Shown in pieces: positions 1 through 64,000 of a stretch of 64,000 nucleotides of DNA (its first letter is position 1; each line of letters opens with the position of its first letter). The stretch lies in the NCBI GenBank assembly GCA_963708025.1, contig CAVPSB010000031.1, positions 128,001 through 192,000 of the forward strand. The letters run 5' to 3'. The stretch comes from an uncultured Candidatus Rokubacteria bacterium (lineage in GTDB: Bacteria > Methylomirabilota > Methylomirabilia > Rokubacteriales > DASRDR01). The position numbers and the translations under genes are program-made. Under the pieces are notes generated by a model. It searched no databases. It was given only the letters and a program-made list of their open reading frames with translations, and was not told the DNA's origin.

Positions 1-71
1 GATGCCACAGCCTCGGGTTCCCGCGGGGCTGGGTCGCAGGGCGGTCAGGGTGGGCCTGCGACCTGCCCGGC

Positions 72-100
72 TTGGCTCGTCTGCATCTTCGATGCATAAT
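72..100 (+). promoter_or_regulatory. vapBC promoter with palindromic operator
   Basis: TTGGCT(72-77)-17 nt-CATAAT(95-100); perfect inverted repeat TGCATC-ttc-GATGCA (82-96) overlaps it, typical of TA autoregulation. Confidence 0.55.
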
Positions 101-107
101 GGTCTGC

Positions 108-308
108 ATGAGAACCACGCTGAATCTCGATGAGCGCTTGATCAGAGAAGCGGGGCGCCTCACCGGACTTCGCGTCAAGACCGAAGTCATTCACGAGGGC
201 CTGCGCGCGCTGATCACCCGAGAGAGTGCTCGTCGGCTCGCTGCCCTTGGTGGCACCATGCCGGGTGCGAAGGCGCCGCCTCGCCGCCGTGCGCGCCGGG
301 CGCGCTGA
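108..308 (+). CDS. vapB: VapB-family antitoxin
   Basis: MRTTLNLDERLIREA...KTEVIHEGLRALI...AARRL-type pattern; stop overlaps the PIN gene start (TGATG). Confidence 0.85.
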   Translation: MRTTLNLDERLIREAGRLTGLRVKTEVIHEGLRALITRESARRLAALGGTMPGAKAPPRRRARRAR

Positions 309-670
309 TGCTGGTCGATACGTCGGTCTGGATCGACCACTTCCGCCGGTCCAATCTGGCTCTTGCTACTGCGCTCGAGCGAGGGGACGTGGAATGCCAC
401 GACTTCGTCCTCGGCGAGCTCGCCTGTGGCACGCTGCCTCGCCGGGACGACGTGCTGGTGTTCATGCAGACCCTGCCACGGATCGCCCCGGTACCCCACG
501 GTGATGTCATGGCGCTGGTGTCGGAACGCGGGCTCTGGGGGCGAGGGCTCGGCTGGGTTGACGTAAGCCTTCTCGCCGCCGTCCTCGTCGCCCGCGCCGG
601 TCTCTGGACGCTGGACCGTCGGCTGCGGCGAGTTGCTTCGAGCCTGGACGTCGGCTGGGAGCCGGCGTAA
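308..670 (+). CDS. vapC: PIN-domain VapC toxin
   Basis: MLVDTSVWIDHFR, GELACG, GWVD, LWTLDRRL acidic PIN motifs. Confidence 0.9.
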   Translation: MLVDTSVWIDHFRRSNLALATALERGDVECHDFVLGELACGTLPRRDDVLVFMQTLPRIAPVPHGDVMALVSERGLWGRGLGWVDVSLLAAVLVARAGLWTLDRRLRRVASSLDVGWEPA

Positions 671-772
671 GGCCCGTGAGCACGGGGCTGGACGGCGCTG
701 GAAGACTCATCAGGACGCTGGCGGAGCTGCGGCACGCAGGCGTGTCGTGGCTTCCCTGGTGAGAGGATAGCA

Positions 773-1720
773 ATGGCCGTCGAGTTCGGCGTGCTGCTTC
801 CGACCCGCGAGGCCGTCACGTCCGGCCGCCCGGAGACGGCCCCGCTCCTGACGATGGCCGAGCGTGCGGAGGCCGCGGGCTTCGACTCGGTGTGGATCGG
901 CGACTCGGTGACCGCCCGTCCGCGCCACGAGCCGCTCACCCTGCTCGCCGCCGTCGCCGCGCGCACGCGCCGGGTGCGCGTGGGCACCGCGGTCCTGCTC
1001 CCGGCGCTCCGCCAGCCGGTCGTGCTCGCCCACGTCGTCGGCACGCTGGACCGCGTCGCCGAGGGCCGGGTCGTCCTCGGCGTCGGCATCGCCTCCGACA
1101 TGCCGGCGATCCGCAAGGAGTTCGAGGCCGTCGGCGTGCCGTTCGAGCGTCGCGTCGGGCGCTTCCTCGAGACGCTGGAGATCTGCCGCGCGCTGTGGCG
1201 CCAGGACCACGTCAGCTTCGGCGGCAAGCACTTCACGCTCCAGGACGTCACGATGGAGCCGAAGCCGCACCGCCGCGGCGGGCCGCCCATCTGGATCGGC
1301 GGCAGCGGCCCCACCGCGCTCCGCGAGGCGGCCCGCTTCGACGCCTGGTTCCCCACCGGCCCGGGCGTCGAGTACTTCGCCGAGCACTTCCCCCGTGTCC
1401 AGGCCGCCGCCCGCGCCGCCGGCCGCCCGGCCGACGCCGTGACCGGCGCGGCCTACGTCACGCTCGCCCTCGACCCGAGCCCGGCCGCCGCCGAGCAGCG
1501 GCTCCACGCCTTCCTGGAGACGTACTACGCGGCGCCGGCGCGCGCGATCATGGCCCGCCAGGCCACCTACGCCGGCCCGATCGAGGGCTGCGTCGAGTGG
1601 CTCCAGCGCTGGATCGACGCCGGCTGCCGCCACTTCTGCCTCCGCTTCGCCGGCGGCGACCAGCTCGCCCAGGTGGACGAGACGGCCTCTCGCCTCCTGC
1701 CGCGGCTCCGGCGCGGCTGA
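773..1720 (+). CDS. LLM-class flavin-dependent oxidoreductase
   Basis: AEAAGFDSVWIGD, GRVVLGVG, PPIWIGG motifs. Confidence 0.9.
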   Translation: MAVEFGVLLPTREAVTSGRPETAPLLTMAERAEAAGFDSVWIGDSVTARPRHEPLTLLAAVAARTRRVRVGTAVLLPALRQPVVLAHVVGTLDRVAEGRVVLGVGIASDMPAIRKEFEAVGVPFERRVGRFLETLEICRALWRQDHVSFGGKHFTLQDVTMEPKPHRRGGPPIWIGGSGPTALREAARFDAWFPTGPGVEYFAEHFPRVQAAARAAGRPADAVTGAAYVTLALDPSPAAAEQRLHAFLETYYAAPARAIMARQATYAGPIEGCVEWLQRWIDAGCRHFCLRFAGGDQLAQVDETASRLLPRLRRG

Positions 1721-1737
1721 ACCGCGAAGGCCGGCCG

Positions 1738-2427
1738 TTGAAGACTATCGGGATCCTCGGGGGCCTCGGGCCCCAGGCCACGATGGACTTCGAGGCCCGC
1801 CTCCACCGGGCGGCCCAGCGGCTGATCCCGCAGCGCCAGGGCACCGGCTATCCTCCCCTGGTCGTCTACTACCACCGCCACCCACCGGTCCTCGTGACCG
1901 ACGAGGGTCTGCCGCGGCTGCCCATCCAGTGCGATCCCCGGCTGCTCGACGCCGCCCGACGGCTGGGCGCCTTCGTGGACTTCCTCGTCATCACGTCCAA
2001 CAGCCCCCACCTGTTCCAGGCCCAGATCGAGGAGGCGGCAGGGCGCCCGGTCCTGAGCATGATCGACCTGGCCCTGGCCGAGGTGCAGCGCCGGCGCTGG
2101 AAGACGGTGGGCGTCCTGGGGCTGGGCGACCCGATCGTCTACACCCGGCCGCTGGAGCGGCTGGGACTCGCGCCCGCGACGCTCGACGCCGGGCTGCGCG
2201 CCCGACTGGACCCCGCGATCTTCGGCCTGATGGAAGGGCGCGCCGACGCCGCCTCGTCGGCCATCGCCCGCGAGGCGGTCGCCGCGCTCCGCGCGCGCAG
2301 CGTCAACGGGATCATCCTCGGCTGCACCGAGATCCCCCTGCTGCTCCGGGACGCCGCCGACGCACCGGACCTGATCGACCCGGCCCAGCTCCTCGTTGAC
2401 GCCGCGCTGAGTCACGCATTGACCTGA
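1738..2427 (+). CDS. aspartate/glutamate racemase family protein
   Basis: TTG start; KTIGILGGLGPQAT and IILGCTEIP motifs; first catalytic Cys appears as Ser (TSNSPH). Confidence 0.85.
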   Translation: MKTIGILGGLGPQATMDFEARLHRAAQRLIPQRQGTGYPPLVVYYHRHPPVLVTDEGLPRLPIQCDPRLLDAARRLGAFVDFLVITSNSPHLFQAQIEEAAGRPVLSMIDLALAEVQRRRWKTVGVLGLGDPIVYTRPLERLGLAPATLDAGLRARLDPAIFGLMEGRADAASSAIAREAVAALRARSVNGIILGCTEIPLLLRDAADAPDLIDPAQLLVDAALSHALT

Positions 2428-2611
2428 CCCGGCGGCCCCGCCCCGGGAGCTCTCGTCTGGCCGCCTTGCGCGAAGGCCCTGACTTCGACATCGGAACCCG
2501 GCGATGCGGGGGCGCTCCCGAAGACGGCTGGCGTGCGACCCCCGTCGCGGAGAGGGACTCGCCGGCTGGACCTGGCACGGTTCCCAGCCGGCGAGCGCCA
2601 GGCGCGGTGGC

Positions 2612-3058
2612 TCACGGGGAACTGATCGCCACCGCCGTCTTGCCGGACAGGACAATGGTCAGCATGAGGTCGTCAAAGCCCCCAGAAAGCCGCATCGCCG
2701 TGACCTTGGCCGGGGACAGCCGATAGGTCGCCACCAGCGTCAACGTTTGGTCGAAGATCTGGAGCACCGCAGATTCGAACTTCTGACCCACCGCGAGGGC
2801 AGCGAGGTCGCTTCGCGAGAAAGACAGGGTGACGCTCAGCGTGTCTTCCTGCTTCGAGTCGGCATTCAGGTCGATCGCCGTGGCGAAGCCCGTCGGGCCG
2901 CCCGCCAACGTGAGCCCAAATACGAAGCCGACGACACCGGGGCCTGGGCCCTCGGCCGCGCCCCAGGCTCGACTCACCTCTCCCCCGAGCACCACGGCGC
3001 TCATGACCACAGCCGCGATCAAGCTCGTTCGCCTGCCTCGTGTCAGCCACCGCGTCAT
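2612..3058 (-). CDS. secreted hypothetical protein, possible Hcp/tail-tube-like fold
   Basis: N-terminal signal peptide, GGAG RBS; beta-strand pattern LAVGQKFESAVLQ...TYRLSPAKVTAMRLSG resembles Hcp. Confidence 0.55.
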   Translation of the reverse strand: MTRWLTRGRRTSLIAAVVMSAVVLGGEVSRAWGAAEGPGPGVVGFVFGLTLAGGPTGFATAIDLNADSKQEDTLSVTLSFSRSDLAALAVGQKFESAVLQIFDQTLTLVATYRLSPAKVTAMRLSGGFDDLMLTIVLSGKTAVAISSP

Positions 3059-3077
3059 TGCTGTTCCCTCCTGTCCT

Positions 3078-3225
3078 GAGGTCTTGTCCATGTGCAAACG
3101 AGCTCAGGCGGCGGCCTTCCTCTCGGCCGTGCTCTGGCTCGGCTTCCCCCGCGCGCCGTTGATGTACGTCACGCCCTCCGCTCCCTCGGCCCGCAGCTCG
3201 GGCGCGTCGAGCTGCCGCCGGACCG
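3078..3225 (-). mobile_element. degenerate IS256-family right end (transposase C-terminus plus terminal repeat)
   Basis: peptide RQLDAPELRAEGAEGVTYINGARGK...RKAAA* resembles IS256 transposase C-termini; followed by GAGGTCTTGTC...TGTGCAAA TIR-like sequence. Confidence 0.45.
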
Positions 3226-3355
3226 TGCGCCGGTGACCCGGCCGGGCCGGTCCCGGTCCAGCCGGGCGATGGACGCAGCACGTCCCCACCGGGGCCGGGC
3301 TCTCCAGGCGGCCGCGACCCCAGCGTGGAGCCGCTGCCGCGACGGGGCAGGCATG

Positions 3356-4991
3356 CTACGCGCCGTTGCTGAGCCGGTCCCGCCACAGGATGTGGTCCAG
3401 GCAGCGCTCGGCGAGGGCGCCGATGGTGAACGACGGATTGGCGAGGCCGGTGGACCCTTCGATCAGGGCGCCGTCCACCACGTACAGGCCCGGGTAGCGC
3501 TTCACCCGCCCGTCGAGATCGCAGGCCTTGCCCAGGACGGCGCCGCCGAGCGGGTGGGCGGACACGAACGGGTTGATCGAGAGCGTCAGCGATCCATTGC
3601 GCTGGTCCAGGACCGCGAGGGTCTGCTGCGCCGCGGCCAGGAAGTTGGCCAGCCGGGGATCGGCGGCGGGCCAGTTCAGGTCGACGGCATCGGCGGCGGG
3701 GTCGTAGGCGAAGGAGCCGATCGCGGGCGGGATGCCCAGGCTCGCGTAGTTGGCGAAGTGCGGCGGCGCGCCGACGGCCGAGAGCGCGGCGTTGATGTGG
3801 GGGGGCAGCACGAGCTCGACGAGGCTGGTGGGCCCGAACGGGTTGTCGAGGTCCTCCAGGATGAAGTGCCCGGCGGGGCCGCCCGTCCCCGCGTTGGTCG
3901 GCGGCAGGAGGCCCCGCGTCACGGGCAGGTCGCCGTTGGCCGCCCAGTGCTGGCCGACGTGGTCGTTCAGCGCCGGCAGCGCCCCCGTGGCCCGCGCGCG
4001 GACGAGCAGGCTCGTCGTGCCGACGGAGCCCGCGGCGAGGAACAGGTACTTGCACACCAGGCGCCGGGGCGCGCCCACGACGTCCCCGTCGTCGCTGAGG
4101 CGGAGCGTCGTCACCACGTAGCGGCCGCCGGGACCCCGCTCGATCGCGACCACCTGGTGCAGGGGCAGGATCTCGACGTGGCCCGTCGCCTCGGCCCGGG
4201 CGAGGTAGTTGCGATCGAGGCTGCGCTTGGCCCCGCTGTTGAGCCCGTAGAACGACTGCCCGGCGATGGCGGAGGGGACCCGCCGGCCGGCGATCTCGTC
4301 GCGCACGATGTCCCAGTCGACGGCCAGGTCGACCGGGCGCGTCGGGAATCCCGCCGTCCGGGCCTGGGCCAGGCTCACGCGGCTGGAGCGGTAGTACTCC
4401 GTGGCCAGGATGTCGTCGGGAATCGGCGCCGAGCGGATGATCCCCTTGACGCGCGGGTAGTACACGTCCTCCATCTCGTCGAAGTCGATCTGCCCGCGGG
4501 AAGAGGCGCTCGAAGAGCTCGCGGCGCGGCTTCACGATGATGGCGTTGAAGACGAGCGAGCCGCCGCCCACGCCCGCGCCGGCGCCGATGTAGATGCCGT
4601 TGCCCTCGGTGACGCCGTTGCCCTCGATGACCTCGAGGACGCCGACGTACCGGTCGATGGGCTTCTCGAGCTGGGGCAGGCCCAGGATCGCCTCGCCGGT
4701 GCGGTCGCGCAGCCAGTAGGCGCGCCCGTCGGGCTGCTCGAACGTCGCGAAGGTGTCGCCGTCGCGCCGGATCGGCCAGCGCCGGCCCCGCTCGAGCACG
4801 ACGGTGTCGATGCCGGCGTGCCCGAGCCTCAGCGCGGCGACCGCGCCGCCGAAGCCGCTGCCGATGACGACGGCGGGAACGAAGTCGGAGTGGCGTGCCC
4901 ACGCCCGGTGGCTGGAGCCGACGAGGCCGGCGCCGGCCGCCGCGAGAATTCCGCCTCGCAGGAACTGGCGCCTCGAGAGGTCCCTGGACAT
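3356..4991 (-). CDS. Tat-exported GMC oxidoreductase, cholesterol oxidase-like (copy A; +1 frameshift near 4491)
   Basis: SRRQFL Tat motif, VVIGSGFGG FAD site, GVGGGSLV, AHPLGG, NPSFTI; split between ORFs 2673-5021 and 3356-4474. Confidence 0.85.
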
Positions 4992-5017
4992 GGCGTTTCC
5001 CCCTTGCTTCCAGTCGG

Positions 5018-5290
5018 TCATGGCCGCTGGGCGTCCTGGATGATCCCGTCGAGCAGCTCGGCGGGGTCGGAGATCAGCATGCCGTGTACCGCGTCCGGGC
5101 CGGACACCTCGACGAGCCCGGTTCGCCGGCGGTCAGGTACTCGTGGAGCAGGGCCTGCTCCTCCGGGCGGACGATGACGTCCTGCTCGAAGCCGACGACC
5201 CGCATGCGTGGTCCGGGCGTGGGGGCGAAGATCCTGGCCTCGATCGAGGGGTGGGCCAGAGGCGGCGCGCCGATCAGGGCAAGCGCGGGA
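5018..5290 (-). pseudogene. C-terminal fragment of an alpha/beta-hydrolase-like gene, cut at the inverted-repeat element
   Basis: VVGFEQDVIVRPEEQ...EVSGPDAVHGMLISDP resembles the catalytic Asp/His half; no N-terminal half. Confidence 0.4.
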
Positions 5291-5486
5291 GGGGTCAGGC
5301 TTTGACTTCTTGACACTTCGAGGAACCCGAGGGGAGGTCGGCAGGCCGCCTGCCGGGCGGAGTGGTCCCGGTGCGGCGGCCGCGAGGGTCTCCTCACTGG
5401 TTCGCCCGGACATGGGGCACCACGCAAACTGGCCGCGTGCCCGTTCAGCGGCAGACGCCATTGTTCAGAAGTCAAAGCCTGACCCC
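5291..5486. mobile_element. 196-bp MITE/REPIN-like element
   Basis: perfect 20-bp inverted repeats GGGGTCAGGCTTTGACTTCT (5291-5310) and AGAAGTCAAAGCCTGACCCC (5467-5486). Confidence 0.7.
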
Positions 5487-5545
5487 ATCCTGCGCTCCGT
5501 GATCATCGGGTCCTCCTCCGGTTCCCAGCAGTCATCCCCGTGTCG

Positions 5546-6982
5546 CTACAGCGCGAACGGGAGTGACGCGGGCGGCGTGGCCTGGCCGGAGCCGTTGTCG
5601 CCCCAGCACGCCACGGTCCCGTCGCCCCGGATGCCGCACGTGTGAGTGCGCCCCGCGGAGACCTGGCTGAAGGGGCCGCCGGGCGGCGTGGCCTGGCCGG
5701 AGCCGTTGTCGCCCCAGCACGCCACGGTCCCGTCGCCCCGGATGCCGCACGTGTGCAAGCCCCCCGCGGAGACCTGGCTGAAGGGGCCGCCGGGCGGCGT
5801 GGCCGCGCCGAAGCCGTTGAAACCCCAGCACGCCACGGTCCCGTCGCCCTGGATGCCGCACGTGTGAAAGCCCCCCGCGGAGACCTGGCTGAAGGGGCCG
5901 CCGGGCGGCGTGGCCTGGCCGGAGCCGTTGACGCCCCAGCACGCCACGGTCCCGTCGCCCCGGATGCCGCACGTGTAATTGACCCCCGCGGAGACCTGGC
6001 TGAAGGGGCCGCCGGGCGGCGTGGCCTGGCCGGAGGCGTTGACGCCCCAGCACGCCACGGTCCCGTCGCCCCGGATGCCGCACGTGTGACTGACCCCCGC
6101 GGAGACCTGGCTGAAGGGGCCGCCGGGCGGCGTGGCCTGGCCGAAGCCGTTGACACCCCAGCACGCCACGGTCCCGTCGCCCCGGATGCCGCACGTGCTC
6201 AGGCCCCCCGCGGAGACCTGGCTGAAGGGGCCGCCGGGCGGCGTGGCCTGGCCGAAGAAGTTGTCGCCCCAGCACAGGACCCCGCCGAGGCGGGTCAGCC
6301 CGCAGGTATGACTGTTGCCCGCGTCCACTCCGGGCTGCGTCGCGAACGCAGCTCTCAGCACGACGCCACCCGGGCAGGTCAGCGTGACCAGGCCGAGGGT
6401 GCCGTCGAACGCGGCCGCGCAGCCGCCTCCCGAGCCCGGCGGTCCCTGCGGCCCCTGGGCGCCCGTGGCCCCGGTCTCGCCCTTCTCTCCCGGGATCCCC
6501 TGAACGCCCTGGAGCCCCGGCAGCCCCTGGATCCCCTGGATTCCCTGCGGCCCTGGCTCCCCCTGGACGCCCTGCATGCCTGGCGGCCCCTGAGGTCCTG
6601 GCTTTCCCTGGGGTCCCGGATCACCCGGCGGCCCCGGCTCGCCCCCGCCGCCGATCGCCACCTCGAACGGAAGCGCCGGGATCGGGAGCGCGCCGCCGCG
6701 GATCACCAGGAGTTGGTAGCTGGCCGGCTCGATGCCGACCGGCAGCGCGGCGACGATCTCCGTCGGCGAGTGGAGGAGCACCGTCAGCGGCACCCCGGCG
6801 AGCCGCACGCCGGGCGTCGCCGGCCCGAAGTTCACGCCCCAGACCGTGAGCCGCAGGCTCTCCAGGTCCGCGTCCACCCGCAGGATCAGCGGCACGGGCA
6901 GGTCGGCCCGCGCCGCGACCGCGAAGAGCAGCACCGTGATGATCCCGAACAGCCCCACCCCCAGCCGTCCCACCCTGGTCAT
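5546..6982 (-). CDS. secreted protein: Ig/IPT-like domain, collagen Gly-X-Y stalk, 7 RCC1/BLIP-II repeats (copy A)
   Basis: signal peptide; GxNFG..P.V.L.G motif; GPQ/GPP triplets; VSAGxxHTCG...VACWGxNxxGQATPP x7. Confidence 0.9.
5570..6328 (-). repeat. intragenic tandem repeat, 7 x 111 bp
   Basis: near-identical 37-codon units. Confidence 0.95.
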
Positions 6983-6983
6983 G

Positions 6984-7253
6984 TCACGACCCTCCCTCGC
7001 CTCGAAGCCGCCTGAACATCGTCTCGATCACGGAGCCCAGCGTCTCCAGCCCCCGGAAGGTCTCCTTGCGCCCGGTCCGGACGGCCTCGACCACGCCCCG
7101 CAGCGCGCCGTCCGCGTCCTCGCTCACCGACACGACGAAGGAGCGGCGCACCCACGGCGCCTCGTCTCCGGCCGGCACCGGCCGCTCGGAGGGCGGGCTC
7201 CCGGTTGACCCGGAGGGCCCTGGGGAGCGCTCGCCTCGCCGTGTCGCTTTCAC
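6984..7253 (-). CDS. small conserved hypothetical protein (copy A; start uncertain)
   Basis: SFVVSV...[23 protein letters not shown] is homologous to 19617-19814. Confidence 0.65.
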
Positions 7254-7357
7254 CGCGCCATCGTCCACCCGGCTCGTGAACGATGCGTTAAAGCCGCGCC
7301 GACACAGGCTTGTCATGGGCGGGTCCGTGGGGTAGGGTAGGGCCCGGTCGCCACCTC

Positions 7358-10300
7358 ATGGCGCGGCTCACGCTGACGCTGCTCGGGGGGTTCGAGGGCC
7401 GGCTCGACGAGAGCCATCCCCTCTCGCTGTCCGCCCGCAAGGCCTGGGCGCTCCTCGCCTACCTCGCCGTGCCGCCCGGCCGGGCGCACCCCCGGGACAA
7501 ACTGGCCGCGCTGCTCTGGGGCGGAGTTCCCGAGCCCCAGGCCCGGACGAGTCTCCGCCAGGCGCTCTTCGCTCTCCGGCGCGCCCTGGGCGAGGCCGCC
7601 CCCCTCCTGGTGATGGAAGGCGAGGGCGTGAGCCTGGCCGCGCCGGGCGTGGCGGTGGACGCGGTCCGCTTCGAGCAGGGGCTGGGCGCCGACGGTCGGG
7701 TCCCGCTCGAATCCGCGGTCGAGCTCTACCGGGGAGACTTGCTCGCCGGCCTGGCCGTGGACGAGCCGCCCTTCGAGGAGTGGCTCATGGCGCAGCGCGA
7801 GCGCCTGCGGGAGCTGGCGCTGGAAGGCCTCGCCCGTCTCCTGGCCCGCCAGCGGGCGGCCGGCGCCCTGGAGGCGGGGGTGACACCGCGATCCGCCTGC
7901 TCGCCATCGACCCGCTGCAGGAGGTGGGACACCGCACCCTCATGCGGCTCTATGCCGCGCTCGGCCGCCGTGGCGACGCGCTCCGCCAGTACCGGGAGTG
8001 CGTCGCCGTGCTCGCGCGCGAGCTAGAGGCGGAGCCCGAGGCAGAGACGCGACACCTGTACCAGGAGATCCTGCGCGAGAGGCTCGGCCGACCGTCCCGG
8101 GCCGACCGTGACCGGACGGCGGCCGACCCGCTCACGACGCCGCGTCGCGACCTTGCGCCACTGGCGTCGGGGCTCACGGAGGTGCCGCTCGTGGGCCGAG
8201 CGGCCGAGCTCGATCTTCTCCGGGCGGCGCTCGACACGGCCTGGGCGGGGCATCCGCGGCTCTTCCTCGTGCGGGGCGAGGCGGGGATCGGCAAGAGCCG
8301 GCTGATCGCCGAGGGGACCACCGGAGCGGTGCGCCGAGGGGGCCGGGTCCTCGTCGGCCAGTGCCACGAGAGCGAACAGGCCTTGCCGTTCGGCCCCTGG
8401 GTTGACCTCCTGCGAACGGCGCTGGCCGAGCTCGGCCCCCAGCTCGCCGGCCTGGCCCCCGCCTGGCGGGTCGAGCTGGCGCGGCTCCTCCCGGAGCTGA
8501 GCGACGCGGCGGCGTCGCCGCCCGAAGGTCCGGCCCACCACCGGCGCCTCTTCGAGGCCGTGGCGACATTCGCCCACACCCTGGCGCGGTCACGGCCCCT
8601 CGTCCTGGTCCTGGAGGACCTCCACTGGGCCGACGAGCCGAGCCTCCGGCTCGCGGTCTCCCTCTGCCGCCGTCTCGGAGACGCGCCCGTCCTCGTCGTG
8701 GCGAGCGTCCGCGAGGAAGACCTGGCCGACACGCCCGAGCGCGCCCACGTGCTCGACCTCGTCACGGAGGCGGCGGCGACGGTGACCCTCGGGCCGCTCT
8801 CCCGTCCCGATATCGCCCGCCTGGTCGCGGCGCTCGGCCGGCGCGGGGCCGACGTGATGACCACGAGCCAGCTGGCCGACCGCGTGTGGGCCGTGAGCGA
8901 GGGGCATCCGCTCATGGCCGTCGAGGCCACCCGGGCCTACGGGGCCGAGCCGGAGGCCCCCGGGGCCGGGCCGGAAGCCCCCGCGGCCAGGCTGGCGCTC
9001 CCCGAGCGCATCCACGACCTCGTCGTGCGGCGCCTTCGCCGGGTGAGCGACGCCGGCCGCGCCGTTCTCGCGGGGGCGGCGGTCGCCGGACGCCCGGTCG
9101 ACTTCGCGGTCCTGCAGCAGGCGGCCGGTCTCGCCGAGGCGGATGCCGCGGCGGCCGTCGAGGAGCTCGTGCGGCGCCGGCTCCTGCGCGAGGTCGGCGA
9201 GGGGCTCGTGCTCACGCACGACCGCGTGCGAGAGGTGGTGTACGGGGGGCTCCTCGCCCCGCGGCGGCGGCTGCTGCACCGGCGGGTGGCCGAGGCCCTC
9301 GAGGCCCAGGTCAGCGGGCGCACCGAGCCGCACGCGCTCGCGCTCGGCCGCCACTTCGAGGCAGCGGAAGCGTGGGACAAGGCCGCCCGGTACCTGCGCC
9401 AGGCGGGGCTCGACGCCTTCGCCCGGGGCGCCAGCCGCGAGGCGGCGCAGTCGCTCGAGCGGGCGCTCGGGGCGGCGGAGCGGCTTCCGGCCGGCCGGCC
9501 CCGCCAGGAGCAGCTGATCGATCTCCGGCTCGACCTGCGCCTGGCGCTGGCCCCGCTGGGCGAGGTCGAGCGCGTCCTCCGGTACCTGGAGGAGGCCCGC
9601 AGCCTCGCCACGACCCTGGGGGACGCGCGCCGGTCGGCGCGCGCCAGCGTGCTGATGAGCTACTGCTTCCACTGGATGGGCCAGCCGGCCCGCGGCCTCG
9701 AGTCGGCCCGCCAGGCCCTGGCGATCGCGTCCGACCTGGACGACCGGGTCCTCGCCATCGAGGCCAGCTACCACCTCGGCCAGACGGCCATCCCCCTCGG
9801 GCGCTTCCGCGACGCGCTCGAGGCGCAGCAGAAGGTCCTCGCGCTCCTCGAAGGCGCCGGGGGCGATGTCCGCCTGAGTCTCCCCTACCGGCCCGCCGTC
9901 GCGTGCCGGATCTACATCGGCCTCTGCCTCGGCTTCCTGGGGGAGTTCGCGGACGCCGGCGTGTCCCGGCAGGAGGGGCTCCGGCTGGCGGAATCGGTGG
10001 ACCACGTGAACACCCGCGCGTTCGCGCTCCAGGGTGCCGGGTGGCTCGCCCTGATCCAGGGCGAGGCGCTCGAGGCGATCCCGCCGCTCGAGCGGGCCCT
10101 CGAGATCTGCACCCGGTTCGACATCGTCCCGACGTGGCCGGTGGCCGCCACGCTGCTCGGCTGGGCGTACGCCCTGACCGGACGACCGCCGGAGGGCATC
10201 GCGCTCGTCGAGGAAGCCGAGCAGCGGAGCGCCCGACTCCGGCTGGAGCTCGTCCACGGCGGAGCCCTGGCCGCACTGTCCGAGGCCTATCTCCTGGGCG

Positions 10301-10656
10301 ACCGCCGGGCCGACGCGCAGGCGGCCAGCCAGCGCGCCCTCGAGGCGGCGCGGGCTCACCAGCAGCGGTGGCAGGAGGCCGAAGCGCTCAGGGTCCGGGG
10401 CGACATCGTGGCGGCCGGAGCGGCCGGGCTCGAGGCGGATTCCTGGTACGGGGAGGCCCTGGCGCTGGCCTCGACGCTCGGCATGGCGCCCCTCGTGGCG
10501 CGGTGCCGGTTCGCGCGCGCGATGCTGCTCCGCCGGGAGGGGCACGAGGAAGACGCGCAGGCAGAGATGGAGGCCGCACGCCAGTCGTTCCGACGCATGG
10601 GCATGAAGACCTGGCTGGAGCGGACGGAGGCGACCCTCATCGGGGGAGCGCTGATC
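7358..10656 (+). CDS. SARP/BTAD-AAA ATPase-TPR transcriptional activator (copy A; frameshift near 7882; no stop before the next gene as read)
   Basis: LTLLGGF, LLAYLA, REKLA-type RDKLAALLWG, LYRGDLLAG, FEEWL; Walker A GEAGIGKS; LVLEDLHWAD; helical TPR tail. Confidence 0.85.
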
Positions 10657-12285
10657 GTGACGGGACCCGTCCCCATCGACCGCCGGAGCTGGCTGAGGCT
10701 CGCCGGAGCGGCCGCCGCGGCTTGTTCGGTCGGCGCCACCGCGAGCCCGACGCCGAAGCGCGGCGGCGTGTTCCGCCTCCGCGGCGAGGACCCGACGACC
10801 GGCTTCGACCCGCATCGGACCGTCTCCTTCCGGACGTTGACCACGCTGTCCCTGACGCACAGCCGGCTGGTGAAGGTGAAGGCCGGGACGGGCGTCGCCC
10901 CCGGGACCGTGCCGCTGGAGCCGGACCTGGCCGAGTCGTGGACGCGACCCGACGACAGGACCTATCTCTTCCGGCTCCGCCGCGGCGCCCGCTGGCATCC
11001 GAAGCCCCCGGTGAACGGCCGGGAAGTGACCGCGGAGGACGTCAAGTACACCTACGATCGCTTCCGCGCGATCACCGGGAATCCTGCCCGGAGCCTGCTG
11101 GATCCGGTGGAGAAGATCGAGGCGCTCGACCGGTACACGGTCCGGTTCGTCCTCACGGAGCCCTTCGCGTGGTTCCTGGACGTGCTCGCGTCCACCTCGA
11201 TGTGGATCGTGCCGAAGGAGGCCGTCGACCACTGGGGCGACCTCCGGCGCGCGGAGGCGTGCGTCGGCACCGGACCCTGGATGCTCGAGCGCTACGAGCC
11301 CGGCGTCCGGCTCACCTTCGCGCGGAACCCGCATTACTTCCTCGCGGACCTCCCGTACGCCGACGCCGTCGAGGTGACCGTGGACGCCGATCCCGCGTCC
11401 AGGCTGGCGGCATGGCTGGCGGGGCAGTACGACTTCGCGCCCGAATACGACATGGTCGTGCGTCGCGTCGATCTCGACCTCGTCCAGCGCCGGAAGCCGG
11501 GGCTCCAGACCGCGGAGTTCGTCTGGCTCGTGGGCGCGCTGGGCGCCCTTCGCCTGGATCGAGAGCCGTTCAAGGACCTGCGCGTCCGGCAGGCGCTGGC
11601 CCTCGCCGGCAACTGGAGGGAGGGGCTCGACGCCAACGCGTTCGCCCAGGGCCACGGTGTTCCCAACCCCGCGGTTCCGGCAGCCTTCCGGGAGTGGTCC
11701 ATTCCCATCGACCAGCTTCCCGCCGCCGGCCGTCGGGTCTACGAGCAGAGCCTCCCCGAGGCCCGGCGGCTTCTGGTCGAGGCCGGCTACCCGAACGGGC
11801 TGAAGATCCCGGTCGAGACCACGGCCGGCTACGGCCCCGACTACATGGACCTGGTGCAGGTCCTGCTGAAGAACTGGAAGGCGGCGGGTGTCGAGGCCGA
11901 CCTGCGGCTGAAGGAGTACGGCGCGTTCCTGGCGAGCGCCGTCTTCGGGAAATTCGACGCGCTGGCCCTCAGCCTGCTCGGCGCCTGGACGGAGCCCGAC
12001 AGCTATCTCTACCGGCTCCACATGCCGGGTCAGCCGACGAACGCGAGCGGTGTCGACGACCCGAGGCTCAGCGAGATGATCCGCCTTCAGCGCCGCGCCT
12101 TCGACCCGGCGCGGCGCCGCCAGATCCTGTACGACATCCAGCGCTACCTCTCCGAGCGGGTGTACTACCTCTACGACGCCTCGATCAGCGTCGTGGCCGC
12201 CTGGGAGCCATACGTCAGGAACTTCGCCCCGAACTTCGGCCACGACTACGGGGGGCGGCTGATGGTCGCGTGGCTCGACCGATAG
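10657..12285 (+). CDS. ABC transporter peptide/nickel substrate-binding protein (family 5)
   Basis: GTG after GGGGAG; DRRSWL Tat-like signal; PKRGG, LEPDLAESW, GTGPW motifs. Confidence 0.88.
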   Translation: MTGPVPIDRRSWLRLAGAAAAACSVGATASPTPKRGGVFRLRGEDPTTGFDPHRTVSFRTLTTLSLTHSRLVKVKAGTGVAPGTVPLEPDLAESWTRPDDRTYLFRLRRGARWHPKPPVNGREVTAEDVKYTYDRFRAITGNPARSLLDPVEKIEALDRYTVRFVLTEPFAWFLDVLASTSMWIVPKEAVDHWGDLRRAEACVGTGPWMLERYEPGVRLTFARNPHYFLADLPYADAVEVTVDADPASRLAAWLAGQYDFAPEYDMVVRRVDLDLVQRRKPGLQTAEFVWLVGALGALRLDREPFKDLRVRQALALAGNWREGLDANAFAQGHGVPNPAVPAAFREWSIPIDQLPAAGRRVYEQSLPEARRLLVEAGYPNGLKIPVETTAGYGPDYMDLVQVLLKNWKAAGVEADLRLKEYGAFLASAVFGKFDALALSLLGAWTEPDSYLYRLHMPGQPTNASGVDDPRLSEMIRLQRRAFDPARRRQILYDIQRYLSERVYYLYDASISVVAAWEPYVRNFAPNFGHDYGGRLMVAWLDR

Positions 12286-12413
12286 GCCGCTGGCGATAGC
12301 CGGCCGCTGGTCCATCCCGGCCGCCAGCCGTCGAGGATCGCGAAGCGTCGCCGTCCCGAGGCATGGTCCCGGGACGCCCCGCGGCCCCTGCCTGAGCACT
12401 TCTCGCCTACCTT

Positions 12414-12993
12414 GCCGTTGCCGCCCGGCCGGGCGCTTCCCTAGACGCTCGAGATCTGCCGGGCCCTGTGGTGCTGCGACGGTGTCGGCTTCGCGGGCCG
12501 GCACTTCAAAAAGCACGACGTCACCATGGAGCCGAAGCCGCACCGCCCCGGCGGGCCGCCCATCTGGATCGGCGGCAGCGGCCCCACCGCGCTCCGCGAG
12601 GCCGCGCGCTTCGACGCCTGGTCCCCCACCGGCCCCGGCGTCGAGTACTTCGCCGAGCACTTCCCCGGCGTCCAGGCCGCCGCCCGCGCCGCCGGCCGCC
12701 CTGCCGACGCCGTGACCGGCGCGGCCTACGTCACGCTCGCCCTCGACCCCAGCCCCGCGGCCGCCGAGCAGCGGCTTCACGCCTTCCTGGAGACCTACTA
12801 CGCGGTGCCGGCACGCGCGATCATGGCCCGCCAGGCCACCTACGCCGGGCCGATCGAGGGCTGCGCCGAGTGGCTCCAGCGCTGGATCGACACCGGCTGC
12901 AGCCACTTCTGCCTCCGCTTTGCCGGCGGCGACCAGCTCGCCCAGGTGGACGAGACGGCCTCCCGGCTCCTCCCGCGGCTGCGCTCGCGCTAA
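12414..12993 (+). pseudogene. 5'-truncated duplicate of the LLM oxidoreductase
   Basis: near-identical to 1255-1715; degenerate with a stop upstream of 12526; N-terminal third missing. Confidence 0.85.
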
Positions 12994-13138
12994 GCGCGAT
13001 CACGGCGTCCGGGGCTCGTGTGTTGGCGGCGGCGCCAGGGTCGGGCTGGTTGCTCCTCGTCCTCTTGCCGACCCCGCATGTCGGCTTCCCGCAGGGCAGG
13101 GGACACGAAACGAGTGAATGATGTAAGATTTCGGGCGG

Positions 13139-13489
13139 ATGAGCCCTCTCCATCACGATGCAGCACAAGGGGACCTCCTCCGGCAGGTCAGGGACCGGAT
13201 CATGACCGCGGACGGTCGTGCCGTGCGCCGGCTGATCCTCTTCGGATCCCGTGTCCGTGGCGATGCGAGACCGGACAGCGACTATGACATCCTCGTGCTG
13301 GTGACCGGCATGGACGCGGCGCAGCGCTCGGCGTTCGCGTCCAGGCTCTACCGGGCGATGGAAGGCCTCGGCGTCAGCGTCGAGCCGTGGGTGATGAGCG
13401 AGCAGGAGTTCGAGGAGAGCAAGACGGTCGTCGGCGGTCTGGCCCATCCGGCGTGGAAGGAAGGAGTCGTCTTCCATCCGGACGCCTGA
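13139..13489 (+). CDS. minimal nucleotidyltransferase (MNT/MntA-like)
   Basis: ILFGSRVRGDARPDSDYDILV motif. Confidence 0.88.
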   Translation: MSPLHHDAAQGDLLRQVRDRIMTADGRAVRRLILFGSRVRGDARPDSDYDILVLVTGMDAAQRSAFASRLYRAMEGLGVSVEPWVMSEQEFEESKTVVGGLAHPAWKEGVVFHPDA

Positions 13490-13505
13490 GCAAGTCCGGT
13501 GGGAC

Positions 13506-13822
13506 TAGTCCTGGGGCTGGGCGACCCGATCGTCTACACCCGGCCGCTGGAGCGGCTGGGACTCGCGCCCGCGACGCTCGACGCCGGGCTGCGCGCCCGA
13601 CTGGACCCGGCGATCTTCGGCCTGATGGAAGGGCGCGCCGACACCGCCTCGGCGGCCATCGCCCGCGAGGCGGTCGCCACGCTCCGCGCGCGCGGCGTCG
13701 ACGGGATCATCCTCGGCTGCACCGAGATCCCCCTGCTGCTCCAGGACGCCGCCGACGCACCGGACCTGATCGACCCGGCCCAGCTCCTCGTTGACGCCGC
13801 GCTCCGCCACGCCTTGACGTGA
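13506..13822 (+). pseudogene. 5'-truncated duplicate of the racemase
   Basis: near-identical to 2113-2427; first half absent. Confidence 0.85.
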
Positions 13823-13982
13823 CCCGGCGGCCGCCGCCCCGGGAGCGGGCATGGCGTCCTTCCGTGTGACGCGGTGAAGCTCTCGGTCTGGCGGCCTTGC
13901 GCGGGCGGCGGGCGACGCCTCTAGCTGCTAGCGGACCTCGGTCCTCGCCTTCTACTGCCAGGAACGGTGAGCGGGATATGGG

Positions 13983-14609
13983 CTACCCCTGGCCCTCGGC
14001 TGGCGTTCGCGCCCTCTCCACGAGCCGCACCAGTACCTCGTAGGGCTGCGCGCCCACGACGCCCCAGCGGCCGGCGACGAAGGTCGGCACGCCGCTGATC
14101 CCGAGCTCGCGCGACAGCGCCCAGTCGGCATCGATGGCTGCCTCGAACGTCCGCCGCTCCAGCACCTCGCGCGCGGCCTCGACCGGGAGGCCGACGCGCT
14201 CGGCGATCTCCAGCAGCACCGCGGGCTTCGAGATGTCGCGGGCCTCCACGAAGTAGGCGCGGAAGAGTGCCTCGTGGATGGCCTCGCCGCCCGGCTGCGT
14301 GTCGGCCCACTTGCCCAGCTCCTGCGCCAGCCGGCTGTTGTACGTCATCGTGCGCTCGCCGTAGGGAAGGTCCTCGGCGTCCATGCGCGCCTTCATCTGG
14401 GCGTGCATGGCCTGCCGGTCCAGGTTGCGTCCCGCGAAGAGGTCGTCCAGGGAGCGGCCTTCCGCCGGGGTGTCCGGGTGCAGCGGGAAGTGCACCCACT
14501 CGACCTTCACGCCGTGCTCGGCCTTGAGCCTCTCAATACGCACGGTACTGAGATAGCACCAGGGTCAGACGTAGTCGGTGAAGACCTTCAGCGTGACCGG
14601 CTCGCTCAT
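13983..14609 (-). CDS. DsbA/FrnE-family thiol-disulfide oxidoreductase, predicted selenoprotein (UPWC)
   Basis: MSEPVTLKVFTDYV-TGA-PWCY; TGA (14565-14567) sits at the first Cys of CxxC; GISGVPTF and GAQP motifs; GGAGG-like RBS. Confidence 0.88.
14531..14553 (-). promoter_or_regulatory. putative bacterial SECIS hairpin
   Basis: UCUCAGUAC-CGUGC-GUAUUGAGA, a 9-bp stem starting 11 nt after the UGA. Confidence 0.7.
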
Positions 14610-14635
14610 GAGGCCTCCTCTGGGGCCGGAGAGGA

Positions 14636-15985
14636 TCAGCCCAGGAGCAGCTCGCACACCTCGAGCCACGCCTGGGTGGTCAGCGCGAGCGACTCCACGT
14701 CCACGCGCTCGTCGTTCCCGTGGAACCGCCCGCCCATCGCCTCGGCGGTCAGGGCCCGTGAGAAGAGGCCGAAGCCGTAGGCGATCGCGCCCCGATCGCG
14801 GAAGTAGGGCGCATCGGTGAAGCCGACGATCATCTTCGGCAGGAGGCGGGCGCCCGGGTAGTGCGCGTCCACCACCCGGCCCAGCACGTCCCACAGCGGG
14901 GTACCGGTGGGCGACACCGAGGCCGGCTTGGAGAAGAGCCGCTCGACCTCGACCTCCTCGGCCAGGCCGCCGAGGGCCTTGTCGAGGTGCCGGCGCACCT
15001 CGTCCTCGCTGTCGCCGGGGACGGTGCGGATGTCCACCTCCACGTCGACCGTGTCCGGGATCACGTTGGTCTTGACCCCGCCGTGGCAGACGTTCGGCGA
15101 GAGCGTCGTGTGGGTGGCCGACCACGCGAGCCGGGCCAGGCGCGGGTCGAGCCCGGCGATCGCCTCGTCGACGCGGGAGGGGTCGGCCAGGGCGGCCTTC
15201 GTGGCCGGGTCGAGGTGGAGCGTGTCGACGAAGGCCCGCCACAGCTCGTCGACATAGGGCGCCGGGCGGTAGTCGGCCAGGCGGCTCACCACCCGGGCGG
15301 CCTTCACCAGCGCGTTGTTCGCGCCGTACGGCATCGAGCCGTGGCCGGGCGTGCCCTTCACCCGGAGCCGCCGCCAGGCGACGCCCTTCTCGCCGACGTG
15401 CACGGTGACGGCGAGCTCGCCGGTCGCGCCGCGGCTCACCGTTCCCCCGTTCTCGGTGAGGCAGTAGTCGGCCCGGAGAGCGTCCCAGTGCCGCTCGCAC
15501 ACGTAGCCGGCCCCCAGCGTGCCGCCGGCCTCCTCGTCGGCGCAGGCGAGGTAGACGAGCGAGCCGCGCGGCCGCCAGCCGGCGGGCCGGCGGGCCAGGG
15601 CGCGGAGCGCGACGGCCTGGGAGGCGGTGATGTTGAGCATGTCCACCGCGCCGCGGCCCCACACCTCGCCGTCGACCAGCTCGCCGCCGAACGGATCGCG
15701 GGTCCAGGCCTTCGGGTTCACCGGCACGACATCGGTGTGGCCCATCAGGCACAGCGTGGGCGCCGTGGGGTCGCTCCCCTCGATCCGGGCGACCAGGCTC
15801 CCGCGGCCGGGGGCGTGAGGCGGCTGGTACACCTCGATGTCGAGGCCGCTGCCTTCCAGGTAGCTCCTCAGGGTGTCGCTGTTGCGCGACTCCTGGCCCG
15901 ACGGGAGGGTGCCGTCGTTGACACACTGGTTGCGAATCAGCTGCTGGAGCAACTCGACGGTCTGGCCGGTCAATGCGTCGTCCAT
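14636..15985 (-). CDS. M20/M25/M40 metallopeptidase
   Basis: GHTDVVP, WGRGAVDM, ADEEAGG, HGNDERV. Confidence 0.92.
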   Translation of the reverse strand: MDDALTGQTVELLQQLIRNQCVNDGTLPSGQESRNSDTLRSYLEGSGLDIEVYQPPHAPGRGSLVARIEGSDPTAPTLCLMGHTDVVPVNPKAWTRDPFGGELVDGEVWGRGAVDMLNITASQAVALRALARRPAGWRPRGSLVYLACADEEAGGTLGAGYVCERHWDALRADYCLTENGGTVSRGATGELAVTVHVGEKGVAWRRLRVKGTPGHGSMPYGANNALVKAARVVSRLADYRPAPYVDELWRAFVDTLHLDPATKAALADPSRVDEAIAGLDPRLARLAWSATHTTLSPNVCHGGVKTNVIPDTVDVEVDIRTVPGDSEDEVRRHLDKALGGLAEEVEVERLFSKPASVSPTGTPLWDVLGRVVDAHYPGARLLPKMIVGFTDAPYFRDRGAIAYGFGLFSRALTAEAMGGRFHGNDERVDVESLALTTQAWLEVCELLLG

Positions 15986-16197
15986 GACGGTATCCTAGCC
16001 AGCGGCGGCCGCGCTGTCGAGGGCGGGGTCAGGCCCGCTCGAAGAGCGCCTGGACCGAGACGATGCGGTGCTCCTCGCGATTCCCGGGTGGCGCGGTGGC
16101 ACGTGGGCTCCGCGTCCATCGCGCCATCCTAACGCGGATCGTCAGCCAGGCCACCCTCGCCGCCGCAGGCCTTCCCTCCCCACCGGAGCGCCGGGAG

Positions 16198-17834
16198 CTA
16201 CGCGCCGTTGCTCAGCCGGTCCCGCCCCAGGATGTGATCCATGCAGCGCTCGGCGAGCGCGCCGATGGTGAACGACGGATTGGCGAGGCCGGTGGACCCT
16301 TCGATCAGGGCGCCGTCCACCACGTACAGGCCGGGGTAGCGCTTCACCCGCCCGTCGAGATCGCAGGCCTTGCCCAGGACGGCGCCGCCGAGCGGGTGCG
16401 CGGACACGAACGGGTTGATCGAGAGCGTCAGCGATCCATTGCGCGCGTCCAGGACCGCGAGGGTCCGCTGCGCCGCGGCCAGGAAGTTCGCCAGCCGGGG
16501 ATCGGCGGCGGGCCAGTTCAGGTCGACGGCATCGGCGGCGGGGTCGTAGGCGAACGAGCCGATCGCGGGCGGGATGCCCAGGCTCGCGTAGTTGGCGAAG
16601 TGCGGCGGCGCGCCGACGGCCGAGAGCGCGGCGTTGATGTGCGGGGGCAGCACGAGCTCGACGAGGCTGGTGGGCCCGAACGGGTTGTCGAGGTCCTCCA
16701 GGATGAAGTGCCCGGCGGGGCCGCCCGTCCCCGCGTTGGTCGGCGGCAGGAGGCCCCGCGTCACGGGCAGGTCGCCGTTGGCCGCCCAGTGCTGTCCGAC
16801 GTGGTCGTTCAGCGCCGGCAGCGCCCCCGTGGCCCGCGCGCGGACGAGCAGGCTCGACGTGCCGACGGAGCCCGCGGCGAGGAACAGGTACTTGCACACC
16901 AGGCGCCGGGGCGCGCCCACGACGTCCCCGTCGTCGCTGAGCCGGAGCGTCGTCACCACGTAGCGGCCGCCGTGACCCCGCTCGATCGCGACCACGCTGG
17001 TGCAGGGGCAGGATCTCGACGTGGCCGGTCGCCTCGGCCCGGGCGAGGTAGTTGCGATCGAGGCTGCGCTTGGCCCCGCTGTTGAGCCCGTAGAACGACT
17101 GCCCGGCGATGGCGGAGGGGATCCGCCGGCCGGCGATCTCGTCGCGCACGATGTCCCAGTCGACGGCCAGGTCGACCGGGCGCGTCGGGAATCCCGCCGT
17201 CCGGGCCTGGTCCAGGCTCACCCGGCTGGAGCGGTAGTACTCCGTCGCCAGGATGTCGTCGGGAATGGGCGCCGAGCGAATGATCCCCTTGACGCGCGGG
17301 TAGTACACGTCCTCCATCTCGTCGAAGTCGATCGCCCGCGGGAAGAGCGCGCTCGAAGAGCTCGCGCCGCGGCTTCACGATGATGGCGTTGAAGACGAGC
17401 GAGCCGCCGCCCACGCCCGCGCCGGCGCCGACGTAGATGCCGTTGCCTTCGGTGACGCCGTTGCCCTCGATGACCTCGAGGACGCCGACGTACCGGTCGA
17501 TGGGCTTCACGAGCTGGGGCAGGCCCAGGATCGCCTCGCCGGTGCGGTCGCGCAGCCAGTAGGCGCGCCCGTCGGGCTGCTCGAACGTCGCGAAGGTGTC
17601 GCCGTCGCGCCGGATCGGCCAGCGCCGGCCCCGCTCGAGCACGACGGTGTCGATGCCGGCGTGCCCGAGCCTCAGCGCGGCGACCGCGCCGCCGAACCCG
17701 CTGCCGATGACGACGGCGGGAACGAAGTCGGAGTGGCGTGCCCACGCCCGGTGGCTGGAGCCGACGAGGCCGGCGCCGGCCGCCGCGAGAATTCCGCCTC
17801 GCAGGAACTGGCGCCTCGAGAGGTCCCTGGACAT
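16198..17834 (-). CDS. Tat-exported cholesterol oxidase-like GMC oxidoreductase (copy B; frameshifts near 17350 and 16997)
   Basis: near-identical to 3356-4991. Confidence 0.85.
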
Positions 17835-17860
17835 GGCGTGTCCCCCTTGCTTCCCGTCGG

Positions 17861-18135
17861 TCATGGCCGATGGGCGTCCTCGATGATCCCGTCGAGCAGC
17901 TCGGCGGGGTCGGAGATCAGCATGCCGTGCACCGCGTCCGGCCCGGACACCTCGACGAGCCCGGTTCGCCGGCGCCGTCAGGTACTCGTAGAGCAGGGCC
18001 TGCTCCTCGGGGCGGATGATGACGTCCTGCTCGAAGCCGACGACCCGCAGCGTGGTCCGGGCGTGAGGGGCGAAGATCCGGGCCTCGATCGACGGGCGGG
18101 CCAGAGGCGGCGCGCCGACCAGGGCAAGCGCGGGA
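17861..18135 (-). pseudogene. hydrolase-like C-terminal fragment (copy B)
   Basis: near-identical to 5018-5290. Confidence 0.4.
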
Positions 18136-18333
18136 GGGGTCAGGCTTTGACTTCTTGACACTTCGAGGAACCCGAGGGGAGGTCGGCAGGCCGCCTGCCG
18201 GGCGGAGGTGGTCCCGGTGCGGCGGCCGCGAGGGTCTCCTCACTGGCTCGCCCCGGACATGCGGCACCACGCAAACTGGCCGCGTGCCCGTTCAGCGGCA
18301 GACGCCATTGGTCAGAAGTCAAAGCCTGACCCC
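18136..18333. mobile_element. 198-bp MITE/REPIN-like element (copy B)
   Basis: same perfect 20-bp inverted repeats at 18136-18155 and 18314-18333. Confidence 0.7.
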
Positions 18334-18349
18334 ATCCTGCGGCCAGTCG

Positions 18350-19557
18350 CTACAGCGCGAATGGGAGTGACGCGGGGGGCGTGGCCTGGCCGAAGCCGTT
18401 GAAGCCCCAGCACGCCACCGTCCCGTCGCCCCGGAGGCCGCACGTGTGAAAGGCCCCTGCGGAGACCTGGCTGAAGGGGCCGCCGGGCGGCGTGGCCTGG
18501 CCGTTGCCGTTGACGCCCCAGCACGCCACCGTCCCGTCGCCCTGGAGGCCGCACGTGTGATTGCCCCCTGCGGAGACCTGGCTGAAGGGGCCGCCGGGCG
18601 GCGTGGCCTGGCCGGACCCGTTGTTGCCCCAGCACGCCACCGTCCCGTCGCCCTGGAGGCCGCACGTGTGACTGCCCCCTGGGGAGACCTGGCTGAAGGG
18701 GCCGCCGGGCGGCGTGGCCTGGCCGGAGAAGTTGGCGCCCCAGCACGCCACCGTCCCGTCGCCCTGGATGCCGCACGTGTGAGAGAACCCCGCGGAGACC
18801 TGGCTGAAGGGGCCGCCGGGCGGCGTGGCCTGGCCGGACCCGTTGTTGCCCCAGCACAGGACCCGGCCGAGGCGGGTCAGCCCGCAGGTGAAATCGCCGC
18901 CCGCGCTCACTCCGGGCTGCGTCGCGAACGCAGCTCTCAGCACGACGCCACCCGGGCAGGTCAGCGTGACCAGGCCGAGCGTGCCGTCGAACGCGGCCGT
19001 GCAGCCGCCTCCCGAGCCCGGCGGTCCCTGCGGCCCCTGGGCGCCCGTGGCCCCGGTCTCGCCCTTGTCGCCCTTATCCCCCTTGTCGCCTCTGTCCCCC
19101 TTCTCGCCTTGCATCCCCTGAGGACCCTGGGGTCCCGACGGCCCTTGAATTCCCGGGATTCCCTGCGGTCCCGGCTGGCCCTGGGGTCCCTGGGGGCCCT
19201 GCGGGCCCACGGCGCCGTCTCCGCTGCCGATCGCCACCTCGAAGGGGAGCGCCGGGATGGGGAGTGGGCCCCCCCGGATCACCAGGAGCTGGTAGGTTGA
19301 CGGCTCGATGTCGTGCGGCAGCAGGGCGACGATCTGCGTCGGGGAGTGGAAGAGCACCGGGAGTGGCACGCCGGCGAGCTTCACCACCGGCGTCGCCGTC
19401 CCGAAGCTCGTGCCCAGATCGTCAGCCGCGAGCTCTCCAGGTCGGCATCCGCTCGCAGGATGAATGGCACGGGCAGGTCCGCCCGCGCCCCGACCGCGAC
19501 GACCAGCACCGCGATGATTCCGACCAGCACCACGCCCAGCCGTCCGCCTCTCGTCAT
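18350..19557 (-). CDS. secreted Ig-like/collagen/RCC1-repeat protein (copy B, 5 repeats; frameshift near 19390-19415)
   Basis: [11 protein letters not shown] signal peptide is paralogous to copy A; collagen triplets; 5 x 37-aa repeats. Confidence 0.88.
18374..18910 (-). repeat. intragenic tandem repeat, 5 x 111 bp
   Basis: near-identical 37-codon units. Confidence 0.95.
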
Positions 19558-19616
19558 GTCACGCCCTCCTCTTCTTCGTGTCTCGGCCTGACGCAATCGA
19601 GACCACGCCGACGCCG

Positions 19617-19814
19617 TCAGGAGCCCGGCGCCGGCTCGGCCTCCCCGCGCGCCAGCATCGCGGCGAGGAGCCCTCCGACGTCCTCCAGCCCGTCCACCTT
19701 GGCCTTCTCGCCGGTCCGGACCCGCTCGACCACCCCGGTGACCCGCCCGAGCCCGTCCCGGTCCAGCCGGACGATGAAGACCGCTCGGTGAAGCCCCACG
19801 CCCTCGTCCGCCAT
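19617..19814 (-). CDS. small conserved hypothetical protein (copy B)
   Basis: FIVRLDRD..GRVTGVVERVRTGEK...GLEDVG, homologous to 6984-7253 and in the same position. Confidence 0.7.
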   Translation of the reverse strand: MADEGVGLHRAVFIVRLDRDGLGRVTGVVERVRTGEKAKVDGLEDVGGLLAAMLARGEAEPAPGS

Positions 19815-19921
19815 GACGTGCCCACCATGGCCGGGGGGGCGTTAGCAAACCGTCTGCGGCGGCGTTAGTGGCTGGTAATGTGGCGGGACATCGTGCTAAA
19901 GTCCGCCCACTGGCGGCGGCC

Positions 19922-22900
19922 ATGAGCCGGCTCAGCTTGAGGCTCTTCGGCGGCTTCGAGGTGGAGGGGGACCTCGGACGGCACCGCGTTGTCCCGACCC
20001 GGAAGGCCCAGGCCCTCCTCGCCTACCTGGCGCTCACGCCCGGCCAGACCCATCCGCGGGACAAGCTGGCCGCGCTCCTCTGGGCCGACACGCCCCCGGG
20101 GCCGGCCCGTACCGCGCTCCGCCAGACCCTCTTCGTCCTCCGGAAGGCGCTCGGCGCCGCCGACGGCGCCCCGCTCGTCATGACGGGCGACGCCGTCGCG
20201 CTGCCGTCGGAGGCCGTGCAGACGGACGTCGGCGGCGTTCGAGCGGGCGGTCGCCGAGGGGACGCCGGCCGCGCTCGAGCACGCGGTCGGGCTCTACCGG
20301 GGCGACCTGTTGGCCGGGCTCGGCGTCGCCGCGCCGATCTTCGAGGACTGGCTCATGAGCGAGCGGGAGCGGCTCCGCGAGCTGGCCCTCGAGGCCCTCG
20401 CGCGGCTCCTCGCCCACCAGCGGACGCGCCGGCGCGACCGCGCCCGCGATGCAGACGGCGCTCCGGCTCCTCGCCCTCGACCCGCTGCAGGAGGCCGTGC
20501 ACCGGACGCTGATGCGCCTCTACGCGCAGCTCGGGCGGCGCGACGCCGCGCTCCGCCAGTACCAGGAGTGCGTCGGAGATCCTCCGCCGCGAGCTGGCGG
20601 TCGAGCCCGAGGCCGAGACCCAGGCGCTGTACCGGGAGATCCTCCGGCAGCGGCCCGTGCCAGACGGCGGCGGGACGCCGGTCGCGGCCGGGCCGTCCGA
20701 GGCGCCGCTCGTCGGTCGCGACGGCGAGGTGACGCGGCTCCACGAGGCGCTGGCCGCGGCGTGGGCCGGACACGGTCGCGTCCTCGCCGTCCTCGGCGAG
20801 GCCGGGATCGGGCAAGAGCCGGCTCGCTGGCCGAGCTCGCCGCCGAGGCCGGACGCCGGGGCGGCTCGATCCTGCTCGGCCGCGCCTACGAGAGCGAGCA
20901 GATCCTGCCGTTCGGGCCCTGGGTCGACTGCGCTCCGGCACGCCGGCGTCCTGATCGACGCGAGGTCCCTGGAGGGTCTCGAGGCGCGTCTGGCTGCGCG
21001 GAGCTGGCGCGCCTGTTCCCGGAGCTGGCGCAGGCCGACCCGCCAGCGGCGGCCGACCCCGGAGACCAGCTCGCGCCTGTTCGAGGCCCTCGCCCGGCTG
21101 CTCCGGCATCTCGCCGTCGCGCCGGCCGCTCGTCGTCCTGCTGGAGGACGTGCCACTGGGCGGACGACATGAGCCTGCGCTTCCTCGCGTTCCTCGGCCG
21201 CCGCCTGCACGCGGCGCCCATCCTGGTGGCGATCAGCGTCCGCGAGGAGGAGGTGATCGACAGCCCGCTGCTTCGCCGCGACGCTCGACGAGCTCGCGGC
21301 CGAGGGGCGGCTGGTCCGCCTGACGCTGCCGCATCGCTCGACCATGACGACACGCTGGCGCTCGTCCGTCTGCTCGGGCGCGCGGACAGCCGGGCGGTCG
21401 CCGTGACGCAGCGGGGCGAGCAGGTCTGGGCGGCCAGCGCCGGCAATCCGTTCATCGTGGTCGAGACGATGCGCGCGATCGGTGACGGGTCCGAGGTGGA
21501 GTCCCTGGCCAGCCTGCCGGTCCCGACGCGGGTCCGGGACATGATCGCCCGCCGCCTCGACCGCCTCCAGCCGCTCGGACGGCAGCTCGCCAGCGTGGCC
21601 GCCGTCATCGGCCGCGAGTTCGACTTCGCCTTGCTCCAGGAGGCCGCGGGTCTCGATCCCCGCGACGCGGCCGAGGGCCTCGAGGAGCTGGTCCGCCGGC
21701 GCGTGGTGCACGGGGTCGGCGACCGCTTCGACTTCACGCACGACCGGATCCGGGAGGTGGCGTCTGGCCGGCTCTTGCTCCCGCGCCGGCGCGCGCTGCA
21801 TGGCGCCGTGGCGGCCGCGATGGAAGCGCTGCACGCGGGGAGCCTCGAGCCCCACTACGCGGCGCTGGCCTTCCATTATCGGGAAGGCGAGACATGGCCG
21901 AAAGCGCTCGAGTATCTCCAGCGGGCGGGCGCCCAGGCCATGGCCCGCGGCGCCTACCGGGAAGCGGCGACCTGCCTCGAACAGGCGCTCACCGCCGCCG
22001 AGCGCCTGGCCGGCCCGGAGGCAGCGCAATCGGCCCTGGAGCTGCGCCTCCGCCTGCGGAACGCGCTCCTGCCTCTCGGAGACCAGGCCCGGATGCTCGA
22101 CAACCTCCGGGAGGCGGAAGCCCTCGCCGAGCGGCTGGGCGATCAGCGCCGGCTCGGCTGGATCCTTTCGTACTCGGCTCTGGAGGTCTGGCGGCTCGGC
22201 GATCGGAGCGGGCGATCGGTCTCGCCGGGCGGGTCCTCGCCATCGCCGGGACTCTCGACGACGCCGGCCTGCGCATCATCGCGGGGATTCGACTGGGGCA
22301 GGCCTTTCACGGCCTCGGTCGGTACGCCGAGGCGATCGACGCGCTGCGGACGACGACCGCCGAGCTACACGGCGACCGGCGACGCGAGCAGTACGGTCTG
22401 TCGGCCCCACCCTCGGTGATCGCCCGGACCTGGCTCGCCTGGTGCCTGGCGGAGCGCGGGGAGTTCGCCGAGGGTCAGCGTCACGCCGAGGAGGGGCTCG
22501 CCATCGGCGAGGAGGTGAACCAGCCCTACCCGCTCGTGGCGGCGTGCTTCGGGCTCGGCCTCCTCCACCTCCGGCGCGGCAACGTCAACGATGCGATCCG
22601 CCTGCTCGAGCGGGGCATGGCGCTCGGTCGAGTCCGGGAGATCCCGGTCTTCTCCGCCTGGACCGCATCGTCGCTCGCCCTGGCCTACCTGCTGGCCGGC
22701 CAGCCCGAGCGAGGCCGGCCTCTCCTGGAGCCGCCCGTGGAGTCCGACATCCTGGCGAAGGCGGCCCAGCAGGCGTTCCCGTTCCTGTGGCTGGGCGAGG
22801 CGCATCTCCTGGCCGGTCGCCTCGACGCGGCCGCCGAGCGCGCCCGCCAGGCGCTCGGCCTCGCCCGCGCCCGGCGCGACCGCGGACACGAGGCGTACGC

Positions 22901-23135
22901 CCTGCGTCTCCTGGCCGAGGTCGCGGCTCGTCGCGAGGCCCCGGACGCCGTCGAGGCCGAGAGTCTGCATCGCCGCGCCATCGCGACGGCGGAGGAGCTG
23001 GGGATGCGGCCGCTCGCGGCCCACTGCCGGGCCGGTCTCGGCCGACTCTACCATCGAATGGGCCGCGCTGACGCTGGCGCGGCCGAAGCCGCCGCCGCGA
23101 CGGCGGCCTACCGGTCGATGGGGATGAACATCTGA
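19922..23135 (+). CDS. SARP/BTAD-AAA ATPase-TPR activator (copy B; many frameshifts)
   Basis: LRLFGGF, RDKLAALLW, LDPLQE, GEAGIG, HWADD, FTHDRIRE, TPR tail, spread across several frames. Confidence 0.8.
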
Positions 23136-23158
23136 GCGAGGCGAAAGCGGGTAGGGCG

Positions 23159-23644
23159 TCAGGGGGCCGAGCCGGCGGGCGGCATCGCGGGGCCCAGGTC
23201 CGTGACCGGGCTCGCGTAGGTGCCGGCCCAGCGGACGACGGTGCCGTCAGAGCCCGCCACCGGCGCCCCCTCGACCCAGAAGCGGTTCCGGTGCTGCGTG
23301 CGCTCCCGGAACCCCTCCGGAAGCTCGATCGGCTTCCGCACGAAGGCGCTCAACGCCATGTCGCCGGTGACCACGATGGTCCGGTCGGGGCCGGGCTGGG
23401 TCCGCTCCGTCGGGCGCGCCAGGCCGAAGAAGCGCGGCAGGAGGCCTTGATAGACCCACGCGCTCCCGATCCTCACCGGCTCTCCGGGAAGAATGACCCC
23501 GAGCCGAGGCATGGCCTGGAGCAGGGCACGCAGCCCATCGTCCCCGATGTCAACGGCGCCGAAGTGCGGCGACGCGATGTACGCCCGCGACGGCTGGGTC
23601 CGGGTTAACATGACCCGTCCGAGAGGACGTTCGATCCCCGACAT
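23159..23644 (-). CDS. hypothetical protein
   Basis: 161-aa ORF with coding-like codon use; no motif recognised. Confidence 0.55.
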   Translation of the reverse strand: MSGIERPLGRVMLTRTQPSRAYIASPHFGAVDIGDDGLRALLQAMPRLGVILPGEPVRIGSAWVYQGLLPRFFGLARPTERTQPGPDRTIVVTGDMALSAFVRKPIELPEGFRERTQHRNRFWVEGAPVAGSDGTVVRWAGTYASPVTDLGPAMPPAGSAP

Positions 23645-23772
23645 GCTCGCCCCATGTTATCGTGAGAGTTCTCCGACGTGAGAGCGGGCAGGGACCCCGT
23701 GCCGCACGTCCGACACCGGCCCCGCTCGCTGCTGGCGGGCCGCCCGGCCTGGCTCACTCGTCGATCGGCCGA

Positions 23773-25004
23773 TCAGCCGAGCGCCCGGAGGCGCCGGGAG
23801 GTGAGGAGCAGCAGCGCGTTGGCGGCGACCATGGCGCCGCCGACCGCCACCGCGAAGCGGGCGCTCACCGCCGCCGCCATCGCTCCCGCCAGGAGGCCCC
23901 CGAGCGGCACCAGGTTCCAGCAGAGGGCGTAGAGGCTCATCACGCGGCCCCGGAGGCGATCGGGGACGGTCTGCTGGACGAGCGTGCTGACTTGCGTCAG
24001 GTAGAAGGTGTTGCTGAAGCCGACGAGCACCAGGGTCGGCAGGGCCAGCCCCATCCCGGGCGACTGGGAGAACAGGATGAGGAACAGCCCGAGGCCCACC
24101 GCCGCCGTCAGCAGCGCCGTGCCGGGGCGCCGGATCCGGCTGGCGAGCGTGGCCAGGGTGAGCGTGCCGATCAGCGCTCCGACACCGTGGGCGGCGCTCA
24201 GGAGCCCGTAGCCGGCCGAGCCTGCCGCGAAGTACCCGTCCGCGTAGATCGGGAGCAGGGTGATGTAGGAGAGGCCGAACAGGCTGTTGAACAGGGCCAG
24301 GCCGATCAGCCCCGCGAACACGAAGTTGCCCCCGACGAAGCGCAGGCCCTCGAGGAGCTGGAGGAGGACGCTGCGCCCGTCACCGGCCGGGGGCTCGCCG
24401 CTCGGACCCGAGGCGGCTGTAGAGGATCAGCGCGACGCAGGACGCCCCCGCCGCCAGCCCGAACCCGACGGTGCCGCCGAAGGCCGCGATGAGGATGCCG
24501 GTGATCGACGGGCCGATCATCCGTCCGGCCTGCCAGGGGATGGAGCCGAGGGCGACCGCGTTCGGGAGCCGCTCGCGATCGACGAGCTGGGGGATCAGCG
24601 ACATCCGGCTCGGCTCGTCGAAGGCCCGGAAGGTGTAGCTCAAGCGCCGCCAGCACCAGCAGGTGCTCGACCCGGACGAGCCCGAGCAGCGTCAGGACGA
24701 AGGCGACCGTCAGGGTCAGGGCGGTCAGGATCTGGGTGCCGATCAGGAGGCGCAGCCGGTTGGTGCGATCGGCCAGGACGCCGCCGAACAGCTGGAAGAC
24801 GACCAGCGGCACCCCCTGGGCCAGGCCGAGGTAGCCCAGGGCCAGCGGGTCGTGGGTCACCTCCCACGTGATCCAGGCGAAGGTGACGTATTCCGCCCGG
24901 TGCCCGAGGACGTAGAAGACGAGGCCGATCCAGTAGAGGCAGTAGTTCCGCGTCTCGAGCGCGGCGAACGTGGAGAGCCTGGCGGTCCGGGTGGAGGCAG
25001 GCAA
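23773..25004 (-). CDS. MFS transporter (two frameshifts near 24640 and 24390)
   Basis: TFAALETRNY, GGVLADRTNR, VPDRLRGRVMS and multiple TM helices. Confidence 0.85.
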
Positions 25005-25014
25005 CTCCTCGCGG

Positions 25015-25950
25015 TCACTCCACCGTCAGCACGGCCTTGCCGGGGAAGCGACGGGCGATGAGGTCCTGGGCGACCTGGGCGATCTCCGCCCACGGCCGCT
25101 CGAGGCTGATGTGGGGCGCGAGCTGCCCCGTCGCCACCAGCTCGGCGAGCCGGCGGAGGCCGACCGCCGCCGGCTCGCTCCCCAGCTCGGCGAAGAGGTA
25201 GAGGCCGTAGAGCGTCGCGCGGCCGCCGACGAAGAACTGCCGGGCGTCGAAGGTGACCTCGGCGGAGGCCGAGACGCCGAACGCCACGCAGACGCCGCCG
25301 CGCTCGAGGGCGGCCAGGGCGGTGCCGAGCGTGCGGCCGCCCACCGAGTCGAGGACGAGGTCGTACTTGGGCGAGGGCGGGATCTCGTCGCCCACCACCA
25401 CCTCGTGGGCGCCGAGCTGGCGGAGCGCCGGCGCCTGGTCGGCGCGGCGGGCGCTCGCGGTCACGTGGGCGCCGCCGAGCCGCGCGAGCTGGACCGCGAA
25501 GTCGCCGACGCCGCCGGTGGCGCCGGTGACGAGCACGCGACGGCCCAGCGCGAGCCCGCCCTTCGCGAGCGCGTGGAGCGCGGTGAGCCCGGCCACCGGG
25601 AAGGTGGCGGCCTGGGAGAGCGTCACCTTGTCGGGCAGCTCGGCGAGCGCGTGGGTCGGCACCGCCACCCGCTCCGCCCACGCCCCTTCGGGCAGGAGCC
25701 CGACCACCCGCGCGCCGGCGCGCGGGCCCGAGCCGTCGGCGGCGGCGCGCTCGACCTCGCCGGCCAGGTCCCAGCCCGGGCGCCAGCCGGCCGCCGCCAT
25801 GCCCGCCCGCCGCACCTCGCCGCGGTTGAGCGAGATGGCCCGCACGCGGACGACCGCCTCGCCGCGGTCGGGCGCGGGGTCCGCCACCGGGCGGATGACG
25901 AGCCGGCCCGGCGCCTCCGGATCGACGACGACGGCACGATTGGCGCTCAC
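25015..25950 (-). CDS. zinc-binding dehydrogenase / quinone oxidoreductase (MDR)
   Basis: AISLNRGE, PGWDLAG, VLVTGATGGVG, GKAVL. Confidence 0.9.
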   Translation of the reverse strand: MSANRAVVVDPEAPGRLVIRPVADPAPDRGEAVVRVRAISLNRGEVRRAGMAAAGWRPGWDLAGEVERAAADGSGPRAGARVVGLLPEGAWAERVAVPTHALAELPDKVTLSQAATFPVAGLTALHALAKGGLALGRRVLVTGATGGVGDFAVQLARLGGAHVTASARRADQAPALRQLGAHEVVVGDEIPPSPKYDLVLDSVGGRTLGTALAALERGGVCVAFGVSASAEVTFDARQFFVGGRATLYGLYLFAELGSEPAAVGLRRLAELVATGQLAPHISLERPWAEIAQVAQDLIARRFPGKAVLTVE

Positions 25951-26048
25951 GGCTGGCCTCGCTTCCTGTCAGGCGGCGTCGGGCGGAGCCGCCACGACGT
26001 CCTCGTACCGGTGCCGCCGGGTGATCAGGCCGGAGTGCTGGAACCCTC

Positions 26049-27158
26049 TCATTCCCGGTACACGATCACGCTGCGCTTGACCTCCCCGTGACGCAGGAGG
26101 TCGAAGGCCTCGTTGATCCCGGCCAGCGGCAGTCGCCGGCTGATCAGCTCGTCGAGCTTGTACTTGCCGTCCATGTAGAGGTCGATCAGCATCGGCACGT
26201 CGGTGCGCTGGTGCCCGCCGCCGAACGAGGTGCCGGTGAGCGTGCGCTGCTGCAGGAACATTGTCGGGTCGAGCGACAGCCGGGTCCCGGCGGGGCACAC
26301 GCCCACCACCACCACCATGCCGCCCCGGTGCGTGGACGCCAGCGCCTGCTCGATGGTCTTCTGCGTCCCGACGACCTCGAAGGCGTAGTCCACGCCGCTC
26401 CGGCCGGCGATGGCCTGGACCCGCGCGACGGGATCCTCCCTCGCCGCGTTTACGACGTGGGTCGCGCCGAACTCCTCGGCCCATTTCAGCTTCTGCTGCA
26501 GCACGTCGACCGCGATGATCTTCCCGGCGCCCACGAGCCGGGCCGCCTGGATCGCGTTGAGCCCCACCCCGCCGCAGCCGAAGACGGCGACGGTGGCCCC
26601 GGGCGGCACCCTGGCGTGGTTGATCACCGGGCCGGCGCCGGCCAGCACGCCGCAGCTCACGAGGCACGCCACGTCGAGCGGCACATCCTTGCGGATGGGA
26701 ATCACGCCGTCCTCGAGCATCACCGCGTGGGTGGCGTAGCCGGAGACCTGGAGGAAGTGGTGGAGCGCCTGGCCGTCCTTCCGGAACCGGCTCGTCCCGT
26801 CGAGCATGAACCAGCGGGGCTTGTCGCGCAGCGCGCACAGGGTCGGCCGGCCGTTGATGCAGTACCAGCACCGCCCGCAGGACGGGATGTAGCTGGAGCA
26901 CACGTGATCCCCGACCGCGACCGACTCCACGCCGGCGCCGACCCGCTCGACCACGCCGGCGGCCTCGTGCCCCAGCACCACCGGCAACGGATGCGGGTAG
27001 TCGCCCGTGATCACGTGCAGGTCGCTGTGGCAGACGCCGTTGGCCACGAGCCGGACGAGCACCTCGTGGGGCCCCGGCTCGAGCACCTCCACGTCCTCGA
27101 CGACCAGGGGCTTGTTCAGCTCGTACAGGACCGCGGCACTGGCGCGCATGGCGCTCAT
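26049..27158 (-). CDS. Zn-dependent alcohol dehydrogenase
   Basis: GVCHSD, LGHEAAG, CGRCWYC..C, GCGGVG. Confidence 0.93.
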   Translation of the reverse strand: MSAMRASAAVLYELNKPLVVEDVEVLEPGPHEVLVRLVANGVCHSDLHVITGDYPHPLPVVLGHEAAGVVERVGAGVESVAVGDHVCSSYIPSCGRCWYCINGRPTLCALRDKPRWFMLDGTSRFRKDGQALHHFLQVSGYATHAVMLEDGVIPIRKDVPLDVACLVSCGVLAGAGPVINHARVPPGATVAVFGCGGVGLNAIQAARLVGAGKIIAVDVLQQKLKWAEEFGATHVVNAAREDPVARVQAIAGRSGVDYAFEVVGTQKTIEQALASTHRGGMVVVVGVCPAGTRLSLDPTMFLQQRTLTGTSFGGGHQRTDVPMLIDLYMDGKYKLDELISRRLPLAGINEAFDLLRHGEVKRSVIVYRE

Positions 27159-27991
27159 CGGTCACCCCCGAAGATGGCTTTCAGCTCCTTGCTGGGGACG
27201 GTGTCGCGCACCCAGGTGAACCCGCCCTGTCTCCTTCATCTCGCGGGCGCCCTTGAGGAAGGCGGCCAGGGCGAGCCGCGACAGCGCGCCGCCGACGCTG
27301 ACGCGCTTGACGCCGGCCTCGGCGAGCTGGGCGAGCGTGATGGCCGGGTCGGCGGCGCTCATCACGACGTTGACCGGCTTGCCCACCGCGGCGACGACGG
27401 TGCGGATGGTGGCGAGGTCGCGGAGCCCCGGCGCGTACAGCACGTCGGCCCCGGCCTTCTCGAAGGCCTGGAGCCGCCGGATGGTGTCGTCGAGGTCGAG
27501 GCGGCCGTGGAGGAGGTTCTCCGCCCTCGCCGTCAGCACGAAGGGGAGCGGGCAGCGACGCGCGCGACCTCGACCGCGGCGTGCACCCGCTCGACCGCGA
27601 GCGCGAAGTCGTAGATCGGCCGGGCCGGGTCGCCCGTCGCGTCCTCGATCGAGCCGCCCACGACGCCCGCCTCCGCCGCCAGCCGGATCATCTCGGCGGC
27701 GGCCCGCGGCTCGTGGGCGTAGCCGTTCTCCAGGTCGGCGTTGACGGGCAGGTCCGTCGCCCCGGCGATCGCCCGGCAGTTCTCGAGGACCTCGCCCCGG
27801 CTCACCGCGCCGGTCCCGTCGACCCGGCCGAGCATGTTCGCCAGCCCCAGGCTCGTCGTCGCCAGGGCCTCGAAGCCGAGCGCGGCAAGGAGCCGGGCGG
27901 TGCCCGCGTCCCAGGGGTTCGGAATGATGAAGGCGCCCGGCCGCGCGTGCAGCGCCCGGAACGCCGCCGCCTTCTCCGCCTGCGTCCGCAT
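27155..27991 (-). CDS. isocitrate lyase/PEP mutase family protein (frameshifts near 27560 and 27225)
   Basis: PNPWDAG, LATTS, ADLENGY, GSIED, ARAEN, AGADVLYAPG. Confidence 0.88.
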
Positions 27992-28061
27992 GAAAGACCT
28001 CTCCTAACCCTGCTGGAGGCATGAGACGACGTCTGCGTGAATGGGGAATGTCGGATTGCGG

Positions 28062-29333
28062 CTAGGCCTTTTCGAAGTCGATGCGCTCCACCACCGGCAG
28101 CCCCTGGAGATGGCGGCGCAGGCAGTCCAGCGCCATCTCGACCGCGCCCAGGCGCACCCACTCGCGCCCGCCGAGGATGCGGCTCCGCCGGGAGGCGACC
28201 TCCTGTTCCGTCGCGATCGCCAGCCAGATCGTCCCCCCGAAGTCGATCCGGTCGGCGCCCTCGTCGAGGTCGACCAGGACCGCCAGCGCGTGGGTGGCGC
28301 CGGCCTGACGCCGGGCGGCGCGGGCCACCGCCTCGGCCGTCTCGCGGGTGAGCTCGCCCGCCGCCGGAGGGCCGTCGAGGCCAACGGCCGCCCACACCTC
28401 GGCGAGGTCGCGGGCCACGAGGCCCCGGCGGAAGACCTTCTCCGCGCCGGGGAGGGGGGCGACACGGGCGGCGATCGCGCCGCCGGTGAAGGTTTCCACG
28501 ATCGCCAGCGAGCCCTGGCGGCCGGCCAGCTCGCCCAGCACCACGCCCTCGAGCGTCTGGTCGTCCTCGGCCAGGATGAAGTTGCCGAGCCGCCGGCGCA
28601 CTTCCCGCTCGACCGGCGCCAGCTTCCGCCGGATGTCGTCCGGGTCGGTGCCGCGCACGGTCAGCTTGGTCTCGAGCTGCGGGTAGTGGGCCCGGAAGCC
28701 CAGCTTCACGCTCCCATCGGGGGCGAGGGCGTCCACCCCCGCCAGCAGGCTGTCGACGTGCGATTCGCCGAGCCCGTACGAGTGGAACCGCTTCAGGAGG
28801 CTCGCCGTCTGCAGGCCGCTCTTGGCGAGGAGCCGCGGGATGACCTGCTCCTCGAGCATCCGGTGGAGCTCGCGGGGCACGCCGGGGGTGAAGAAGAAGC
28901 GGCCTCGGCCGATGTCGAGCGCGAAGCCGCAGGCGGTGCCGATCGGATTGTCGATCAGCTCGGCGCCGACGGGCAGCATCGCCTGCTTCCGGTTGCTGGG
29001 CGGCATCACGCGGCTGCGCCGGCGGAACAGCTCCGCCATCTTGGCGTACCACTCCTCGCTGAAGACGAGCTCGACGCCGGCGGCCTGAGCCGCGACCTCC
29101 TGGGAGAGATCGTCCACGGTGGGACCCAGGCCCCCGTTGACGATGACCGCGTCGGCGCGCTCCCCGGCGAGCTGGAACGCCCGGAGCAGGGTCTCCCGAT
29201 CGTCGCCGACCGTCGTGCCGCACTGGACCGTGAGCCCGACGTCCTCGAGCTTCTGGCTGATGTAGCCGAAGTTCGTGTTGACGATCTTGCCGGTCAGGAC
29301 CTCGTCACCGGTGCAGATGATCTCGATGCGCAT
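28062..29333 (-). CDS. cinA: CinA-family protein (molybdopterin-binding plus PncC-like domain)
   Basis: EIICTGDEVLTG, GGLGPTVDD, NPIGTACG, PGVPRE, VETFTGG. Confidence 0.85.
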   Translation of the reverse strand: MRIEIICTGDEVLTGKIVNTNFGYISQKLEDVGLTVQCGTTVGDDRETLLRAFQLAGERADAVIVNGGLGPTVDDLSQEVAAQAAGVELVFSEEWYAKMAELFRRRSRVMPPSNRKQAMLPVGAELIDNPIGTACGFALDIGRGRFFFTPGVPRELHRMLEEQVIPRLLAKSGLQTASLLKRFHSYGLGESHVDSLLAGVDALAPDGSVKLGFRAHYPQLETKLTVRGTDPDDIRRKLAPVEREVRRRLGNFILAEDDQTLEGVVLGELAGRQGSLAIVETFTGGAIAARVAPLPGAEKVFRRGLVARDLAEVWAAVGLDGPPAAGELTRETAEAVARAARRQAGATHALAVLVDLDEGADRIDFGGTIWLAIATEQEVASRRSRILGGREWVRLGAVEMALDCLRRHLQGLPVVERIDFEKA

Positions 29334-29403
29334 ACCCCGGGAGCGTAGCACCTGCCCCGGCACGCGGCAACCGTGCGTGCGCGCGGCCGTGCCGTTGAGC
29401 TGG

Positions 29404-30012
29404 CTACCCGGTGAAGCGGCAGACGGGCGGGGACGGCGGATTGGCCGCGGGGTGCAGGACTCCGATCGCCCAGTGGAGGTCGAGCCGCTCCCCGAACCAG
29501 TCCGGGCACCCCGTCCGCGCGTCGATCGCCAGGCCGTTCGTGCGGTTGGTCGCGACGAGGACCTGCATCGGGTCGGGCGGCACTGCCGGGGGCGCCGGGA
29601 CCTCGGGGATTGGCCAGCCGTTCGGGGTGCGGAAGTGTAGCGTGCCCTCGGCGTCACGCTCGATCTGATAGCCCTCCTCGTGCACGGCGCGGTGATGGAA
29701 CCCGCACACCAGCGCGAGGTTGTCCAGCCGGGTCGGGCCCCCGTTCGCCCAGTGATGAAGATGGTGCCCCTGGGTGTGGCGCACCCCGCAGCCCGGGAAC
29801 CGGCACCCCCGGTCCCGCGCCTGCAGCGCTCGTCGCAATGCCGGCGGAATCGTCCGCGTCCGCCGCCCCACGTCGAGCACCTGCCCGTCCCCCGCGTGGC
29901 GGAGGATGACCCGGGTCGCGTCACAGGCCAGCCGCCGGGACGTCTCCGCGGAAACGTGCACGCCGTCCTCGAGCGCCGACTGCCCCGGCTGCTCGGGGTC
30001 GGCCAGCGCGGC
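29404..30012 (-). pseudogene. C-terminal fragment of a DUF222/HNH endonuclease
   Basis: RRLACDA, RDRGCRFPGC, HHLHHWANGG.T.LDNL..VC.FHH..VHE; N-terminal part missing. Confidence 0.8.
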
Positions 30013-30079
30013 GGCGTACGTGGACGACGATCACTGGACGCGATGCCGGGCCGTTTGCCGTCGCGCGCCGCGGTGTGCG

Positions 30080-30769
30080 ATGGTGGCCGGCGTGACGCTC
30101 CTGGCCATCCTCCGGCGCGAGCTGCGCCGGGTCGCCGACCCCGCCAAGGCGCCGGCGATGCAGGCCTACATGAAGTCGGCGATGCCGTACCACGGCGTGT
30201 CGGCTCCCGTCCTGCGGGACGTCTGCCGCCGGGTGTTCGCCGGACACGACCTCTCCGATCCGACCCGCTGGCGGCGCGACGCGCTGGCCCTCTGGCGCCA
30301 GGCGCGCTACCGCGAGGAGCGGTACGGCGCCATCGCCCTCACCGGCGACCGGCGGGCCGTGCCCTTCCAGACGCTCGAGACGCTGGCCATGTACGAGGAG
30401 ATGATCGTCACCGGCGCCTGGTGGGACTACGTGGACGACGTCGCCACCCACCGGCTGGGCCTGCTGCTCCGGCGCTACCCGTCCCGGATGAAGCGGGTCA
30501 TGCGCGTCTGGAGCCGGTCGCCCGACATGTGGAAGCGCCGGAGCGCCATCCTCTGCCAGATCACCTTCAAGGCTGCCACCGACCTGGAGCTGCTCTACGC
30601 CTGCATCGAGCCGTCACTGCCGTCCCGCGAGTTCTTCCTCCGCAAGGCGATCGGCTGGGCGCTGCGCCAGTACGCCTGGACGGATCCCCGTGAAGTGGTC
30701 CGCTACGTGCGGGCCCACCGAGCAGAGCTGAGCCCGCTCAGCCGGCGCGAGGCACTGAAGAACGTCTGA
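30080..30769 (+). CDS. DNA alkylation repair protein (AlkD-like)
   Basis: MQAYMKS, YREER, WWDYVD, EFFLRKAIGWALR. Confidence 0.9.
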   Translation: MVAGVTLLAILRRELRRVADPAKAPAMQAYMKSAMPYHGVSAPVLRDVCRRVFAGHDLSDPTRWRRDALALWRQARYREERYGAIALTGDRRAVPFQTLETLAMYEEMIVTGAWWDYVDDVATHRLGLLLRRYPSRMKRVMRVWSRSPDMWKRRSAILCQITFKAATDLELLYACIEPSLPSREFFLRKAIGWALRQYAWTDPREVVRYVRAHRAELSPLSRREALKNV

Positions 30770-30779
30770 CGGCCCGCCT

Positions 30780-31526
30780 TCAGTGCGCGGACTGGGGATG
30801 CTCCGGGATGCTTCGAAACCGTCGCTCGTAGTCGTTGGCCAGCGCGCGGAGGGCGGTGGCCCCGTCACCGGCGAAGGACGAGCCGTGCATCAAGGCGAGC
30901 GTGCGCGGGCGGAGCTCGGCCAGCCGGCGGATCGTGGGCGCGGTGTCGGGGGTGAGGCAGGAGGCCCGGAACATGTCCTCGGCGGCCCCGGCCGGTCCGA
31001 CGACATCGTCGTGGGTCAAGGGCGGCCCATCGCCCACGTGGGTGAAGAGATCGCCGCAGAGCAGGGTCCCGGTCGTCTCCTCGTAAAGGACCCGCGCCTC
31101 CCAGGCGTGGGGCACGTGGGGCGTGTCGAGGTGGCGGACGCGCTTGCCGCCGAGGTCGATGACCTCACCGTCGGCCAGGGCTCGGGGCGCCCGATCGGCG
31201 AGATCGTTGAGCGACACCATGCAGCCGACGACGCCGTGGGCGACCTGAGCGCGGGGCGCGGCGGCCAGCCACTGGTTCATCGACCCGCACTCGTCGGCCT
31301 CGACGTGGCCGAAGGTGATCCACCGCAGACGCTCCAGGGGCACGACCCTGGCCGCCGCTGCCGACACGGACGCGAAGAGGCTGCGCAGGCCGCAGTGGAA
31401 GAGCAGCGGGTCGTCGGCGAGGACGAGGAACTGATTGAAGGTGAAGCCGGCGGGGGCGGCGATCTCCGGCACGAACGTGGAGAGGCGATAGATGCCGCCG
31501 GCGATCTCGGCCACTCTGGTTTCCAT
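30780..31526 (-). CDS. metallo-beta-lactamase-fold (FprA/ODP-like) protein
   Basis: FNQFL, GHVEADECG, TPHVPH.WE, CGDLF, ALMHGS. Confidence 0.88.
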   Translation of the reverse strand: METRVAEIAGGIYRLSTFVPEIAAPAGFTFNQFLVLADDPLLFHCGLRSLFASVSAAAARVVPLERLRWITFGHVEADECGSMNQWLAAAPRAQVAHGVVGCMVSLNDLADRAPRALADGEVIDLGGKRVRHLDTPHVPHAWEARVLYEETTGTLLCGDLFTHVGDGPPLTHDDVVGPAGAAEDMFRASCLTPDTAPTIRRLAELRPRTLALMHGSSFAGDGATALRALANDYERRFRSIPEHPQSAH

Positions 31527-31596
31527 CGTGCGCTGTTCCTTTCCGTCTAGCCAGGGGCGGGGTCCGCCGGGATGAGGAACTTGAGCCCCCTCCCTC

Positions 31597-32583
31597 CTAC
31601 AGGTGCACGCCCTTCATCTGGGGCTCGGGGTAGCGGGAGCCGGCGGCCGCCCCGGGCGGCATCGCCTCGTCGATCCGCTGGACGTCGCCGGGGTCCAGCC
31701 GGACGTCGAGGGCGCCCACGTTCTCATCGAGGTGCGCCCGCCGCTTGCTGCCGGGGATCGGGACGATGTCCTCGCCCCGGGCCAGGAGCCAGGCCAGGGC
31801 GAGCTGGGCGGGCCGGACGCCCTTTTCTTTGGCCATCTCCTCGATCCGCGCGACGAGCCGGGCGTTGTGCTCCAGGTTCTGCGCCTGGAAGCGGGGATGC
31901 TGGTGACGCCGGTCGCCTTCCGGGATGTCGGCCGCGGTGTGGACGGTCCCGGTCAGGAAGCTGCGTCCCAGCGGCGAGTAGGCGAAGAAGGTGATGCCCA
32001 GCTCCCGCGTGGTGGGGAGGGTCTCCTCGGCCGGGTTCCGGTAGAGGAGGGAGTACTCGCTCTGCACGGCGCTCAGCGGGTGAACGGCGTGCGCCCGCCG
32101 GATGGTGGCGGGCGCGGCCTCCGAGAGCCCCAGGTACCGCACCTTGCCCTGCTCGACCAGGCGCGCCATCGCGCCGACCGTCTCCTCGATCGGCACCTTG
32201 GGATCGACCCGGTGCTGGAAGTAGAGGTCGATCACCTCGACCCCGAGGCGCTTCAGGCTCGCGTCGCAGGCCTGACCCACGTACTCGGGCCGGCCGTTGA
32301 CGAGGTTGCCCTTGCCGTCGGGGCTCCGCACCTGGCCGAACTTGGTGGCCAGGACCGCCCGGTCCCGCCGGCCCTTCAGCGCCCGGCCGAGCAGCTCCTC
32401 GTTGTGGCCCCAGCCGTACATGTCGGAGCTGTCCAGGAAGTTGACGCCGCGATCGAGGGCCTCGTGGACCACGGCGATCGACTCGGCGTCGTCGCCCGGG
32501 CCGTAGACGCCGGACATCGACATGCAGCCCAGGCCGATGGCCGAGACGTCGAGCGAGCTGTTCCCCAGCTTTCGGTAGCGCAT
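31597..32583 (-). CDS. aldo/keto reductase
   Basis: [35 protein letters not shown]. Confidence 0.95.
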
Positions 32584-32656
32584 CGGGCTCTCCTTGCTCG
32601 TGGGATGAGGGGTGACCAGGCGCTATTGTAATCCCGTTGGAGTCCCGGAATGGGGG

Positions 32657-33745
32657 TCAGTCGGCGCGGAGCGGCTCCAGCCCCTTCCAGTCCAGCTCGA
32701 CGCCGTGGCCGGGCCGGTCGGGGGCCACCGCCACGCCGTCCCGGATCGCCAGCGGCTCCGCCATGAAGCGCTCGAGCCCGAAGCCATGGACCTCGAGGTA
32801 GGAGGCGTTGGGCACCGCGGCCAGGAGGTGCACGTGAAGGTCGTGCACGCCGTGGGAGGTGACGGGGAGGTTGCGGGCCTCCGCGAGGTGCGCGACTTTC
32901 AGCCAGACCGTGACGCCGCCGCAGTTGGACACGTCGGGCTCGGGGAACGACACCCCGCCGGCGTCGATCAGCCGCTCGAATTCGGCGAGGGTGTGGAGGT
33001 TCTCGCCGGCCGCGATCGGCAGCGCGCCGTCGCGCAGGATCCGGACGTGGCCCGTGACGTCGTCCGGGAGCGTCGGCTCCTCCAGCCAGTACACGTCGTG
33101 GGCGGCCAGGGCCCGGGAGGCGCGGATCGCCTCGTCGGCGCTCCAGCGCATGTTGGCGTCCACCATGAGCGGGGTGCCCGGCCCCAGGAGCTGGCGCATG
33201 GCCGCCACCCGCTCGAGGTCCTCGCCCAGCCGCGGCCGGCCCACCTTCATCTTGATGGCGCGGAAGCCGCGCTGGAGGTTCCCCTCGGTCTGGCGCAGGA
33301 GCCGCTCCAGCGGGAACTGGAGGTCGATCCCGCCCGCGTACGCCGGCACCCGCGGCTCGTGGCCTCCGAGGAGCCGCCAGAGCGGCAGGCCGTGGCGGCG
33401 CGCCCGCAGATCCCAGAGCGCGGTGTCGATCGCCGAGACGGCGAAGCTGGCCGGTCCGCCCCGCCCCACGTAGTGGAGCCGCCACCACATCCGCTGCCAG
33501 AGAGCCTCGATCCGCGTCTCGTCGGCGCCGGCCAGGAGCGGCGCCAGGTCCCGCGCGATCAACGCGCGGATCGCCGCGCCGCCGGCGCCTACCGTGTAGG
33601 TGTAGCCGAGCCCCTCGGCGCCGTCGTCGGCCCGGAGGCGCGCGGTGATCAGCTCGAAGTGGCTGATGTCGCCGTGGGTCGAATCCGACAGGACCGCTGG
33701 CAACGGGATCCGGTAGTGCCCGACCTCGATCGCGCCGATCGCCAT
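32657..33745 (-). CDS. mandelate racemase/muconate lactonizing enzyme family
   Basis: SAIDTALWDL, KMKVG, MVDAN, WLEEP, AAGEN. Confidence 0.93.
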   Translation of the reverse strand: MAIGAIEVGHYRIPLPAVLSDSTHGDISHFELITARLRADDGAEGLGYTYTVGAGGAAIRALIARDLAPLLAGADETRIEALWQRMWWRLHYVGRGGPASFAVSAIDTALWDLRARRHGLPLWRLLGGHEPRVPAYAGGIDLQFPLERLLRQTEGNLQRGFRAIKMKVGRPRLGEDLERVAAMRQLLGPGTPLMVDANMRWSADEAIRASRALAAHDVYWLEEPTLPDDVTGHVRILRDGALPIAAGENLHTLAEFERLIDAGGVSFPEPDVSNCGGVTVWLKVAHLAEARNLPVTSHGVHDLHVHLLAAVPNASYLEVHGFGLERFMAEPLAIRDGVAVAPDRPGHGVELDWKGLEPLRAD

Positions 33746-33822
33746 GAGTCTCCTCGGGAAACGGTCGGAACATGGAGCGGCGGTGCCACTCGCCGGACCT
33801 TATCGGCTCCGCGGGGGGAAAG

Positions 33823-33846
33823 TCAACGGGGGATCAACGGGGGATC
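33823..33846. repeat. 11-bp direct repeat in a divergent promoter region
   Basis: TCAACGGGGGA x2, overlapping a leftward TTGACT -35. Confidence 0.5.
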
Positions 33847-33997
33847 CTGGCCGATGGCTGACCACTTGTCCGGAGGGCCGGCCATCGTCTATTCTCATGC
33901 TTCCGGCACTCGGACTGGCGCCCGGGGGCCTGGATGCGGTGCTCCTGACTTACCCCGGGTAGTGAGCCCTGCGCATCGCGGAGAGGGAGTAGGGCTT

Positions 33998-34798
33998 GTG
34001 ACGATCGCCTGGGTCGGCCTCGCGTGGCGGGCGTTGCGGACGGGTCTGGCCTTCCTCATCTTCGGCGCCGGCGCACTGGTCCTGGCGTTCGGGGTCTTCC
34101 CGCTCGTGCGCCTGCTCCCCGGCGCCCCCGATCGCCGGCAGCTGAGCGCCCAGTACCTCGTTCACCTGACGTTCCGGGTCTTCGTCGCGATCATGCGGGC
34201 GCTTGGCCTGATCCGGGTGTCCGGGGTCGGAACAGAGCGGCTGGGCGCCCCGGGGGCGCGCCTCGTGGTCGCCAACCACCCGACGCTGATCGACGTCGTG
34301 CTCTTGATCGCCTGCATGCCCCAGGCGGACTGCGTGGTGAAGCAGGCCTACTGGCAGAGCCGGATCATGCGCCGCGTGGTCGCGGCCGCCGGGTACATCC
34401 CGAACGTTGACGGCGAGGACCTGGTGCGCGCGTGCGTCACCCGACTCGCTGCCGGCCGCGCGCTGCTCCTTTTTCCCGAAGGCACCCGTTCCCCCCGGAA
34501 CGGGCTGGGGCCGTTCCGCCGGGGGGTGGCCCACGTCGCGCTCCGGAGCGGGTGTGACCCGATCCCGGTGGTGATCACCTGCGATCCGCCCACGCTCATG
34601 AAGGGAACGAAGTGGTACGACGTGCCCGATCGGACGGCCGTCCTGCGCGTCGAGGTCGGCCCCCCCATCGCGGTCCGGGACGTGGCCGGCGATATTGGGG
34701 ACGAGCCGCTCGCCGCCCGGCGGATGACGGCGGCGCTCCTGGCGTTCTACGAGGACCAGCTGGGGGGAGGAGGGCGGGTCAGCCGTGCACACGCCTGA
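33998..34798 (+). CDS. lysophospholipid/glycerol acyltransferase (ApeD-like)
   Basis: ANHPTLID and FPEGTR motifs. Confidence 0.9.
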   Translation: MTIAWVGLAWRALRTGLAFLIFGAGALVLAFGVFPLVRLLPGAPDRRQLSAQYLVHLTFRVFVAIMRALGLIRVSGVGTERLGAPGARLVVANHPTLIDVVLLIACMPQADCVVKQAYWQSRIMRRVVAAAGYIPNVDGEDLVRACVTRLAAGRALLLFPEGTRSPRNGLGPFRRGVAHVALRSGCDPIPVVITCDPPTLMKGTKWYDVPDRTAVLRVEVGPPIAVRDVAGDIGDEPLAARRMTAALLAFYEDQLGGGGRVSRAHA

Positions 34799-35054
34799 GG
34801 GCCTGGAGACGGAGATCAAGCGGCTGATCATCGACGTGCTCGACCTCGAGGACATCACGCCCGACGACATCGATGCCGCCGCGCCGCTCTTCCACGAAGG
34901 GCTCGGCCTCGACTCGATCGATTCGCTCGACCTCGCCCTGGCCGTGGAGCAGCGGTACGGCGTGCACGGCAGCGACGATCCGGAAGAGAACGCCCGGCGC
35001 TTCGCCTCCGTTCGGAGCCTGGCCGCGCTGGTCGCGGCCAGCCGGACCCCATGA
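34785..35054 (+). CDS. acyl carrier protein 1 (ApeE-like)
   Basis: GLGLDSIDSLDL; FASVRSL. Confidence 0.92.
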   Translation: MHTPEGLETEIKRLIIDVLDLEDITPDDIDAAAPLFHEGLGLDSIDSLDLALAVEQRYGVHGSDDPEENARRFASVRSLAALVAASRTP

Positions 35055-35064
35055 GTCGGACGTG

Positions 35065-35334
35065 ATGGGGACGGGGACACCAGTCTCCAGGGAGGAGATC
35101 TTCCGGAAGCTCCGCGACGTGCTGACCAGTCGCTTCGAGCTCGACCCGGATCGGATCGTCCCCACGGCCCACCTGGTCGAGGATCTCGACCTGGACAGCA
35201 TCGACTGGATCGACCTGGCCGTGCAGCTCGAGCAGGATACCGGCCACAAGCTGGCGGAGTCGGAGCTGACCGCGATGCGAACCGTCCAGGATGTCGTCGA
35301 GGTGTTGCACCGCAAGCTCTCGGGCTCCGCTTGA
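35065..35334 (+). CDS. acyl carrier protein 2 (ApeF-like)
   Basis: DLDLDSIDWIDL; RTVQDVV. Confidence 0.9.
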   Translation: MGTGTPVSREEIFRKLRDVLTSRFELDPDRIVPTAHLVEDLDLDSIDWIDLAVQLEQDTGHKLAESELTAMRTVQDVVEVLHRKLSGSA

Positions 35335-35942
35335 AGGTCCTGGTTGTCCTCCTCGGCCTCGGATATCCCTTCCTGGTGTATCTGGGGCTGTCGGTCCTGG
35401 GGCCGCGGACCCTCGCCCTGGTGCTGGGCGGCGTGCTGGCGCTGCGTCTGGCGTTCACCTGGCGCCGGGCGGGGCGGCGGGACCTGGTGAGCCTGGGGTT
35501 CCTGGCCGGGCTGATCGGGGCCGTCCTGGGGCTGGCGGCCGTGTTCAACGAGCAGCGGTTCCTGCTGTTCGCGCCGGTGGCGGTCAACCTCGCGCTGCTG
35601 GTGGCCTTCGCCCGCACCCTGCCCGACGGGCCGTCGATGGTCGAGACGTTCGCCCGCCTCCAGGGCCACACGCTGTCCGAGGCGAAGGTCCGCTACTGCC
35701 GCCACGTCACGGAAGCCTGGTGCGCGTTCTTCGTCGCCAACGCGGCCGTGATCGCCTGGCTGGCGCTGACCGCCCGCGTCGTCGCGTGGACCGTCTACGC
35801 CGGGGTGATCGCTTACGGGCTCGTCGGCATCGGCTTCGTCGTCGAGCGCGGCTACCGGGCCTGGCGCTTCCGCGACTACCGGGACGGCGTCGGTGACGCC
35901 ATCATGCAGCGGATCTTCCCGCCCCGCGAGGTCCCGCCGTGA
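35331..35942 (+). CDS. COG4648-type membrane protein (ApeG-like)
   Basis: YPFLVY, PSMVETFARL, YCRHVT.AWC.FF..N, WTVYAG. Confidence 0.85.
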   Translation: MKVLVVLLGLGYPFLVYLGLSVLGPRTLALVLGGVLALRLAFTWRRAGRRDLVSLGFLAGLIGAVLGLAAVFNEQRFLLFAPVAVNLALLVAFARTLPDGPSMVETFARLQGHTLSEAKVRYCRHVTEAWCAFFVANAAVIAWLALTARVVAWTVYAGVIAYGLVGIGFVVERGYRAWRFRDYRDGVGDAIMQRIFPPREVPP

Positions 35943-37798
35943 GCGAGTTCCTGCGGCTCTCGCGGGTCACGGCCGCGTCGCGGCCCCCGGAGCTCGCGGT
36001 GGCGGTGCGGGGGGGCCGCCCGCTTCCCTGGTCCACGCTGGTGGCCGACGTGGGGAGGCTCGCGACCGCACTGGAGGCCCGGGGCGGCGGCGCCTGGCTC
36101 CTGTTCGCCGAGGACTGCTACGCCTTCACGGTCGGCCTGCTGGCGATCTGGCAGGCGGGAGGGACGGCCGTGGTTCCGCCGAACGACCAGCCGGGAACGG
36201 TCGCCAGCCTGGGGGAGGGACTCCAGGGCCTCGTGGGCGATCGGTCGCTCGCGGCGCCGGGGCTGCCGGCGCTCGACCCGCTCGCGGCCGGCGACGTGCC
36301 CGCGTGGGAGTGGCGTCCGCTCGCCGAGGACGTCCCGCGGCTCTTGCTCTGCACCTCGGGGACGACCGGCGCCCGCAAGGCGATTCCGAAGACGCTGGCG
36401 CACCTGGCCGACGAGGTCGAGGGGCTCGAGGAGCGCTGGGGCGCGCGGCTCGCCGGGCGGCCCGTGTTCGCGACGGTGTCCCACCACCACATCTACGGCC
36501 TGCTCTTCCGACTCCTCTGGCCGCTGTGCGCGGGGCGGCCCTTCGTGTCGGAGGTCTATTCCCACGCCGATGAGCTCGTGCCGCGCTTGCGGGCGGCCGG
36601 CCGCGCCACGCTGGTGAGCGCCCCCGTTCACCTCCGGCGCCTCCGGCAATCGCGGGACTTCCGGGCGCTCGGCAATGCCTGCCAGCCAGTGTTCTCGTCG
36701 GGGGGGCCGCTCGACGAGGAGACCGCTGACGCCCTGCTGGACGCCCTGGGCGAGGCCCCCATCGAGGTGTTCGGCTCGACCGAGACGGGGGGTGTCGCCT
36801 GGCGGCAGCAGTCGCGAGACCCCTCCCGGCTGGCCTGGACTCCGTTTCCCCGGGTCGAGGTGAGCGCGGAGCCCGACGAGAGCCGGCTGGTGGTGCGGTC
36901 GCCGTTCGTGAGCCTGGAGGCGCCGGCCATTCACTTCATCATGAGTGACCGGGCCGACGCCTGGCCGGACGGTCGCTTCCTGCTGCTCGGCCGTGGCGAC
37001 CGCATCGTCAAGGTCGGCGAGGCGCGGGTCTCGCTTCTCGAGATGGAGGCGCGACTCCGCGAGCACCCCTGGGTGGCCGATGCGGGGCTGACACTGCTGC
37101 ACCGCGGACCCGAGGCCCGGATCGCGGCGGTCGCCGTGCTGACCCCGGGCGGTCGCGAGGCCCTGGCGCGGGAAGGGCGGGGCCCCGTCGGGACCATGCT
37201 CCGACACCATCTCGGGCTGCACTGGAGCGCCGCGCTGCTGCCGCGCGTCTGGCGGTACGTCGATCGACTCCCCGAGGACGCGCAGGGCAAGGTCTCGACC
37301 GCGGCGCTCCGCGCGCTCGTGTCGCCCATGGACGACCGGTCCGTGGTCTCGGCGGAGCTGATCGAGGAGCGGCGCGATGACCGGGTCTGCGAGCGCGCCC
37401 TGCGGGTGCCGCTCGACCTCGCCACGCTGGAGGGGCACTTCCCCGGGTTCCCGGTCGTGCCCGGCGTGGTCCAGGTCCAGTGGGCGCTGGAGGCAGCCCG
37501 CGCGCTGGCCGGCCTCGACCTCCAACTCGCCGCGTTCGACGTGCTCCGGTTCAAGAGCCTGCTGCGGCCCGGCCAGACCTTCCGCCTGCGGGTGGAGCTG
37601 TCTGAGAGCGGCGAGGCGCTGAGATCTTCGGGACCTCCCTCCCACCCCCCCGGCCCCCCTCCCCCACCCACTGGGGGGAGGGGGGAGGTGGAGGCCCCGA
37701 TTCATTCACACGTCTTGACCTTCCGCCTGTGGAACGGGATCACGGTATTCTCGTCCGGCCGGGCGCGGGTCGCCCGGCCGAAGGCGCCCGCGTGGTGA
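35939..37798 (+). CDS. AMP-binding acyl ligase fused to hot-dog dehydratase (ApeH-ApeI-like)
   Basis: TSGTTG..K, HHIYGLLF, FGSTETGG, GRGDRIVK; C-terminal GHFPGFPVVPGVVQ. Confidence 0.88.
   Translation: MSEFLRLSRVTAASRPPELAVAVRGGRPLPWSTLVADVGRLATALEARGGGAWLLFAEDCYAFTVGLLAIWQAGGTAVVPPNDQPGTVASLGEGLQGLVGDRSLAAPGLPALDPLAAGDVPAWEWRPLAEDVPRLLLCTSGTTGARKAIPKTLAHLADEVEGLEERWGARLAGRPVFATVSHHHIYGLLFRLLWPLCAGRPFVSEVYSHADELVPRLRAAGRATLVSAPVHLRRLRQSRDFRALGNACQPVFSSGGPLDEETADALLDALGEAPIEVFGSTETGGVAWRQQSRDPSRLAWTPFPRVEVSAEPDESRLVVRSPFVSLEAPAIHFIMSDRADAWPDGRFLLLGRGDRIVKVGEARVSLLEMEARLREHPWVADAGLTLLHRGPEARIAAVAVLTPGGREALAREGRGPVGTMLRHHLGLHWSAALLPRVWRYVDRLPEDAQGKVSTAALRALVSPMDDRSVVSAELIEERRDDRVCERALRVPLDLATLEGHFPGFPVVPGVVQVQWALEAARALAGLDLQLAAFDVLRFKSLLRPGQTFRLRVELSESGEALRSSGPPSHPPGPPPPPTGGRGEVEAPIHSHVLTFRLWNGITVFSSGRARVARPKAPAW
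37628..37700. repeat. nested palindromic element inserted in frame
   Basis: TCGGGACCTCC...GGAGGCCCCGA outer arms; inner CCCCCCTCCCCCA/TGGGGGGAGGGGGG hairpin. Confidence 0.6.
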
Positions 37799-38532
37799 AC
37801 CCCTGCCTCCTCATCCCCATCTACAACCACGGGGGGACGATCGGCGGGGTCCTCGACCGGCTGGAGCCGATGGGACTGCCGTGCCTCGTGGTCGACGACG
37901 GGAGCGACGCGCCGACCCAGGCGGTGCTGGCCGATCTCGCCCGCCGCTTCGCCTGGCTGCGACTCGATCGCCTGCCGCGGAATCGCGGGCGGGGCGCCGC
38001 GCTCCGGCACGGCTACCTCTTGGCGGCCCGGCTCCACTTCACCCACGCGGTTCAGCTGGACGCCGACGGGCAGCATGACCCCGCCGACGTGCCGCGGCTC
38101 CTGGCGGCGGCGCGCGACCGGCCCGAGGCGCTCGTCCTCGGCGTGCCGGTCTTCGAGGGCCCGGTGCCCGCGAGCCGCCGGTACGGCCGCCTCCTGTCGT
38201 GCTTCTGGGTGTGGATCGAGACGCTCTCCCTGGACGTCCGCGATCCCCTCTGCGGCTTCCGCTGCCTGCCGCTGGCCCCGACCGTCGCGCTGCTGGCCCG
38301 GACGCCGCTCGGCGACCGGATGGAGTTCGATCCGGAGATCGTGGTCCGGCTGATGTGGGCCGCCGTCCCGGTGGTGAGCGTCCCCGTCCGCGTCCGCTAC
38401 TTCCCCGAGGGCGTCTCGCACTTCCGGCTGGTCCGTGACAACGCGCTGATCAGCTGGGCCCACACCCGCCTGGTGCTGGGCATGCTCCGCCGGCTGCCCG
38501 GGCGGCTCGTCGGGCACCGCGTCGCGTCATGA
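37795..38532 (+). CDS. glycosyltransferase family 2 (ApeJ N-half-like)
   Basis: LIPIYNH, VVDDGS, QLDADGQH, CGFR, RMEFDPE, SHF. Confidence 0.9.
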   Translation: MNPCLLIPIYNHGGTIGGVLDRLEPMGLPCLVVDDGSDAPTQAVLADLARRFAWLRLDRLPRNRGRGAALRHGYLLAARLHFTHAVQLDADGQHDPADVPRLLAAARDRPEALVLGVPVFEGPVPASRRYGRLLSCFWVWIETLSLDVRDPLCGFRCLPLAPTVALLARTPLGDRMEFDPEIVVRLMWAAVPVVSVPVRVRYFPEGVSHFRLVRDNALISWAHTRLVLGMLRRLPGRLVGHRVAS

Positions 38533-39470
38533 GCCGGCGCCGGCACTGGAGCGCGGTGGCGGAGCGCGGCTCGATCGCCGGCATGCGGCTCACCGTCTGG
38601 ATCCACCGGCGGTTCGGCCAGCGGCTCACGTCCCTGTTCGTGCTGCCCATCGTGGTCTACTTCTTCGTGACGGACGCCCGCGGACGCCGCGCGTCGCAAC
38701 GCTACCTCCAGCGGCTGGCGACGTGGGCCGGACCGGAGTCGCCGGTGCCGCGGTCGCCCCGCCTGCGACACGCCTTCCGGCACTACTGGGAGTTCGCGCT
38801 GTCGATCCTCGATCGCCTCAGCCTGTGGTCGGGCCACGGCGAGGGGTTCGACATCCGGTTCCACGGGCGCGATCACTTCTCGACGTTGATCGAGGCCAAG
38901 CGCGGCGCCATCCTGCTGGGCGCCCACCTGGGGAGCTTCGACGTCCTCCGGGCGCTGGGCGCGCAGTGTGCGGTCCGGGTGAACGTGCTCATGTCCCGGG
39001 CCCACGCCTCCCGGATCAACGCAGTACTGCGGGAGCTCCATCCTGGCGTCGACCTGCACGTGATCGAGTTCCAGCCGGGCTCGAGCGGCCCCCTGTTCGC
39101 GATGAAGGCGTGTCTGGAGCGCGGGGAGTTCGTGGCGATCCTCGCCGACCGGGTCGGCGCCGCGCCCCGGGCCCGAAGCGTCCCGGTGCGATTCCTCGGG
39201 CACCCGGCGGCGTTTCCGGCGGGACCCTTCGTCCTGGCCAGCCGGCTCGGGTGCCCGGTGCTGCTCGTGGTCGCGCTCCGCCGGGGCCCCCGGACGTACG
39301 AGGTGTTCGCGGAGCCCTTCACGGACCGCGTGGAGCGGCGGCCGGGAACGCGCACCGGCGGGCTCGACGAGGTGGTGGAGGCGTACGCGCGCCGGCTGGA
39401 AAGCTACTGCCTCCGCGCGCCGTATCAGTGGTTCAACTTCCACGACGTCTGGGACGGGGAGGGGGCATGA
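38529..39470 (+). CDS. LpxL/LpxP-type acyltransferase (ApeJ C-half-like)
   Basis: [28 protein letters not shown]. Confidence 0.88.
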
Positions 39471-39940
39471 CGACGGACGCGCCCGCCTTCCCCCCGATCG
39501 AGGACGTGCTGCCCCACCGGGCGCCCATGATGCTGCTCGATGCGATCGTGGCGCACGACCCCACCGGGACCGCGTGCGTCGTGCGGATCGGCGAGACGTC
39601 GCTGCTCGGCCCCCCGGGGGGCCCGGTTCCCGCCTGGGTCGGCCTCGAGTACATGGCGCAGTGCATCGCGGCTCACGCGGGACTCCTCGCCCGGGCCGAG
39701 GGACGGGGACCGGCCATCGGCTTCCTGATCGGCGCCCGGGACCTGGAATTCCACTCGGCGGGCTACGCGCCGGGCCAGGTCCTCGAGGTGTCGGCGCGGC
39801 GCCTCTGGGGCGAGGGCAGCCTGGGGGCGTTCGCGTGCGCGCTGCGCGACGCCGCCACCGGCGCCGTGCTGGCCGAGGGCACCGTGAACGCGTTCCTGCC
39901 GCGACGCCTCGACGAGCCGGCCCCGGACCCGCCGCCGTGA
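39467..39940 (+). CDS. hot-dog dehydratase (ApeP-like)
   Basis: [26 protein letters not shown]. Confidence 0.9.
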
Positions 39941-40662
39941 GCCGGCAAGTCCTGGTGACGGGCGCCAGCCGCGGCATCGGGCGCGCGATCGCCGTCGAGA
40001 TGGCCCGGGCCGGCTTCCAGGTCGTCATCGGCTACCACGTGAACACGACGGCGGCCGAGGAGACCGGCCGGCTCGTCGCCGTCGCCGGCCGCCCGGCCCG
40101 GGCGCTGCGCTTCGACGTCGCCCGGCGGGACGACTGCGAGGCGGTCCTGGCCGCGGACGTGGCCGAGCACGGCGCCTACTGGGGGATCGTCTGCAACGCG
40201 GGCATCCACGCGGACGCGCCGTTCCCCGCGCTCTCCGGCGACGCCTGGGACCGCGTGATCCGGACGAACCTGGACGGCTTCTACAACGTGCTGCGGCCGC
40301 TGGTGATGCCGATGGTCCGGGCCCGACAGGGCGGACGCATCGTGACCATCTCCTCGATCGCGGGACTGGTCGGCAACCGGGGCCAGGTCAACTACAGCGC
40401 GGCCAAGGCCGGCCTGATCGGCGCCACCCGGGCGCTCGCCCAGGAGCTGGCCAAGCGCCGGATCACCGTGAACAGCGTCGCGCCCGGCCTGATCGACACG
40501 GAGATGCTCGCCGGCATCCCGGTGGAGGAGGTGGTCAAGCGGATTCCCATGCGACGGCTGGGGACGCCGGAGGAGGTGGCGGCGACGGTCGCCTTTCTCT
40601 GCTCGGATGCCGCCGGGTACATCACCGGCCAGGTGATCTCGGTGAACGGCGGTCTGGCGTGA
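39937..40662 (+). CDS. fabG: 3-oxoacyl-ACP reductase (ApeQ-like)
   Basis: [24 protein letters not shown]. Confidence 0.92.
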
Positions 40663-41909
40663 CACGCCGGGTCGTGGTCACCGGGATGGGCGGCGTCTGC
40701 CCGCTCGGGGAGGGCTGGACGTCGGTGCGGGAGAAGCTGCGCGCCGGGACCTCGGGTGTCGTGTCGATGCCGGAGTGGGCCAAGTACGACGGTCTGGGGA
40801 CGCGGCTCGCGGCGGCGGTGCCGGACTTCGTGACGCCCAAGCACTACCCGCGGCAGAAGATCCGCACCATGGGGCGGGTGGCGCTCCTCGCCACCCGGGC
40901 CAGCGAGCTGGCGCTCGAGGATGCCGGCCTGCTGGGAGCGCCGGAGCTGGGCGACGGCTCGGTCGGGGTGGCGTACGGGTCGACGTCGGGCAGCCCGCCG
41001 GCGATGGAGGTTTACGCCCGCCAGGTGTGGGCGAACCACACGACCCGGGGGATCGCCGCCACCGACTACGTCCGGTTCATGAGCCACACCTGCGCGGCGA
41101 ACCTCGCGCTCTTCTTCGGGTTGCGGGGCCGGATCATCCCGACCAGCAGCGCCTGCACGTCGGGCAGCCAGGGGATCGGCTACGGGTACGAGGCCATCCG
41201 GTTCGGCCGTCAGGCGATGATGCTGACGGGAGGCGCCGAGGAGCTTCACGTCATCGACGCCGCGGTGTTCGACATCATGTACGCGACGTCGACGCGGAAC
41301 GACGAGCCGGCGCGCAGCCCGCGTCCCTTCGACGTCGGGCGCGACGGGCTGGTGGTCGGCGAGGGCGCCGGCACCCTCATCCTGGAGGACCTCGGGCACG
41401 CCCGGGCGCGGGGCGCGCGGATCCACGCGGAGGTCGTCGGCTTCGGCACGAACTGCGATGGGCGCCACATCACGAATCCGGACGCCGAGGGCATGCAGCG
41501 GGTGATGGAGCTCGCCCTGGCCGACGCCGGCGTGGAGCCGTCGGCCATCGGGTACGTCAATGCCCACGGCACCGCCACGAAGCTGGGGGACGTCGCGGAA
41601 AGCCTCGCCATGCACCGGGTCTTCGGCCCGGCGGTGCCGGTGAGCTCGCTGAAGAGCTACCTCGGTCACACGCTCGGCGCCTGCGGGGCGCTCGAGGCGT
41701 GGCTCACCATCGCGATGATGCGCGAGGGCTGGTTCGCGCCCACCATCAACCTGGAGACGGTGGACCCGCAATGCGCGCCGCTCGACTACATCCAGGGCGC
41801 GCCGCGCGCGCTGGATGTGGAGTACGTCATGAGCAACAACTTCGCGTTCGGGGGCGTCAACACCTCCCTGGTGTTTCGCCGGTGGATCGAAGGCGAGGGG
41901 GCCGCCTGA
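40659..41909 (+). CDS. beta-ketoacyl-ACP synthase (ApeR-like)
   Basis: [38 protein letters not shown]. Confidence 0.93.
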
Positions 41910-41976
41910 TGCGGCGGGGGGTCACGAGGACCCGACAGCCCGGCTCATGACCGGGACCCGTGAACGGGAGGACCAC

Positions 41977-42384
41977 ATGAGTGCGCGACTGCTGACAGCG
42001 TTCGCCTTGATCGTCTCGACGCTGACTGCCGCGGGATGTCAGACGGCACCGATCCGGAACGTCACGGGCGCTTCGCTGAGCGCGGCGCCGGGTACCACGC
42101 TCACCATGGACCAGGTTGCAAAAGCGATCGGGCGCGCCGGGCAGCGGCTCGGGTGGCAGATCGAGCAGGTCCGCCCGGGGGAATTGACCGGCACGCTGAA
42201 GCTCCGGAGTCACGTCGCCGTGGTGTCGATCACCCATGACACGTTGACCTTCAGCATCCGCTACCGTGAGAGCACGAATCTCTTGCAGAGTGGCCAGGAG
42301 ATCCACAAGCGCTACAACACCTGGGTGCGGAACCTCGAGATGGGGATTCAGCAGGAGGTGGCGATCGGCTCGGCCGCCCGCTGA
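41977..42384 (+). CDS. lipoprotein
   Basis: lipobox AAG-C; RLGW, IRY..S.NL, IHKRYNTWV.NL. Confidence 0.8.
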   Translation: MSARLLTAFALIVSTLTAAGCQTAPIRNVTGASLSAAPGTTLTMDQVAKAIGRAGQRLGWQIEQVRPGELTGTLKLRSHVAVVSITHDTLTFSIRYRESTNLLQSGQEIHKRYNTWVRNLEMGIQQEVAIGSAAR

Positions 42385-43109
42385 CCGCGGCGCCAGGTCC
42401 AGCGCCGCCGCCCCGAGCCGAGCGTGAGCCGGGACTCGGCCGACAGGAGCCAGCGGAGGAATTCGATCGCCCGGGGCCAGGGTGGCTCTCCCGGTCCCTT
42501 ACCGGCGTCGAGCCGGAGGGCGACGTCGTCGGCGTCGCCGAGGGCGCTCGTCAGCAGAAGGGCGACGGCGTAGGCGGCCGGCCGGTCATCGGCGAAAGGC
42601 GCGAAGACCGGCGGGAGCGGCTCATCCCCGACGACGAGGAGGACGGCGGGATCGGTGCCGCGCGCCAGGACGCTCTGCGCTTCGAGGAACGCGCAGGGGA
42701 AGGTGTCGTGGCCGGCGGCCATGGCGCAGGATGCCCGCCGGTTGCCGGCCGCGATGGAGAAGAGTCCGGCCTGGGTGTTGTGGACGGAGTGGCTGAAGCG
42801 GTTCGCCTTCAGCGGCTCCTGGCGCGCCAGCGCCTCGAGCAGCCCCACCGTGGCGGTCATGTCGCCGTACCGCGACGCGAACACGGTCGGCACGCGCGAG
42901 AGCTCATCCGGGGGACAGCAGTCGAACGCCACCCGGAGCATCATCCGACTCAGCCGGCCGCAGCGCCGGCGGAAGAGTGGCGGCAGGAACGCGACGTCCG
43001 GGGCGCCGTCGAGGGCCAGCAGCGCCGGCGCCCGGCACCAGGCGACCCACGCGGCCTGGTCCTCGAGGCCCGGCGCCCAAGCGGCCCACCGGCGGACGAG
43101 CGCGCTCAT
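42348..43109 (-). CDS. ketosynthase chain-length factor (ApeC-like)
   Basis: WAAWAPG, VFASRYG, FSHSVHN; no catalytic Cys. Confidence 0.88.
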   Translation of the reverse strand: MSALVRRWAAWAPGLEDQAAWVAWCRAPALLALDGAPDVAFLPPLFRRRCGRLSRMMLRVAFDCCPPDELSRVPTVFASRYGDMTATVGLLEALARQEPLKANRFSHSVHNTQAGLFSIAAGNRRASCAMAAGHDTFPCAFLEAQSVLARGTDPAVLLVVGDEPLPPVFAPFADDRPAAYAVALLLTSALGDADDVALRLDAGKGPGEPPWPRAIEFLRWLLSAESRLTLGSGRRRWTWRRGQRAAEPIATSC

Positions 43110-44317
43110 GGCGGCGGGCCGTCTCCGACGACGAGCGTGGAGTCGTTGCCGCCGAAGCCGAACGAGTTGCTCAGGAGCACGGCACGCCCCGGCGGCCGGG
43201 CGCGCTCGCCGGGCGCCACCAGCCGGATCGCGGGGAGGGCGGCATCCGGGACGCCGTCCCAGCAATGCGGCGGCAGGTCGAGGAGACCGTCGCGCCGCCG
43301 CGTGAGCATCAGCCAGCAGATGCCCAGCTCGATCGCGCCCGAGGCGCCGAGCGTGTGTCCCACCAGGGGCTTCGTCGAGCTGCAGGGCACCCGGTCACCG
43401 AGGACGCGGTTCACGGCCCTGGCCTCCATGGCGTCGTTCAGCGCGGTGCCCGTCCCGTGGAGATTGACGTAGCTGACCTCCCGGGCTTCCACCCCCGCGT
43501 CGTCGAGCGCCCGGAGCATCGCCATCTCGGCGCCGGTCCCCTCGGGGTCTGGAGCGGACATGTGGTGGGCCTCGCTGGCCGCCCCGGTCCCGAGGAGCTG
43601 GACGCCGCCGGGGTCCCGTGTGAGCAGGAACAGCGCGGAGCCTTCACCCAGCGTCAGGCCCTTCCGGTTGAGGCTGAACGGGTTGCTCGGCGCGTCGGAC
43701 ACCACCTGGAGCGCGCTGAAGCCGCCGGCGGTCAGCCGGCAGATCGAATCGGTTCCTCCGGCGACGACGGCGTCGCACACCCCCTGGGTGAGCAGCGCGC
43801 GGCCGGACTCGAGGGCCCGCGCTCCGGACGAGCAGGCCGTCGAGATCGTGTAGGCCGGTCCGGCGATCCCCGCGTACTCGGCGAGGAAGACGGCCACCCC
43901 GCCGAATTCCACCTGGACACAATCGAAGCTTGCGGGGAGGCGGCTGGTGCGACGGTGCTCGGCGATCGCCTCCTCGGCGGCGCCGATGCCCGCGGTGCTC
44001 GATCCGGCGACGATCCCGACGCGCTCGGGCCCGACCGCGGCCATGACTGCCCGCACCGTCGCCTCGATCTGCACGAAGGCGGCGAGCGACAGCGAGTTGT
44101 TCCGGCACGCGTGCCGGGACAGCGCCGCCGGGATCTCCGGCAGGCGGTCGGACACTTCGCCCACCAGCAGCGAGCGGCCCGGGACGAGGTCCTCGCGGCG
44201 ATGAAGACGAGACTGGTCGGCAGCCAGGACCCGCGACCAGATCGTGTCCAGGTCGCTCCCCAGGGCGTTCACCATCCCGAGAGCGGCCAGCGCGCAGGGG
44301 GCGGACGAGCGACTCAC
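43106..44317 (-). CDS. beta-ketoacyl-ACP synthase (ApeO-like)
   Basis: GMVNALG, ISTACSSG, NLHGTGT, KPLVGHTLGA, SNSFGFGG. Confidence 0.92.
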   Translation of the reverse strand: MSRSSAPCALAALGMVNALGSDLDTIWSRVLAADQSRLHRREDLVPGRSLLVGEVSDRLPEIPAALSRHACRNNSLSLAAFVQIEATVRAVMAAVGPERVGIVAGSSTAGIGAAEEAIAEHRRTSRLPASFDCVQVEFGGVAVFLAEYAGIAGPAYTISTACSSGARALESGRALLTQGVCDAVVAGGTDSICRLTAGGFSALQVVSDAPSNPFSLNRKGLTLGEGSALFLLTRDPGGVQLLGTGAASEAHHMSAPDPEGTGAEMAMLRALDDAGVEAREVSYVNLHGTGTALNDAMEARAVNRVLGDRVPCSSTKPLVGHTLGASGAIELGICWLMLTRRRDGLLDLPPHCWDGVPDAALPAIRLVAPGERARPPGRAVLLSNSFGFGGNDSTLVVGDGPPP

Positions 44318-44342
44318 GCCACGGTCGGCCGCCGATGCGGCA

Positions 44343-45620
44343 CTAGCCGGTGTCTTCGCGGAGAGTGGCGCGGGCGATCTCGAGGAACCGCGCGAGGTCG
44401 GCATCCGTGTGGGCCAGGGAGAGGTAGAGCTTGGTGGACATCGGGTTCAGGAAGATGCCGCGCCGGAAGAGGCCGAGGAGAAAGGCCCGCCGCCTGGCTC
44501 CGTCGGCGTGGAAGGCGCTCCGGTAGTCGACGACGTCCCGGTCGGTGAACACGACGGCGGCCAGCGGGCCGTCGCCCTGGACCTGGGCGGTGACGCCCTC
44601 CTCCTTCAGGACGGCGCGGAGTCCCGCCCGGAGCGACTCGCCGAGGGCGAAGAGCCGGTCGTACGTCCCCGGCTGGCGCAGCTCCCCGAGCGTGGCGAGC
44701 GCCGCTGCCGACGAGACGGGGTTGCCGCCGACGCTGGAGGCGAACCACACGTAGCCCGGCTGGCCGAGCCGGTCCTCGCGGACGAGGTCGAGGAGATCGG
44801 CCCGCCCGACGACGGCGCCGATCGGGTAACCGCCGCCCAGGGCCTTGCCGAGCGCCGCCAGGTCCGGCTCCACGCCGTAGTACTCCTGGGCGCCGCCGTA
44901 CGCCAGGCGGAAGCCGGTGACGGTCTCGTCGAAGATCAGGGGCAGGCCGAGCCGCCGCGTCCGGTCGCGCAGGCCCTGGAGGAACCCCGGGCGGGGGGGC
45001 GTGCACCGGTGGAGCGGCTCGACGATCACGCCGGCCAGCTCGTCCCGGTGGGCGTCCAGGATCGCCGCCGTCGTCTCGAGGTCGTTGAACGGGGCGACGA
45101 GTATGTCTGCGACCGCCCCGGCGCCCAGGCCGGCCGAGGTCGCCTCCCCCCGGGGGAATGGGAGCAGCTCGCGCGGGAAGAGGCTGACCGTGCCGATCTC
45201 GTTGGCGCCGTGGTACGCGCCCTCGAACTTGAGGATCTTCGGCCGCCCGGTGGCCGCGCGGGCCAGCCGGACGGCGTAGGCGGTCGCCTCGGTGCCCGAG
45301 GCGCAGAAGCGGACGCGCCGGGCACACGGGACGGCGTGGACCAGCGCCTCGGCCAGCTCGAGCGTCGGCGCGCTCACGTAGGCGAAGTTGGCGCCGAGCG
45401 CGGCCTGGCGGCGCGCCGCCTCGGTGACGGCCGGATGGGCGTGGCCGAGGAGGACCGACCCCCAGCCCATGGTGAAGTCGAGGAAGGCGCGCCCGTCGGT
45501 GTCCCAGACGGTCGCCCCCTCGCCGCGGGCGAGGACGACGGTCAGCCCGGCCGGCAGGTTGTACTCGCCGAGCGAGCCGCCGGGGAAGACGGCCCACGCG
45601 CGCTCGGCCGGCGTCGCCAT
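44343..45620 (-). CDS. class III aminotransferase (GSA aminomutase-like)
   Basis: SGTEAT, KFEGAYHG, LIFDETVTGFR, LGKALGGG. Confidence 0.9.
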   Translation of the reverse strand: MATPAERAWAVFPGGSLGEYNLPAGLTVVLARGEGATVWDTDGRAFLDFTMGWGSVLLGHAHPAVTEAARRQAALGANFAYVSAPTLELAEALVHAVPCARRVRFCASGTEATAYAVRLARAATGRPKILKFEGAYHGANEIGTVSLFPRELLPFPRGEATSAGLGAGAVADILVAPFNDLETTAAILDAHRDELAGVIVEPLHRCTPPRPGFLQGLRDRTRRLGLPLIFDETVTGFRLAYGGAQEYYGVEPDLAALGKALGGGYPIGAVVGRADLLDLVREDRLGQPGYVWFASSVGGNPVSSAAALATLGELRQPGTYDRLFALGESLRAGLRAVLKEEGVTAQVQGDGPLAAVVFTDRDVVDYRSAFHADGARRRAFLLGLFRRGIFLNPMSTKLYLSLAHTDADLARFLEIARATLREDTG

Positions 45621-45698
45621 GATCCCGGATTATGACCGCGACGCCGGCGCTGTCAACGCGCTTGCCGGGAGTGGTAGGCTGGGAGCGAGGAGGCGTCC

Positions 45699-46106
45699 AT
45701 GGCCGACAGGATCGTCAAGTCCGACGCGGAGTGGCGAGCGCAGCTCACCCCGGAGCAGTACCGGGTGCTCCGGAAGCACGGCACCGAGGGCGCGTTCACG
45801 GGGGAGTACCATGACTCGAAGGCGCCCGGGGTGTACCGCTGCGCCGGCTGCGGGACCCCGCTGTTCCGCTCCGAGACGAAGTTCGACTCGGGGACGGGGT
45901 GGCCGAGCTTCTTCGAGCCGATCGGTCCGGAGGCCGTGAGCACCACCGAGGACAACAGCTGGTTCATGCGACGGACCGAGGTCCGCTGCGCCCGGTGTGA
46001 GGGGCACCTCGGCCACGTCTTCGACGACGGGCCGCCGCCCACCGGCCTGCGCTACTGCATGAACTCGGCGGCGCTCCGCCTGGAGCCCTCGGACAAGCCG
46101 TCGTGA
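45699..46106 (+). CDS. msrB: methionine-R-sulfoxide reductase
   Basis: [27 protein letters not shown]. Confidence 0.97.
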
Positions 46107-46999
46107 CGCCGACCCTCCGGTCGGTCTCGGAGGTGGTGGACAGCGTCCGCACCCTGGAAGGCGCCGGCTTCGCCGTCCGGCGTCCGTTCCCGTCGCCCCG
46201 GCTGGACCACGTGGACCCCTTCCTGCTCCTCGACGAAATGGGGCCGATGGACCTCGGACCGGGCGAGGCGAAGGGGGCCCCCGACCACCCGCACCGCGGC
46301 TTCGAGACCGTGACCTACGTCCTGTCCGGGCGGATGGCGCACCGAGACTCGCACGGCCACGCCGGGCAGCTCGGCCCCGGCGACGTCCAGTGGATGACGG
46401 CGGGCGCCGGCGTGATCCACTCCGAGATGCCCGAGGAGGAGTTCCGGCGGGCCGGCGGCCGGATGCACGGGTTCCAGCTCTGGGTCAACCTGCCCCGGCG
46501 CGACAAGCTGATGGCGCCGCGCTATCAGGAATTCCCGGCCGCCCAGATCCCGACGGGCCGGAGCGATGGCGACGGTGTGACCGTGCGGGTGCTGGCCGGC
46601 GAGGCGCTCGAGGCTCGCGCGGTGATCGACACGCGGACCCCGATCGTCTACCTTCACTACACGCTCCAGCCGGGCGCCCGCACCGTGCAGCCGGTGCCGG
46701 CCGCGTTCACCGCGCTCGCCTACGTGTTCGGCGGCGAGGGACGCTTCGGGACGGACGAGCGGGCCGCCCGCGACGGTCAGCTCGTGATTTTCGCCGGTGA
46801 CGGCGACGCGGTCGCGGTGGCGGCGCCCGCGGGGGCGGCCCGCCCGCTGGAGCTCCTGCTGCTCGCCGGCCAGCCGCTCCGCGAGCCGGTCGCCCGCTAC
46901 GGCCCGTTCGTCATGAACACGCCGGGCGAGATCCGCCAGGCCCTGCTCGACTACGAGAGCGGCCGCTTCGGCCGGATCGAGAGCCCGGACGCGGTCTGA
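46103..46999 (+). CDS. pirin family protein
   Basis: [41 protein letters not shown]. Confidence 0.95.
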
Positions 47000-47015
47000 T
47001 CCCGTTTCCGGGCCT

Positions 47016-47432
47016 TCACTCCTTGGCGGCCAGGAGGCCCACGATCGCCACCAGGCGCCGGGCATCGACGGGCTTGGGCACGTGATACTGGAACCCCGCT
47101 CGCAAGATCTGAGCCCGATCCTCCGCGCTCCAGAGCCCTGTCAGCGCCGCCGCGGGGGTCTGCCCGCCACGGCCGACCGGCAGCGCGCGCACCTTCCGGA
47201 TCAATGCGTAGCCATCCTCACCGGGCATCTCGATGTCCGTGATCAGCACATCCGGTCGCTCGCGCTCCAGGATCTCGAGCGCCTCCCGCGCCCCCGGGGC
47301 CGCCGTCACCACCGCCCCGAAGCGCTCGAGCAGCAGCGTGATGACGTCGCGCACCGCGGCATGGTCGTCGACGAGCAGTACCCGCAGACCCTCGAGTGGT
47401 GGAATTGGGTCGGCCAGGGCGGGCTGGCTCAT
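47016..47432 (-). CDS. single-domain response regulator
   Basis: VLLVDD, DVLITDIEMP..DG, ALT, KP. Confidence 0.9.
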   Translation of the reverse strand: MSQPALADPIPPLEGLRVLLVDDHAAVRDVITLLLERFGAVVTAAPGAREALEILERERPDVLITDIEMPGEDGYALIRKVRALPVGRGGQTPAAALTGLWSAEDRAQILRAGFQYHVPKPVDARRLVAIVGLLAAKE

Positions 47433-47854
47433 GGGACTCTCCGGACGGCAGCGTTCTCCAGCGCCTGGCGCACCGCCTGAACGACGAGCTCGAACAGATC
47501 CGGCTTGCCGATGATGGACAGCTGGACGTCGACGGGGGGTAACACGATCTTCAGGGCCTCGTCATTCGTCGTGGCCAGGATCCATCCGCGGCGCTTGAGC
47601 CCGTCTGTCGTCCCCAGCAGGCGAAGGAAGTTGAGATGCTCTTCATACGCTCGCGGGAGGTCGAACAGGACGACATCCGGATCGTGTTCATCGAGGAAGG
47701 CGACGAGGTCCAGGACGCCGCTCTGGATCTCTGCGATCCGTCCGAGGACGGTCTGGAACCCGTGGTCCTCGAGGGCCCGCGCCAGCATCTCGATCACGTC
47801 ATCGGCAGAGTTGAAGATTGCCACGACCGGCCTGGGTCGGCTTACCTCTGGCAC
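47429..47854 (-). CDS. atypical receiver-domain protein
   Basis: VVAIFNS, DVVLFDL, ATT, GKP; first acidic pair replaced. Confidence 0.7.
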   Translation of the reverse strand: MPEVSRPRPVVAIFNSADDVIEMLARALEDHGFQTVLGRIAEIQSGVLDLVAFLDEHDPDVVLFDLPRAYEEHLNFLRLLGTTDGLKRRGWILATTNDEALKIVLPPVDVQLSIIGKPDLFELVVQAVRQALENAAVRRVP

Positions 47855-48085
47855 ACTTCACCATTCCTGTCCTGCCGGTTCACGCGGTGACGGCCGTCAG
47901 TAAGACCCGGCCCTCCGTCGTGCAAGCCGACTGTCGAGACCCAAGGAGGCAAGATACGCTCACCCGGGACTCCGGACGGTGGGACTACTCGGACAGCCTA
48001 GACATCCTGCGGGATGGGTAGGCCAGCAAAGCGCGACCCAGAGGCCTCCAGCTCCCCTGATGGCCGGAATGGAGGGAACGACGAC

Positions 48086-48114
48086 ACTATAGACCGCCGG
48101 GCTCGGGTTGTCAA
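48086..48114 (-). promoter_or_regulatory. near-consensus sigma70 promoter
   Basis: TTGACA-17 nt-TATAGT on the minus strand. Confidence 0.7.
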
Positions 48115-48191
48115 CGGAATGATCCCGGTCGTCGTGAAACAGTTCACGATGGGCGGGACCGCCGGATCGGGCGGGTCGAGGTCGGAGAGGT

Positions 48192-49037
48192 TCAGCCGGC
48201 CGTCGGGATCCCGAAGGCCTCGCGCATCCCCTGCAGGCCCTGCTGCTGGACCGTCCAGAACCGGCCCCCGGTCAGCCCACCGTCGACGACGATGTCCTGC
48301 CCGGTGATGAAGCTCGACTCGTCGCTGGCCAGGAAGACCGCGGCGCTCGCGATGTCCTCGGGCATCCCGGCCCGCGGAACGGGCTGGAGGCCGGCGAAGA
48401 TCTTCGCGACGATGGGGGCGGTCGCCTCGGCCTGCTCGGTGGGGAGCCCCAGGGCCTTGCCGAAGATGCCGGTGACGATGCCGCCGGGGGAGAGGCTGTT
48501 GACCCGCACGTGGTGCTCGGCGAGCTGCATCGCGGCCACGCGCGAGAGGTGGATGACGGCGGCCTTGGCCGCCGCGTAGATCATGGACGACGAGTAGCCG
48601 GCCCGGGTGCCGGCGACGCTGGCGGTGTTGATGATGCTGCCGCTCCGCTGCCGCATCATGATCGGGGCGGCGTGCTTCATGCCGGCCAGCACGCCGCCGA
48701 AGAGAACGGCCATTGCCCGCTCGGCGCCGTCGAGCGGGATCGTCTCGATCCCGCCCACGGGCGCCGGGCCGCCGGCGTTGTTGAACAGGCAGTCGAGCCG
48801 CCCGTAGCGGGCGAGCGTGAAGTCGATCACCGCCTTCACGTCGGCCTCGCGGGCGACGTCCGTCCGGACGAACTCGACGGTCTTCCCGAGGGCCCGGGCC
48901 AGCGCCTGGCCCTCCGCCTCCCGGCGGGCGGCCACCACCACACAGGCGCCCTCCTCGACGAAGCGCTCGACGGCGCGCTTGCCGATGCCGCTGGTGCCGC
49001 CGGTGATGATCGCGATCTTCCCCTCGAGTCGACCCAT
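48192..49037 (-). CDS. short-chain dehydrogenase/reductase
   Basis: TGGTSGIG, NNAG, YAAAK, VVDGG. Confidence 0.93.
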   Translation of the reverse strand: MGRLEGKIAIITGGTSGIGKRAVERFVEEGACVVVAARREAEGQALARALGKTVEFVRTDVAREADVKAVIDFTLARYGRLDCLFNNAGGPAPVGGIETIPLDGAERAMAVLFGGVLAGMKHAAPIMMRQRSGSIINTASVAGTRAGYSSSMIYAAAKAAVIHLSRVAAMQLAEHHVRVNSLSPGGIVTGIFGKALGLPTEQAEATAPIVAKIFAGLQPVPRAGMPEDIASAAVFLASDESSFITGQDIVVDGGLTGGRFWTVQQQGLQGMREAFGIPTAG

Positions 49038-49042
49038 CCGGG

Positions 49043-51361
49043 TCACGCCTTCTTCTGGATCGCGCGCCAGACGCGCTCGGGCCGGATCGGCATGTCGAGG
49101 TGCCGCACGCCGAACGGCCGGAGGGCGTCGACCACCGCGTTGACGATGGCCGGCGTCGAGCCGATGGTCGCCGCCTCGCCGATGCCCTTGGCCCCCATCG
49201 GGTTGAACGGCGTCGGCGTCACCGTCTGATCGGTGACGAAGGATGGCAGGTCGTCGGCGCGCGGGACGGCGTAGTCCATGAGGGAGCCGGTGACGAGCTG
49301 GCCCTCGGGGCTGTAGACCAGCTCCTCCAGCAGGGCCTGGGCGATGCCCTGGGCGAGCCCCCCGTGCACCTGGCCGGCGACCAGCATCGGGCTGATCCGC
49401 ACGCCGCAGTCGTCAACCGAGTAGAACGCGCGCACCGTGACCTGCCCGGTCTCGCGATCCACCTCGACCACGGCCACGTGGGCCCCGAACGGATAGATGA
49501 GCTGGGCCGGCCGGAAGAAGTCGCTCGCCTCCAGGCCGTTCTCCAGGCCCTCGGGCAGGTCCGCGCCGTAGGCGCGGCCGGCGATCTCGCGCAGCGCGAG
49601 GCTGCGCGCCGGCACCCCCTTGACCTGGTAGCGGCCGTCCGCCAGCGTCACGTCCTCGAAGGCGGCCTCCAGCATGTGGGCCGCGACCCGGCGGGCTTTC
49701 TCCTGCACCTTGTGCGTGGCGCCTAGCATGGCGGAGCCCCCCACGGCCAGGCTCCGGCTCCCGCCGGTGCCGTTCCCCATCGGCGTGTTGGCGGTGTCGC
49801 CGTGCCGGACCACGACCTGGTCGAAGTCCACCCCGAGGTGGTCGGCGATGATCTGGGCGAAGGTGGTCTCGTGCCCCTGGCCGTGGGGCGAGGTGCCGGT
49901 GAACGCGGTGACGGTGCCGGTCGGCTCCACCCGCACCACCGCGCTCTCGAACGGGCCGAAGCCGCACATCTCGACGTAGCACGCCAGCCCGACGCCGAGG
50001 AGCTTCCGGTCGCCCTTCTGCACGCGCTCCTTCTGCTCGGCGCGGAGCTTCGCATAGCCGGAGATCTCCAGCGCCTTCGTCAGCGCCCGGTCGTACTCGC
50101 CGCTGTCGTAGCGCTGGCCGGTCGGCGTCATGTACGGGAAGGCTTCAGGCGGGATGAAGTTCTTCCGCCGCACCGCCTCGGGGGCCAGGCCCAGCTCGGC
50201 CGCCACCAGGTCGACGAGGCGCTCCAGGTAGTAGGCGGCCTCCGGCCGTCCGGCGCCGCGGTAAGCGGCGACCGGGGTCGTGTTGGTGAACACGCAGGTG
50301 ACCTTCAGGTCGACGTTGGGGACCTTGTAGACGCCGACGCCCATCATGAGCGTGAGGTCCGGGATGAAGGTGAAGATCGGGTAGGCGCCGACGTTGGCGA
50401 CCACCCGCATGCGGAACGCGGTGATGGTCCCGTCGGCCTCGACCGCCGCCTCCATGTCGGTGACGTGGTCCCGCCCGTGGGTGGTGGCGAGCATGTGCTC
50501 GAGCCGGGTCTCGCCCCAGCGGACCGGAATCCGGTAGCGGTGGGCGATGGCCGCCAGCACGGCGTCCTCGGGATAGAGGCCGAACTTCACGCCGAAGCCG
50601 CCGCCCACCTCGGGGGCGATGACCCGGACCATGTTCTCGGGCAGGCCGAGCGCGGTCGCGATGTCCTTCCGCTGGATGTGGGGCGCCTGGGTGGTCGTCC
50701 AGACGACGAGGCCGTCCGTCGCCCGGTCGGGCGCCGCCAGCGTGGCCCGGGGCTCCAGCGGCACGCCGCACAGCCGCTGGTTGACCATCCGCTGCTTGAC
50801 CACGCGGTGGGCGCGGCCGAACGCCGCGTCGGCATCGCCGGCCGTGATCTGGTTCTCGTGCTCGACGTTCCGGGGGGCGTCGGCGAAGAGCTGGGGCGCG
50901 CCGTCGGCCATGGCCTGGAACGGATCGACGACGGCGGCCAGGGGCTCCCAGTCCACCTGGACCTCGGCGGCGGCGTTGACGGCCAGGGCCTCGGAGGTGG
51001 CCACCACCGCGGCCACCGCCTCGCCCACGTGCCGCACGAGGTCCACCGACAGCGCATGGTGCTGCCGGCCGGGGGCGCCGCTGCTGGCCCCCCCCTCCGC
51101 CGAGACCGAGGCGAGCGGGACCGGGGCCACGCGACCGGCCAGGTCCCGACCGGTCAGCACCGCGAAGACGCCCGGCCGCTTCGCCGCCGCCGAGGTGTCG
51201 ATGCTCCGGATCCGGGCGTGCGCGTGCGGACTTCGGACGAAGGTGACGAAGTGCATCCCCGGCAGCGTGATGTCGGTCGTGTAGGTCGAAGCACCCGTGA
51301 TCAGCCGCGGGTCCTCCTTCCGCTTGACCTCGGCGCCCATGAGCTTGAGCGGACCAGGCAT
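49043..51361 (-). CDS. xanthine dehydrogenase-family molybdopterin-binding subunit (form II CoxL-like)
   Basis: RKEDPRLITG, GGGFG.K, AYRGAGRPE, HGQGHET, GQVHGG, GAKGIGE. Confidence 0.92.
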   Translation of the reverse strand: MPGPLKLMGAEVKRKEDPRLITGASTYTTDITLPGMHFVTFVRSPHAHARIRSIDTSAAAKRPGVFAVLTGRDLAGRVAPVPLASVSAEGGASSGAPGRQHHALSVDLVRHVGEAVAAVVATSEALAVNAAAEVQVDWEPLAAVVDPFQAMADGAPQLFADAPRNVEHENQITAGDADAAFGRAHRVVKQRMVNQRLCGVPLEPRATLAAPDRATDGLVVWTTTQAPHIQRKDIATALGLPENMVRVIAPEVGGGFGVKFGLYPEDAVLAAIAHRYRIPVRWGETRLEHMLATTHGRDHVTDMEAAVEADGTITAFRMRVVANVGAYPIFTFIPDLTLMMGVGVYKVPNVDLKVTCVFTNTTPVAAYRGAGRPEAAYYLERLVDLVAAELGLAPEAVRRKNFIPPEAFPYMTPTGQRYDSGEYDRALTKALEISGYAKLRAEQKERVQKGDRKLLGVGLACYVEMCGFGPFESAVVRVEPTGTVTAFTGTSPHGQGHETTFAQIIADHLGVDFDQVVVRHGDTANTPMGNGTGGSRSLAVGGSAMLGATHKVQEKARRVAAHMLEAAFEDVTLADGRYQVKGVPARSLALREIAGRAYGADLPEGLENGLEASDFFRPAQLIYPFGAHVAVVEVDRETGQVTVRAFYSVDDCGVRISPMLVAGQVHGGLAQGIAQALLEELVYSPEGQLVTGSLMDYAVPRADDLPSFVTDQTVTPTPFNPMGAKGIGEAATIGSTPAIVNAVVDALRPFGVRHLDMPIRPERVWRAIQKKA

Positions 51362-51376
51362 ACCCGAGTTCTCCTT

Positions 51377-51416
51377 CCGTCAGTGGCCGTCAGTGGCCGT
51401 CAGTGGCCGTCAGTAG
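51377..51416. repeat. 10-bp tandem repeat x4
   Basis: CCGTCAGTGG x3 plus CCGTCAGTAG, next to the coxL-like RBS. Confidence 0.9.
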
Positions 51417-51794
51417 CCTTCGGTTGCGGGTGGTGGGGCAGGGGCCCCCGTCCCAAGGTAGAACAAACTGGCGAAACGTCAATGCGTCCCCCGGCCCGGC
51501 CACCAGGGACCGCCGTGCCGCCGGAGCGAAGGGGCTCGGCGAGGCGCCCCGCCGCATCGCCGTCGGCGCTGGCCGCATCTTCGCGGCTTCGCGGCCGACC
51601 CTGCCCCGGCCGGGGCTCGGGATCCTCGCGGGGGGGCGGCGGAGGAACTTGCCCGTGGCGCCAGCGTGACGCGGGCCCTCCGCGCGGTCGAGCCTCGCGG
51701 ACCGACGGGGGTACCGGCCCGAAGCGTGTCCGCGTCCGTGGCCGCCCCCGTATCGATCCGTGAGCACGGCGCGCCGCCGCCCGCCAGCCTCCGC

Positions 51795-51854
51795 GGCCTT
51801 GCCCGGGTCCGCTGTGTCGACTGCGCGTTCGAGCGGCTGGTGCCCTTCTCGTGT
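51795..51854 (+). mobile_element. IS91-family transposase zinc-binding-domain remnant
   Basis: GLARVRCVDCAFERLVPFSC matches the G(F)ARVRCxxC...LVxFSC(K) motif; ends abruptly. Confidence 0.65.
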
Positions 51855-52006
51855 TGTCCGGAGCTGAATACTATCTGGAGCTTCTGCTCCGGAGGTCCGT
51901 AGGAGCACCGCCTGGTCAGCCCGCTCGGGCGCTGGCAGGAGCCGGGTTTCTGGAGATAGTTTCTCCCCGGGGGCACGCGATGGTGGCGGCCCCAGGGAGG
52001 AAGCGC

Positions 52007-52170
52007 ATGCCTGTCTGCTCCCCGATTCCAGTTCTCGGGCTGTCGGCCGTCCAGTCGCGAGCCTTCCGGATCCTCGTCGGCGCGTACGAACGGAGACTCG
52101 TCCGGACCGGGTACCACCCCACGGTCGTCCGGCTTCATCTCCACTCCATCGCGCACCTCGGCGTGTGGTT
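52007..52170 (+). pseudogene. possible N-terminal remnant of a RIT-type tyrosine recombinase
   Basis: LVGAYERRLVRTGYHPTVVRLHLHSIAHLGVW resembles integrase N-termini; GGAGG RBS. Confidence 0.4.
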
Positions 52171-52403
52171 TCCTCCGCACCGCCACCGTTGTCGGCGCCG
52201 GCTGACGTTACGTCCCCCCGGGGAGACCCGGGTCGAGAAAGTTGACTTAGCCCCTCTGTGAGCGCTCAACAGATTGTCCGCCGGGATGATACGGCTGATG
52301 GGCAGGCCCGCGAACTGGGGGCGGAGACGGAAAGGTCGCCAGCCACCCGCTTCATGGCCACCTCCGGGAACAGCCGGGAGCTACGCTGGGGGGCGGCGAC
52401 AGG

Positions 52404-53450
52404 TCAACCGGCCCGGACGGGTGGCTCGGACGCGCGCGCTACTGGGACTCGAGACGCTTCGGGAGGAGCAGTGGCGGCTCCCCGGTGCCCGCGCGTGGCG
52501 GCCCACCGCTCGCGATAGCCCCGGATCACGCCGCGGCAGAATCGCAGCGTCATGTACGCGTCGTACCCGTGCTGCCCGCCCAGTCGCGCCACGATCCAGC
52601 GAAGGGCGGCGATCCCGGCGACCCAGGACAGCCGCAATGGCAGACGCGAGACATGATCCTGGTGGCAAAAGGCTCTCAGCCGCGGCTCTCGCTCGAGGCG
52701 AGGATGGATCCTCCCCGTGAGGATTCCGTAGACGGCCTGCGCCTCGAAGTTGTCGGCGATGTGTTTCAGGCTGCACTTGCGGGCCGGCACGAAGTGCCGC
52801 ACGAACGCGCCGGGGAGATACCACGGCTGCATCCCCCGCCGGCGAAGCCGGTCCATGAGGTCGAACGCCTCGCCGAGGCGACGCCGGCCGAGTGAGGCGT
52901 CGAGGCCGAGGCGAGTGTCGAACCCACCCGCGGCGCGCACCACGTCGGCAGGACAGGCCCAGTTGGCGGGCGCCAAGCGCTCACGGGTCGTCAGGATCCG
53001 GGCGGGCGGGCCCCAGTCGATCCCCGTCACCGAGAGCCCGGCGAAGGGGAGAAGCTCTTCCTCAGGCCTGGCGGTCTCGTACTCGGAGCCTAGCGGGCCG
53101 CCGAAGTAGAACCCGCGGGGCCGCTCCCGGTGCGCCGCGACGTACGTCGCGATCCACCCCTCGCACGGCGTCACGTCGTCGTCGGTGAAAACGAGCAGAC
53201 GGCCACGGGCGGCCGCCAGCCCTGCGTTTCGAGCATGGCTCAGGCCCTGCCTCGGTTCCTTGACGTATACCAGCGGTACCTTGCGCTTGAACTGCTGCGC
53301 CACTTCAGGAGTGTCGTCGGTGCAGTTGTTGTCGACCAGGACCAACTCCCATTCGAGGTCGCCGGCAACGACACACCGTGAAATCGCGTCGAGGGTGAGG
53401 GCAAGGCGGGCTGCGTTATTCCATGTGGAAATCATCACCGACACGTCCAT
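52404..53450 (-). CDS. glycosyltransferase family 2
   Basis: VSVMIST.N, VDNNCTD, GLSHARNAG, FTDDD. Confidence 0.9.
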   Translation of the reverse strand: MDVSVMISTWNNAARLALTLDAISRCVVAGDLEWELVLVDNNCTDDTPEVAQQFKRKVPLVYVKEPRQGLSHARNAGLAAARGRLLVFTDDDVTPCEGWIATYVAAHRERPRGFYFGGPLGSEYETARPEEELLPFAGLSVTGIDWGPPARILTTRERLAPANWACPADVVRAAGGFDTRLGLDASLGRRRLGEAFDLMDRLRRRGMQPWYLPGAFVRHFVPARKCSLKHIADNFEAQAVYGILTGRIHPRLEREPRLRAFCHQDHVSRLPLRLSWVAGIAALRWIVARLGGQHGYDAYMTLRFCRGVIRGYRERWAATRGHRGAATAPPEASRVPVARASEPPVRAG

Positions 53451-53929
53451 GTCACACCTCCCGACCGCGTCTCACCTTGACCGCGTTCGCCTCGCCTGCC
53501 TGCGGGACGCCCGACCCGCCTTCCCATCGCTTGCGGGCGAAGAGCGCCGGCGCTTCGGCATCGAGCCCTCGGAAGGACTGCCCGCTCATCTCGAGCCTCG
53601 TGGCGGTACGGTCGGCTCCGTCCCTCCTACCGCGAGTGCCACGGAGGGGTTGCGGCAAGTTCGCGCTCGTGCAGACAGCAAACCTCGTGCCGGAGCGGAT
53701 CTTATTGAGAAAGCGTTGGTGCGGCCCGATGATCCCCGGTGGCACCATCGCCCGGTATGCAGGGCGGCGGCTTATCATTGACAGTTCCCTGCACAACCTG
53801 AGGCACGGGCCCCGACGCCGGGCGAAGCGCGTGGGAACTCGAAACGCACCCTTCCCCGGCGCCGACGACCCACGCGCCCCCGGATAGATTGCTCGAGTGC
53901 CGAGGGATCCGGGGACGCGCCGCGAGCGA

Positions 53930-55129
53930 TCAGCCCTGCTCGCCCCCTCGTGCGGCGTGGCTTTCCTCGGCGGGTCGCCGGAGGGCGCCGGATTCGCCCG
54001 CGGTGCGCGTCTCGCTGCGCTCGTGCCGGACCGTGCCCGCGGCGGCCAGGGCGAGTTCCGGCCTCGCTGCCGCCGCCTCGCTTCTTCGGGTCAGGCGCCG
54101 GGGCAGTGCGCTCGAGACCGAGCAGTGAAGCGCGCCCAGCGAACGGGCAGTGCGACGCAGCATCTCGAGATACACGAAGTACGCATCCTCGCGATTACCG
54201 GACTGACCGTTTCGAGCGAGACTCGCCGATGCCCAGCGCCAGAACCATCTGATCAACGCGGTGAGCTCATCGCGCGGGGCATAGTTGCCGAGTTGCTGCG
54301 CCCCGTATCCCCAGCCGAATTGTTGCTTGAGCATTCGGCACACCGTGTCGCGATGACGGTGGAACACGAGCGCCGCCCGGCTGTACCGCATCCGAAGACC
54401 GGCGGCGAAAAAGCGGCGGCTGAACTCCTGATCCTGGCCGGTGAGAAACCGCGGGTCGAACAGGCCAATCGCCGCGAACGCCGATCGGCGGAAGGCCACA
54501 TTGGCCGTCACGGCAAACGGTCGGGCGGAATTCAGGGCGGCCAGTTGCCACAAGGGCCGGCGTCTCGCCGCATAGCGCTCTACCGCAGTCCGTGGCGGAT
54601 ACGCCACGATCTCTCCCGCGACCCCCGACACCTCGGGGATCCCGAACTCGGCGGCGAGGGTGCGCAACCAGCCGACGGTCACCACGCAATCGGCGTCTGT
54701 GAATGCCAGGATGTCCCCTCGGCTGGCTTCGATGCCTCGATTGCGGGCCCGCGAGGGGCCGCGCCGGAGCTCCAGGAGATAGGTTACCGGGTAACTCCGA
54801 ATGATCTGTGGGGTCCGATCGGTGGACCCATTGTCTACCACGATGATCTCGCGGGAGGCAGTCGGGAAGTCGGCATTCAGAATCGACTGAATGCAATCTC
54901 CGATCGTGCGCTCACCATTTCGAACGGGGACGACCACGGAGACCACAGGCGCTCGACGGCGAGTGACGGAGGAGCGATCCGTGCGGGCTTCGCGTTCGGG
55001 TTCCGACTCCAAGCGCGCGTCCCTCGCCACCGTCCCGGTCGCGTTCGTCTCAGGAGCCTCGGTCCGGGAGGGGGTCGTCGGCTCCTTCACGTCGGGAGCG
55101 GAAGACGTCGCAATATGGGCCAGTCCCAC
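53930..55129 (-). CDS. glycosyltransferase family 2 (start uncertain)
   Basis: VSVVVPVRN, VDNGSTD, ARNRG, FTDADC, GQDQEF. Confidence 0.88.
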   Translation of the reverse strand: MGLAHIATSSAPDVKEPTTPSRTEAPETNATGTVARDARLESEPEREARTDRSSVTRRRAPVVSVVVPVRNGERTIGDCIQSILNADFPTASREIIVVDNGSTDRTPQIIRSYPVTYLLELRRGPSRARNRGIEASRGDILAFTDADCVVTVGWLRTLAAEFGIPEVSGVAGEIVAYPPRTAVERYAARRRPLWQLAALNSARPFAVTANVAFRRSAFAAIGLFDPRFLTGQDQEFSRRFFAAGLRMRYSRAALVFHRHRDTVCRMLKQQFGWGYGAQQLGNYAPRDELTALIRWFWRWASASLARNGQSGNREDAYFVYLEMLRRTARSLGALHCSVSSALPRRLTRRSEAAAARPELALAAAGTVRHERSETRTAGESGALRRPAEESHAARGGEQG

Positions 55130-55204
55130 TCCGCCGCCCTTTCGGCACCTTCGTCCCGGTAGATGTCGGAACGCGGGGCTCCGAAGAGTCCAGGTAGTGC
55201 CGCG

Positions 55205-55303
55205 AGCGTAGGGCAAGCGCGTCAATCCTGTCAATGCGCAGGAGTTTTCACATCTCGGCAAAGTTTCTGCTTATTGACACTCCGGATCGTGTCGACCTAA
55301 GCT
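55205..55303. promoter_or_regulatory. back-to-back sigma70 promoters
   Basis: minus strand: TTGACA(55234-55229)-18-TACGCT; plus strand: TTGACA(55274-55279)-18-TAAGCT. Confidence 0.55.
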
Positions 55304-55343
55304 CCGCCCAAGACGCGGTTGCCGCTCTCGCGCCGGACCAGAC

Positions 55344-56624
55344 ATGTCGAGCGTAGTAGCGAGTCCGAAATCTTCTCAGCGTGCGCCGAGCTCACCGCCC
55401 GCCGAGACCCCGGCCCGTCGACAGCCGTCGCCATCCCGGGCGATGACCCGTCGGTTGCTGCTGGCCGCCATCGCCCCCGACCCCACCGCATTGGCGGCGA
55501 TCGGCGCCGTCGCGGGAGAACGGTTGGACTGGGATTGGCTTCTCGAGCGCGCCCGGGCCCACAAGGTGGCGGCACTGCTGGCCGCGCGCGTCGTCGAGCA
55601 GGCGTGGGCCGTTTCTTTGCCGGCAGGGGTCCGCGGTGTGCTCGACGAGATCCGCGGTCAGGCGCAACGGCGCACAGCGGGGGCGCGCCGTACGCTTCAA
55701 GAGGTGGCCCGGGCATTGACGGCCGGAGGGATTCCCTTCGTCGTCCTCAAGGGCAGCGTCCTGGCTGAGCAAGCGTACGGGGATCCCGTTCGGCGCCCCT
55801 TCTACGACGTCGATCTGTTGGTGCCGCTTCAGCGGCTCGATGACGCCGAGGCCGCGCTGATCGCGCTCGGCTACCGGTTTTACTCGCCACCGCTTAAGGC
55901 CCTCACGTTCGTACCCGCGAGCCGCCGTCCGGTTGGCCCCCCGGATGCCCGGGTCCCTGAACGCGTGGCCCGGGCGTTGTACCGAACCTATCACTACCAT
56001 TTCGTCTACCTCCCGCCGCCGGAGGACGAGCGCCTCCCCGTTGAACTGCACTGGCACGTCGCCACCCCCCGCACGTTCCCCGCTGGTCCCAGCGCGCTGT
56101 GGGCGCACGCGACGCCGACGGTCGTGGCCGAGACCAATGTGCAGGTACTCGACCTCGAGACCACCCTCGTGTATGTCGCCATGCACGCCATCAAGGACGG
56201 CGCGGCGAGGTTCCGGTTGCTCCATCTCTGCGACGTCGCATGGCTGCTGGCGCGCTTCGGCCACTCCTACCAGCCCCATCGCGTGTGGACCATCGCCACC
56301 GCCTGGCACGTTCGCCATCACTTGGCGCGCGCGCTCGAGGCGGCCCGGCATCTCTGGGCGGTCCCCGGCGTCCCCCTTCCGGCCTCGCGCGGGACCGTCG
56401 ACCGCCTGCTCCACCTGTGTTTCCGGTTGGCCGGGGACCCGTGCCTGATCGGCGCACCCAGGTCCCGCGGTGGCTTTCGCGGCTTGGCCGGCGACCTCCT
56501 GACCGAGACGCTGTGGGAACTGGCGCTGGCCCGACTTCCCCGGCGGGCGGCCCGCCGCCTCCTGGCTGCCGGCCGAGTCCGGCTCCCGCGACTCCGCGCC
56601 ACTTCCTCATCCGCTGAGCCGTGA
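55344..56624 (+). CDS. nucleotidyltransferase family protein (NTP_transf_5-like; alternative start 55443)
   Basis: LDWDWL, VVLKGS.LA, R...DVDLLV, VELHW, HLCDVA. Confidence 0.85.
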   Translation: MSSVVASPKSSQRAPSSPPAETPARRQPSPSRAMTRRLLLAAIAPDPTALAAIGAVAGERLDWDWLLERARAHKVAALLAARVVEQAWAVSLPAGVRGVLDEIRGQAQRRTAGARRTLQEVARALTAGGIPFVVLKGSVLAEQAYGDPVRRPFYDVDLLVPLQRLDDAEAALIALGYRFYSPPLKALTFVPASRRPVGPPDARVPERVARALYRTYHYHFVYLPPPEDERLPVELHWHVATPRTFPAGPSALWAHATPTVVAETNVQVLDLETTLVYVAMHAIKDGAARFRLLHLCDVAWLLARFGHSYQPHRVWTIATAWHVRHHLARALEAARHLWAVPGVPLPASRGTVDRLLHLCFRLAGDPCLIGAPRSRGGFRGLAGDLLTETLWELALARLPRRAARRLLAAGRVRLPRLRATSSSAEP

Positions 56625-57533
56625 TCAGCGCCCTGAACCCAGCAGGACCGGAGCGGGAGCTGTCCGAGCTCATCAAGAGGGTCGGCTCGCGTCTCGTCGA
56701 AGCCAAGCGCTTGACCCGGTGGGTCTCGCCTCAGCACCGACGTGCCTCCTGGCTCCTGCGCTTTGCCGACGGCCGGGCGTTCAAAGGTCGGCGGCTCGCC
56801 TCGGCCGCCGGTGCGCGGCGGGTGGAGGCGCTGCTGGCGTCTCTGGGCGAGCGTCACTTCCCGCGCCTGCTCGCGCGTCACGGCCCGACCCTGCTCCTGG
56901 AGTGGGTCGACGGCCGGTCGCTCCTCGACACCGAGTGGAAGCCGCTGGTACTGACTCGCTGCGGGGCATTGCACGGCTGGATCCACACGCGCCCGGTACC
57001 GGACGGGATGGCCCTCCGGTGCCGACGGCCGAGATGGGGAAAGCGGCTCGAGCGCGGACTGGCGATCCTGGTCGGACGCGGCGTGCTCGGTGAGCGTGAG
57101 GCAGCGGCGCTGGGCAGTGCCGCCAGCGCCGCCGCCCACGGTCGCCCACGGCATCGTCCACCGGGATCTCTGCGCCGACAACCTGGTGGTCCGCGCTTCC
57201 GGGAAGCTATGCCCGGTCAACAACGAGACATTGGCCGTCAACGCTTACGCGTACGACCTGGGGCGGACGTGGTATCGCTGGCCGATGCGCCCGGACCAGC
57301 GGGCGGCCTACTTCGAGGGATATCGTCGCTACCGCAGCCCCGCGGATTTCTGGGCTCACTCCCGCTATTGGACCACCCTGGTCCTCGTCGAGTCCGCGGG
57401 GTGGCACCTCCGTCTCGGCACGGCCGGCGCCGCCGTGCCCCTCCGGCGACTGCACGAACTGCTGCGCGACGAACTCGCCGAGCCGCCCGGCGCCGCCTCC
57501 GGCGCTCTCGGCGAACGGTCCCTCGCCCGATGA
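56621..57533 (+). CDS. aminoglycoside phosphotransferase/choline kinase-like protein (frameshift near 57125)
   Basis: FKGR, LLLEWVDG, VHRDLCADN, YDLGRT. Confidence 0.75.
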
Positions 57534-58657
57534 GCGACCGCCTGATGAGCTTCCGCTACAACGGCCTCACCGCACGAGTCTCCAGTGCCGACCCGCGGGA
57601 TCTCGTCTGGCTTCGGGAATTTCTGGCGCCGGCATTCGAGGAGGTTCGCACCAGCGACGCCGACTGCACGGTGACACTGACCATCGATACCCGTCGCTAT
57701 ATGGAGTTCGTGCGAGCCGGGCCCCAATCCGATGGCGGGCAGCTCGCGTGCTTCGCGTTGGACGGGAGTGTGGTGCGGCTCCCCCTCTGGACCGCCGGCC
57801 CCAGTACCCGCGTGCTCCGAGACGATCCACTGCGCGTTTTCTACATCCTCGATCCGGCCCGCACCGAAGTGTGCGTGCTCTCACCACGACACAACCGAAA
57901 GGCCCGGATGGCGCTGATGCGGGTGGTTCGCGAATTTGCCATGACGCATTCCTGGAAGAGCGGCGGCCTCCTCGTCCATGGAGCCGCCCTGGCGGTGGAC
58001 GGGAAGGCCGTCGTGTTGGCGGGCCCCAAGAAGGCGGGGAAGACGTCGCTGCTAACCCATCTGTTACGTTCTCGGGCGGCCACCTTCGTCGCGAACGACC
58101 GCACGCTGGTCACGCTCACCGGGCATGGGCCTGCCGTACGGGGGATGCCGACCATTGTGACGCTGCGCCCGCGCATGCTGAAGATCTTTCCGGGTCTCCG
58201 CGCGACCCTGGAGCGGCGTGGCTACCATCATTCCCTGACACTGGACGAGGCCAGGGGAGGAGAGAGCCCGCCGGCGCCACGGCCGCCTGACGCCGGCGTC
58301 GGGCTCACCGCCAGCCAGTTCTGCGAAGTCCTTGGGGCCGGACTCAGCCCGCAGGCCGGTGCCGCGGCCCTCGTCCTGCCCCGCGTGACGGGCGAACCAG
58401 GCTCAATACGCCTGGAGCCGCTCTCAGCCGACATCGCGGCCGTCCGGCTGGCTGACTCCCTCGTCGGCGGTCGCCGGTCGGGCAGCACGTCAAGCGTCTT
58501 CGACGTCGCCCCCGGCCGCTCACCCACCGACCCCACCGCCCTCGAACGGCTCTGCCGCGACTTCACATCTAGGGTGCGTTGCTTCCAATGCGACCTGGGA
58601 CGCGACGCGTATCAGAGCGCGTCGGCCGAGAGCTTTCTGGAGGGCGTGCTGAGATGA
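57530..58657 (+). CDS. HPr-kinase-related P-loop kinase
   Basis: LLVHGAAL, GPKKAGKTS, FVANDR. Confidence 0.78.
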   Translation: MSDRLMSFRYNGLTARVSSADPRDLVWLREFLAPAFEEVRTSDADCTVTLTIDTRRYMEFVRAGPQSDGGQLACFALDGSVVRLPLWTAGPSTRVLRDDPLRVFYILDPARTEVCVLSPRHNRKARMALMRVVREFAMTHSWKSGGLLVHGAALAVDGKAVVLAGPKKAGKTSLLTHLLRSRAATFVANDRTLVTLTGHGPAVRGMPTIVTLRPRMLKIFPGLRATLERRGYHHSLTLDEARGGESPPAPRPPDAGVGLTASQFCEVLGAGLSPQAGAAALVLPRVTGEPGSIRLEPLSADIAAVRLADSLVGGRRSGSTSSVFDVAPGRSPTDPTALERLCRDFTSRVRCFQCDLGRDAYQSASAESFLEGVLR

Positions 58658-58824
58658 GTGTGAACAGACGTGCCGAACGTGAGTAATGAATTGTAGCGAC
58701 CCCGGTCCCAGCTCGGCCGCGCCGTTCTGGCAGGTCAACGATGCCTGGCGCCGTGCCCGAATGCGACCCCGCGTGCGGAGAGACGAGCGCGCCCTGCCCA
58801 CGAGGCGGTCGTCCGCGTCACCAC

Positions 58825-59770
58825 ATGCTTAGCGTGGTCGTCTGCACGTTCAACCGACCGGAGAAGCTCCGCCGTTGCCTGGGCGCGCTCGTCGATGCCT
58901 GCGACGGGGCCACGTCAGTCGCCGAGCTCGTCGTGGTCAACAACTCTCCCTGCGAGGCCACGCGGCTGGTCGTTCAACGACGTCGCGCGGCGTTGTTCGT
59001 TCGCGGTGCGGTATGTCGCGGAAGGCCGGCGAGGGCTCTCCCATGCTCGAAACACCGGCGTGACTCACGCGGCATTTCCGATCATCGCGTTCACCGATGA
59101 CGACTGTGTTCCGGCGCGCGATTGGATGGCCTCCATCGTGGCCGAGTTCACCGCGAACGAGTCGCTGGCGCTCCTCGGAGGCCGCGTGGAGCCTCTGGAT
59201 GCCTCGGATGAAGGACTTGGCGTTCGCCGCGTCGCCCAACGGACTCGCATCGCTTCCTACGGCCTCTTGAACGAATGCATGATCGGGTGCAATTTCGCCA
59301 TTCGACGTACCGCATTCGATGCCGTCGGCCCGTTCGATGTGCGCCTCGGGAGAGGTACATCGATCGACTCCGGCGAGGACAGGGATTACTTCTACCGTAG
59401 TCTGAAGCGAGAACTCGAGATCGTGTGTTCACCGCGGACACTGGTCTATCACGGGCACGGTAGGCAGAGCCCGAGCGAGATCCAGCGCTGCCGGGACACC
59501 TATGCCACGGGCCGCGGTGCGTTCTACTGCAAGCACATCATGGCCGGGGACCGTGTCATCCTGAAGCGCGCCCTGTCCGAGCTTGCCCATCTTGCCGCCG
59601 CGACCTCGGGGACACGTGCCAGCCGCACAGCCCGCCCCCTCCGAGTGCTCCGTCGCCTCGTCCGAGGCGCACTGTACCTGGTCGCCATGGGCGCGGCCGT
59701 GCCGGTGAGCGCACGCCTGGCCCACGCGCATCCCGGCGGCGCGCATCGGCCGGGGGAGCTGTCCTCATGA
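58825..59770 (+). CDS. glycosyltransferase family 2 (frameshift near 58970)
   Basis: LSVVVCTFNR, GLSHARN.G, FTDDDC, GCNFA, GEDRD. Confidence 0.85.
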
Positions 59771-61392
59771 ATGCCCCCACCAGCGTCCTCCTCTTGGGCT
59801 CCTGTGCGGCCGAGTCGAGCCTGATCTTGGAGTGGGCAGAGGCGGGGGCGCTCCCGACGATCAAGGCACTGATGGCCCGAGGGATGACGGGACGCATCGA
59901 GAGTCTTCCGGGGTTCTTCGTCGGTGCCACGTGGCCCTCCCTGTCCACGGGGGTGACGCCGGCCAAGCACGGAATCCACTCCTGGAAGCAGCTGAAGCTG
60001 GGTAGCTACGAGTTCTACCGTTGTCACGCCGGAATCGACATCAAACGCGAGCCATTCTGGAATGTTCTCAGCCGAGCCGGACGCCGCGTTGCCGTGTTCG
60101 ATGTCCCACACACGTACCCGACGTCGAGTCTGAACGGCATCCAGGTATCCGAGTGGGGCCGGCATGACGCCGATCTTGGTTTCAGCACATGGCCCCCGAC
60201 TCTGAAGGCGGAGATCGAACGTCGCTTCGGCCCGAATCCCCTGAAGACCAGATGCAACGAACTACCGCTCGCCGGAGGCCATGTCGCGTTCCGCGCCATG
60301 CGGGACACCCTGCTCGAAGCCATCGCCCTCAAGGCCCGGCTCACGCGCCACTACCTGCGACAGGGCGGTTGGGACTTCTTCGCCCAGATCTTCACCGAGA
60401 GTCACTGCATCGGTCACCAGTGCTGGCATCTGCACGACGTGGGGCACCCTCGGCACGACCCCGCGATCGTCCGTCGCATCGGCGATCCCGTCAAGGACGT
60501 CTACCGGGCGATCGATCGAGCGCTGGGACAGATCCTGGAGGAGGTTGGCTCCAGTACGACCGTCATCTTCCTGGCGGGACACGGCATGGGCCCGAAGTAC
60601 CAAGCGCAGTTCCTCCTCGATGAGATCCTCGTGCGGCTGGGGGTCGCCGTGCCGATGCCCTCGGAGGGGCAGGCGAACACCGAGCCGTCTCAGGGCAACG
60701 AGCCGGGGCCGCTCGACCCGCTGAAGCGTCTGGTCAGATGGGCGTCGAACCGTACACCCGACGCGGTTCACTATCGGATGGCGCCCGTGTATGCTCGCGT
60801 GCGCCGGTGGCGGGATGGACCTCCCCGACCACCGAGGGCGAGGATCGACCCGGCAGCGAGCCGATGCTTTCCCGTGGAGAACAATTTCGCGCATGGCGGC
60901 CTGCGCATCAACCTGGTCGGGCGTGAACCGAACGGCACGGTCCGAGCCGGAGCCGAATGCGAGGAGCTCTGCCGGCAGCTGATGGCCAGCTTCGAGGAGA
61001 TCACCGATCTCGAAACCGGCAAGCCCGTGGTTGCCCGGGTGATCCGAACCTCCGAAGTGTATCGCGGGGAGTATCTCGATCACCTACCCGATCTGATCGT
61101 GGACTGGAACAACGAGGCGCCGGTCTACGGCGTCCGCTCCCCTCGGATCGGGGAGATCCGCGGCGAATACACCTACCGCCGAACGGGAGACCACCGTCGG
61201 GATGGCTTCTTCGTTGCCACGGGTCCGGCCATCCCTCGCGGCCAGCTGGATCGGACCGTTTCCATCCTCGATTTCGCGCCGACCATCAGCCGGCTTCTCG
61301 GAGTCGATCATCCCGAGGTGGACGGCGCACCGATTCCCGAACTGCTCGGCGCCGCGCCCGTGGTCTCGGCCGGCCGGTACCGCGAGCGGTGA
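59767..61392 (+). CDS. alkaline phosphatase superfamily (nucleotide pyrophosphatase/phosphodiesterase-like)
   Basis: LPTIKAL, WPSLSTG..P.KHG, FW..LS.AG, GHGMG, PDL, GDH..DG, LDFAPT. Confidence 0.85.
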   Translation: MNAPTSVLLLGSCAAESSLILEWAEAGALPTIKALMARGMTGRIESLPGFFVGATWPSLSTGVTPAKHGIHSWKQLKLGSYEFYRCHAGIDIKREPFWNVLSRAGRRVAVFDVPHTYPTSSLNGIQVSEWGRHDADLGFSTWPPTLKAEIERRFGPNPLKTRCNELPLAGGHVAFRAMRDTLLEAIALKARLTRHYLRQGGWDFFAQIFTESHCIGHQCWHLHDVGHPRHDPAIVRRIGDPVKDVYRAIDRALGQILEEVGSSTTVIFLAGHGMGPKYQAQFLLDEILVRLGVAVPMPSEGQANTEPSQGNEPGPLDPLKRLVRWASNRTPDAVHYRMAPVYARVRRWRDGPPRPPRARIDPAASRCFPVENNFAHGGLRINLVGREPNGTVRAGAECEELCRQLMASFEEITDLETGKPVVARVIRTSEVYRGEYLDHLPDLIVDWNNEAPVYGVRSPRIGEIRGEYTYRRTGDHRRDGFFVATGPAIPRGQLDRTVSILDFAPTISRLLGVDHPEVDGAPIPELLGAAPVVSAGRYRER

Positions 61393-62648
61393 AGCGCTCG
61401 CCGCCCCTCACCAAGCCCGACACGATGAATGTCCGGACCGGCTGGCCGGCGCCGGCCCTCGGCGACATCGGCCTCATCAGCCTCGATGACCACCGGTGGG
61501 AGGAACCCTGGCGCTCCATCCACCACCTTCTCTCCGGGATATCCCGATACTTCCACGTCGTCTGGTGCAATCCCCCTCGGTCGTGGAGGGATCTCGGACA
61601 GCGCCACACCGCGGCGTGGGATCCGAGGATCTTCCGGGAATCCAGTCCACCCGCGTTGACGGTCTACGAACCCGAGAAGTGGCTCCCGGCCGTCGGGCGG
61701 CCGGGCTTCGTGGCCCGGTGGACCAGGCGCGAGCGGCTGCGTCGGGCACGCGCCCTACTTCGAGCACGTGGCTGCCGGAAGATCGTGCTGTTCCTCAGCC
61801 TGCCGGAGTACGGCTTCGCCCTGGACGAGGCGGATCACGATCTGAGCTGCTATCGAGTCAGCGACGAGTATACGTTTTCGGTGACCGAGCGACCCATCGA
61901 CGAATCCGAGGCCCGCCTGATGTCGCGTGTCGATCGGGTCTTCGTGCTCTCTCCGGCCATGCTGGAGAAGAAGGGGCACCTGAACCCCGCGACGCTGTGG
62001 GTGCCGAACGGCGTGGACTACGCGGCCTACGCCACTGAGCACGGCGAACCCCCGGATCTCGCTTCGGTGCCGCGCCCGCGGATCGGATACGTCGGGATCA
62101 TCAAGGACCAGCTGGATCTGCCGCTGCTGACCGCTCTGGCCCGGCGACACGCAGCGTGGTCGTTCGTCCTGGTCGGGCCCAAGGGGATGCTCCGCCGGAG
62201 CACAGTCGTCCTCGAGGCGCTTCTCGCCCTGCCGAACGTATACTGGCTCGGCGCCAAGCCGCTCGGCGAGCTCCCCGCGTATGTCCAGCACCTGGACGTC
62301 TGTATGCTGATCTATCGGCTGGATGGATATACGAAGTTCGTGTACCCGCTGAAACTGCACGCGTACCTGGCGAGTGGACGCCCCGTCGTCGGCGCGCCAA
62401 TCCGCACGTTGCAGGATTTCTCGTGTGCGGTGCGGCTGGCCGAGACGCAGGACGAATGGTCCCGGGCGATCAGTGAGCTTCTCTCGCCCGGTGCCGTCTC
62501 GTGGAGCGCGGTCGAAGACCGCCGCCGGATCGCCCGGCAGCACGACTGGTCGGGTCTGGTGGCGATGATCGTGCGGAGCATCTGCGAGAGCCTGGACTCC
62601 ACGTATGTCTCGCGCTTCGACACCGCCTCTCGCGGCCTGACAGACTGA
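61389..62648 (+). CDS. GT-B glycosyltransferase (TuaH-like)
   Basis: VPNGVD, RPRIGYVG, YPLKLHAYLASGRPVV. Confidence 0.88.
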   Translation: MKRSPPLTKPDTMNVRTGWPAPALGDIGLISLDDHRWEEPWRSIHHLLSGISRYFHVVWCNPPRSWRDLGQRHTAAWDPRIFRESSPPALTVYEPEKWLPAVGRPGFVARWTRRERLRRARALLRARGCRKIVLFLSLPEYGFALDEADHDLSCYRVSDEYTFSVTERPIDESEARLMSRVDRVFVLSPAMLEKKGHLNPATLWVPNGVDYAAYATEHGEPPDLASVPRPRIGYVGIIKDQLDLPLLTALARRHAAWSFVLVGPKGMLRRSTVVLEALLALPNVYWLGAKPLGELPAYVQHLDVCMLIYRLDGYTKFVYPLKLHAYLASGRPVVGAPIRTLQDFSCAVRLAETQDEWSRAISELLSPGAVSWSAVEDRRRIARQHDWSGLVAMIVRSICESLDSTYVSRFDTASRGLTD

Positions 62649-63028
62649 CACTCGCGCCCGGCTGGAACATCTCTGCCGGTATCACTCCGCCCCCCACTGG
62701 TCGAGGACCGGGTCCGGCTCCGGACGGATATACATGACACCCGGCAGCGGCCGCCGCGTGTCGCCGTCGCCACCGACGGGCGGAGACGGAGTCTCGCTGG
62801 GTCCGACGTGATCGCGACGGCGCATTGTGTTGACTACCCCCAGGCCCCCGGAGCGGGGGACACGGCGCTGAAGTGGGCGTGTGCGCCGCCTACGTTCCGT
62901 TCCTGCCTGCGTTCCTTGCGAGGGCCTGGCCTGAGACTGATGGTCGTCTTCGGGCAGGTGAACGGGGACGTCTTGCCGGCTCCGGGTGGACCTTTCGGCG
63001 TCTCGATGAGATAGTGGGAATCGGAGCC

Positions 63029-64000
63029 ATGCTCGAGCAGAACCTTCTATCCATTGCGTTCCCGACGCTCGACGCGGCCCAGATCAGCGAGTTCGAGCGT
63101 TGCACCACCGCCACCCCCAAGTTGTATCGGGACGGGCAGACACTCATTGCGGTGGGCGACCGCGACTTCAAGTTCTTCATCGTCAAGTCTGGTGAGGTCG
63201 AGATCGTCGATCACTCCGGCGACAAGCCGAAGACGGTCACGATTCATGGCAAGGGCCACTTCACCGGCGATGTCTCCCACCTCACCGGCCGCTCGTCGGT
63301 GATCAGCGCCGTTGCCAGAGGCGATTGCGAGGTGGATGAAGTCTCGGGGGATGCGCTGAGGGGGGCGCTCAACCAGTGCCCGGTCCTCAGTGACATCATC
63401 CTCCAGGCGTTCATCGCCCGACGGCAACTCTTGCGCGAGTCACCGGACTTCGTTGGCCTGCGGGTGATCGGGTCCCGCTACTCCACCGATACGTTTCGCG
63501 TCCGCGACTTCCTGGCCAAGAACCGGGCGCTGTTCACCTGGGTGGACGTGGAAACCGACCCGGAGGTCGATCGGCTGCTCAGACACTTCGGCATGACCGA
63601 AGCCGACACGCCGGTGGTCGCCCTCGGCGACTTGCTGCTCCTGCGAAACCCCTCGAACCGGCAACTGGCCGATTCGATCGGCATTCATCAGCCGCTGGAG
63701 CAGACGGTCCATGACCTGGTCGTGGTCGGCGCTGGCCCGGCGGGGCTGGCGGCCGCCGTCTATGCGGCCTCAGAAGGATTGCGAACCGTGTTGCTGGAGC
63801 GCACGGCGCCCGGGGGTCAGGCGGGCAGCAGCATGCGGATCGAGAACTACCTCGGCTTCCCCACTGGCGTGACGGGGAGCGACCTGGCGGACCGCGCGAT
63901 TCTCCAGGCCAACAAATTCGGGGCCCGCCTGTCCGTCCCCAGTCAGGTCATGCAGCTGGGTTGGGAGAAGACCTACGCCATCCTGCACCTGGACAGTGGT
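63029..64000 (+). CDS. cNMP-binding domain plus thioredoxin reductase-like FAD oxidoreductase (runs off the window)
   Basis: MLEQNLLSIAFPTL, FFIVKSGEV, GHFTGD; DLVVVGAGPAGLAAAVYAASEGL, GGQAGSSMRIENYLGFP. Confidence 0.9.
   Translation, partial: MLEQNLLSIAFPTLDAAQISEFERCTTATPKLYRDGQTLIAVGDRDFKFFIVKSGEVEIVDHSGDKPKTVTIHGKGHFTGDVSHLTGRSSVISAVARGDCEVDEVSGDALRGALNQCPVLSDIILQAFIARRQLLRESPDFVGLRVIGSRYSTDTFRVRDFLAKNRALFTWVDVETDPEVDRLLRHFGMTEADTPVVALGDLLLLRNPSNRQLADSIGIHQPLEQTVHDLVVVGAGPAGLAAAVYAASEGLRTVLLERTAPGGQAGSSMRIENYLGFPTGVTGSDLADRAILQANKFGARLSVPSQVMQLGWEKTYAILHLDSG

Follow-up and report, generated by a model that had tools for sequence, protein, structure and literature searches.

Two paralogous propeller genes, A and B, were analysed in a window of 64 000 nt from an uncultured Candidatus Rokubacteria genome (assembly GCA_963708025.1, contig CAVPSB010000031.1, positions 128 001–192 000). 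Their blades are near-identical and differ almost only at loops of the predicted binding face. This pattern is likely to have arisen by the kind of evolution known from repeat proteins and not by retroelement mutagenesis, which the initial annotation of the locus had proposed.

The product of gene A would be a secreted binder consisting of a Sec signal, a small IPT/TIG-like domain, a collagen triple-helix stalk, through which the protein may trimerise, and a C-terminal propeller of the RCC1_2/BLIP-II type, in which each blade would comprise three strands and one Cys pair. The blades would have been amplified recently from one 37-codon unit and kept alike by homologous recombination within each array, which would explain why the framework DNA is almost identical between blades. 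Two loop clusters, at the turn between strands 1 and 2 and at the exit of strand 3, would lie together on the apical face, and amino-acid replacement there may be fast because these residues contact a ligand. Selection would act in favour of differences between blades, and entire loop patches probably pass from one blade to another in short conversion tracts. The NNC/NNT appearance of the variable codons would then arise because third positions keep the ancestral letter, which is C in most codons and T in codon 10.

Gene architecture and genomic context

Features are listed in Table 1. The Pfam RCC1_2 model (PF13540) matched gene A in seven stretches (E 3e-54; 180 bits against a cut-off of 22 bits). 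The initial annotation had described two secreted, collagen-stalked RCC1 propeller proteins. A propeller it is, with blades of the 37-residue RCC1_2/BLIP-II type and not of the classical 50–60-residue RCC1 type. The layout of signal peptide, collagen and propeller was also seen, but the signal peptide of gene B is out of frame as assembled. The TIG match of the N-terminal domain of gene A (15.2 bits) falls under the cut-off of 20.9 bits, and the same module also precedes the collagen in four loci of relatives (L004, L005, L006 and L008). The stalk matches collagen chains in the PDB. Promoter and terminator scans of positions 5000–7900 found none.

Table 1. Features of the two propeller genes and their surroundings, in window coordinates
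Feature	Position	Strand	Basis
Gene A, 478 aa (P0001): signal peptide, weak IPT/TIG-like domain, collagen stalk, Cys linker, 7-blade RCC1_2/BLIP-II-type propeller	5546..6982	-	ORF, translation, Pfam
Predicted Sec signal peptide, residues 1–26, ending ...AARA|D	6905..6982	-	Translation read by eye
N-terminal beta-sandwich-like domain, weakly IPT/TIG	6653..6904	-	Pfam TIG E 0.022
Collagen-like stalk, 26 uninterrupted G-X-Y triplets, residues 111–188	6419..6652	-	Pfam Collagen E 3e-13
Array A, 7 units of 111 bp, A1 (divergent cap unit) to A7	5564..6340	-	Tandem Repeats Finder, per-codon table, AlphaFold2 model
Gene B, 5-unit paralogue of gene A, disrupted as assembled	18350..19557	-	Three-frame translation
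Gene B frameshift site, GGG where gene A has GGGG (1-nt deletion in G run)	19413..19415	-	A/B alignment
Gene B collagen-like stalk, 24 G-X-Y triplets	19001..19216	-	Triplet count
Array B, 5 units of 111 bp, B1 cap to B5	18368..18922	-	Tandem Repeats Finder, per-codon table
GMC-type oxidoreductase with TAT signal, downstream of gene A, one internal frame change	3356..5021	-	Pfam
Second GMC oxidoreductase copy, downstream of gene B	16198..18161	-	Pfam, frame inspection
Putative regulator, 1501 aa, divergently oriented; BTAD, AAA_16, TPR and SBP_bac_5 domains	7780..12285	+	Pfam
Diverged regulator paralogue adjoining gene B, 66.6 % DNA identity to 7434–9496	20449..22419	+	Self-BLAST, Pfam
Tandem segmental duplication, second copy (first copy about 1156–9496)	12430..22015	.	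Self-BLAST of window

Gene B is a frameshifted five-blade paralogue in a decaying duplicate block, with 80 % protein identity to gene A over residues 48–402. Three-frame translation placed its N-terminus in a different frame from the rest; the deletion in the G run puts the signal peptide out of frame, yet the blades are intact. Identity between the two copies of the duplication is mosaic, ranging from 66.6 to 96.2 % in the self-BLAST. Over 3.1 kb, starting where the collagen part ends and running through the oxidoreductase gene, the blocks are 94.6 % identical, compared with about 85 % for the 5′ part of the propeller gene and 66.6 % for the regulator, a distribution that indicates conversion between them. 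The B block also has a truncated monooxygenase and a truncated racemase. In the oxidoreductase gene next to gene A, Pfam placed TAT_signal and NAD_binding_8 in one frame and GMC_oxred_C in another; the copy next to gene B has the same frame change and an extra 1-nt insertion at 16996. Genes A and B are the only two propeller genes in the genome.

Variation is concentrated in six codons of the repeat unit

In-register extraction gave 12 units of 111 bp (37 codons) on the minus strand, seven from gene A and five from gene B, bearing out the count of 7 + 5 repeats in the initial annotation. Tandem Repeats Finder reported the same period at 5569–6275 (6.4 copies, 93 % matches) and 18373–18857 (4.4 copies, 91 % matches). 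The variable codons of each unit were 9–11, 26, 28 and 29, with the remainder near-identical across the 12 units. Among the ten inner units, 14 of the 18 nucleotides in these six codons were variable compared with 9 of 87 elsewhere (Fisher P=1.8e-8). The restriction of variation to these sites is thus far above chance level, and the earlier description of internal units as near-identical except at two clusters stands.

The per-codon table also agreed with the reported NNC and NNT counts. Codon 9, the first after S-A-G, had C as its third letter in 12 of 12 units; codon 10 ended in T in 10 of 12 (AGT in three, AAT in two, TTT in two, and ACT, GAT and TCT), the two exceptions being CTG and TTG; and codon 26, after C-W-G, was NNC in every unit. 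Codon 27 was AAC in all 12, as had been observed. Three free residues had been described after S-A-G: codons 9–11 do all vary, but at codon 11 the residue is His in most cases, encoded as CAC in 8 of 12 units. At five codons, positions 1 and 2 vary while position 3 is fixed as C or T, and the variable sites also hold codons outside the NNY pattern (CTG, TTG and, twice, GGG). All 12 first-cluster alleles differed from one another. Cys was present at unit positions 13 and 23 throughout.

Predicted fold and location of the variable residues

AlphaFold2, supplied with a 40-sequence alignment, modelled the propeller domain with a pLDDT of 94.8, a pTM of 0.90 and 21 strands arranged as 7×3; a model of the whole protein from the single sequence (pLDDT 37) was discarded. 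The best Foldseek matches were the BLIP-II chains 1jtd_B and 3qhy_B (E about 1e-20, TM 0.76–0.80), followed by the plant receptor kinase CRINKLY4 (CR4/ACR4), UVR8 and RCC1. The gene A domain is therefore predicted to be a BLIP-II-like seven-bladed propeller with three strands per blade.

In the predicted model, unit positions 8–10 form the turn between strands 1 and 2 and positions 26–29 follow directly after strand 3. The blade is an antiparallel meander, so the strand 1–2 turn and the strand 3 exit, and with them both variable clusters, lie at the same blade end. Of the BLIP-II contact residues in the list taken from PMC10817188, 21 of 22 fell at unit positions 9–11 or 26–29 in a hand count on the HMMER alignment (offset 38, with the residue letter agreeing at 22 of 22 sites). 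BLIP-II is described in passages of a further study as binding through apical beta-turns and interblade loops (bioRxiv 10.1101/2024.08.26.609822). The predicted strand topology and the BLIP-II mapping together support the proposal, already made in the initial annotation, that the variable residues share one face of the propeller.

Substitution pattern and homogenisation

Differences between paralogous units were counted by a Nei–Gojobori-type method. For the ten inner units, the framework gave a pS of 0.069 and a pN of 0.025, and the six variable codons gave a pN of 0.411 and a pS of 0.087. Measured against the synonymous background, the loop codons show about six times as much non-synonymous change, and their own synonymous change is unremarkable. 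Amino-acid selection acting on an array that has lately been amplified or homogenised gives such a contrast, and selection is the probable cause. By codon position, positions 1 and 2 are fast and the third positions of variable codons are conserved like those of other codons. Inferred non-synonymous changes fell at position 3 in 1 of 26 cases compared with 14.4 % expected, which is not a significant difference (P=0.09). The NNY regularity had been taken as a special signal and loses that standing here, a fixed position 3 with variable positions 1 and 2 being expected whenever amino-acid change outruns silent change.

Framework pS was lower within genes (0.024 within A2–7 and 0.045 within B2–5) than across the ten inner units. 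Letters specific to one gene and common to its units occur at position 3 of codon 20, position 3 of codon 7 and position 1 of codon 15; codon 20, for example, is ACC in six of six A inner units and ACG in four of four B inner units. These letters agree with the earlier proposal that the repeats are kept alike by homogenisation but diverge at their contact codons, and conversion is the probable homogeniser.

Loop states were in part shared between units. B1 and B3 have the whole second cluster in common, including a synonymous GGG, and neighbouring units share 15 of 18 variable-codon nucleotides (A3/A4) or 14 of 18 (A6/A7). A5 and B5 share 17 of 18, although their frameworks differ at 8 of 87 nt, the most of any inner pair, so that at least some loop states must be old or copied and not newly mutated. 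Between A1 and B1 plus linker there are 12 differences in the 18 variable-codon nucleotides and 5 in the other 232 nt. So extreme a contrast strains point mutation and selection alone, and patch conversion or an unknown targeted process would be needed as well. Positional orthology of A and B units was not significant, the observed sharing being reached in 63 of 360 permutations. Step sizes in a minimum spanning tree were considered as a sign of stepwise mutation and dropped, since with 5–8 of 16 possible states occupied single steps are expected.

The pattern across related proteins

The family is large: of 8000 candidates scored, 3641 proteins matched at E ≤ 1e-10. In a consensus built from 40 homologues, the undefined residues fall at exactly AGxxH and WGxNxxG, and the Cys columns show little or no variation in these sequences. 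In all 76 arrays, from 78 loci in many phyla, identity at the six variable positions (0.11–0.48) was lower than in the framework (0.45–0.83); several of these arrays come from closed long-read chromosomes. Codons at the variable positions of related arrays were not restricted to NNY. The combination of collagen and RCC1_2 also occurs in two database proteins (P0064 and P0067).

In the genomes of 40 relatives, the best match had 41–50 % identity. No orthologue above 68 % identity was found in 5.8 billion proteins or in species-representative genomes, the best match in each being 68 %. An exact-pattern scan of metagenome contigs for framework codons 12–25, with three degenerate letters, returned 0 stretches, and of 596 pattern matches of the N-terminal 109 residues to metagenome contigs none was confirmed by tblastn.

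Throughout a bacterial family of very large size, it is thus the loop positions with which BLIP-II grips beta-lactamase that evolve fast. Some members of the family sit on collagen stalks. The proteins may form a class of extracellular binders that is both widespread and evolvable, and their natural layout of framework and variable loops could guide binder design.

Alternative explanations

The initial annotation suggested a diversity-generating retroelement (DGR), in which an error-prone reverse transcriptase would rewrite the units, as variable repeats, from a template perhaps elsewhere in the genome, randomizing template adenines in AAC/AAT codons. We regard this as very improbable, even though the five codons with variable positions 1 and 2 and a fixed C or T fit it, and all five differences between a contig of run X2 and unit A7 lie inside variable codons. 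A PF00078 search of the genome, which is 99.67 % complete, gave 0 reverse transcriptase candidates and 0 matches at E ≤ 0.01; the PF00078 control was positive in 3 of 14 known genomes, and such elements are often on mobile DNA, which binning can lose. The statement that the window holds no reverse transcriptase was upheld, with no such domain among the 27 window ORFs scanned with Pfam. A search for an AAY-rich template, by blastn of the unit over the 49 contigs (word size 7, E ≤ 1e-3), recovered 12 matches, all of them the known units in the two arrays. The units themselves also argue against adenine mutagenesis. None of the 12 has A at all variable positions, eight A columns are invariant in the ten inner units, including both As of AAC-27 between variable codons, and the variable columns include ordinary synonymous third positions as well as the non-NNY codons. 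The states shared by neighbours (A3/A4 and A6/A7) would be erased by independent rewriting. A simple scan found no inverted repeat of at least 8 bp within 30 nt downstream of either array, an IMH being judgeable only against a template. The predicted fold is a propeller and not a C-type lectin or Ig fold, and we know of no case of 12 tandem variable repeats.

Programmed variation by cassettes, with no reverse transcriptase, is also unlikely. Here the frameshifted gene B would be a silent donor, and short conversion tracts would copy loop patches from it and from other blades into the expressed gene A, with identical frameworks of 42–48 bp as homology arms, as in pilE/pilS, vlsE or tprK; swapping of patches between blades and between A and B would re-tune the binding face from strain to strain. 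The intact blades of an out-of-frame gene, the mosaic identity between the blocks, the loop sharing of A5 with B5 and the common second cluster of B1 and B3 with its synonymous letter would all fit such a system, as would the X2 allele, which changes 4 nt within 9, one of them synonymous, as a copied patch would. Two propeller genes are nevertheless a very small donor pool, and with all first-cluster alleles different most states have no visible donor. The decay of the B block, in its monooxygenase, racemase and oxidoreductase genes, fits a plain pseudogene, and the register test between A and B was not significant. Slightly less probable again is an assembly artefact, in which the arrays would be chimeric, put together from the reads of co-existing strains or from repeats that had collapsed, with part of the diversity and the frameshift present in no single genome. 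The assembly has 8.18 % contamination and 49 contigs, the frameworks common to the 111-bp units exceed the length of a 31-mer, and the frameshift comes down to one base in a G run. Cover in public runs (Logan contigs) was fragmentary: the best run held 0.32 of words, no piece spanned the stretch, and contigs broke inside the array with none spanning it. The same caveat is raised for repetitive propellers in passages of Pereira and Lupas (PMC9218822). The sequence flanking each array is nonetheless unique, with consistent reading frames, and no unit falls out of frame or register. The seven-blade array folds at a pLDDT of 94.8 in the model, and the same pattern recurs in 76 independent arrays, several from closed chromosomes.

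Comparison with known systems

Genes A and B provide a worked example of how, in a repeat array of recent origin, ordinary selection can be distinguished from retroelement mutagenesis. In the bacterial collagen-like proteins BclA and Scl1/Scl2, which are secreted or on the surface, a G-X-Y stalk carries a globular recognition head, these heads being of other folds. A long uninterrupted G-X-Y tract is likewise present here (26 triplets in A and 24 in B); no propeller head on a collagen stalk was found among the literature matches listed.

BLIP-II of Streptomyces exfoliatus (PDB 1JTD, 3QHY) is, as gene A is predicted to be, a secreted bacterial seven-bladed propeller with three-stranded blades of about 40 residues. 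It was the best structural match, matched in sequence at E about 1e-23 and contacts its target at the positions that are variable here. Unlike gene A, it has no collagen stalk, IPT-like domain or Cys pair per blade, its blades are well diverged and identity is about 30 %. The ectodomain of CRINKLY4 (ACR4/PpCR4; PDB 7A0J, 7A0K) is an extracellular BLIP-II-related seven-bladed propeller with two conserved Cys per blade, and every blade is disulfide-bonded (bioRxiv 10.1101/2020.08.10.245050). Gene A matched CRINKLY4 at E 3.7e-24, with its Cys columns aligned to the ACR4 cysteines. CRINKLY4 differs in being a receptor kinase ectodomain with a buried N-terminal strand, a TNFR-like domain and diverged blades.

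DGR variable proteins such as Mtd of Bordetella phage (PMC3240598, PMC5703328) vary only at ligand-contact codons, at positions 1 and 2 with position 3 fixed. The resemblance ends there, since no reverse transcriptase, template repeat or target hairpin was found for genes A and B, adenines are invariant and the predicted fold is another one. For the propeller repeats of the fungal HNWD genes, the WD-repeat genes het-d and het-e, passages of Paoletti, Saupe and Clave 2007 (PMC1805685) report concerted evolution within and between paralogues and positive diversifying selection on a few interaction-surface residues per repeat. In genes A and B too, silent sites are more alike within a gene than between genes, and the six codons have a pN of 0.411 against a pS of 0.069–0.087. 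The HNWD proteins are instead eukaryotic intracellular STAND/NLR proteins with WD40 blades, and the mutation source proposed for them, RIP hypermutation (PMC1805685), is fungus-specific and has no bacterial counterpart here.

Highly repetitive RCC1/BLIP-II propellers have already been described. Pereira and Lupas 2022 count 10 480 highly repetitive propellers, of which 10 % are RCC1/BLIP-II, these being mostly bacterial (PMC9218822). As in genes A and B, that paper's passages describe near-identical blades that arose by amplification of a single one, nucleotides that mark every blade of a given gene, non-synonymous changes in excess of synonymous ones and frequent frameshifted copies. The passages drawn on contain no account of which blade positions vary, of a collagen stalk or of a pair such as A and B. 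Across all seven units of array A, identity was 0.86 in the framework (31 positions) and 0.33 at the variable positions (six positions), a mean of about 0.77 that lies above the >60 % blade-to-blade identity defining the group, stated there as a median and computed here as means; array B gave 0.82 and 0.33. The A/B pair adds to this group of propellers.

Architecture and genomic setting of the propeller genes

The initial annotation described genes A and B as encoding two secreted, collagen-stalked propeller proteins. This description fits gene A, which has a predicted signal, a collagen stalk and a propeller. In gene B, the G run at 19413–19415 is one base shorter than in gene A, and the signal peptide is therefore out of frame with the remaining gene. 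Judging from BLIP-II and from recognition proteins on collagen stalks, gene A would encode a secreted and probably trimeric protein that binds an extracellular target. No collagen-stalked RCC1-type propeller was found among the literature matches listed in a limited search, and the architecture may already be described. At five related loci in other genomes (L004, L005, L006, L008 and L009), the module of signal, IPT-like domain and collagen recurs with differing C-terminal heads that are not propellers. That one module bears different heads suggests that collagen-stalked proteins form a modular family.

Features of the propeller genes and their neighbours
Feature	Coordinates	Strand	Details
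GMC-type oxidoreductase with TAT signal, downstream of gene A	3356–5021	-	Pfam
Gene A	5546–6982	-	478 aa
Gene A, N-terminus		-	typical Sec signal, predicted from by-eye reading of the translation
Gene A, 85-residue domain after signal		-	weak IPT/TIG match, E 0.022, under cut-off
Gene A, collagen stalk		-	26 G-X-Y triplets, unbroken; Pfam Collagen, E 3e-13
Gene A, short linker with Cys		-	between collagen and repeats
Gene A, C-terminal repeats		-	7 x RCC1_2, 37 residues each; Pfam, E 3e-54
BTAD (SARP-type activator), AAA_16, TPR and C-terminal SBP_bac_5 solute-binding protein	7780–12285	+	1501 aa; Pfam; upstream of gene A, divergent
Half-length luciferase-like monooxygenase, start of B block	12445–12993	+	182 aa vs 346 aa at 680–1717
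Racemase fragment, B block	13490–13822	+	covers profile positions 123–211 only
GMC-type oxidoreductase with TAT signal, downstream of gene B	16198–18161	-	Pfam
Gene B	18350–19557	-	plan as gene A; 24 triplets, 5 repeats
BTAD-AAA_16-TPR paralogue	20449–22419	+	Pfam; upstream of gene B, divergent

Self-comparison of the window (BLAST) placed the two genes in a tandem segmental duplication of mosaic identity (A block, ~1156–9496; B block, 12430–22015). Identity between the blocks is 94.6 % for 3355–6053 vs 16197–18857 and 85.1 % across the 5' half of the propeller genes, and a recent, conversion-like tract of 3.1 kb links the two blocks. Across the neighbouring regulator paralogues DNA identity is 66.6 %, far below that of the adjoining propeller and oxidoreductase genes. 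Both oxidoreductase copies shift reading frame at about one shared place, where they do not differ by an indel; the frame break is therefore either older than the homogenisation between blocks or a feature common to both. The B block looks like a decaying copy, as its monooxygenase and racemase are truncated and its oxidoreductase has one further 1-nt insertion (at 16996). The remaining window contains ordinary metabolic genes, with no phage, mobile-element or reverse transcriptase (RT) domains in the 17 ORFs scanned.

Variation among repeat units

The 12 units of 37 codons (A1–A7 at 5564–6340 and B1–B5 at 18368–18922) aligned in register without gaps. The near-identity of the repeats outside two codon clusters, as originally reported, was borne out: in the ten inner units (all except the divergent cap units A1 and B1), 23 of 105 nucleotide columns vary, comprising 14 of 18 in the loop codons 9, 10, 11, 26, 28 and 29 vs nine of 87 in the framework (Fisher P=1.8e-8). 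All 12 alleles of the first cluster (codons 9–11) differ, and nine of 12 are distinct at the second. The per-codon table also reproduced the described codon pattern, with NNC at codon 9 (12/12 units), a T-ending codon 10 (10/12), NNC at codon 26 (12/12) and an invariant AAC at codon 27 (12/12).

Differences between inner units of A and B, which are paralogous, were counted as pN and pS; no close orthologues were found in relatives' genomes, protein databases, species-representative genomes or metagenome contigs. The framework gave a pS of 0.069 and a pN of 0.025, and the six loop codons a pN of 0.411 and a pS of 0.087. As pS is similar in both, third positions are equally conserved at loop codons and framework, and fast change is limited to amino-acid-changing positions.

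Predicted fold and contact positions

AlphaFold2 modelling of residues 200–478 with a 40-sequence alignment predicted a propeller of seven three-stranded blades (pLDDT 94.8, pTM 0.90). The best Foldseek matches were to BLIP-II (1jtd_B and 3qhy_B; E about 1e-20), followed by plant CRINKLY4, UVR8 and RCC1, a ranking with which sequence searches agreed. Model strands occupy unit positions 2–7, 11–16 and 21–25, so that positions 8–10 form the turn between strands 1 and 2 and positions 26–29 the exit from strand 3. Given the antiparallel meander topology, that is, strand order and not model coordinates, both loop clusters are predicted to lie at one blade end and the G-D-G turn at the opposite end.

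BLIP-II is reported to contact beta-lactamases through 22 residues (PMC10817188), and its binding surface is described as apical beta-turns and interblade loops (bioRxiv 10.1101/2024.08.26.609822). When these residues were mapped by hand count along the HMMER alignment (offset 38; residue letter correct for 22/22, with the printed 'Tyr19' taken as Tyr191), 21 of the 22 fell at unit positions 9–11 or 26–29, the exception being Thr57 at position 33. The mapping and the blade topology thus indicate that, in the predicted model and by analogy with BLIP-II, the variable codons coincide with the ligand-contact positions of this fold. The proposal that the variable residues share one propeller face is upheld on the same grounds.

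Every blade also contains a Cys pair (unit positions 13 and 23), invariant or nearly so among 40 bacterial homologues, and the blade cysteines of plant ACR4 align with these columns. A per-blade disulfide is described as unique to CRINKLY4 propellers in the CRINKLY4 preprint (bioRxiv 10.1101/2020.08.10.245050).

Origin of the loop variation

The codon pattern had been likened to that left by adenine mutagenesis in diversity-generating retroelements (DGRs), with a trans-acting template as a possible source. DGRs are defined in published descriptions by an RT, a template repeat and adenine-specific change (PMC3240598, PMC5703328). A Pfam RVT_1 search, which was positive in 3/14 control genomes, gave no RT candidate in the source genome, which may be a metagenome bin (8.17 Mb, 49 contigs, ~72 % G+C, 99.67 % complete, 8.18 % contaminated). 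When one unit was compared with every contig by sensitive blastn, just the 12 units and no template repeat were returned. At the variable sites adenine is not abundant in any of the 12, and a scan of the 30 nt downstream of each array gave no inverted repeats of at least 8 bp. Among the inner units, adenine is fixed in eight columns, two of them being the A's of AAC-27, a codon flanked by variable ones, and four codons at variable sites (CTG, TTG and two GGG) break the NNY rule. Neighbouring units share loop nucleotides (15/18 for A3/A4 and 14/18 for A6/A7), which counts against independent rewriting from a template. A DGR origin was rejected as very improbable on these observations from the assembled genome; unbinned DNA may still carry an RT.

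The NNY appearance itself is accounted for by the conserved third positions of this young array. Framework GC3 is 0.97–0.98, so that about one A/T-ending codon is expected per unit; the T at codon 10 was probably present by chance in the ancestral unit and then inherited. Positions 1 and 2 do vary while position 3 stays, as initially noted, with only one of at least 26 non-synonymous changes inferred from minimum spanning trees of observed codons falling at position 3. However, this deficit is not significant, as 14.4 % of non-synonymous single-step paths, or 3.7 changes, would be expected there (P=0.09 for one or fewer). Other family members have TGG, CAG, GAG, CTG and similar codons at loop sites, and the rule is therefore not family-wide. 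Fast-turnover codons seem to lag behind codon-usage adaptation. In three high-GC related loci (L063, L018 and L053), the six loop codons show an excess of codons ending in T, with 11/42 in L063 (framework GC3 0.94).

The claim that repeats are homogenised by recombination and diversified at contact codons is supported by gene-specific framework letters (codon 20 is ACC in 6/6 A and ACG in 4/4 B inner units), the pN/pS contrast and the restriction to contact sites. Unequal exchange or gene conversion would keep the arrays homogeneous, while the loop clusters, dense in mismatches, would escape homogenisation or be selected to differ. New loop states would arise by point mutation, with selection (diversifying or directional) favouring a binding face that is not uniform, and some may travel as patches in short tracts of conversion. 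Patch movement is suggested by three observations. Units B1 and B3 share the whole second cluster, including the synonymous GGG. Units A5 and B5 share 17/18 loop nucleotides, yet differ most in framework of all inner pairs (8/87 nt). A low-depth contig from public run X2 (208 nt, depth 2.1) matches 5545–5700 over 156 nt with five differences, all in the loop codons of unit A7 and including a synonymous CAC>CAT (5/20 loop nt vs 0/136 others, P=2e-5). Together with the extreme contrast between A1 and B1 (differences at 12/18 loop nt vs 5/232 other nt), these patches are the reason for retaining cassette exchange, with gene B as silent donor, although it is very improbable that this is a real diversification device. 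Public-run evidence consists of fragmentary contigs, and unit order is taken solely from the assembly. In the 6317–6800 region, contigs from two further runs (X1 and X3) resemble gene A except that both have the gene B letter at 6398 and X3 has it at 6418 as well; they could derive from B-like copies or from recombination between A and B in related populations.

Comparison with other repetitive propellers

The family is very large: 3641 of 8000 scored candidate proteins passed E<=1e-10, and in species-representative genomes, which span many phyla, 537 of 608 candidate stretches were confirmed; 40 members gave a consensus of 36 protein letters (not shown). At least four in-register units were extractable in 76 of 78 loci, and in 76/76 arrays blade-to-blade identity was lower at the six loop positions (0.11–0.48) than in the framework (0.45–0.83). 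Loop-restricted variation is not special to the window locus. Framework DNA identity reaches 0.89 in family arrays and is 0.88 (A) and 0.83 (B) in the window with the divergent cap unit counted, so that the window arrays lie near the top of a continuous range of repetitiveness.

A catalogue by Pereira and Lupas (2022) lists 10,480 highly repetitive propellers, of which RCC1/BLIP-II is the third largest group (10 %, mostly bacterial); gene-specific nucleotides in all blades, a non-synonymous excess and many frameshifted copies are among the features described (PMC9218822). The window propellers fall in this already described class of rapidly evolving, highly repetitive BLIP-II-type propellers. 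They also resemble the fungal het-d/het-e WD-repeat genes, for which concerted evolution with positive selection at few surface residues has been described (PMC1805685).
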